Below the pieces are notes generated by a model. That model saw nothing but the letters and a program-made list of their open reading frames with translations, was not told the origin of the DNA and ran no database searches. Shown here one piece after another: positions 1 to 29,084 of a stretch of DNA of 29,084 bases (positions are counted from its first letter, which is position 1; each line of letters starts with the position of its first letter). Made by a program: the position numbers and the translations under genes. This DNA comes from Thermodesulfobacteriota bacterium (lineage in GTDB: Bacteria; Desulfobacterota; Desulfobacteria; Desulfobacterales; SURF-7). The stretch covers positions 1 to 29,084 of the forward strand of contig JBMORA010000010.1 in assembly GCA_049320885.1 (NCBI GenBank), read 5' to 3'.

Positions 1-55
<55 letters not shown>

Positions 56-1441
56 ACGACAGCAACCAAAGAGCAGAAACAATATGATGTGATTGTCGCC
101 GGGTCCGGTCCCGGAGGGGCGACGGTGGCAAGGGAAATGTCCCGACGGGGGAAAAAGACCCTGATTCTGGAATGGGGGGGCAATGCTCCCATCACCGGAA
201 CCGCGGCGCAATTTTTCGCCCAGGCGGGCATTCCCGGAAAAAGTCTGATGATCACGAACAATGTCCTCGGCATGGTGCGCGGCATCACCACCGGCGGCAG
301 TTCGGTGTTTTATTACGGCACGGCTTTCGCTCCACCGGTGGGGATGCTGAAAACCCACGGCATCGAAATTGAAGAAGAAATCGAGGAGATTCATCAGGAG
401 CTGCCCACCAAACCCCTGGCGGATCATCTCATCGGTCCCATGGCCCGTCGCATCATGGAAAGCGCCGGGGAACTGGGGTACGACTGGAAACCCCTGCCCA
501 AATTCGTCTACCAGGAGCGTTGCCAGCCCAATTGCTGGCGCTGCAATTACGGATGCCCCTTCGGCGCCAAATGGAATGCCCGGATGTTTGTCAACCAGGC
601 CATCGATCAAGGCGCAACCTTGACGACCGGCGCCAAAGTCGAACGCGTGCTGCTGGAAAACAACAAGGCCGTGGGCGTGGAGTACCGGCAAAACGGGGCC
701 GTCCGGCGCGTTCATGCGCCGCTGGTGGTTCTTGCCGCAGGCGGAATCGGCTCCCCCATGATTTTACGGCAGACTGGAATCAAAGAAGCCGGTTATAACT
801 GGTTTTTCGACCCGCTGATCACGGTGATGGGCACCGTGGACGATATGTCCGGGGGAAGGGAGTTTCCCATGGCGGCCGGACTGCACATGGAGGAAGAAGG
901 CTATGTCATGACCGACATGACCGTGCCCCTCAGTCTGCATTTGCTGTTCAATACCGAAATTTTCCGCTTCGACAAGCTCGGGTCCCACCCTAGAACCCTT
1001 TCCATCATGATCAAGATAAAGGATGAACTGGGGGGCAGATTGACGGAGACAGGGGGCGTGCGCAAAAAACTTCTCCCGGCCGACAAGGAGAAGATCATGC
1101 GCGGCTATGGCCGGGCCAGGGACATCCTGAAAAACGCCGGAGCCGTTGATGTATGGAAAAGCTGGTACATCGCCGCGCATCCAGGGGGCACGGTGAAGGT
1201 CGGGGATTTGCTGGACAGCAATCTGAAAACCGGAATTGATAACCTGTATGTCTGTGACTGTTCGGTGATTCCGGAAGCCTGGGGACTGCCGCCCACCTTC
1301 ACCATTATTGCGTTGGGCAAGCGGCTGGCCAAACACCTGACAGCGGATCGCGCCTTGTCGGGTGCCGCCCAAACGGCAGCGAAAACAGTCACCGGCCCGG
1401 AACAATCGAATTCGCACCACCGGAAGGGAACCCTTTTATGA
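56..1441 (+). CDS. GMC-family FAD oxidoreductase with Cys cluster (5' end probably lost in poly-C)
   Basis: Rossmann motif YDVIVAGSGPGG, GITTGGSS, VVLAAGGIGSP, C-terminal HPGGT and NLYVCDCSVIP…PPT; Cys motif CQPNCWRCNYGCP. Frame stays open upstream of GTG 89 back to the poly-C. Confidence 0.85.
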   Translation, partial: TTATKEQKQYDVIVAGSGPGGATVAREMSRRGKKTLILEWGGNAPITGTAAQFFAQAGIPGKSLMITNNVLGMVRGITTGGSSVFYYGTAFAPPVGMLKTHGIEIEEEIEEIHQELPTKPLADHLIGPMARRIMESAGELGYDWKPLPKFVYQERCQPNCWRCNYGCPFGAKWNARMFVNQAIDQGATLTTGAKVERVLLENNKAVGVEYRQNGAVRRVHAPLVVLAAGGIGSPMILRQTGIKEAGYNWFFDPLITVMGTVDDMSGGREFPMAAGLHMEEEGYVMTDMTVPLSLHLLFNTEIFRFDKLGSHPRTLSIMIKIKDELGGRLTETGGVRKKLLPADKEKIMRGYGRARDILKNAGAVDVWKSWYIAAHPGGTVKVGDLLDSNLKTGIDNLYVCDCSVIPEAWGLPPTFTIIALGKRLAKHLTADRALSGAAQTAAKTVTGPEQSNSHHRKGTLL

Positions 1442-2895
1442 CAGCCATACCTGCTTCCCCACAAGGGCGCGCCGTTGCAAGCGATGCGCGAACAGCGGCG
1501 TTCCTTATCCGCGATTTGCTGGGCACCCGTGAGCTCCGGCAGGCCATCACGTTTCTGATCCCGGAACTGTTGAATCTCTGGGCCGGAAGGAACTCCCTGA
1601 AAAAAATGGTTGCCCGTCCGCTGGAAAAGGTCATCTGCGATGGCGTCCGTCCGCCGGATAATGAGCGCTGCCCATCGCTTCTGGATGAAGAGATGCTTGC
1701 CGGACGCTTGGAGGCGTTGCTGCCCCTGCTTTCCTCCGTGCTGTTCGACGTTGCCGACACCGTCGGTCGCGGCATGGAGAATTTGACGCCCGAAAAACAG
1801 GAAAAGGTGTTGAGCGCCTGCATTTCCAGCCTGACCACCGGCCGGAGCGGCGAAATGATCGCCAGGCTCGGCCGCATGATCGGGCGGATCCACCAGCGCA
1901 ATCCCCGATTTGTAACCGAAGCCCTGCAACCGGGTTTTCAACGCTGGATGGAAAGCATTGATTTCGGCGAACTCCGGGAAACGCTGGACCGTTCAGCTGC
2001 CGAGACGGCGGCTTTTGCAACCATGATCAATGATGTACTGTGGCGGTATCCCGCCAAGCTCGTCCTGGCGCTTTCCTGCCTGCCGGATCTGGCAAATGCC
2101 GGCGGCGTGATTCTGCGGGAGTCCCTGGGGCGTTTCAATCAGGTGTCGCCGGATCTGGTGGCGGATATCGTCCTGTCCCTGCTGCGCCATCTGGACGGCG
2201 CCGTCATGGGGAAATGCATCCAGGAAGCCGCGGACTTGATTCACAAGGTGCACACCGGCAGCGCGCTCATCGGTGATCCGGGGGTTCCGCAGTTTGTCCA
2301 GGATCTGAAAAAACTCGCCCAGGAGACGGCCGCCGGAATTGACGGGGTTTCCCTGGCCAAAGCCCGCAAGGCCTTGGCGGAAGATCGGGAAGTCATTGGC
2401 CGGGTTATGACGGATACCCTGAAAGCCCGGCCGGAATTATGGCATCAGCAGCTCCGGCAATGGGGGGAACTCAAGAACCCGGGCCTTCGGGCGGCGCGCC
2501 ATCGGCTTTCCTCCCTGGAAGAATTTTCCGGAGATTCAGCCGTCGAGGCCATGGCCGACGGCATCACCGAACTGGATATTCAGGAAGCCGCGGAATTGGT
2601 CAATCTGGTTTCCCGGATCGTCTCCCGTCTGCAGACGGCTCGGCCCCAGACCCTGACGATGCTGGCGACCCAATTCACCGAAGGTTTGGATTTGTTCGAA
2701 GTCACCTCCGCGGTTGAAAACGCGGCGGCCGTGCTGGGGGATTCCCTGGCCCCCGCCGGACGGGCGATCCTTCCTCCATTGCTCCGGACAGTCGGCCGCT
2801 GGATGCAGCCTGCCGATGACGAATTCGAGGACGAAATGCGGGCGGCCAGGGCGACCCTGCGCCGCCTGTTGACGGAAGAGGAGGTGACCCCATGA
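1438..2895 (+). CDS. Hypothetical helical Leu/Ala-rich protein (485 aa)
   Basis: Long ORF overlapping both neighbours by 4 nt (ATGA); no catalytic motif recognised. Confidence 0.8.
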   Translation: MTAIPASPQGRAVASDARTAAFLIRDLLGTRELRQAITFLIPELLNLWAGRNSLKKMVARPLEKVICDGVRPPDNERCPSLLDEEMLAGRLEALLPLLSSVLFDVADTVGRGMENLTPEKQEKVLSACISSLTTGRSGEMIARLGRMIGRIHQRNPRFVTEALQPGFQRWMESIDFGELRETLDRSAAETAAFATMINDVLWRYPAKLVLALSCLPDLANAGGVILRESLGRFNQVSPDLVADIVLSLLRHLDGAVMGKCIQEAADLIHKVHTGSALIGDPGVPQFVQDLKKLAQETAAGIDGVSLAKARKALAEDREVIGRVMTDTLKARPELWHQQLRQWGELKNPGLRAARHRLSSLEEFSGDSAVEAMADGITELDIQEAAELVNLVSRIVSRLQTARPQTLTMLATQFTEGLDLFEVTSAVENAAAVLGDSLAPAGRAILPPLLRTVGRWMQPADDEFEDEMRAARATLRRLLTEEEVTP

Positions 2896-4031
2896 TGGAG
2901 CTGTTCCATGACGCCGCCACCCGCATCAACAGCCAGGCCATCCGGGAATGGAAATCCCGGGGCAAAAAGATCGTCGGCACCACCTGTTCCTATGTTCCGG
3001 CGGAAATCTTCCATGCCGCCGGGATTCTTCCCGTGCGGCTGCGGGGAATTGAAACGGACAACATGGCCATCGGCGACGCCTATTTCGGACCGTATATCTG
3101 TTCCTTTCCCAAATGCCTGCTCCAGCTGGCCGGTGAAGGCCGCTTCGCCTTTCTGGACGGCACGGTCATCACCCCGGGATGCGACGCCATGCGAAGGCTG
3201 GACGATTGCTGGCGGAAAGCCGGCGAGGATCATCCGGGCATCGTGCCGTCCTTTTTTTATTATTTCGATGTCCCTCACAAGACCGCGCCCCACGGCATGA
3301 AATGGTTTGAGGAAGAAATCCGCAATCTCGTCGGGGCCGTGGAGAGACATTTTGATATCCGGATGGATGAAGATCGTCTGCGCGCTTCCATTGCGGTTTA
3401 CAACAAAGGACGGCGCCTGTTGAAAATCCTGGAGGATATCCGCCGTACCTCCCGGACGGGAATATCCGGGGCGGATGCGTTCGCCGTGGCCGTTGCCGGG
3501 ACCGTCCTGCCCCGCGAAAGCTATAATGCCGCCCTGGAGTGTCTTGTCCGGCAACTGGAGGAGCAGACACCGGACATCGTCAATGGTAAAACAAGACTGA
3601 TGGTTTTGGGCAGCATCAGTGACGACATGGACTTGATCCGACTGATCGAGGGTCATGCAAAAGCCGTGGTGGTGGCGGAAAACCTCTGTTTCGGCGTGCG
3701 CTATGAGGGGCACGAGATCGATGAAACCGGCGATCCGATAACCGCCCTGGCGGAAGGGTATCTCGGTGAATCCACCTGTCCGCGGATGTATGGAAAATAC
3801 GCGGAGCGCCTGGAAATCCTGAAGCAGACCATCCGGCGCGCCGGAGTACAGGGCGTGGTGATGCAGAATATCCGTTTTTGCGACCTGCACGGTTCGGAAA
3901 ACAGTCTTTTCGAACGGGATCTGGAAGCCATGGGCATACCCTGTCTGAAAATCGAGCGCGAATACGGCCCCTTGGTGGAAACCGGGCGAATCCGGATGCG
4001 TCTGGATGCGTTCATGGAAAGAATGATGTGA
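2892..4031 (+). CDS. BCR/HAD-family subunit (BzdN/BcrC/HgdB-like), copy 1
   Basis: GKKIVGTTCSYVPAEIFHAAGILPVRL, ICSFPK, GCDAMRR, NLCFG, TCPRM, GVVMQNIRFCDLH, GIPCLKIEREY…RLDAFME; SD GAGGTG. Confidence 0.9.
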   Translation: MMELFHDAATRINSQAIREWKSRGKKIVGTTCSYVPAEIFHAAGILPVRLRGIETDNMAIGDAYFGPYICSFPKCLLQLAGEGRFAFLDGTVITPGCDAMRRLDDCWRKAGEDHPGIVPSFFYYFDVPHKTAPHGMKWFEEEIRNLVGAVERHFDIRMDEDRLRASIAVYNKGRRLLKILEDIRRTSRTGISGADAFAVAVAGTVLPRESYNAALECLVRQLEEQTPDIVNGKTRLMVLGSISDDMDLIRLIEGHAKAVVVAENLCFGVRYEGHEIDETGDPITALAEGYLGESTCPRMYGKYAERLEILKQTIRRAGVQGVVMQNIRFCDLHGSENSLFERDLEAMGIPCLKIEREYGPLVETGRIRMRLDAFMERMM

Positions 4032-4035
4032 AAAC

Positions 4036-4193
4036 AATTACGAGTGGGGAATTACGAATTACGAATGGCGGATTCGGACAGGCAGGCATGATGAAACGAT
4101 TGCCGTTCCCATTTCAGCCGGTGTGTGAGCAGGACTACATTGATGATTGATAGCATACCATCATTCGTAATTCGTAATTCGTAATTTCTAATT
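4036..4193. repeat. Inverted arrays of the AATTACG/CGTAATT heptamer
   Basis: AATTACG at 4036, 4050, 4057; CGTAATT x3 at 4166-4186; 4050-4067 is the perfect reverse complement of 4162-4179. Confidence 0.9.
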
Positions 4194-4209
4194 AATTAAT
4201 GAGGTGTGC

Positions 4210-5610
4210 ATGCGACCGGAGATCAGGGAATTCAATTATGACTGGATGCTGTGGCGGATCCTGGATCCGGCCTCCCGGACAGCCGACGGAACGCCGAAGG
4301 AACTGGAGTATATGTATCGTTATGCCCCATATTTCAAAGGCATTCTGCAGCCGATACTACGGGAGGGCGCTCCCGGAGTCCTGTTCCTCAAGCTGTTGAA
4401 CCGATATCTGGAAAACGTCAACACCGCCCGCGCCCGGGGCAAGAAGATCGCCATCACGACCTTCTGTTTTTCCCCGGCCATCTGTTATGCCCTGGATATC
4501 GTGCCGGTTACCCTGGAAGTGATCACGGCCGTGGGCGGCCTGATGTGGAAGCGCGGCACCTTCGACTACCTGGATTACGCCTGTGAAATCGGGTTCACCG
4601 AAACTTCCTGCTCTTCCCAACGCGGCGCCCTGGGAGCATATCTGGCGGGCCTCGGCGAGGAAATCGACATGGTGTTGTGCGACACCCCCGGTATTTGCGA
4701 CACCAACGCCAATGCCTTCGCCTTCGCCGCCGCTTACCTGAAAAAACCGTTTTACCAGCTGAATTATCCCCAAAGTCTGGGGGACAAACGCACCGATACC
4801 TATCATGTGGACGATTACAAGGCCATGATACAGTTCATGGAAGAGCAATCCGGAAACCGGCTGGATTTGGACCGATTGCGGGAGATTTTGATGGAAGTCG
4901 ACAAACAGGACGCGCTCATCGCCGACCTGGAGGACATGCACCGCCTGGTGCCGACACCGTTGCCGTCTCTCTATAATCTGTTCAATTATGTCGGTCGGTT
5001 TTTATTCTCGGGGTCGCCCGAATACACCCGCCTGCTCGAGCAGATGGTCCAGAAGACCCGGGAAAACGCCGAGGCCGGGCGTTCCGGTTTGCATTCCGGC
5101 AGGGAAAAACTGCGGGCCTTTCTTTGTTATATCGACCATTATTCCCTGAACTGGAATTTCTGGAAGTGGCTGGACGACCACGGCATCGCGCATATGGGGG
5201 GAATCCTCTCCCGGGGATTCCGGGACAACTCCTGCTATGTCGACGGGTTGCCCGGTTCCGCCTACAGCGTGGATACAAGCAGCCTGGACACCATGATCGA
5301 CAGCATCGCCCAGATGAACGCGCGTCTGCCCATGGTCAGATCCATCCGGGGGCCCTTCGATCAGCCCAATATGTGGCTGGAGGAATCCCTGGCCGTGGCA
5401 AAGATTTTCCGGGCCGATTGCATGATCTACAACGGCACGCCGGGGTGCCGGAATACCTGGGGCATGGTGAAGCCTTTCGCCAGGGAAATCGAAAAACACG
5501 GCTATCCGGTGCATATCATGTACGCGGACGCCTTTGACGACCGGGTGGAGTCCTGGGCCGCTACGGCCGAACGGTTGAATGAATTTTTTCAGGTAAGGGG
5601 GTTGCTATGA
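4210..5610 (+). CDS. BCR/HAD-family catalytic-type subunit (BzdO/BcrB/HgdA-like), copy 1
   Basis: ARARGKKIA, ETSCSSQRG, GICDTNA, QFMEEQSGNRLDLDRLRE, PGCRNTWG, YADAFDDR; SD GAGG before ATG 4210. Confidence 0.85.
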   Translation: MRPEIREFNYDWMLWRILDPASRTADGTPKELEYMYRYAPYFKGILQPILREGAPGVLFLKLLNRYLENVNTARARGKKIAITTFCFSPAICYALDIVPVTLEVITAVGGLMWKRGTFDYLDYACEIGFTETSCSSQRGALGAYLAGLGEEIDMVLCDTPGICDTNANAFAFAAAYLKKPFYQLNYPQSLGDKRTDTYHVDDYKAMIQFMEEQSGNRLDLDRLREILMEVDKQDALIADLEDMHRLVPTPLPSLYNLFNYVGRFLFSGSPEYTRLLEQMVQKTRENAEAGRSGLHSGREKLRAFLCYIDHYSLNWNFWKWLDDHGIAHMGGILSRGFRDNSCYVDGLPGSAYSVDTSSLDTMIDSIAQMNARLPMVRSIRGPFDQPNMWLEESLAVAKIFRADCMIYNGTPGCRNTWGMVKPFAREIEKHGYPVHIMYADAFDDRVESWAATAERLNEFFQVRGLL

Positions 5611-6389
5611 CATTGGTGGCCGGATGTGATGTGGGGTCGTTGACTTCCAAAGCGGTCATTATGAACAAGGGTCGCATTCTCGGCGCCTTCATGACCAGGT
5701 CGCGGGTCAAACCCGAGATGTCGGCCGATGACGCCATGGCCGGCGCCCTGAAAATGGCGCAGGTTGCCATGAAAGACATCTCCCGTTGCGTCGGCACCGG
5801 TTATGGTCGGGAAAAAATTCCCTTCGTCAACGACGTTGTTTCGGAGATCGCCTGTCATGGGAAGGGCGCCCGATGGCTGGTTTCATCCGCCCGGACCATC
5901 ATTGATATCGGCGGACAGGATTGCAAGGCCATGCATATCGACGATGCGGGCCGGGTGGTCAAATTCATCACCAACGACAAATGCGCTTCCGGAACGGGTC
6001 GATTCCTGGATGTCATGGCGCGGGTTTTGGGCGTTTCCGTGGATGAATTGGGACGATTTTCCGCCCGGGCGAAAGAACCGGTGACCCTGGCTTCCACCTG
6101 TACGGTATGGGCCCAGGCGGATGTGATCAAGTATTTGAATTCCGGTGTGCCCATAGAGGATATCGGTGCGGGCATCAATACGGCCATGGCCAGCCGTATC
6201 GCCATACTGGCCAACTCCGTCCGGGCCGAAGGGGATGTCTGCATGACCGGCGGCGTGGCCAAGAATGCGGGGGTCGTCCAGACCCTTGAGAAACTCATCG
6301 GCCATCGTGTCAAGGTGCCCCGGAAGGCTGATCCGCAGCTGGCCGGGGCCATCGGGGCCGCCATCGTGGCGATGGAAAATTACGAATGA
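5607..6389 (+). CDS. ASKHA ATP-dependent activase (HgdC/BzdP-Q family), copy 1
   Basis: GCDVGSLTSK, GTGYGR, SEIACH, IDIGGQDCK, NDKCASGTG, STCTVWAQAD, TGGVAKN, GAIGAA. Confidence 0.92.
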   Translation: MTLVAGCDVGSLTSKAVIMNKGRILGAFMTRSRVKPEMSADDAMAGALKMAQVAMKDISRCVGTGYGREKIPFVNDVVSEIACHGKGARWLVSSARTIIDIGGQDCKAMHIDDAGRVVKFITNDKCASGTGRFLDVMARVLGVSVDELGRFSARAKEPVTLASTCTVWAQADVIKYLNSGVPIEDIGAGINTAMASRIAILANSVRAEGDVCMTGGVAKNAGVVQTLEKLIGHRVKVPRKADPQLAGAIGAAIVAMENYE

Positions 6390-6415
6390 CTATTCGTAAT
6401 TCGTAATTCGTAATT
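6378..6415. repeat. Second AATTACG/CGTAATT heptamer hairpin, overlapping a stop codon
   Basis: AATTACGAAT (6378-6387)-GACT-ATTCGTAATT (6392-6401), then two more CGTAATT. Confidence 0.88.
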
Positions 6416-6432
6416 AACCAAAGGGGGTGCGT

Positions 6433-7212
6433 ATGTTTGTGGCCGGTTGTGATGTCGGATCCTTGACCGCCAAGGCGGTGATCATGGAAGGCGAGCGGAT
6501 TGCCGCCCAGGCGGTCGTACGGGTCAAAACCGATCCGGCCCGGTCGGCCGAGGAGGTCCTCCACGCCGCCTTGACCCGGGCCGGGATATCCCTGGGAGAT
6601 CTCCAATACACCGTCGGCACGGGATACGGGAAAGCACGGATTCCCTTTGCCGGAAGGACGGAGTCGGAGATCACCTGTCATGCCAGGGGCGCCCGGTGGA
6701 AAAAACCGTCCGCCAGAACGGTCATCGATATCGGCGGTCAGGATGCCAAGGCCATCCGCCTGGATGCGGACGGGAAAGTGGTCCGCTATATCTACAACGA
6801 CAAATGTGCTTCCGGCACGGGGCGCTTCCTGGAGGTCATGGCGGAAGCATTGGAGGTGAAGCTGGAGGAGATGGGGAGAATCGGCCAAGGCGCCACCCGG
6901 AAGATCACCATTTCCAACCAGTGCGTGATATTCGCGGAAACCGAGGTGGTATCGCTGATCAACGAAGGCCGGGAAATGCCGGATATCGTCAACGGACTCC
7001 ATCATGCCATGGCGGGACGGGTGGCATCCCTGGCCCGCAGTATCGGTGTGGATCAGGATGTGATCATGACCGGCGGGGTCGCCAAGAACAGCGGGTTGTT
7101 CCAGGCGCTTTCCGAACACCTGGGGCTTCCCCTGCTGCATCTCGATGGGCTCGATCCCCAGATCAACGGCGCCCTGGGAGCGGCCCTGATCGCCGGGGAA
7201 TATGCAACATGA
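6433..7212 (+). CDS. ASKHA ATP-dependent activase, copy 2
   Basis: GCDVGSLTAK, GTGYGK, SEITCH, IDIGGQDAK, NDKCASGTG, NQCVIFAETE, TGGVAKN; SD AGGGGG before ATG 6433. Confidence 0.92.
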   Translation: MFVAGCDVGSLTAKAVIMEGERIAAQAVVRVKTDPARSAEEVLHAALTRAGISLGDLQYTVGTGYGKARIPFAGRTESEITCHARGARWKKPSARTVIDIGGQDAKAIRLDADGKVVRYIYNDKCASGTGRFLEVMAEALEVKLEEMGRIGQGATRKITISNQCVIFAETEVVSLINEGREMPDIVNGLHHAMAGRVASLARSIGVDQDVIMTGGVAKNSGLFQALSEHLGLPLLHLDGLDPQINGALGAALIAGEYAT

Positions 7213-7261
7213 AAAACGAATGGAGAATCCGTAACCGGGATTAAGCGTAAGGAAACAAGGT

Positions 7262-8578
7262 ATGGGACATCTGGTCGGAAAAGACGTCTATCGCAGACTG
7301 GGAGACAAAATCGACAACCTGACGCTCCGGGCGCCCTGGAACCCGGCTTTTCGGGAGTTGCTGGCAGCCCTGTACAGTCCCGAGGAAGCCGAACTGGTCG
7401 TGAACATGCCTTTCGGCCTGTCTTCCATCCAGCGGATATCCGGGATTACGAAAATTCCCATCGAAAAACTGCGGCGGCTGCTGGAAACGCTTTGCGGCCG
7501 GGGCCTGGTGATTGATCTGTGGATCCAGGAAGCCTATTGTTACGCCCCGTCGCCCCTGGCCATCGGCATATTCGAGTTCACCATGATGCGCACCGGCGAG
7601 GGGCTGGATCACAAGGGTTGGGCCCGGTTGTTTCATGACTATATTCACCAGGACGGCGGCCAGGTCTATGCCGCCAATTTCGACCGGGCGCAGCAACTGT
7701 CCCTCATGCGCACCCTGCCGCATGAAACGGCGCTTCCCAACACGCCCCACGTGGAAATCCTGGATTATGAGAAAGCCACGGAAATCATTGCCGCGGCGGA
7801 AAAATTTTCCATCGGTATCTGTTCCTGCCGTCATGAAAAATCCCACGTGCATGCCAAGCCCTGTGATGTGCCCATGGACAACTGCACGGCCTTGGGGTAC
7901 GCCGCCGACTATCTTATCCGCCGGAATCTGGCCCGGGAGGTTTCCCGCACGGAAATGCTGGAGAATCTGGCGCGTTCCCGGGAGCTGGGCCTGGTGCTCA
8001 ATGCCGACAACGTGCAAAAAAATGTCACCTATATCTGCAACTGCTGCGGCTGCTGTTGCAATATTCTCCAGGGCCTCAACACCTTTGGATATGAAAATGT
8101 GATCGTGACGTCCAGTTTCATCGCCGAGATCCGGGTCGACGAGTGCAGCGGTTGCGGTAAATGCGCCAAAGCCTGCCCGGTCAACGCCGTGGAGATGCGG
8201 CCGATTTCCCATGGGGAGAAGCGCGAACGGAAACAACCCGTTGTCGACGCCGGCATTTGTCTCGGCTGCGGGGTATGCGTACTCAAATGCGAAAAAAAAG
8301 CGCTGCGGCTGATCAAGCGCAAGCAGCGGGTGCTCCACCCGGAAACGACGTTTCGGCGTGTCATCCTCCAGTGTCTGGAACGCGGAACCCTTCAGAACCA
8401 GATTTTCGACAATCCCCAAAGCCGTTCCCAGGCTTTTTTGCGCGGAGTACTGGGTGGCTTTCTGGGTTTGCCGCCGGTGAAAAAGGCCCTGATGAGCGAC
8501 ACCCTGCGCTCGACTTTTCTGAAACTGATGGAAACCGGCGTGAAATTGCAGGGCAAGGGCTGGGCTGTCGAGATTTAA
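7262..8578 (+). CDS. Multi-Cys Fe-S protein with C-terminal 2x[4Fe-4S] ferredoxin domain
   Basis: CSGCGKCAKACP and CLGCGVCVLKC; additional ICSCRH…PCDVPMDNC and ICNCCGCCC. Confidence 0.88.
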   Translation: MGHLVGKDVYRRLGDKIDNLTLRAPWNPAFRELLAALYSPEEAELVVNMPFGLSSIQRISGITKIPIEKLRRLLETLCGRGLVIDLWIQEAYCYAPSPLAIGIFEFTMMRTGEGLDHKGWARLFHDYIHQDGGQVYAANFDRAQQLSLMRTLPHETALPNTPHVEILDYEKATEIIAAAEKFSIGICSCRHEKSHVHAKPCDVPMDNCTALGYAADYLIRRNLAREVSRTEMLENLARSRELGLVLNADNVQKNVTYICNCCGCCCNILQGLNTFGYENVIVTSSFIAEIRVDECSGCGKCAKACPVNAVEMRPISHGEKRERKQPVVDAGICLGCGVCVLKCEKKALRLIKRKQRVLHPETTFRRVILQCLERGTLQNQIFDNPQSRSQAFLRGVLGGFLGLPPVKKALMSDTLRSTFLKLMETGVKLQGKGWAVEI

Positions 8579-8581
8579 ACC

Positions 8582-9319
8582 ATGGAACTGTTTGAAACCC
8601 AATTTCAGGCCATTCGCGATTTTTTGGCTGCCGGCGGCCGGTCGGAAGCAATGAAAACCCTTGGGGCTCAGCCGGTTTCCTGGCCCGCCGGGCTGGGACG
8701 GAATCTGATTTTGTCCCGGGATACGGCCGTGGAGCTGGGTAATCCCCGGGAGGCTTCTACATCCTTCATCCTGTGGACCGGACACCGGGACAAGGTGATG
8801 GACGGCCGAATCCGGCTTCTGGGGCCGGATCTGCCGGCAAGCAGGGGACGCAGCCTGCCCTTCGGGAAAGTCGTCCTGATCCACGGCGACGGGTTCACCC
8901 CGGACAATACATATCCGCGTTATCGGGAGATGGAAGGGCTGCGATATCAGTTGGACCTCAGGGGATATATGTTGCGGGCGGTATCCCAATACCAGCGGGA
9001 ATGGAGCCGGGTGTCATGGGGGGCGCTGGAAACGGGATTTTCCTTTTCGGTGCTGGGCCGCGCCATCATCGATCAGTATCGCGCGATCGATTATGTCGGC
9101 GCGGTGGAAATCCTTTTCGTGACGGACGCACCGGAAACCGTGCGGGCGCTCCAGGCCATCGGGGATCAGGCCGGCCGGGTTGTCGGAGCCTTGAACCGGA
9201 TGAGCGTGGAGATGTCTTTTGACTGCGACAGCTGTGAATACGTCGATGTCTGCGGCGATGTGGCCGCCCTGCGAGCCATGAGAAGGAATCCAGCGGAGAG
9301 GACTGCCGTCCATGGATGA
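8582..9319 (+). CDS. Stand-alone acetyl-CoA synthase (AcsB/CdhC) middle-domain-like protein with C-terminal CxxC-x5-C
   Basis: DTAVELGNP…DGRIRLLGPDL…SLPFGKVV…WSRVSWGALETGFSFSVLGRAI…VEILFVTD parallels the AcsB middle domain as recalled (DGKIEVIGPDI…LPLGI…WLRVSKDAVAKGFRF…VQVTIFTD); ends FDCDSCEYVDVC. Confidence 0.7.
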   Translation: MELFETQFQAIRDFLAAGGRSEAMKTLGAQPVSWPAGLGRNLILSRDTAVELGNPREASTSFILWTGHRDKVMDGRIRLLGPDLPASRGRSLPFGKVVLIHGDGFTPDNTYPRYREMEGLRYQLDLRGYMLRAVSQYQREWSRVSWGALETGFSFSVLGRAIIDQYRAIDYVGAVEILFVTDAPETVRALQAIGDQAGRVVGALNRMSVEMSFDCDSCEYVDVCGDVAALRAMRRNPAERTAVHG

Positions 9320-10097
9320 GCCGAAAATTTCCAAGCCGGTGGTCATCGCCGTTTGCGGCAAGGGGGGGGTGGGGAAAACCTCCATCAGCGCCGTGATGAC
9401 CAGGATCCTTTCCGGCCATGAGAACAACAAGGTGCTGGCGGTTGACGCCGATCCGGCCGCGGGTCTGGCGGGCGCGCTGGGTTTCACGGCGGCAAGGACC
9501 GTGGACCAGATCCGCAGCGAACTCATCGAGCGCATCCGGCAAAACGCCGGGGGCGACCGGGGGGAAATCATCGCCCGGATGGATTACGAGGTGCTGGAAG
9601 CCCTGGAGGAAGATCGCAATATCGCCTTCCTGGCCATCGGCAGACCGGAGCTGGAAGGATGTTATTGCCAGGTCAACCGGTTCTTAAAGGAGATCATCGC
9701 CGCGGTTGCGGCGGGTTTTGACTTTGTGGTCATTGACGGGGAGGCCGGTGTCGAACAGATCAACCGGCGGGTCATGGAGACCGTCACCCATCTGGTGCTG
9801 GTGTCGGACGCTTCGGTCAGGGGCCTGCGCGTGGCGGAGACCATTCTGGGGATGGCGGCAAAAGCCGTTGCCCATGAAAAAAGCGGTCTGATCCTGAACC
9901 GGCTCCGGGGGCCATCGGAAAGAGAGCGGCTGCGGATTCCGGCCGCCGCGGGCATTCTGGGATGGATTCCGGAAGATGACACGGTGCGGAATTTTGATAT
10001 CGCGGGCAGAAATTTCCTGGAATTGCCTGATTGTTCCATGATGCGGGGGGTTTCGGAATTCCTGGAAAAACTGGGCGTGATCCCGGTACAGGCGTAA
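9312..10097 (+). CDS. cooC: CooC/AcsF-type nickel-insertion ATPase (MinD/SIMIBI family)
   Basis: Deviant Walker A GKGGVGKT, VLAVDADP, metal-binding GRPELEGCYC, Walker B/switch VIDGEAGVEQINR. Confidence 0.85.
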   Translation: MDEPKISKPVVIAVCGKGGVGKTSISAVMTRILSGHENNKVLAVDADPAAGLAGALGFTAARTVDQIRSELIERIRQNAGGDRGEIIARMDYEVLEALEEDRNIAFLAIGRPELEGCYCQVNRFLKEIIAAVAAGFDFVVIDGEAGVEQINRRVMETVTHLVLVSDASVRGLRVAETILGMAAKAVAHEKSGLILNRLRGPSERERLRIPAAAGILGWIPEDDTVRNFDIAGRNFLELPDCSMMRGVSEFLEKLGVIPVQA

Positions 10098-10124
10098 CAA
10101 GGCTCTGGGAGAGAGGGAATTATC

Positions 10125-11255
10125 ATGGATTTCGGTGCGTGGCAGGCGTTTCTGGGGGACATGCTCCGGGAACCGGAAAACGGTTTCCTGGTGAGCGCCT
10201 CGGCAGAGGGCAGAATCCCGGTGGGTTATACGTGCAGCTATGTGCCCCAGGTGATTCTTTCCGTGGACGGATTGGTGCCGGTGCGGCTGCGCGCGCCGGG
10301 TGCGGCGGGCACCGAGATCGCCGATATCTACCTCTCCAACGTCGTCTGCTCCTATACTAGAAGCCTGCTGGAGTTCGCCATGGACGGCCGCTACGATTTT
10401 CTGGGCGGCTGGGTGTTCGCATCCGGATGCGATCATATCCGCCGGCTGCTGGACAACCTCGTGTATCTGCGGACGCCCCGTTTTACTCACATGGTCGACG
10501 TTCCGCATCGCCGGGGGGCTATGGCCCTTGCCTGGTACGAGGAGGAACTCTGCGTCTTGTGTGCGCGGTTATCCGCGGCCTTCGGTGTGGACACCGGCCG
10601 AGCGGCCCTGAGCCGGGCGATTTCCCGATACAATGATTTCAACCGCAAGGTGCAGATCATCGGCGATTGCCGCAAGGAAAAAAATCCGCCCGTCAGCGGC
10701 ACCGAATTCCAGCGCATCATGATCGCCTCCCTTTCCGGCGGCCGCGATCAAATGATGGCGGCATTGGACCGCATGGCCGGTGAGATCCCGGGACGACCGG
10801 GAAACAACCGATACCGGGCCCGGCTCATGGTGGTGGGTGGAAACGTGGATGACACGGCTTTTATCGAGTTGCTGGAGTCCAGCGGTGGAATTGTGGTGGC
10901 CGATCGTTTCTGCACCGGCTCCATTCCCGAAACGGAACTGATTGACGAGGGTGGCGATCCCCTGAAGGCCATTGCGAAGTACACCCTGGACCGGCAAGCC
11001 TGTCCGCGCATGATGGAGGATTTTACGGAACGAATGGCGGCCATTTTGCGGACCCGTGATGAATACCAAGCGGACGGCGTGGTCATCGAGAATCTCAAGT
11101 TCTGCGATATCTGGGGGATCGAGTCCGCTCTGCTGGTCCAGGCGTTGCGGGATGCCGGAGTTCCGGTTCTCCGGGTGGAGCGGGATTATCGGCAGGGGAG
11201 TGAAGGACAGTTGCGCACCCGGGTCCAGGCCTTTATCGAGAGCATGGGGAAATGA
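10125..11255 (+). CDS. BCR/HAD-family subunit (BzdN/BcrC/HgdB-like), copy 2
   Basis: VGYTCSYVP, VCSYTR, GCDHIRR, DRFCTG, ACPRM, DGVVIENLKFCD, GQLRTRVQAFIE. Confidence 0.9.
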   Translation: MDFGAWQAFLGDMLREPENGFLVSASAEGRIPVGYTCSYVPQVILSVDGLVPVRLRAPGAAGTEIADIYLSNVVCSYTRSLLEFAMDGRYDFLGGWVFASGCDHIRRLLDNLVYLRTPRFTHMVDVPHRRGAMALAWYEEELCVLCARLSAAFGVDTGRAALSRAISRYNDFNRKVQIIGDCRKEKNPPVSGTEFQRIMIASLSGGRDQMMAALDRMAGEIPGRPGNNRYRARLMVVGGNVDDTAFIELLESSGGIVVADRFCTGSIPETELIDEGGDPLKAIAKYTLDRQACPRMMEDFTERMAAILRTRDEYQADGVVIENLKFCDIWGIESALLVQALRDAGVPVLRVERDYRQGSEGQLRTRVQAFIESMGK

Positions 11256-12763
11256 TGAACGGAAAACGGATTCCGGCAGGGTCGGGCAACCCGTCGGCAG
11301 GCGCGTGGATGGGGGATCTGCTGGTGTATATTCGGTATTCGACGGTCAATTGGCTCAAGATCATCGCCCTGGTGATCAAGCACGGTCCTTTGGACACGGT
11401 CCGGGACCTCCGCCGTTATCCCTGGATTCTGGTGCTGCTGCAGGTCAATCGCCTGCTGTGGCGTTTTATCCGGGGAAGGCGCGGCCGTTACCGGAAAGCC
11501 ACCGCCATGGTGATGGCCGATATCGTCGCCGGGGTGATCCGCATGATGGACGATGTGTTTTTCCGGGGGGAGCGCCTGGTCATCCATGAGGACATGGTGC
11601 CGCCGGAAATCATTCGGGCCATGGGGCTGGTGCCCTTCATGGCCGAACTGATGGGCATCCTGATGCCCATGATCCGGCCCCACTCGGTGGAGGCGTATAT
11701 CGATGCGTGTGAAAACGCCGGCATTCCTCCGGACATCTGCAGCCTGCCCAAAAGCACCATGGGCTTGACCCTGATGGGGCATCTGCCGCCGGCCCTGGCC
11801 GTCATCACTTCCAATCTCCCCTGCGACGGCGGCATGGCTTCCTATGCCTTGATGGAAAGGGAACTGGGGTTGCCCACCATCCGCCTGGATATACCGTATC
11901 GGTTCACCGATGAAAAAGCGGTGGATTATTTCGTCGGGGAGCTGAAGCGGCTGATCGGCTGGCTGGAAGCCCGCACGCCCGGCCGGATGGATTGGGAGCG
12001 ACTCAAGAATATCTGTGAAGAACGCAACCGCATGCTGGCCTTCGAACAGGAGTTGTGGGAACTGATCCGGATTCGTCCGGCGCCCATGGCCGGCGAACCG
12101 ATCTGGCTGAGTCACATGTGGAATTTCAATGTGACGCCCGGCAGCGCCGACAGCACCCGCACGTTCGAGCGGATTGTCGCCATGGGGAGACAAAATCTGG
12201 AAGAGGGGGTGGACCCCGTCGGTGAGAGATACCGCGCCCTGCTCTGGAATCCGCCCACCATTCATTTCATCGATATCTATAATTGGGCGGAAAAGGCCTA
12301 CGGCGTTTCACTGATCATGGACAGCATGACCTTCAACCGCATCGAGCCCATCGACACCGGAACGCCGGAATCGATGCTGCGCGGCCTTGCCAAAACCATC
12401 ATGAACGGACCCATGGCCCGTCACACCAGGGGACCGGCTGAAAACTACGTCAACGACATTTTCCACATCACCAGACAATTTGACATCGATATGATCTGGG
12501 TAGCCGGTCATATCGGCTGTAAAAACACCCAGGCGTTGAACGGCATGCTGCGGGAACTGTGCCGCCGGGAGGGCATTCCGCTGCTGATCATTCATTACGA
12601 CCTTTCGGATCCGCGCATCGTATCCCGGGAGGGCATCATCGAGCAGATCGATCATTTCATGGAAAACATCATGAAAGCCCGGCGCCTGCCTTTGGGCGGC
12701 GATCGAGGAATGGCCAAGGGCCGCAAGGACCTGACGGTCCTGGGACAAAAGGAGGCGGTATGA
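11252..12763 (+). CDS. BCR/HAD-family catalytic-type subunit (BzdO/BcrB/HgdA-like), copy 2
   Basis: VPPEIIRAMG, DICSLPK, LPCDGG, RLDIPY, HIGCKNT, YDLSDPR; start could instead be the downstream MGDLL ATG. Confidence 0.85.
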   Translation: MMNGKRIPAGSGNPSAGAWMGDLLVYIRYSTVNWLKIIALVIKHGPLDTVRDLRRYPWILVLLQVNRLLWRFIRGRRGRYRKATAMVMADIVAGVIRMMDDVFFRGERLVIHEDMVPPEIIRAMGLVPFMAELMGILMPMIRPHSVEAYIDACENAGIPPDICSLPKSTMGLTLMGHLPPALAVITSNLPCDGGMASYALMERELGLPTIRLDIPYRFTDEKAVDYFVGELKRLIGWLEARTPGRMDWERLKNICEERNRMLAFEQELWELIRIRPAPMAGEPIWLSHMWNFNVTPGSADSTRTFERIVAMGRQNLEEGVDPVGERYRALLWNPPTIHFIDIYNWAEKAYGVSLIMDSMTFNRIEPIDTGTPESMLRGLAKTIMNGPMARHTRGPAENYVNDIFHITRQFDIDMIWVAGHIGCKNTQALNGMLRELCRREGIPLLIIHYDLSDPRIVSREGIIEQIDHFMENIMKARRLPLGGDRGMAKGRKDLTVLGQKEAV

Positions 12764-13572
12764 CCAAACGGGGATTGAAACCATACTACGGAGGCTGCGA
12801 TATCGGCTCCACCACCGGAAAAGCCGTGATCCTGAACGGCGAGGGCGTTGTCGCGTCCGCCATCGTTCCCAGCGAAATCGATCCGGCCCGCACCGCCGAC
12901 ATCGTCCTGCGGGCCGCATGCCGCCAGATAGAAGATCTCGGGGACATCCGGAATCTGTCGTATCTGATCGGTACGGGTTACGGGCGCAACGAAGTGCCGT
13001 TTGCCCACGAGAATCTATCTGAAATCAGTTGCCATGCCATGGGGGTCCATTATTGCGACCCGAACATCCGGACGATCATCGATATCGGCGGGCAGGATGT
13101 CAAGGGGATCGCGCTGGATGAGACCGGCGGGGTAACGGAATTCGCCATGAACGATAAATGCGCGGCCGGAACCGGACGGTTCCTGGAAATGATGAGCCGG
13201 ATATTCCGGATGGATCTGGAGGAGTTTTCCCGGCTGTCCCTTACGGCCAGCCGCACGATTCCGGTGACGTCCCAATGCAGTGTGTTCGCCGAAACCGAAG
13301 TCATCAGCCTGCTCAGTCAACGAAAACCCGCGGCGGAAATCGCCGCCGGCATCCAGGCGTCGGTGGCCAAGCGTGGTTTCAGCCTGCTGAAAAAGATCGG
13401 TATCCGTCCCCGGGTGACCATCACCGGCGGATGCGCCAAAAACAAGGGGCTGGTAACCGCCCTGGCCGGATACCTGCGCGAGGATGTCCGGCCGCTTTCC
13501 GTGGATCCCCAATTGATGGGCGCGCTGGGCGCCGCCGTCATCGGTCGCCTCCGGGCTGGTGGCATGGCATGA
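12760..13572 (+). CDS. ASKHA ATP-dependent activase, copy 3
   Basis: GCDIGSTTGK, GTGYGR, SEISCH, IDIGGQDVK, NDKCAAGTG, SQCSVFAETE; SD AGGAGG and ATGA overlap put the start at 12760, not 12559. Confidence 0.92.
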   Translation: MTKRGLKPYYGGCDIGSTTGKAVILNGEGVVASAIVPSEIDPARTADIVLRAACRQIEDLGDIRNLSYLIGTGYGRNEVPFAHENLSEISCHAMGVHYCDPNIRTIIDIGGQDVKGIALDETGGVTEFAMNDKCAAGTGRFLEMMSRIFRMDLEEFSRLSLTASRTIPVTSQCSVFAETEVISLLSQRKPAAEIAAGIQASVAKRGFSLLKKIGIRPRVTITGGCAKNKGLVTALAGYLREDVRPLSVDPQLMGALGAAVIGRLRAGGMA

Positions 13573-13634
13573 CGGCCTGTGCCGTTTTCACCGGCCGTGA
13601 CGGTCCGCTGCAACCAACAACCTCCATGAAATAT

Positions 13635-13672
13635 AAAAGGCATGCCCCCGTCCGGGAAGGCATGCCCTTTTT
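13635..13672. terminator. Probable bidirectional intrinsic terminator
   Basis: AAAAGGCATGCC…GGCATGCCCTTTTT stem flanked by A/T tracts between convergent genes. Confidence 0.7.
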
Positions 13673-13687
13673 GCTTTTGATGGACGA

Positions 13688-13888
13688 TCAGACAACGGTT
13701 ACATTGACAGCGGTCGGACCTTTTTTCCCTTCTTCCACATCAAAGGTGACCCGATCTCCTTCGTTCAGGGATTTGAACCCCGAACCATTAATACCCGTGT
13801 GATGCACAAATACGTCCGGGCCGCCTTCCTGCTCAATAAATCCGTAACCTTTTTTGTCGCTGAACCATTTTACGATACCATTCGCCAT
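13688..13888 (-). CDS. Cold-shock protein (CspA family)
   Basis: [15 protein letters not shown] (RNP1), DVFVHH (RNP2), 66 aa, SD AGGAGG. Confidence 0.96.
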
Positions 13889-14044
13889 CGTGGCATCCTC
13901 CTTTCTTGATCTTTTCTGGTATGGAACTTGAGGCGCCCACTTTGAGAAATGGATTTTTCGTCAACAAGTAACCAAACCACTTGATAATGACCATAAAACG
14001 ATGTTCCGCATCATATCGTTTCTGGACAGGAAATCAATATTTTT

Positions 14045-15028
14045 CTAGATGAATTCTTGAATTTTCGCATTGGCCCTCAGGGAGTCCAGATATTGCTTGA
14101 AGTTTTTCTCCATTTGCTGGCGCTTCAGGAACTCGGTGATTTTCGGTTTGGCTTCTTCATAAGATACTGTACCTGCTGGTTTTTTCTCGGCCAATTGAAT
14201 CAAGTGATAACCGAATTCGGTTTCCACGATGCCGCTGGTCTGGCCCGGTTCAAGGCCGAATGCCGCGTCCTCGAAGGGCTTGACCATCTGGCCTTTGCGG
14301 AAAAATCCCAAATCTCCACCTTTGGCGCTGCTGGGACATTGGGACTTGCTTTTCGCCAGTTCCGCAAAGGATTCCCCTTTCTTGAGCCGGGCCTGAATGT
14401 CTTCCATTTCTTTTTTGGCCTTGGCTTTCTGGGCCGCATCCGCTTCCTTGGAAACCTTGATCAGGATGTGGCTGGCCTTTGCCTGTTCATTGGTTTTAAA
14501 ATAATCCGGATGGGATTCGTAAAAGGATTTGATTTCCGGTTCCGCCACTTGAACCTTCTTCTCCAGCTCCGTATCGATCAATTGTTTGATCACCATGGAT
14601 TTTTCGATCTTCCCCATCAGGGCGGGCTCGGAGATGTTCATCTCGGCCATGGCTTTTTTATAGTCTTCCTCGGATTTAAACCCTTTTTTCAAGTCCGCCA
14701 GCGCGTCCTTCACTTTCTGCGATTCGACGGTCACGCCTTTTTTCCGGGATTCCTGATACAGCAATTCCTGGTCGATCAGGCGGGTGACAATGCTCTTGTT
14801 CAGATCCTTCTGCTGGGATTCATTGATGCTTTGACCCCTCATGGACATTTGTTGTTGAACCTGTTTCAGTTCACTGTCGAAATCCGATCGGGGGATGACG
14901 GTATCGTTCACCAGCGCCACTTTATCCCCCGGTTTGGTTTTTTCCTCCCCGGCCTGTACCGGAAGGGTGACACAAAAAAACAGCGCTATCGCTGTGTACG
15001 CAATCAGTTTGACGGGTTTCAGCATCAT
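14045..15028 (-). CDS. Exported PpiC/parvulin peptidyl-prolyl isomerase with SurA/PrsA-like N-domain
   Basis: Signal peptide ending VQA; VALVND; ASHILIK, FAELAKSKSQCPSSAKGGDLGFF, MVKPFEDAAF, VETEFGYHLI; SD AGGAG before ATG 15028. Confidence 0.92.
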   Translation of the reverse strand: MMLKPVKLIAYTAIALFFCVTLPVQAGEEKTKPGDKVALVNDTVIPRSDFDSELKQVQQQMSMRGQSINESQQKDLNKSIVTRLIDQELLYQESRKKGVTVESQKVKDALADLKKGFKSEEDYKKAMAEMNISEPALMGKIEKSMVIKQLIDTELEKKVQVAEPEIKSFYESHPDYFKTNEQAKASHILIKVSKEADAAQKAKAKKEMEDIQARLKKGESFAELAKSKSQCPSSAKGGDLGFFRKGQMVKPFEDAAFGLEPGQTSGIVETEFGYHLIQLAEKKPAGTVSYEEAKPKITEFLKRQQMEKNFKQYLDSLRANAKIQEFI

Positions 15029-15100
15029 GGATGGCAACTCCTACCTAAATAATGAGCGTTTGTTGTTGGTTGTTCCAGATCGGGGATGGAATCTCCCGGT

Positions 15101-15280
15101 TCACATTTTCATTCCGATTTTAACAGGTTCCGGTTGGTCATCAATGGTGAACTTCTGGCTGGGTTTAATTTTTTTCAGACAAATCTTGTCGTCCCTCACA
15201 ATCGCACAAATCTGTTCCATGTAAATGTCTTTACAATTGTTGTGATTGTATAAAGGGCATTCATGATATTTTTTCGACAT
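15101..15280 (-). CDS. Small 59-aa protein with four Cys
   Basis: MSKKYHECPLYNHNNCKDIYMEQICAIVRDDKICLKK…; SD AAGGA; co-oriented with neighbours. Confidence 0.6.
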   Translation of the reverse strand: MSKKYHECPLYNHNNCKDIYMEQICAIVRDDKICLKKIKPSQKFTIDDQPEPVKIGMKM

Positions 15281-15396
15281 GAATCGTTCCTTGTTCAAAG
15301 TCCGGAACCGTTCTACGAAAGGATACATATGGATCGCGGCGGCGGCCCCTGTCGGAAAAACTCCATTCGTCCGGGGTGCATTCCGTGTCATCTGTC

Positions 15397-15603
15397 CTAT
15401 TGTTTCATGATCCGCACGTTAATCGCCTGGAACCCATGACGGGTTTCTTTCAATTCAAACGTCACGCGATCCGATTTTTGCAGGGTGAAAAATCCATGGT
15501 CCTTGATGCCGGTGCTGTGCATGAAGACATCGCCGTCATCCGGGGTTTCAATGAAGCCGTAACCTTTTTTCTCATCATACCACTTGACCGTTCCTTCTTT
15601 CAT
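15397..15603 (-). CDS. Cold-shock protein paralogue
   Basis: MKEGTVKWYDEKKGYGFI…DVFMHSTGI; SD AGGAGG before ATG 15603. Confidence 0.93.
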   Translation of the reverse strand: MKEGTVKWYDEKKGYGFIETPDDGDVFMHSTGIKDHGFFTLQKSDRVTFELKETRHGFQAINVRIMKQ

Positions 15604-15859
15604 CAGTTTCGTTTCCTCCTTCTGGCGTGTGACAACTGTATCACAACTTAATAATAAAGACGGGCCCGGCGCCGACATTATGTCGTATAAACCGAAGCAA
15701 CAAGCATCATCGGGCTGAATAAGATAAGCTTCCGAGGACTATCGGGAGAAAAAACGGAAGGGGACAATGATCAGAACATCGTAATCGATAATTATCTCGA
15801 TGGGCTTATTCAACGCAACGATTATATCATTTGCCCGGTATCTAACCTCTCGAATGGAT

Positions 15860-15875
15860 AATTGTCAAGACAATT
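15860..15875. promoter_or_regulatory. Palindromic operator-like site overlapping a minus-strand TTGACA upstream of csp
   Basis: AATTGTC-AA-GACAATT; TTGACA on minus strand at 15863-15868. Confidence 0.35.
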
Positions 15876-17848
15876 TACGGCGACGAGGCGGGTTCGGGAG
15901 CGGATTTGCCCTGATCCAGAGCGGCCCGGACGGCGGCTCCCAGTTCATCCAGAACAATGGGTTTCAGCAACAGCCCGCTGAAGCGATGACCGGAGGGATC
16001 GGTGCGGATGATCCGGTCGCCATTACCGGTGCAGAGAATCACCGGGATGTCCGAGCGGATGCGTTTCAGTTCATCCGTCAGTTTTTCGCCCGTCATATGG
16101 GGCATGGTCTGGTCCGTCATCACCAGATCGAAGCGGTCCGGCTGCTGTTTGAACAGCTCCAGGGCTTCCCGACTGCCGGACGCGGATACCACCTCATACC
16201 CGAAGTAGGCCAGCATTTCGGCGGTGATTTCCAGGACCATGATTTCATCGTCCACCAGCAGAATCCGTTCGCTGCCTCCCCGGGTCAGATTTTTTTCCGG
16301 GGCGGGAACGATGGCATCGCTTTGAAGGCGCGGGATAAAAATGTTGAAGGTGGTTCCGGCGCCGGGACTGCTTTCGACTTTGATGGCGCCGTCGATGTGT
16401 TGAACAATCCCGTGTACTGTCGAAAGCCCCAGGCCCGTTCCTTCTCCAGGCCCCTTGGTGGTGAAAAACGGTTCGAAAATCCGGTCAAGGGTTTTGGGAT
16501 CCATGCCGTGGCCGGTGTCGCTGACCGTCAGGCGCAGACAGGGTCCGGGGGGCAGATCCGGGGGCAGGAGGTCGGAGTCCGGCCCTGGCTGGGAGTCCTC
16601 GATGGAGACGGTCAGCCTGCCGCCGTCGGCTCTCATGGCATGGGCCGCGTTGGCGCAAAGGTTCATCAATACTTGTTGGATTTGGGTGGCGTCCGCCATG
16701 ATGAGGCCGTTTTCCGCGTTGAGCCGATGCCGGAATTCAATGGTGGATGGGATCGTTGCCCGGAGCAGGTCCAGCGTTTCCCGGACGGTCTGTTGCAGAT
16801 CAACCGGTTTCAAGTGGGTTTCCTTCCGGCGGCTGAAGGTGAGGATCTGATTTACCAGCTCCTTGGCCCGGCGGCTGGCCTGGAGGATGCGGTTGATTTT
16901 TCCGGTAAGCGGCGAAGAGGCGGCGGCGTCCAGCAGCGACATTTCCGCATACCCCATGATTATCGATAAAATATTGTTGAAATCATGGGCGATACCGCCG
17001 GCCAGGGTGCCGACGGCGTCCATTTTTTGAATGTGGGCCACCCGCTCTTCCATGCGTTTGCGGGCGGTGATATCCCGACAGGATTCGATTACCTGGATCA
17101 CCTCATTGTTTTCGTTGAAAATCGGTGCGGCGATGATTTCCACCACCGTAGTACCGCCGTCGGCGTCGTGATGAACATGCTCCACGGTCACCCGGGTTTT
17201 TTCCCGGATCACCGACTGTAACGGACAGGCATGATCCCGCTCGTCGCAGGGAGCGGTTTTCCCATGGGATATCCGGTAGCAGCATGCCGGACCGGAAGCC
17301 GTGTCCATGGCCGCGGTCTCCCTGGCGCGGCGATTGGAAAGGGCGATGCTGTAATCCCGGTTGATGACCATGAGCGGCTCCGGAAACGCGTCGATGATAT
17401 GTTGCAGAAAGGACTGGGAACGATGCAGCGCCAGCTGGATTTCTTTGCGATCCTTGATTTCACGCATCAGGTCGGCCTGTTGCGTTTCCAGGCGCTGACT
17501 GCCGAGAAGAACATGGTTGTAAGCATTTTGGATGGATACGATCATTCGGTTTTGGAGAAGGATCCCGAGCAACACGAAAATCGCCCCGAAAAAAAAGACC
17601 AGTCCCACGAACAAGTTTCCCATCAGATCCACGCGCATGGCCATGGAATAGGTGACGATCAGGTAGCCGGCGAAGAAAAACAGGATCAGGATCTGATGAA
17701 ATTGAATGAACGGATGCAGTTTCCGGTATATTTCCGGCGAAAGGGAATAGATAAAACCGATGTTTTTTCGGAATTTGAACAGGTTGATGAGCATGACGAC
17801 CGCTCCTGCGAGGATCAGGGTCAGGGCCGTCAGGGTAATGTGATTCAT
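15875..17848 (-). CDS. Membrane-bound hybrid sensor histidine kinase (TM-PAS-HisKA-HATPase-receiver)
   Basis: Three hydrophobic N-terminal segments; PAS with CYxxxH…PC…CP; H-box [40 protein letters not shown]; receiver ILLVDDE…TDQTMP…KP; start uncertain (17848 or 17917). Confidence 0.92.
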
Positions 17849-18055
17849 ATGGCGTGTCAGGGTCCTTGTTTTTTTTGTTGATGTTGCATTTTGGATACGG
17901 ATAGCGGCACGGGTCAAGTCAAGGAGATAGGGATATTCCGTATTTGCGGGCGCCGGCGGTTTTTATGCTTGCGCAAAACCTTTTTTCAGGAATATAAGAG
18001 CACCGCAAGCACATTACCATAGAAGCCCCGTAAGGCTCAAGCGAAAACAGGATGC

Positions 18056-20032
18056 ATGCAAATGAAACCAGATACCTATACTGCGGAATCCATCGAAGTG
18101 TTGAAAGGGCTGGAGCCTGTCAGGCAACGCCCCGGCATGTATACGGATACCGTCCGTCCCAACCATTTGGGGCAGGAAGTGATCGACAACAGTGTGGACG
18201 AGGCCATTGCCGGGCATGCGGATTTGATCGAGGTGGTGCTGCATCCGGATGATTCCCTGGAGGTCCGGGACAACGGCCGGGGCATGCCGGTGGATATGCA
18301 TCCGGAGGAAAAAGTGACCGGGGTGGAGCTGATTCTCACCAGGTTGCATGCCGGAGCCAAATTCTCCAATAAAAATTACAGATTTTCCGGCGGGTTGCAC
18401 GGTGTCGGGGTCTCTGTGGTCAATGCCCTGTCCCGCCGGCTGACAGTGGAAATCCAGCGGGATGGAAATCGCTATTCCATCGCATTTGAAAATGGTTATA
18501 AGGTATCGGATTTACAAATTATCGGAACTACTGGAAAACGCAATACCGGCACGGCCGTGCGGTTTTGGCCGGATCCGCGGTATTTCGAGTTTCCCCGGTT
18601 TTCCAACCGGCGTCTGAAGCAGATCCTGCGGGCCAAGGCGGTTTTGTGTCCCGGACTGCGGGTGCGGTTTCGGAATGAGCAGACCAGTGAGAGCGAGGAG
18701 TGGTATTTTGAAGACGGTCTGAAGGATTACTTGATGGAAATCCTTCAAAATAATGAAATAATACCAGAAACGCCATTTGTCGGAAATCTGGATGGGCAGA
18801 CCGAGACGGTTTCCTGGGCTGTGGTGTGGCTGACGGACAACGGCGAGCTGGTGACTGAAAGTTATGTGAACCTCATTCCGACCACCCAGGGCGGGACCCA
18901 TGTCAACGGATTCCGCTCCGGATTGTTGGCCTCCATCCGGGAATTCTGTGAATTCCGCAAATTGCTTCCCAGGGGCATGAAACTGTCGCCGGAGGATGTC
19001 TGGGACCATTGCTGTTACGTGCTGTCGGTGAAGATGCAGGAACCCCAGTTTTCCGGCCAGACCAAGGAACGTCTGACATCCCGGCAGGCTGCCACCTTTG
19101 TCGCCAGCATGGTGAAGGACGCCTTCAGCCTTTGGTTGAATCAACACAGCGAACTGGGTGAAAAAATAGCCGGAATGGCCATTGCAAACGCCCAGAAGCG
19201 GATGCGCGACAGCAAAACGGTGGCCCGCAAGAAAATTGTCAGTGGACCGGCCCTTCCCGGCAAACTGGCCGATTGCGTTGTTCAGGATCTTAATCACAGT
19301 GAACTGTTTCTGGTGGAGGGCGACTCGGCCGGCGGGTCCGCCAAACAGGCCCGGGATCGTCAATACCAGGCGGTGATGCCCCTGCGGGGAAAAATTCTGA
19401 ACACCTGGGAGGTGGAGTCGTCCACCATTCTGTCCTCCAAGGAGATTCACGACATTTCCGTGGCCGTGGGCGTGGATCCGGGGTCCGATGATCTCAGCGG
19501 CCTGCGGTACGGCAAGATCTGCATCCTGGCGGATGCCGACTCGGACGGCCTCCATATCGCCACCTTGATCTGCGCCCTGTTTCTGCGGCATTTCCCGGTC
19601 CTGGTGAGGGCCGGCCACGTGCATGTGGCCATGCCGCCCCTGTATCGCATCGATCAGGGGAAGGAGGTGTTCTACGCCCTGGATGAAACCGAGAAGGACG
19701 CGGTGCTGAAGCGCCTGGAATCCAGCAACCGGAAAGCCAAAATCAACGTCCAGCGGTTCAAGGGGCTCGGGGAGATGAATCCCGTTCAGTTGCGCGAAAC
19801 CACCATGGCGCCCGATACCCGCAAACTGGTGCAATTGTCCGTGGAGGATGAATCCGGGGCCGTGGGATTGATGGACATGCTGCTTTCGAAGAAACGGGCC
19901 CAGGATCGACGTTTCTGGCTGGAGAGCGACGGCCAGGTGTTGACCCGGGAGACGACGGATTCGGCTCCGGAAGATTCCGGGGAGGAGGAAGCCGATGAGG
20001 GGCCGCTTCCAGCGCATGACCTGCAACCATAA
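18056..20032 (+). CDS. parE: DNA topoisomerase IV subunit B
   Basis: IEVLKGLEPVRQRPGMYTDTVRPNHLGQEVIDNSVDEA, LHAGAKFSNKNY, EGDSAGGSAKQAR, PLRGKILN, DADSDGLHI, RFKGLGEMNP; start may be ATG 18062. Confidence 0.96.
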   Translation: MQMKPDTYTAESIEVLKGLEPVRQRPGMYTDTVRPNHLGQEVIDNSVDEAIAGHADLIEVVLHPDDSLEVRDNGRGMPVDMHPEEKVTGVELILTRLHAGAKFSNKNYRFSGGLHGVGVSVVNALSRRLTVEIQRDGNRYSIAFENGYKVSDLQIIGTTGKRNTGTAVRFWPDPRYFEFPRFSNRRLKQILRAKAVLCPGLRVRFRNEQTSESEEWYFEDGLKDYLMEILQNNEIIPETPFVGNLDGQTETVSWAVVWLTDNGELVTESYVNLIPTTQGGTHVNGFRSGLLASIREFCEFRKLLPRGMKLSPEDVWDHCCYVLSVKMQEPQFSGQTKERLTSRQAATFVASMVKDAFSLWLNQHSELGEKIAGMAIANAQKRMRDSKTVARKKIVSGPALPGKLADCVVQDLNHSELFLVEGDSAGGSAKQARDRQYQAVMPLRGKILNTWEVESSTILSSKEIHDISVAVGVDPGSDDLSGLRYGKICILADADSDGLHIATLICALFLRHFPVLVRAGHVHVAMPPLYRIDQGKEVFYALDETEKDAVLKRLESSNRKAKINVQRFKGLGEMNPVQLRETTMAPDTRKLVQLSVEDESGAVGLMDMLLSKKRAQDRRFWLESDGQVLTRETTDSAPEDSGEEEADEGPLPAHDLQP

Positions 20033-20050
20033 ACGAAATGTGGAAATCAT

Positions 20051-22327
20051 ATGACCATCAGCGTGCCGGTAAGTCCGACTGAAATCGAGCGGATTCCTTT
20101 GCAGGTATTCACGGAGAAAGCCTACCGGGAATACTCCATGTATGTCATTCTGGACCGGGCCTTGCCCCATGTCGGTGACGGATTGAAGCCGGTTCAGCGG
20201 CGCATCGTCTACGCCATGTCCGAACTGGGACTCAAGGCCACGGCCAAATTCAAAAAATCGGCCCGCACCGTGGGCGATGTCCTGGGCAAATTTCATCCCC
20301 ATGGCGACTCGGCCTGCTATGAAGCCATGGTGCTGATGGCCCAGCCGTTTTCCTACCGGTATCCCCTGGTGGACGGCCAGGGGAACTGGGGCTCCCAGGA
20401 CAATCCCAAATCCTTTGCCGCCATGCGCTATACCGAGGCCCGTCTTTCCCCTTACACGGAAGTCCTCCTGAGCGAACTGGACCAGGGCACGGTGGAGTGG
20501 CAGCCGAATTTCGACGGAACCCTGGAAGAACCGGTAACCCTGCCCACCCGCCTGCCCAATATCCTGCTCAACGGGGCCTCCGGGATCGCCGTGGGCATGG
20601 CCACCGACATTCCGCCCCACAACCTCCGGGAGGTGGCCGCCGCCTGCATCCGGCTGCTGGACAACCCCGCGGCGACGGTGGCGGAAGTGTGCGAGCATAT
20701 CCAGGGGCCGGACTACCCCACGGCAGCGGAAATCATCACCCCCAGGGAGGAGTTGCTCGAACTTTACCGCACCGGGTCCGGCAGCCTGAGAATGCGGGCC
20801 GTGTATTACAAGGAAAACGGCGATATCGTCATCACCGCGCTGCCGTACCAGGTTTCCGGTGAAAAAGTCCAGGAGCAGATCGCCGCCCAGATCCAGGCCA
20901 AAAAACTGCCCATGGTGGCGGACATCCGCGATGAGTCGGATCATGAGGATCCTGTGCGGCTCGTCATTTCGCCGCGCTCCAACCGGGTGGACGCGGACGC
21001 CCTCATGGCGCATCTCTTTTCCACCACGGATCTGGAGCGGACCTGCCGGGTGAACCTCAACATGATCGGTCTGGACGGCCGGCCCCGGGTGAAAAATCTC
21101 GTCGACATCCTCAAGGAATGGATCGACTACCGCAAGGAGATCGTCCGGCGGCGGCTGCAATACCGGTTGGACAAGGTGCTCTCGCGGCTGCATATCCTGG
21201 AAGGCCTGCTCATAGTTTATCTGAACCTGGACGAGGTGATCCGGATCATCCGCCGGGAGGACGATCCCAAACCGGTGTTGATGGCGCGTTTTTCCCTCAG
21301 CGATATCCAGGCCGAGGCCATCCTGGAGCTGAAATTGCGCAAGCTGGCCAAGCTGGAGGAAATGAACCTGCGGGAGGAACAGCGGGCTCTGGCCGCCGAA
21401 CGGGAAGAGTTGAGCAAAATTCTGGAGTCCCCCCGCCGGCTGGTGAACCTGATCAAGAAGGAGCTGGCGGCCGATGCCCTGAAATTCGGCGACGACCGGC
21501 GGTCGCCCATTGTCGTGCGGGAGGAGGCCCGGGCTTTCAAGGAAGCCGAGCTGGCGCCCCTGGAACTGGTCACCGTGGTCATTTCCGCCAAGGGCTGGGT
21601 GCGGGCGGCCAAGGGGCATGATGTGGAGGCCAGCGGCCTCGTCTATAAATCCGGCGATGAATTCAAGGCCGCCGCCAGCGGCCGGAGCAACGAGCTTGCG
21701 GTGTTCATGGATTCCACGGGCCAGTGTTATTCCCTGCCGGCCCACAGCCTACCGTCGGCCCGGGGATACGGGGAACCCCTCAGCGGGCGTCTGAACCTGC
21801 CGGCGGGGGCCTTGGTGGAGTCCGTGCTGATGGGCCCCCCCCACCGGAAAATTTTGATCGCCAGCGATGCCGGTTACGGCTTCATCGCCACCCTTTCCGA
21901 CCTGTATTCCAAGAACCGCAACGGGAAAGCGGTGCTGCGGCTCACAGCCGGCGCGCGGCCCATGCCGGTCCTGTCCGTGGGTGCTCCGGAAAAGGAGTTG
22001 CTGGCGGCCGTGACCAATGCGGGACGTATGCTGATCTTTCCCGTCAAGGACCTGCCGACGCTTCCCCGGGGCAAAGGCAACAAGATCATCCATATCCCGT
22101 CGGCGAAAGCCGCGGCGAGGGAAGAGCTGCTGGTCCTGCTTTTCATCCTCCAGGGCGGCTCCGATCTGGTGATTCAGGCCGGCAAGCGCTCCCTGACCCT
22201 GACGCCCGGCAACATGGTGGAATACCGGGGGGAGCGGGGAAAGCGCGGGCGCATGCTGCCGCGGGGATTCCAGAAAGTGGATCGCCTCGAGGCCATTGTT
22301 CCGGCCCAGATGTCGCTGCTGGATTGA
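20051..22327 (+). CDS. parC: DNA topoisomerase IV subunit A
   Basis: [47 protein letters not shown], catalytic AAMRYTE; ParC-type C-terminal domain. Confidence 0.96.
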
Positions 22328-22368
22328 AGAACCAAGGGAAACGGCATCGGACAGTCCGCGGCCGGTTG

Positions 22369-22391
22369 GTAGGGACGCCGTCAGGCGTTTC
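22369..22391 (+). repeat. Single REP-like GTAG-hairpin between convergent genes
   Basis: GTAG followed by GGACGCC-GTCA-GGCGTTT. Confidence 0.3.
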
Positions 22392-22513
22392 GGCTTCATG
22401 CAAATCGGGCCGGCATCGACTCGATACCGGCCCGGAAGCGAAAGAGGAGGGGAGGCGTTCAATACGGTTCCTGATTCAGGGTCGCCGCCGCCCCCCGTTC
22501 CACGGGGGAATGA

Positions 22514-23023
22514 TCACTGAATGACAAAGGAGATGGTTTTCAGCAGAGAGTTGTCCTTTTTGGAGAGGACCTCGACCCGCCAGTTTCCGGTCATGCCCGG
22601 GAAAACGCTCTTGGTGCTGTAGGTCCGCCAGTTGTTGGCGCCCACATGCAGCGCGATGCCCGCCACCAGTTTTTCCCCATGGTACCAGTTGTGGATGATC
22701 CCGTCGTTCTCCGCCGCTCCCGTCACCCGCACGAAGCAGGAGAGGGATTTGACATCGTCGCCGAAGGTCTCTCCCGGTTCGATGGGCATGCGGTCGCTGA
22801 CATGGCGGCAAATGACCGCGTCATGTATCTGGATACCAGCCTGGGGTGTTGCCGCGGAAGCGGGAGGTGCTGTTTCCGGCTGGCTGGCGGCCTCCTGGCT
22901 GGTGCCGGCCTCCGGAGCCGTGGGCTGGGCGGCGGCGGTGTCTTCTTGACCGAAACAGGGCATTGCGGAAAAACAGAAAACGACGGAGAGAACCAGACCC
23001 CAGTGAATCCATTTCGTTGGCAT
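22514..23023 (-). CDS. Exported protein with low-complexity linker and DUF2914-like Ig domain
   Basis: MPTKWIHWGLVLSVVFCFSA signal/anchor; Ala/Pro/Gln linker; ICRHVSDRMP…IIHNWYH…WRTYSTK…GNWRVEV; SD GAAAGGA before ATG 23023. Confidence 0.75.
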   Translation of the reverse strand: MPTKWIHWGLVLSVVFCFSAMPCFGQEDTAAAQPTAPEAGTSQEAASQPETAPPASAATPQAGIQIHDAVICRHVSDRMPIEPGETFGDDVKSLSCFVRVTGAAENDGIIHNWYHGEKLVAGIALHVGANNWRTYSTKSVFPGMTGNWRVEVLSKKDNSLLKTISFVIQ

Positions 23024-23153
23024 GACGGATTTCCTTTCGTGACGCTGTCCCGCGAGGCGGAAAAGCGGATCGATTTGATATTTCCCACGGTTGTTTGTTG
23101 TCAGGCGCCGGAGGACCGTCCTCCTGCTGACAGGGCTTGAAGCTTCGGGGCCG

Positions 23154-23182
23154 ACCTTAGACCAAAATCCGGCGGCTGTCAA
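23154..23182 (-). promoter_or_regulatory. Putative sigma70 promoter for the DUF2914-like gene
   Basis: Minus strand TTGACA-17 nt-TAAGGT. Confidence 0.45.
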
Positions 23183-23614
23183 ATTGAATTTTATTATGAA
23201 TTTCAGATTGTTTGCTGAAAAACCGTTGAATTCATTCCGTACCTGTGCCATGGTGGGCGGCGATCCGGGTGACACACAGCGCGGGCGTCGGTGTGACGGG
23301 ATGATATGGCCCTGCCTCCCGTTGCCCTGCGAAAACCATACGCCTGCTTTTCATCATTCCGTAATATACCTATGACATCAAATTCCTATTCATGGCGCAA
23401 GGCAAACCGGCTGTTATGGTTCGTCATGACGGCAGTTCTGGTGTTCCGGCTGCGCCTGTCGGCCATGATTGCCGCTGCCCGCCGTTATGATACCCGTCGC
23501 TGGCTCTGTTTCTTTCTGTTTTCACCCGTGGAAATATATGGATACCTTGTGGAACATTCGGGAAACTTCGATCCGCCCGCAACCAATCGCCTTGCCGATC
23601 GCGGCGACGACCCA

Positions 23615-24688
23615 ATGGACGACATCGCAGGGAAGAACACCGGACCAATGGATTCCAAGTATACCCATGACGATCCCTATCGTCTTGCCGGCGGCAATAA
23701 TGCGGTCAGCGTCGCCGACGAAACCAGCGCCTATGATGCAGCCGGCAACAGCCAAAGGCAGTGGAAAGATATTGGAATCAGCAATTGTTTCCATCAAAGT
23801 GATAAAGGCCTGATTAGCGAGTATGACGGCACCGGGTCTGAGATCAAGACATATGGGTACAAACCCGGCAGCACCTGGACCACTGATCCGCTATTCATGA
23901 AAGTCGGAACCGAGTACTACTTCTATCACAACGACCATCTCGGGACACCCCAGAAGCTGACAACCATCAGCGGGGCCGTGGTCTGGTCGGCGAAATACAG
24001 TTCATTCGGTAAAGCGGAAATCGATCCGGCATCCACGGTTGTCAACAATCTGCGGCTCCCGGGCCAGTATTACGATGGTGAAACAGGATTACAGTATAAT
24101 TACTACCGATATTACAACCCAACGACAGGGAAGTATACACAGACCGATCCAATCGGATTTGCGGGAGAAGATTTCAATTTGTTTAACTATGTAGTTGGGA
24201 ATCCAGTCAATTTTATAGATCCTTTTGGACTAAAGTCAAGGTGGGGATGCATTGGTGCATGTACAGCGGATGCAACTTTAAATTTTACATTTGGTTTTAT
24301 TCCTAGCTTTAAATTTGCGACAGAAATTCTGTTTGGTGCGGACATAAACGTATTCCAAGCTAAAGGAGGTTATGATTCAATAATTGATCAGGATGTTACT
24401 GGCCTGTTAAGTGGCTTTAGCTCTCTTGGATATGGAATAGCAAAAAGCAATTATGACGTTTCTGGTGGTACAAGAGAACTTAACAGAACAGCCGAACTTA
24501 TTAAACGAAGAAGCTTTGAAAACAAACCATTATATAAACAAATCAAAATGAAAGATAAGCTCAGCAATTTAACAAAGCTTCGTAATATTTCTAGGATGAT
24601 GGGAAGAATTAATGGAATTTTTAATGCACTTGATTTTGCGATGGATCTTTATAGCTGTCATGAGAAATGCAAAAAATTCGACTGCTAA
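23615..24688 (+). pseudogene. Orphan Rhs cassette 1: degenerate YD-repeat fragment, Rhs core and C-terminal toxin (24233-24688)
   Basis: YTHDDPYRL, YDAAGN, YFYHNDHLGTP, NLRLPGQYYDGETGLQYNYYRYYNP, DPIG, NPVNFIDPFGL; AT-rich tip; N-terminal shell absent. Confidence 0.85.
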
Positions 24689-24763
24689 TATATAGAAATC
24701 ATAGTAGTTATATTTAATGCAGGGGTGAAATCTGAATTTTAAGCAGAAAAGATTAAAGAAATT

Positions 24764-25213
24764 ATGATTGGTAAAATATTAGGAAGTCTTTATGGCTTTG
24801 GAACATCATTCTTATTCGTAATTCTTTATATATTTAGCTATATAGGCCAAATGAAAGAAGCGATGATTGATATTGTAATGATAATAGCTTTCATCAATGG
24901 AATTTTTATCTTGTTTATTTATTTAACCCGATATGAAGATCGGTTTCATTGGGAACCACTTTATCTTTCAAATAAATTAGTAATGAATACTTGTTGGTTT
25001 TATTTTTGGGCAATGTTTGTCAATGTCGCAATAAATTTAATTATTTTATTTACTAATCAATCTGAACAAATGAATGACACTTATTCAATTCGCAATTTAT
25101 ATAGCATTATGTCCTTCATGTCGTTAATAATTGGAATATCATTTACAGTAGGATTAAGAAACCTTCTTCCCAAATGGGATCGCGTTTACCGTTTTCTTGG
25201 ATTTCTTGAATAG
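24764..25213 (+). CDS. Putative membrane immunity protein for Rhs tip 1
   Basis: 149 aa, about four hydrophobic segments, very AT-rich, directly downstream of the toxin. Confidence 0.75.
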   Translation: MIGKILGSLYGFGTSFLFVILYIFSYIGQMKEAMIDIVMIIAFINGIFILFIYLTRYEDRFHWEPLYLSNKLVMNTCWFYFWAMFVNVAINLIILFTNQSEQMNDTYSIRNLYSIMSFMSLIIGISFTVGLRNLLPKWDRVYRFLGFLE

Positions 25214-25298
25214 CCTGGATTCCCATGTTAGTTTTCTGAGTTAACACCACGGCATCCAATCAGCCGAAAACGAGGCGCAGTTTTTTACCCCGGCCGTG

Positions 25299-25322
25299 GC
25301 CGATAATAGCGCTATTATCGGC
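25299..25322. repeat. Perfect 24-bp palindrome
   Basis: GCCGATAATAGC|GCTATTATCGGC. Confidence 0.85.
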
Positions 25323-25412
25323 TGCGCCAAACGGAGGGTCATTTCTCGTTGCGGAGTCCCCGGCGTACCAGCAGCCGGCGGAGAAGGCCCCTGCGCGCGG
25401 GCGTGAGAACGC

Positions 25413-25487
25413 TTGGGGGTCGGGCCATGGAAGATGCACGCCAATCAAGGACTTGACCCCAAAACAAGGCCGGTTTTAGGCCCTATA
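25413..25487. repeat. GGGGTC…GACCCC hairpin plus CAAAACAAGGCC motif, copy 1 of 3
   Basis: GGGGTCGGGCC…GGACTTGACCCCAAAACAAGGCCGGTTTTAGGCCC; related copies at 26145-26190 and 27838-27909. Confidence 0.8.
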
Positions 25488-25488
25488 A

Positions 25489-25719
25489 CTTACATTTCGC
25501 ACCACCAAAAAAGATTCCAATAATTTATGAATCGCGCCCCTGGATAGGACGTAATATATGGTAATAACAGTACAATAAAAAAAATCTAGACTTTTTCATT
25601 AAAAAGCCTTATATCCCTCCTTAAAAACGAAATAGGAGGGTTCTATGGGGCAATTTGAAACACGATTCAAACAAGTCGATGCATTGCCGATGGTCAAGCA
25701 TTTCATGGATGAGCTGTGA
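25489..25719 (+). mobile_element. Probable IS1634-family left end with truncated transposase N-terminus
   Basis: CTTACATTTCGCAC end-like motif; SD AGGAGG, then 25645-25719 MGQFETRFKQVDALPMVKHFMDEL* resembling the DUF4277 N-terminus of IS1634 transposases. Confidence 0.5.
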
Positions 25720-25869
25720 TTTTCCAAAATACTATCATAATTTTTGCCGAATTAACGGTCATACGATTTGGGCGGTTTTTTGGGGTTTTGCCAAATTGAA
25801 ATGGTCTTTTGGAGAAGCCATCGTTTCCAAATTTTTTTGATGCCGTCGATAGACTTGCCGTTAAAAAAA

Positions 25870-25981
25870 GAGGGAAACGAATTGTGCATTCGTTTCCCTC
25901 CAGGGCTTTTTCAAGCCCCCCACATCCGGCTATCCCTTGAGCGGTTGCTCCCCAGCAGAGCCGCTCTCCGTTTCACCGGAC
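25870..25981 (-). other. Multi-hairpin element (candidate ncRNA or mobile-element end)
   Basis: Perfect 13-bp stem 25870-25900; GGGCTT-GAAA-AAGCCC on the minus strand; nested GAGCGG/TGCT stems; TCCG-GTGAAA-CGGA. Confidence 0.45.
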
Positions 25982-26144
25982 ACTTGAATGTTCCCAGCCA
26001 AATTGTTTTTCCGGACAGAACCCCTGCGCACAAGGGCTGAGCCGAAAATCGAGTGACGGCAATTCCGCAAAAGCGCTATTTGTTCACAGCGAACGGAAAA
26101 TGCTTTTCCATACCTCTTTTTTTCTCCAGTTCGTACATGCCCGT

Positions 26145-26190
26145 CAGTCAAGGGTTTGACCCCAAAACAAGGCCGTTTTTAGGCCCAATA
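26145..26190. repeat. CAGTCAAGG…GACCCCAAAACAAGGCC motif, copy 2
   Basis: Near-identical to 25442-25487 and 27864-27909. Confidence 0.8.
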
Positions 26191-26247
26191 CTGAGTTTTT
26201 GGGGGCTGAAAACGGGCTTATAAGAAATTGGGCAGTCGAAGTGAGTT

Positions 26248-26397
26248 CTTCCCATCTATTTTTTAACCGCCTGAAAAATCTTTACATATGAACCCGATCT
26301 GCGATACAAGCCAGTATCGCCTGTACGCTCTTTGACATGCAATCGGATATTCAGGGAGCCAAAACCGCATAGAGCGGCAAAATCCATCGGCAGGTTT
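26248..26397 (+). repeat. 150-bp conserved leader upstream of Rhs cassette 2
   Basis: About 8 mismatches in 150 bp versus 27987-28136 (hand alignment). Confidence 0.9.
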
Positions 26398-27180
26398 GGG
26401 TACAAACCAGACGGCACCTGGACCACTGACCCCCTGTTCATGAAGGTCGGATTAGAATACTACTTCTATCACAACGACCACCTCGGAACACCTCAAAAAA
26501 TGACTACCATCAGCGGGGCCGTGGTCTGGTCGGCTAAATATAGTTCATTTGGGAAGGCGGAAATCGATCCCGCATCCACGGTTACAAACAATCTGCGGTT
26601 CCCGGGCCAAATGTTCGACGGGGAAACAGGACTACACTACAACTGGTTTAGATATTACGATCCTTCTATCGGTCGTTATCTTTCACCTGATCCTATTAAA
26701 TTTGCCGGGGGACTCAATCTTTATCAATATGTTGGCGGAGATCCTATCAATTACACTGACTCCATTGGTTTGTTAGTCAAGCCTGGCTCAGATAAACATA
26801 GGCAACGGAACAGACATAACAAATGCCCCAAAATAAGACCAACACAAACTAAAGCAATTGTAGTTTCGATGGACGGTAAGTGTAAACGTGAAGAATGGAT
26901 TTGGATTGATCATGAAGGGAATGAGTGGAACGAGGATTGGTTTGGAAATAATATAACGCATAAAGGTAATGGCTATACGTCTTTCCGAAGGCCAGATCCA
27001 GACAACCCAGGTTCAAGTTTTCAATGCACATACGATAAAGACGGTAATTTTGTACCAGATGAAGGGAATTATGATTATGCAAATCCGGATGAGCAATTTA
27101 TTCGGCATTTGACTGATGATGTTTATCCAGGGCTTTTAGATAGTAATTATGAAAGCCCTGATCCAACAACGAGATATTAG
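26398..27180 (+). pseudogene. Orphan Rhs cassette 2: Rhs core and C-terminal toxin (26773-27180)
   Basis: GYKPDGTWTTDPLFMK…HNDHLGTP…NLRFPGQ…ETGLHYNWFRYYDP…DPI…DPINYTDSIGL; possible internal ATG at 26440 lacks an SD. Confidence 0.88.
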
Positions 27181-27195
27181 GGCAGGGTATATATT

Positions 27196-27564
27196 GTGAG
27201 GAACCAATACACTCAAACGGCTGTCAGATTTCTGTTGACGTTTATTGTTTTCACTGCTTTTTCCGTAGCACTTAGCTGGGTTATCGGTATTTTTATGGAT
27301 AGAATGGGTCCGTTCCTACTCGTGCTAATAGTTTTATCTGGTCCGGCATCATTTTTATTCCCGTTATTGTCACTTGCTAAATTTAATCCAAGGGTCGATT
27401 ATTTTTTAATGCTATATTTGTTCTCATCGCTACTTGTACTTTTTATATTTCAGAAGAAAGTTCCAGATGGTAATTTTTATAAGATTCCAAAGGTTGTAAT
27501 AATTGTAGTATGTTGGTTTTTATCTGGATTTATTTCCTTATATCTTATCGGCCATTTTGAATAA
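27196..27564 (+). CDS. Putative membrane immunity protein for Rhs tip 2
   Basis: 122 aa, about four hydrophobic segments, AT-rich, 15 nt after the toxin stop. Confidence 0.75.
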   Translation: MRNQYTQTAVRFLLTFIVFTAFSVALSWVIGIFMDRMGPFLLVLIVLSGPASFLFPLLSLAKFNPRVDYFLMLYLFSSLLVLFIFQKKVPDGNFYKIPKVVIIVVCWFLSGFISLYLIGHFE

Positions 27565-27837
27565 TGTCTTTAAAATTGACAGAATACCTTGAGGGGCTCC
27601 GATTTTGGGGCTCCAATTTCGAGTCGGGCCACGGAAGATCCGTATGGTCAAAATGTTATTGGCGGAACCTCGTATGGCATGGCGGTTGCGGGCGATTACA
27701 TGAATCCGAATTACCGGATGTTGCCTTCTGTGAGCGAAGCGGCCGGCAATGCTCCGGTAATTGAGGTCGGATTATGTAAGAGAACGCAGGCGGCATGACG
27801 GGCGGGGCCTTTTAAAATAGAAAAGCGGCATCGATTA

Positions 27838-27909
27838 GGGGTCGGGCCACGGAATATCTTCGCCAGTCAAGGATTTTACCTCAAAACAAGGCCGTTTTTT
27901 GACCCAATA
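27838..27909. repeat. GGGGTCGGGCC…CAAAACAAGGCC motif, copy 3
   Basis: GGGGTCGGGCCACGGAATATCTTCGCCAGTCAAGGATTTTACCTCAAAACAAGGCC matches 25416-25471. Confidence 0.8.
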
Positions 27910-27986
27910 ACGATGTTTTTGGGGCCGAAAAGGACGTTTTAAGAACAGGAATAACTTCCCCGGGAGAAGGACGAAAAAAAAACCGG

Positions 27987-28136
27987 CTTCCCATCCATTT
28001 TTTAACCGCCTGAAAAATCTTTACATATGAACCCGTTCTGCGATACAAGCCAGTATTGCCTGTACGCTCTTTGACATGCAATCGGCTATGCGGGAGGCCA
28101 AAACCGCATAGAGCGGCAAAATCCATCGGCAGGTTT
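27987..28136 (+). repeat. 150-bp conserved leader upstream of Rhs cassette 3
   Basis: Direct repeat of 26248-26397. Confidence 0.9.
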
Positions 28137-28943
28137 GGGTACAAACCCGGAAGCACCTGGACAACCGATCCGCTGTTTATGAAGGTCGGAACCGAGTACT
28201 ACTTCTATCACAACGACCACCTCGGAACACCCCAGAAGATAACTACCGTCAGCGGAGCCGTGGTCTGGTCGGCGAAATACAGCTCATTCGGCAAGGCGGA
28301 AATCGATCCCGCATCCACGGTTACCAGCAACCTGAGGTTCCCGGGCCAGTACTTTGATCAAGAAACGGGCCTCTACTACAATTGGTACAGATTTTATGAC
28401 CCAACAATTGGGAGATATATCAAAAAGGACCCGATAGGTTTTAGAGGTGGTGATATCAATTTATACGGATACGGATTAAATTGTCCGACAAACAGAATTG
28501 ATAACACAGGTAAGTTCGTCAGGACAGTGGGCTGTAATGAACGGCAAAAATTACGAATAAATGTCGCTGTTAATAGGATAGAAAAAAATATCCTATCAAA
28601 ATGCATTTGTGATGAAAACGCAAAAGCCATGTTTAAGGCATCATTGTCTCAGTTGACAGTTACTTGCGCGGATTGGGAAGGCGGACGTAATCCTTATACA
28701 GGTTATCCTATTTGTGGATATGCGCAGGGAATGTTCGAACAAATAACCCGATATAAGGGTTTGAGAAAGGGGCCGTATAATCCAGACGAGGTAATACTTA
28801 CGACTTTGGGAATTGATGAAGCACCAGGATGCGGCGCATTAGAGGCGACCTTATTGGAAGAAATTGCCCATAACTGGGGATATGATCACGAAGATAAAGA
28901 CTTCCAAGATATGATAAACTGTGCCGAAAAGCAGGCCAAATAA
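28137..28943 (+). pseudogene. Orphan Rhs cassette 3: Rhs core and zincin-like C-terminal toxin (28515-28943)
   Basis: GYKPGSTWTTDPLFMK…NLRFPGQYFDQETGLYYNWYRFYDP…DPIG…PTNRIDNTGK; tip contains LLEEIAHNWGYDH. Confidence 0.88.
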
Positions 28944-28957
28944 TATAAACACCAGAA

Positions 28958-29084
28958 TATCCCCGATGGCCACCCAAAATCCCCCACCTGTGGCCACTTG
29001 AAAATCCCCCACCTGGTCACCCCAAAAGCTGACGTAAATCTTTAAAACCGGAAAAATTTGGACCAAGGGCGACGGAACGTTAAT
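28958..29084 (+). mobile_element. Probable IS21-family terminus (transposase not in window)
   Basis: Tandem 24-25-bp repeats TGGCCACCCAAAATCCCCCACCTG (28967-28990), TGGCCACTTGAAAATCCCCCACCTG (28991-29015) and a partial third; IS21 ends typically carry multiple tandem transposase-binding repeats. Confidence 0.65.

What the first reader, a model, noticed from the sequence alone, without database searches (positions are those of the whole stretch)
56..13572. Uncharacterised 12-gene anaerobic operon joining two ATP-driven BCR/HAD modules, a mini-ACS/CooC pair and an Fe-S GMC dehydrogenase
Seen: 12 co-oriented genes, six junctions overlapping, ending in one terminator. Order: GMC, unknown, N-O-activase-activase, Fe-S protein, ACS fragment, CooC, N-O-activase. 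Known: BCR/HAD enzymes use ASKHA activases for very low-potential radical reduction or dehydration of CoA esters; CooC/AcsF mature Ni enzymes. I know of no characterised pathway combining these parts, and no CoA ligase, dienoyl-CoA hydratase, ring hydrolase or cooS gene is in the window. Inference: a dedicated catabolic or electron-transfer system for an unknown substrate, possibly nickel-dependent.
Basis: partly seen in the sequence, partly recalled or inferred. Interest (0 to 1): 0.85.

Follow-up and report, generated by a model that had tools for sequence, protein, structure and literature searches.

The report
ATP-driven reductases with mini-ACS partner
This conserved 12-gene cluster encodes two ATP-powered iron-sulfur enzymes of the benzoyl-CoA-reductase family plus a cut-down acetyl-CoA synthase and a CooC-type metal-insertion ATPase, and it likely reduces a fatty, non-aromatic substrate, possibly with nickel, by chemistry that no paper we searched describes.

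Summary
In detail: 12 co-oriented genes, six overlapping junctions, one terminator. The GMC start is damaged by a contig break, and a GntR regulator lies on the adjoining contig. The same order recurs in 5 of 80 related loci. In 151 Desulfobacterales genomes, all 22 with this alpha-subunit clade also carry the mini-ACS. It is not a benzoyl-CoA reductase: the subunits fall far below family cut-offs, lack BzdO His131, and only 1 of 22 carriers has the ring hydrolase (55 of 129 non-carriers do). Both beta subunits keep the six double-cubane cysteines. The mini-ACS keeps the CoA-binding domain and three cubane cysteines but has lost the nickel CGC ligands. It is weakly predicted to bind alpha-1. 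Alpha subunits carry extra Cys/Met/His/acidic residues beside the vacated cubane pocket. Neighbouring genes and host gene content point to long aliphatic chains. Best reading (0.45): an undescribed ATP-driven reductase for a lipid-type substrate, with the mini-ACS as a partner and nickel inferred, not shown. The scan noted this system earlier on other DNA. Ten literature searches found no description.

The parts
1..55 (.). Poly-C run at the contig end; assembly artefact. The upstream GntR regulator gene lies at the start of contig C24 (minus strand) and runs off in a G-run.
56..1441 (+). GMC-family FAD oxidoreductase (alcohol dehydrogenase type); start codon damaged; C145-x3-C149-x2-C152-x3-C156 motif, optional in the family; His364 in 28 of 28 (numbering from 89)
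   Evidence: Pfam PF00732/PF05199; nearest solved relative FAD glucose dehydrogenase, E 4e-7; conservation
1438..2895 (+). Orphan all-helical protein with internal repeats, tied to module 1; shorter homologues (about 170-250 aa) precede it in Smithella-type loci
   Evidence: no Pfam or NCBIfam hit; model pLDDT 80, all helical; in 49 of 55 covered loci; hhalign 94% to the short form
2892..4031 (+). HGD-D beta subunit 1 with the six double-cubane [8Fe-9S] cysteines (C31/69/96/265/295/329, numbering from 2895)
   Evidence: aligned to BzdN C36/73/100/263/293/327 (ligands from PMC11971306); each kept in 52-53 of 53
4032..4209 (.). Intergenic inverted repeat built from TCGTAAT heptamers; a dispersed genomic repeat, probably not part of the mechanism
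   Evidence: folds at -51.1 kcal/mol; 40 copies of the 14-mer in the genome
4210..5610 (+). HGD-D alpha subunit 1 (predicted catalytic): cluster Cys134/163/413 and Glu103, plus extra Cys86, Cys306, Asp309, His310, Met375; Asn166 replaces BzdO His131
5607..6389 (+). ASKHA activase 1 with a variant CTVWAQA motif; likely forms a heterodimer with activase 2
   Evidence: TIGR00241 above cut-off; W168/Q170/A171 in 54 of 54
6433..7212 (+). ASKHA activase 2
7262..8578 (+). Fe-S protein: unannotated N-terminal ~270 aa Cys-rich domain (CxC at 187-189 and 259-261) plus a 2x[4Fe-4S] ferredoxin domain; optional; likely electron donor
   Evidence: architecture resembles the isr-operon ferredoxin in PMC10134865 by cysteine spacing only
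8582..9319 (+). Mini-ACS: stand-alone acetyl-CoA synthase middle (A2) domain plus Cys215-x2-Cys218-x5-Cys224; keeps the adenine-stacking Trp (W141); lacks the fourth cubane Cys, the CGC nickel motif and the Arg/His acyl-transfer pair
9312..10097 (+). CooC/AcsF-type P-loop ATPase with intact GKGGVGK and CxC; a dedicated paralogue (three other CooC-like genes in the genome)
   Evidence: best solved match CooC 3kje, E 1e-16; C117/C119 in 72 of 72
10125..11255 (+). HGD-D beta subunit 2 with six double-cubane cysteines (C37/75/102/263/293/327)
   Evidence: 31 of 31 each
11252..12763 (+). HGD-D alpha subunit 2: cluster Cys163/191/423, Glu132, Glu113-Asp114 loop, Met388, His391, His420; Trp/Arg-rich N-terminal extension shared with gut homologues
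12760..13572 (+). ASKHA activase 3 with the canonical CSVFAE motif; likely a homodimer for module 2
13628..13680 (.). Bidirectional intrinsic-terminator-like hairpin between the operon and a convergent cold-shock gene

Best explanation
The operon encodes two benzoyl-CoA-reductase-family iron-sulfur enzymes of one undescribed clade that likely use ATP-boosted electrons to reduce a long-chain aliphatic (lipid-type) substrate, with the mini-ACS predicted to dock on the alpha subunit and CooC likely loading nickel into that complex. Steps: (1) Shown: three intact ASKHA activases, two beta subunits with the six double-cubane cysteines, and two alpha subunits with three cluster cysteines and the catalytic-position Glu. 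(2) Inferred from BzdNOPQ: reduced ferredoxin (perhaps gene 7) reduces the activase cluster, ATP hydrolysis pushes the electron into the beta [8Fe-9S] store, then to the alpha [4Fe-4S]. Module 1 uses a heterodimeric activase; module 2 uses a homodimeric one. (3) Inferred: the mini-ACS binds the CoA end of the substrate and a three-Cys metal cluster, and CooC inserts nickel either there or in the alpha pocket vacated by the second cubane, which is lined by Cys86/Met375/Asp309/His310 (alpha-1) or Glu113/Asp114/Met388/His391 (alpha-2). (4) Inferred: the target is a bond that is hard to reduce and is not part of a benzene ring, most likely an isolated C=C or a C-O bond in a fatty or isoprenoid chain. 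The GMC (or an ACAD pair), aldehyde oxidoreductase and ligase then feed the product into beta-oxidation. The helical orphan protein and amphipathic extensions would present the hydrophobic substrate.
For: Double-cubane beta subunits and a two-activase layout match the stoichiometric reductase BzdNOPQ; HADs have lost the double cubane. In 151 Desulfobacterales genomes, alpha-1 was found in 22 and alpha-2 in 12, and every one also has the mini-ACS, often at another locus; the mini-ACS was found in 25 (thresholds mine; kin are not independent). CooC directly follows the mini-ACS in 72 of 80 loci. A distant gut clade keeps CooC-beta-alpha-activase-mini-ACS in 16 of 27 covered loci. Complex prediction alpha-1 plus mini-ACS gave weak support: score 0.54, best control 0.00, runs agree in at least 95% of contacts, partner pLDDT at least 79. 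The mark was reached by 116 of 157 solved and 2 of 215 mismatched pairs, but at 0.60 or under by only 18 solved pairs and both mismatches. Cys86 and Met375 each lie one residue from a distal-cubane ligand position; that Met is present in all 27 clade rows shown and in none of the six HadB-like proxies. Ring hydrolase Oah: 1 of 22 carriers against 55 of 129 others. PF12806 acyl-CoA dehydrogenase matches: median 4.5 against 2. Recurring neighbours are acyl-CoA dehydrogenases, AOR, acyl-ACP thioesterase, a fatty-acyl-CoA-ligase-like protein and crotonase. Family precedent for reducing lipids: PlsA/Ger (PMC13159169).
Against: No substrate, activity or metal was measured. The mini-ACS lacks the CGC nickel ligands and the Arg383/His386 equivalents, so nickel has no complete known site. 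No CooT- or CooJ-like family appeared among recurring neighbours, and the gut CooCs are not His-rich. Cys86 is specific to alpha-1 and is lost in its deepest branches. Most gut alpha subunits have Gln instead of the catalytic Glu, so modules may do different chemistry. The pocket assignment rests on sequence alignment only; no coordinates were available. AOR and thioesterase are next to only 9 and 5 of 57 loci. Eight of 27 gut loci, all from one closely related set, have a lone mini-ACS.
Confidence: 0.45

Rival explanations
1. HAD-type radical (de)hydratases. One ATP-activated electron is recycled to remove water from a long-chain 2-hydroxyacyl-CoA, or to add it to an enoyl-CoA in an alpha-oxidation-like route. 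The mini-ACS and CooC serve as a CoA-binding or cluster-maturation accessory.
For: Alpha-1's best solved relative is HadB (E 4e-19). It keeps the Glu55-position residue and lacks BzdO His131, as HadB does. Acyl-CoA dehydrogenase pairs and crotonases are neighbours.
Against: Both beta subunits keep the double cubane that HADs have lost. HadB/HadC scores are 42 and 129 bits against cut-offs of 750 and 700. The clade is separate from HadB-like proxies. HADs need no ACS fragment or CooC.
Confidence: 0.2
2. ACS-type organonickel chemistry. The beta/alpha/activase modules act as an ATP-driven electron pump that reduces a nickel on the mini-ACS cluster, with its other ligands supplied by alpha. The nickel then cleaves or forms acyl-CoA C-C/C-S bonds, for example one-carbon shortening of branched fatty acids with release of CO.
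For: The mini-ACS keeps the CoA-binding domain, Trp141/Arg143 and the CxxC aligned to the A-cluster cysteines. It has a dedicated CooC and weak predicted binding to alpha-1 (0.54 against best control 0.00). GMC plus AOR would re-oxidise a shortened product. CooS was found in 7 of 10 carrier genomes tested.
Against: The acyl-transfer Arg383/His386 equivalents, the fourth cubane Cys, the CGC motif and the CO-channel domain are all lost. CooS was not found in 3 of 10 carriers (completeness not given). The alpha subunits keep their own substrate-pocket residues.
Confidence: 0.15
3. Membrane-lipid modifying reductases akin to PlsA/Ger (ester to ether or vinyl ether, or saturation of membrane acyl chains), with the catabolic neighbours secondary.
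For: The same BcrAD plus HGD-D parts reduce lipid esters in PlsA/Ger. Alpha-2 has a Trp/Arg-rich N-terminal extension, and a 55-aa hydrophobic peptide occurs in 25 of 80 gut loci.
Against: The genome has separate fused double-activase genes on C31 and C45, the layout that describes for Ger (not further tested). GntR, TetR and AraC regulators, tandem alpha paralogues and catabolic neighbours indicate substrate-induced catabolism.
Confidence: 0.1
4. A class I aryl-CoA reductase for benzoyl-CoA or another ring (steroid, heteroaromatic).
For: BzdN is the best solved match of beta-1 (E 7.5e-38) and BzdO of alpha-2 (E 2e-17). The N-O-P-Q-like layout is the same.
Against: All scores are far below Bcr/Bzd cut-offs. 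His131 is absent. Oah is over the cut-off in 1 of 22 carriers against 55 of 129 others. A KstD-like match occurs in 1 of 22, none over the cut-off.
Confidence: 0.07

Closest known systems
Class I Bzd-type benzoyl-CoA reductase BzdNOPQ (PDB 8S02; PMC11971306)
   Same: Double-cubane beta subunit, three-Cys alpha subunit with the Glu65-position residue, two activase genes (module 1).
   Different: Scores far below cut-offs; His131 replaced by Asn or Gly; extra Cys/Met/His/Asp at the pocket; N-terminal extensions; carriers mostly lack the ring hydrolase; constant mini-ACS and CooC, plus the orphan helical protein in module 1.
2-hydroxyacyl-CoA dehydratases HadBC/HadI, HgdAB/HgdC, FldBC (PDB 3O3M)
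   Same: Fold; catalytic Glu position; single homodimeric activase (module 2).
   Different: Beta subunit keeps six cysteines; Ser37 loop carries Cys or Asp; separate clade from HadB-like proxies; extra partners.
Double-cubane cluster protein DCCP (PDB 6ENO; PMC7317905)
   Same: Six-Cys [8Fe-9S] motif in the beta subunits; ATP-driven electron input.
   Different: Heterodimers with a three-Cys alpha subunit; 165-168 bits against a cut-off of 350; the genome has its own separate DCCP-like gene on C1.
Acetyl-CoA synthase AcsB/CdhC with its maturase AcsF/CooC
   Same: A2 domain fold (Foldseek E 1e-10, TM about 0.6), adenine-stacking Trp, CxxC plus a third Cys of the A-cluster, adjacent CooC with CxC.
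   Different: 245 aa; no N-terminal domain, fourth cubane Cys, CGC motif or Arg/His acyl-transfer pair; encoded with reductase subunits rather than CODH or CoFeSP.
Plasmalogen synthase PlsA and glycerol ester reductase Ger (PMC13159169)
   Same: BcrAD plus HGD-D parts acting reductively on long-chain lipids.
   Different: Those are fused proteins with DUF2229 and are biosynthetic; no mini-ACS or CooC is described.
Putative isoprene reductase operon isr (PMC10134865)
   Same: Proposed reduction of an unfunctionalised C=C by an Fe-S enzyme with nickel chaperones; its ferredoxin has a similar ~270 aa Cys-rich domain.
   Different: Flavin/NADH enzyme with HypA/HypB; no ATP-driven activase. The resemblance to gene 7 was judged from cysteine spacing, not from an alignment.

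Membership tests
BCR/HAD radical enzyme superfamily (PF06050 + PF01869) | HGD-D alpha/beta subunits with cluster cysteines and ASKHA activases with two Cys and ATP motifs | tested here: met
Class I benzoyl-CoA reductase (Bcr/Bzd) | Subunit scores above the equivalog cut-offs | tested here: not met
   beta-1: BcrC 146/421, BzdN 139/454; alpha-1: BcrB 28/487; alpha-2: BzdO 19/449; activases BzdQ 164-189/380
Class I benzoyl-CoA reductase (Bzd) | Double-cubane six-Cys motif in the N subunit | tested here: met
Class I benzoyl-CoA reductase (Bzd) | Glu65 and His131 at the aqua-[4Fe-4S] site | tested here: not met
   Glu kept (E103, E132); His131 position is Asn in 73 of 73 alpha-1 and Gly or Asn in 29 of 29 alpha-2
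Class I benzoyl-CoA reductase | Host has the downstream ring-opening hydrolase Oah/BamA | tested here: not met
   own genome best 111 bits against 464; 1 of 22 carriers
2-hydroxyacyl-CoA dehydratase (HadBC type) | Scores above HadB/HadC cut-offs and a three-Cys beta subunit | tested here: not met
   42/750 and 129/700; beta has six Cys
2-hydroxyacyl-CoA dehydratase | Nesting among HadB/HgdA/FldB-like alpha subunits | tested here: not met
   FastTree, SH-like 99, no bootstrap; proxies are six uncharacterised HadB-like proteins, not the characterised enzymes
DCCP (NF040772) | Homodimer with the 7-Cys motif, above cut-off | tested here: not met
   165-168/350; paired with a three-Cys alpha subunit
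Acetyl-CoA synthase | Complete A-cluster ligand set (four cubane Cys plus CGC) | tested here: not met
   three Cys only; protein ends before the fourth Cys and the CGC motif; A-cluster ligand roles recalled
Acetyl-CoA synthase | A2 CoA-binding surface (Trp405; Arg383, His386) | tested here: inconclusive
   Trp kept in 105 of 127 and the next Arg in 123 of 127; Arg383/His386 positions hydrophobic or variable; numbering mapped by motif spacing
CooC/AcsF nickel-insertion ATPase | Deviant Walker A and metal-binding CxC | tested here: met
CooC/AcsF nickel-insertion ATPase | Inserts nickel into a client | not testable with these tools
   needs metal analysis
Fe-S-containing GMC dehydrogenase (FAD-GDH type) | Cys-rich cluster motif | tested here: inconclusive
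   present here and aligned to the GDH Cys region, but kept in only 16-17 of 28 homologues per position; GDH cluster role recalled
Any solved fold for the orphan gene 2 | Structural match | tested here: inconclusive

The most novel reading that the evidence does not exclude
A new class of nickel enzyme. A BCR-fold alpha subunit and an ACS-derived subunit together build a Ni-[4Fe-4S] site where the second cubane was lost. CooC loads the nickel and ATP-driven electrons from a double cubane activate it. The site reduces or hydrates unactivated C=C (or cleaves C-O) bonds in fatty, alkenyl or isoprenoid chains. It would be a candidate for unassigned steps such as anaerobic alkene activation, or complete saturation of fatty acids in digesters, rumen and gut.
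Probability: 0.2. Interest if true: 0.92.

Novelty: new variant of a known kind. Interest (0 to 1): 0.72.

Why it matters
The BCR/HAD family has few known reactions, all built on iron-sulfur clusters alone. This clade has recruited a piece of acetyl-CoA synthase and its metal chaperone as near-obligate partners. The mini-ACS family spans at least 223 clusters at 50% identity and occurs in sulfate reducers, syntrophs, spirochaetes and gut Firmicutes. A five-gene minimal set makes it directly testable. If nickel is present, it adds a new nickel enzyme class and a new low-potential reaction on lipids. At the least, these genes are annotated as benzoyl-CoA reductase in some sources and would wrongly suggest aromatic degradation in metagenome studies.

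Tried and rejected
Literature: ten full-text searches listed no paper describing the cluster; subscription papers and supplements were not searched. The Smithella M82 genome paper has none of the six terms searched. The D. gibsoniae and OPB41 passages concern other genes. The AcsF paper was not held. RNA: no RNA holder listed, so expression is untested. Rfam: no match. Orphan gene 2: no Pfam, NCBIfam, Atlas (first hit 0.87, unnamed), Foldseek or VIA match (best Z 5.8 over 45 residues); this does not show a new fold. Steroid catabolism, suggested by the paired ACADs and BaiCD-like gut neighbours: KstD-like match in 1 of 22 carriers, none over cut-off, and the neighbours are far below BaiCD/BilR cut-offs; not supported. 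True BzdO references for the tree: none found in 301 genomes or five handles, so no characterised enzyme is in the trees (the careful tree did not finish). Plasmids: no mini-ACS; distant alpha-like genes without mini-ACS or CooC among the listed genes. I first read the mini-ACS CxxCx5C as a Cas4-like motif and dropped that after aligning it to ACS. Six glycyl-radical enzymes in the genome were listed but not classified. Only one complex could be predicted; alpha-2, CooC and the orphan protein were not tested as partners.

Full report
OBSERVATION. The window is the whole of contig C10 of a 5.6 Mb genome, 98% complete. The closest named loci are Desulfobacterales records. Six junctions overlap. 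A hairpin at 13635-13670 faces a convergent cold-shock gene. Bases 1-55 are poly-C and the GMC start codon is damaged. The GntR gene that precedes the GMC in the two same-genus relatives has an 85% match running off the end of contig C24 in a G-run, so the assembly probably broke between regulator and GMC.

CONSERVATION. Of 14 relative loci, two have the same 12 genes and six have the same order without the Fe-S gene. A scan with the mini-ACS alignment confirmed 166 matches and returned the best 80, from Desulfobacterales, Smithella, Spirochaetota, one Bacillota and others. CooC follows the mini-ACS directly in 72 of 80, and a reductase subunit or activase is present in 74 of 80. The full 12-gene order occurs in 5 of 80; three of these have a distant (26%) Fe-S gene. 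Among 55 loci with at least 8 kb upstream, the orphan-beta-alpha-activase-mini-ACS core is intact in 46, GMC is present in 31, an acyl-CoA dehydrogenase in 17, either in 47, and the Fe-S gene in 23. Among 57 loci with at least 4.5 kb downstream, module 2 is present in 28, AOR in 9 and a thioesterase in 5. In 151 order-level genomes the mini-ACS was found in 25, alpha-1 in 22 and alpha-2 in 12; every alpha carrier has the mini-ACS, often at another locus (E thresholds mine; kin are not independent). The own genome has a second orphan-beta-alpha-activase-activase-FeS cluster on C31 without mini-ACS or CooC. The mini-ACS family holds 223 representatives at E 1e-30 or better. A distant clade in gut and rumen-type metagenomes (best 80 of 440) has CooC-beta-alpha-activase-mini-ACS in 16 of 27 covered loci, a lone mini-ACS in 8 closely related ones, and no GMC or orphan gene. 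The invariant unit is therefore five genes.

REDUCTASE SUBUNITS. All four HGD-D proteins score far below the cut-offs for Bcr, Bzd, Had and DCCP. Both beta subunits keep the six cysteines that bind the [8Fe-9S] cluster in BzdN. HADs have lost this cluster, and in BzdN it stores electrons (PMC11971306, parts 1-4 of 8 read). Both alpha subunits keep three cluster cysteines and the Glu at the BzdO Glu65 / HadB Glu55 position, but not His131 (the HadB residue roles are recalled). Alpha-1 adds Cys86 (71 of 73), Cys306 (64 of 73), Asp309 (71), His310 (73) and Met375 (73). Alpha-2 has Glu113/Asp114 (26 of 29 each), Met388, His391 and His420 (29 of 29). Cys86 and Met375 each fall one residue from a distal-cubane cysteine of beta-1, so they likely line the vacated pocket; this rests on alignment only. 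In a FastTree (SH-like support, no bootstrap, midpoint root), 27 rows from mini-ACS-bearing genomes or loci separate at 99 from six HadB-like proxies, the genome's other HAD and DCCP proteins and two plasmid proteins (similar in the quick IQ-TREE). The Met is present in all 27 rows and in none of the six HadB-like proxies. Against a single shared chemistry: most gut alpha subunits have Gln for the Glu, and the deepest alpha-1 branches lack Cys86. Activase 1 has a fixed WAQA variant (54 of 54), consistent with a heterodimer with activase 2; activase 3 is canonical.

MINI-ACS AND CooC. Gene 8 matches ACS residues of about 333-483, and its model matches only ACS structures. Its CxxC aligns with the first two A-cluster cysteines of the genome's own ACS, and the protein ends before the fourth cysteine and the CGC motif (ligand roles recalled). 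The lead that the three cysteines are ACS-derived came from an earlier scan note and was checked here. The three cysteines are kept in 124-125 of 127 sequences. By motif spacing, the adenine-stacking Trp405 described in 10.1101/2024.08.05.606187 (passages) is kept (105 of 127), whereas Arg383 and His386 are not. It therefore looks like a CoA- and metal-binding module and not a working ACS. CooC keeps its P-loop and CxC (72 of 72), and the genome has three other CooC-like genes. CooS was found in 7 of 10 carrier genomes tested (completeness not given) and the ACS C-terminal domain in 3 of 5. A complex prediction of alpha-1 with the mini-ACS gave weak support: 0.54 against a best control of 0.00, contacts agreeing in at least 95%, partner pLDDT at least 79. 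The mark was reached by 116 of 157 solved and 2 of 215 mismatched pairs, but at 0.60 or under by only 18 solved pairs and both mismatches.

SUBSTRATE CLASS. The ring hydrolase Oah is absent over cut-off here and present in 1 of 22 carriers against 55 of 129 non-carriers. A KstD-like match occurs in 1 of 22. Carriers have more PF12806 acyl-CoA dehydrogenase matches (median 4.5 against 2; confounded by size and kinship), and the own genome has 35 ACAD-domain matches. Neighbours include ACAD pairs, AOR, acyl-ACP thioesterase, fatty-acyl-CoA-ligase-like proteins, crotonase and GntR/TetR/AraC regulators. In one genome, alpha-2 copies sit beside carotenoid- or squalene-desaturase-like genes. Tandem alpha paralogues suggest substrate variants. 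The family already reduces lipid esters in PlsA/Ger (PMC13159169, passages). Gene 7's Cys-rich domain resembles, by spacing only, that of the nickel-chaperone-linked isoprene reductase operon (PMC10134865, passages).

MECHANISM. Shown: the parts, the ligand sets, the co-occurrence and the non-membership in known subfamilies. Inferred: ATP-driven electron flow from activase to double cubane to alpha cluster; docking of the mini-ACS; nickel insertion by CooC; reduction of an unactivated bond in a long aliphatic chain, with GMC or ACAD, AOR and ligase linking to beta-oxidation (0.45). Rivals: HAD-type dehydration or hydration (0.2), ACS-type acyl/CO chemistry (0.15), membrane-lipid modification (0.1), aryl-CoA reduction (0.07). 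I put nickel involvement of any kind at about even odds.

NOVELTY. Ten searches listed no description. Also seen as passages: PMC7317905, PMC13365417, PMC12289521, PMC9686372 and PMC4148979; PMC5606693 as a listing and a term search only. No supplements were read; the family alignments in the supplement of PMC11971306 and proteomic tables of cultured carriers could include these genes. The scan noted the system earlier in other genomes; those notes are not independent evidence. Added here: the genome-level co-occurrence, the anti-correlation with the aromatic pathway, the alpha-pocket signature, the predicted docking and the missing regulator. Verdict: a new variant of a known kind, interest 0.72; the boldest reading, a new nickel enzyme class, has probability 0.2.

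Noticed in passing
window 4032-4209, 6379-6415: Dispersed repeat of TCGTAAT heptamers, forming a long inverted repeat between beta-1 and alpha-1; 40 copies of the 14-mer in the genome; REP- or MITE-like.
   Followed up: partly
window 13690-13900 (-) and 15397-15678 (-): Two cold-shock (CSD) genes flank a SurA/PpiC-type peptidyl-prolyl isomerase gene.
   Followed up: partly
window 18056-22327: Topoisomerase IV-like parE/parC pair.
   Followed up: no
window 23306-28943: Three Rhs-core ORFs with different C-terminal tips; the first two are followed by a small hydrophobic ORF in low-GC DNA; looks like an orphan Rhs toxin-immunity array.
   Followed up: partly
L025:1516-9473 (G000 C31): Paralogous GntR-orphan-beta-alpha-activase-activase-FeS cluster (50-62% in the reductase parts) without mini-ACS, CooC or GMC; may use the window's pair in trans.
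   Followed up: partly
G000 C1:111099-114340: Another HAD-family beta/alpha pair convergent on a CooC-like gene, outside the mini-ACS clade.
   Followed up: partly
L136:7834-8001 and similar in 25 gut loci: A 55-aa hydrophobic peptide gene between the activase and the mini-ACS; possible membrane anchor.
   Followed up: partly
L136:649-2919, L158:1028-3355: Long OYE-family flavo-Fe-S enzymes (BaiCD/BilR-like, below cut-offs) next to CooC in five gut loci.
   Followed up: partly
L044:989-4600: Smithella-type loci carry an ACAD pair, one member degenerate (alpha2beta2-like; comparison recalled), and two short homologues of the orphan protein in place of the GMC.
   Followed up: partly
L196:6336-9719, L197:8598-16384: Stand-alone alpha-2 copies next to HpnE/carotene-desaturase-like and CrtO/phytoene-dehydrogenase-like genes; a hint of isoprenoid substrates in one genome.
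   Followed up: partly
G000 C28, C17, C53, C46, C9, C25: Six glycyl-radical enzyme genes, unclassified.
   Followed up: no
L212:8890-14318: Rhizobium leguminosarum plasmid carries a HAD-family alpha/beta pair and two activases with rhodanese and sulfate-permease genes, unexpected in an aerobe.
   Followed up: no

Follow-up and report, generated by a model that had tools for sequence, protein, structure and literature searches.

A stand-alone acetyl-CoA synthase middle domain and a CooC-family ATPase encoded among genes for HAD/BCR-type enzymes

What does the middle domain of an acetyl-CoA synthase (ACS) do when it is encoded on its own, beside a CooC-type ATPase and among the genes of another enzyme system? 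The question is raised by two genes that overlap by 8 bases in the window, by which we mean the whole stretch of 29,084 nucleotides analyzed. The first encodes a small ACS-like protein, here called mini-ACS, and the second a CooC ORF; they are genes eight and nine in a run of 12 co-directional genes (Table 1) that overlap or are separated by fewer than 50 bases, save for one gap of 172. Mini-ACS and CooC are flanked by alpha and beta subunits of HAD/BCR type with ATP-dependent activators, of which activators 1 and 2 likely form a heterodimer. The all-helical protein encoded near the start of the run had no match in Pfam or NCBIfam and yielded no lead from Atlas, and its model (pLDDT 81) had a best structural match of Z 6.1 over 45 residues. 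A scan for promoters and terminators gave counts at chance level.

Table 1. Genes of the co-directional run, with positions in the window
Gene product	Position	Strand	Remarks
GMC-family flavin oxidoreductase	89..1441	+	overlaps next gene; relative in 8/53 close loci
All-helical protein, 485 aa, no known family	1438..2895	+	relative in 41/53 close loci
HAD/BCR beta-type subunit 1	2892..4031	+	six Cys at BzdN double-cubane positions
HAD/BCR alpha-type subunit 1	4204..5610	+	C136, C165, C415; also C88, H312
ATP-dependent activator 1 (BcrAD/BadFG family)	5607..6389	+	
ATP-dependent activator 2	6427..7212	+	
Multi-[4Fe-4S] protein, 438 aa	7262..8578	+	ends 3 bases 5' of mini-ACS; relative in 16/53 close loci
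Mini-ACS, 245 aa	8582..9319	+	ACS middle (A2) domain, linker helix, C215-x2-C218-x5-C224 tail; W141/R143 at predicted CoA site
CooC/AcsF-family ATPase, 261 aa	9312..10097	+	Walker A GKGGVGKT, C117-x-C119; HAD-linked clade, branch of mini-ACS carriers
HAD/BCR beta-type subunit 2	10125..11255	+	six double-cubane Cys
HAD/BCR alpha-type subunit 2	11252..12763	+	C163, C191, C423
ATP-dependent activator 3	12760..13572	+	

The first-pass annotation, made from the sequence alone, had proposed that the 245-aa protein follows the middle domain of AcsB and had suggested a comparison of folds, and the similarity was found. The sole Pfam match was CdhC (PF03598; residues 43–183, E value 9e-10), and the NCBIfam ACS models gave 27–39 bits against cut-offs of 356–809. 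ACS chains in the PDB matched mini-ACS by sequence (21–23% identity to ACS) and by fold: the AlphaFold model (pLDDT 92) aligned with 3git at Z 19.2 (rmsd 4.4, 181 residues aligned) and with 7nyp at Z 18.9 (rmsd 2.5, 176 residues aligned). The structural matches were ACS chains only, the next one after them appearing at Z 4.2, and Foldseek agreed.

Residues 213–224 of mini-ACS (FDCDSCEYVDVC) contain its sole cysteines, C215, C218 and C224. A profile–profile alignment of the mini-ACS family with 24 AcsB/CdhC rows spanned the linker helix and the CxxC motif (probability 99%), and in global mode the DVC of mini-ACS was placed on the HVC of AcsB. According to this alignment, the three cysteines match the first three cubane ligands of the A-cluster, which agrees with the earlier claim that the CxxC corresponds to the motif with which the A-cluster ligands begin in AcsB. 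The protein was also said to stop at this motif; however, 21 residues, including a predicted helix, follow the last cysteine. Two further residues, W141 and R143, are aligned with W427 and R429 in M. thermoacetica ACS; both are kept in all of the 90 distinct mini-ACS members derived from loci. In the C. autoethanogenum ACS with acetyl-CoA, CoA lies mainly on the middle domain, with its adenine stacked on Trp405 (10.1101/2024.08.05.606187); this residue corresponds to W427 of M. thermoacetica by an offset of 22 derived from the aligned ranges. The same report proposes Arg383 and His386 for acetyl transfer (10.1101/2024.08.05.606187), and these two residues align with G119 and Y122 of mini-ACS in a gappy stretch, with conserved R121 and Y122 nearby in the three-Cys form of the protein.

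The likeness to AcsB/CdhC (PF03598; PDB 1oao, 3git, 7nyp and 9g7i) comprises the A2 fold, the Trp and Arg of the CoA site, the linker helix, the first three cubane cysteines and the start of A3. However, mini-ACS has no N-terminal domain, no fourth cubane cysteine and no Cys-Gly-Cys of the distal Ni, so the view that it is not a working ACS stands. The C-terminal domain of AcsB is also missing, as mini-ACS ends at residue 245 and has no PF19436 match, and the cysteines are spaced C-x2-C-x5-C rather than C-x2-C-x8-C-x9-C as in AcsB.

Mini-ACS is a family, not a fragment or a broken acsB. A search limited to proteins of 134–429 aa yielded 877 relatives among 2369 candidates, and a search without a length limit yielded 508 representatives (50% identity level), of which none among the best 150 exceeds 310 aa. 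The family is large and its members mostly have 230–275 aa, so that the homologues are whole small genes and not simply broken acsB genes, an outcome that the first-pass annotation had allowed for. The C-x2-C-x5-C motif was found in 120 of the 120 closest relatives, and a matching motif in 126 of the 129 representatives of at least 215 aa; it is invariant in our 147-row family alignment, which omits the three motif-less rows, among others. All 90 locus-derived members keep the Cys tail, 61 of them in a three-Cys form and 29 with a fourth cysteine upstream. In a FastTree phylogeny rooted on AcsB, the four-Cys mini-ACS branched first and the three-Cys form was nested inside, with mixed support. 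No other Cys or His was conserved in the family alignment. One homologue (P0035) is fused to a two-cluster ferredoxin domain, this being one case among the 120 matches listed; a weak family-profile search for fusions among proteins of 462–2000 aa (8000 candidates scored) gave one match, a partial AcsB-like protein. The named hosts include Smithella, Desulfosudis, Desulfobacterales and Spirochaetota MAGs, and the naming sources label the relatives as ACS beta subunit or hypothetical.

The mini-ACS gene is widespread, being present in 35 of 401 sampled genomes, which are related and belong to one phylum. HAD subunits or activators were encoded in 49 of 53 close loci, and in three of the other four mini-ACS lies at a contig end. 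The upstream module (beta subunit 1, alpha subunit 1, activators 1 and 2) recurred in 42–47 of the 53 and the downstream module in 21–24. CooC was found in 44, within 300 bases downstream of mini-ACS in 43 of the 44. Twenty distant loci, taken from lower-scoring matches, all encoded HAD subunits or activators; CooC was found in 11 and not in the other nine. Across the 90 locus-derived members, 24 have no CooC within 3 kb. Directly upstream of mini-ACS there is most often a gene for an activator, for an alpha subunit or for a ferredoxin-like protein.

AcsB sits with CODH and CFeSP genes, whereas mini-ACS was beside none of these in the 73 loci (53 close and 20 distant). BLAST with six proteins of the source genome found no Wood-Ljungdahl gene in these loci, and the sole Wood-Ljungdahl label, in one locus, belongs to a frameshifted piece of mini-ACS. 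A survey of whether homologues always neighbor cooS, as the first-pass annotation had recommended, thus gave 0 of 73. Its description of the pair as being without CODH/ACS holds for the locus but not for the genome, in which contig C13 carries a complete acsE-acsC-acsB(737 aa)-cooS-acsD-acsV cluster (names read from translations). The 34 other carrier genomes are draft assemblies from few families, so genes are given here as not found rather than absent. The C-terminal domain of AcsB was present in 22 of them and was not found in 12; CooS was not found in 11 of the 34, and the same 11, of which 10 are 97–100% complete, also lack a match to that domain. CooC adjoins mini-ACS in all 11 of these genomes, and seven of the 10 that were searched gave no other CooC-like match. 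Since the pair is kept in 11 genomes in which neither AcsB nor CooS was found, it very probably does not serve a CODH, and the possibility that it only serves one encoded elsewhere is not borne out.

The flanking HAD/BCR subunits, which the first-pass annotation had named only in a proposed check, turned out to be the central partner of the pair. Their alpha/beta plus activator layout resembles that of the Bzd-type class I benzoyl-CoA reductase BzdNOPQ (8s02; PMC11971306), DCCP (6eno; PMC7317905) and the 2-hydroxyacyl-CoA dehydratase HadBC (3o3m), and the genes from 2892 to 7212 have a Bzd-like four-subunit layout with two different activators. In beta subunit 1, C32, C70, C97, C266, C296 and C330 are each kept in 42 of 42 sequences, and the six double-cubane cysteines of beta subunit 2 are each kept in 26 of 26; the six cysteines of BzdN hold an [8Fe-9S] cluster (PMC11971306). 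The alpha subunits keep three cysteines (C136, C165 and C415 in 49 of 49 sequences for subunit 1; C163, C191 and C423 in 25 of 25 for subunit 2), and alpha subunit 1 also has H312 in 49 of 49 and C88 in 48 of 49. However, no NCBIfam subunit model for BCR, HAD or DCCP was passed (for example, 138.5 bits against a cut-off of 453.8 for BzdN), and the position of the catalytic His131 of BzdO (three residues beyond its second Cys, Cys128) is occupied by N168 or G194 in the alpha subunits, as judged by motif position rather than by direct alignment to BzdO. E105, a possible counterpart of the catalytic Glu65 of BzdO, is conserved in the alpha subunit. The locus further differs from the BzdNOPQ, DCCP and HadBC systems by the additional mini-ACS, CooC and helical protein.

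The alpha subunits vary widely in distant loci, which suggests different substrates. An additional Ni site on C88, D311 and H312 of the alpha subunit was considered and rejected, these residues being conserved in close relatives but not in distant alpha subunits. Genes recurring near the HAD operons encode acyl-CoA dehydrogenases, CoA ligases, aldehyde:ferredoxin oxidoreductases, SCP2, thiolase, hydratases and GMC or Zn alcohol dehydrogenases. Judging from these annotations, the set does not look recognizably like a benzoate pathway, and the HAD-type pathway may degrade acids and alcohols of fatty or terpenoid type. The source genome has a paralogous HAD operon, on contig C31, with neither mini-ACS nor CooC.

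The overlapping gene was described at the outset as having GKGGVGKT and GCYC, and both motifs are present (residues 16–23 and 116–119) in a protein of the CooC family, the best PDB match of which is CooC1 (3kje; E value 1.3e-16). It shares with the CooC1/AcsF Ni-insertion ATPases (COG3640; 3kje) the signature Lys of the Walker A motif, the CxC and the DxEAG switch: G16–K22 (deviant Walker A with the signature Lys), D142 and E144–G146 (switch) are invariant, and C117 and C119 of the CxC are kept in 51 of 51 and 68 of 68 sequences in two sets. Three further CooC-like genes are present in the source genome. The copy on contig C64 groups with acs-linked copies and has the G-x-P-E-x-x-GCYC-x-x-N loop in common with the mini-ACS-linked CooC, and the loop motif of the copy on contig C55 resembles that of CooC1. 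Acs-linked copies such as that on C64 would correspond to AcsF, which has a role in ACS maturation and hydrolyzes ATP on meeting ACS. The mini-ACS-linked CooC differs from CooC1 and AcsF in belonging to a clade of its own beside HAD-type genes, found where CODH and ACS were not.

CooC phylogenies were inferred with FastTree (136 rows) and with a quick IQ-TREE run on 106 of the 136 rows, omitting 30 near-redundant mini-ACS-linked rows. The HAD-linked CooCs formed one clade of 60 rows (SH-aLRT 95), divided into a branch of 41 rows from mini-ACS carriers and a branch of 19 rows with no mini-ACS within 7 kb (SH-aLRT 97 each). This clade was on the same side of a branch with a support of 98 as the acs-linked group containing the C64 copy, and apart from the group of the C55 copy. 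At a threshold of 270 bits, a profile of the 41-row branch recovered 34 of the 35 carriers, the genome that it missed being 85% complete, and none of the 366 non-carriers, whose best score was 267. These counts are partly circular, the training rows having come from carriers, with most of the positives among them, and the threshold having been set after the scores. Two held-out carriers (G111 and G203) scored 315 and 310 bits against the best non-carrier value of 267, with CooC on a contig other than that of mini-ACS. Genomes in which no CooC adjoins mini-ACS (G011, G042, G052, G079, G111, G203, G258 and G397) encode a carrier-branch CooC at another site.

The clade of HAD/BCR beta subunits linked to mini-ACS was delimited at a profile score of at least 416 bits (next score 394), a threshold set after the gap had been seen and with part of the training rows from carriers, and was found on this basis in 42 of 401 genomes, namely 31 of the 35 carriers and 11 of the 366 non-carriers. 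None of these 11 non-carriers had a stand-alone mini-ACS: two gave no match, and what matched in the rest was full AcsB or a longer CdhC-like protein. CooC was beside HAD genes in 10 of 12 loci from ten of them, and mini-ACS in 0 of 12. Mini-ACS thus accompanies one branch of CooC, even in trans, and the entire CooC clade accompanies the HAD enzyme. Since the sister CooC branch accompanies HAD operons but not mini-ACS, the ultimate client of CooC is probably the HAD enzyme, and a Ni site on mini-ACS is less likely.

The pair very probably serves the HAD-type enzyme and not CODH/ACS. Our preferred reading, to which we give a probability of about 0.5, is that a co-opted ACS/AcsF module matures or services the metal centre of this enzyme, and it is the simplest account of both co-occurrence patterns. 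The pair would then be a dedicated accessory of one clade of ATP-driven double-cubane HAD/BCR-like enzymes, borrowed from the ACS system and made up of a middle domain that binds CoA, to which a short remnant of the cluster-binding domain is attached, and of a sister of the ACS-linked CooC paralogue of AcsF type. Mini-ACS would bind the adenosine-diphosphate end of CoA or of a CoA ester through W141 and R143, and its Cys tail would hold a single [4Fe-4S] cluster, one iron of which would be open in the three-Cys form encoded here; the earlier suggestions of a CoA-ester-binding accessory and of a cluster scaffold both fit the data. A CooC dimer may bind a metal (Ni by family precedent) at the CxC interface and, at the expense of ATP, load, remodel or reactivate a metal centre, with the alpha/beta enzyme as the putative end user, and mini-ACS may be a docking partner, a scaffold or a CoA-responsive co-chaperone. 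The alpha/beta enzyme itself would act on non-aromatic or lipid-type acyl-CoA esters.

Some observations count against the maturation reading. The double cubane of the related BzdNO was assembled in E. coli from a plasmid with bzdNO alone (PMC11971306), so double cubanes in general need no such module; HAD alpha subunits bind the CoA ester themselves (PMC11971306), which leaves a second CoA site to be accounted for. The HAD operons that have the 19-row CooC branch and no mini-ACS imply that part of the clade can do without mini-ACS, and the C31 operon, with neither gene of the pair, also counts against this reading. Mini-ACS might instead be a subunit at work in each turnover, a CoA-ester-gated [4Fe-4S] electron relay or a substrate arm for the activator or the alpha/beta enzyme, with CooC acting on the enzyme independently and the genes merely traveling together. 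The ferredoxin fusion, the usual position of the gene directly after an activator, alpha subunit or ferredoxin-like gene, the 24 members without a nearby CooC and the four-Cys form, deepest branching and suited to plain electron transfer, all favor such a subunit; however, the fusion was found only once among the matches listed, and the presence of carrier-branch CooC elsewhere in the genome when it is not adjacent suggests a link between the two proteins. We regard this reading as rather unlikely. A regulatory role, in which mini-ACS senses CoA or acyl-CoA and the CooC ATPase switch toggles a costly radical-forming enzyme, with no metal delivered, would suit a CoA site without catalytic residues, the loss of mini-ACS from some operons and the membership of CooC in the MinD/ParA class of switch ATPases, but the invariance of the metal-binding CxC of CooC (68 of 68) and of the cysteines in the mini-ACS tail (90 of 90) makes it very improbable.

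Nickel is central to another alternative. The second Cys of the AcsB CxxC bridges the proximal Ni, and CooC could load Ni onto the mini-ACS cluster through C218, giving a minimal Ni-[4Fe-4S] site for acyl or CO chemistry on CoA esters with electrons from the reductase. This is consistent with the match of the three cysteines to the first three A-cluster ligands, the retention of the CoA-site residues, the grouping of CooC on the side of the ACS-linked paralogues and the strict co-occurrence with one CooC branch at the genome level. Uptake of the CbiM/NikM type was also found in all 11 carriers without CODH that were tested, and four of these 11 had no match to [NiFe]-hydrogenase; however, LarC and HypA were found in five of five CODH/ACS-less carriers tested (urease in 0 of five), so nickel uptake can be explained otherwise. 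The new minimal Ni/Fe site served by CooC that the first-pass annotation had envisaged is weakened by the lack of a Cys-Gly-Cys and of any other conserved Cys or His in the family, by the fourth Cys in 29 of the 90 members, which would saturate the cubane, by the alignment of Arg383 and His386 of ACS with G119 and Y122, albeit in a gappy stretch, by the 11 carriers in which no CODH to make or remove CO was found and by the sister CooC branch, which has no mini-ACS to load. We consider it improbable. That mini-ACS has decayed from acsB, or that it assists a CODH/ACS from another locus, would accord with the AcsB C-terminal domain in the source genome and in 22 of the 34 other carriers; this explanation is largely refuted by the existence of 877 relatives, by the length of at most 310 aa of the best 150 of the 508 representatives, by the 11 of 34 carriers without a match to either AcsB or CooS and by the separate CooC paralogues of the source genome that group with acs-linked copies.

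In the main texts of open-licence articles in PubMed Central and bioRxiv, we did not find the pair described. Its parts belong to known families, and the combination is new to the literature searched. The pair ties ACS maturation to the ATP-driven HAD/BCR/double-cubane family, the two having so far been studied apart; to our knowledge, most members of this family have no known substrate. The label of ACS beta subunit attached to mini-ACS relatives can falsely suggest a Wood-Ljungdahl pathway. Going by its sequence, mini-ACS would be a natural stand-alone version of the CoA-binding domain of ACS. That a CooC clade is retained where neither CODH nor ACS was matched in the genome implies a novel client for this ATPase family. 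It is conceivable, although doubtful, that the HAD clade is an unrecognized class of Ni enzymes, in which the AcsF-derived CooC inserts Ni beside an Fe-S cluster in the alpha subunit or into an A-cluster-like site completed in trans by mini-ACS; if so, low-potential, ATP-driven electrons would power organometallic C-S or C-C chemistry on acyl-CoA esters outside the Wood-Ljungdahl pathway.

Apart from the mini-ACS and its partner CooC, other ACS-like and CooC-like groups were found. Loci L227-L231 and L178-L180 contain bacterial ACS paralogues of the CdhC-like type: in one form they are 454-476 aa long and adjoin genes for a 913-aa CODH-family protein, an AAA ATPase, a VWA protein and a CooC of their own, and in another family they are split into parts of about 307 and 110-140 aa. 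An additional CooC group, comprising L274:5922 and its look-alikes in family f53, is sister to the HAD-linked CooC clade; these look-alikes score about 260 bits with the profile of the mini-ACS-carrier CooC branch, and the group adjoins a dihydrolipoamide-dehydrogenase-like gene.

At three loci, a four-Cys mini-ACS gene without an adjoining CooC is followed immediately 3' by a gene of the URO-D family, which includes cobamide methyltransferases. P0035 is a fusion protein in which the mini-ACS continues at its C-terminus into a two-cluster ferredoxin domain. At L098, mini-ACS, CooC and two alpha/beta pairs adjoin a linalool dehydratase/isomerase-like gene, a hint of terpenoid substrates. The L009 and L194 loci each contain a mini-ACS gene and no HAD or CooC gene; these two mini-ACS genes lie in otherwise unrelated surroundings. 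In some alpha-type subunits, the third cluster Cys is replaced with His (GHKD, GHRD) or Asn, and a HAD-family Cys2-His cluster is possible in these subunits.

Four genomes (G109, G307, G331 and G400) were found to have HypA and LarC, and no match to [NiFe]-hydrogenase, urease, CODH or ACS was obtained in these four. One in-frame TGA was present in each of three genes, two of them encoding double-cubane beta subunits and the third an AcsB; selenocysteine or a frameshift would be candidate readings.

Coordinates of the features discussed
Feature	Location
URO-D-family gene	L096:2746-3789; L097:8729-9811; L099:8899-9945
Linalool dehydratase/isomerase-like gene	L098:3036-4793
Mini-ACS gene, locus without HAD or CooC	L009:10001-10723; L194:2024-2827
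Alpha-type subunit, third cluster Cys to His/Asn	L093:3905-5206; L095:2828-4123 and 6714-8033; L098:8777-9988 and 11169-12491; L100:5778-7067
Gene with single in-frame TGA	G331:C173:20042-21178; G247:C4:24442-25563; G397:C1:2389850-2390470
Three Rhs-core ORFs	window 23306-29084
All-helical 485-aa protein, no known family	window 1438-2895
Paralogous operon (L058), same genome as the window	G000:C31:1516-8499

The window begins, at the start of the contig, with a low-complexity run (positions 1-55; poly-Pro when translated), probably an assembly artefact. At its other end, the stretch of Rhs-core ORFs is low in GC (34-46%), the C-terminal tips differ among all three ORFs and small unannotated ORFs come after two of them; this stretch looks like an Rhs toxin-immunity array.

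The all-helical protein was found in 41 of the 53 loci around mini-ACS genes close to that of the window, and in many of these a second, shorter helical protein (about 215 aa) lies upstream. The paralogous operon encodes a helical protein, beta, alpha, two activators and a ferredoxin-like protein, with enzyme subunits 50-60% identical to those of the window. Both mini-ACS and CooC are missing from this operon, which could be served by them in trans.
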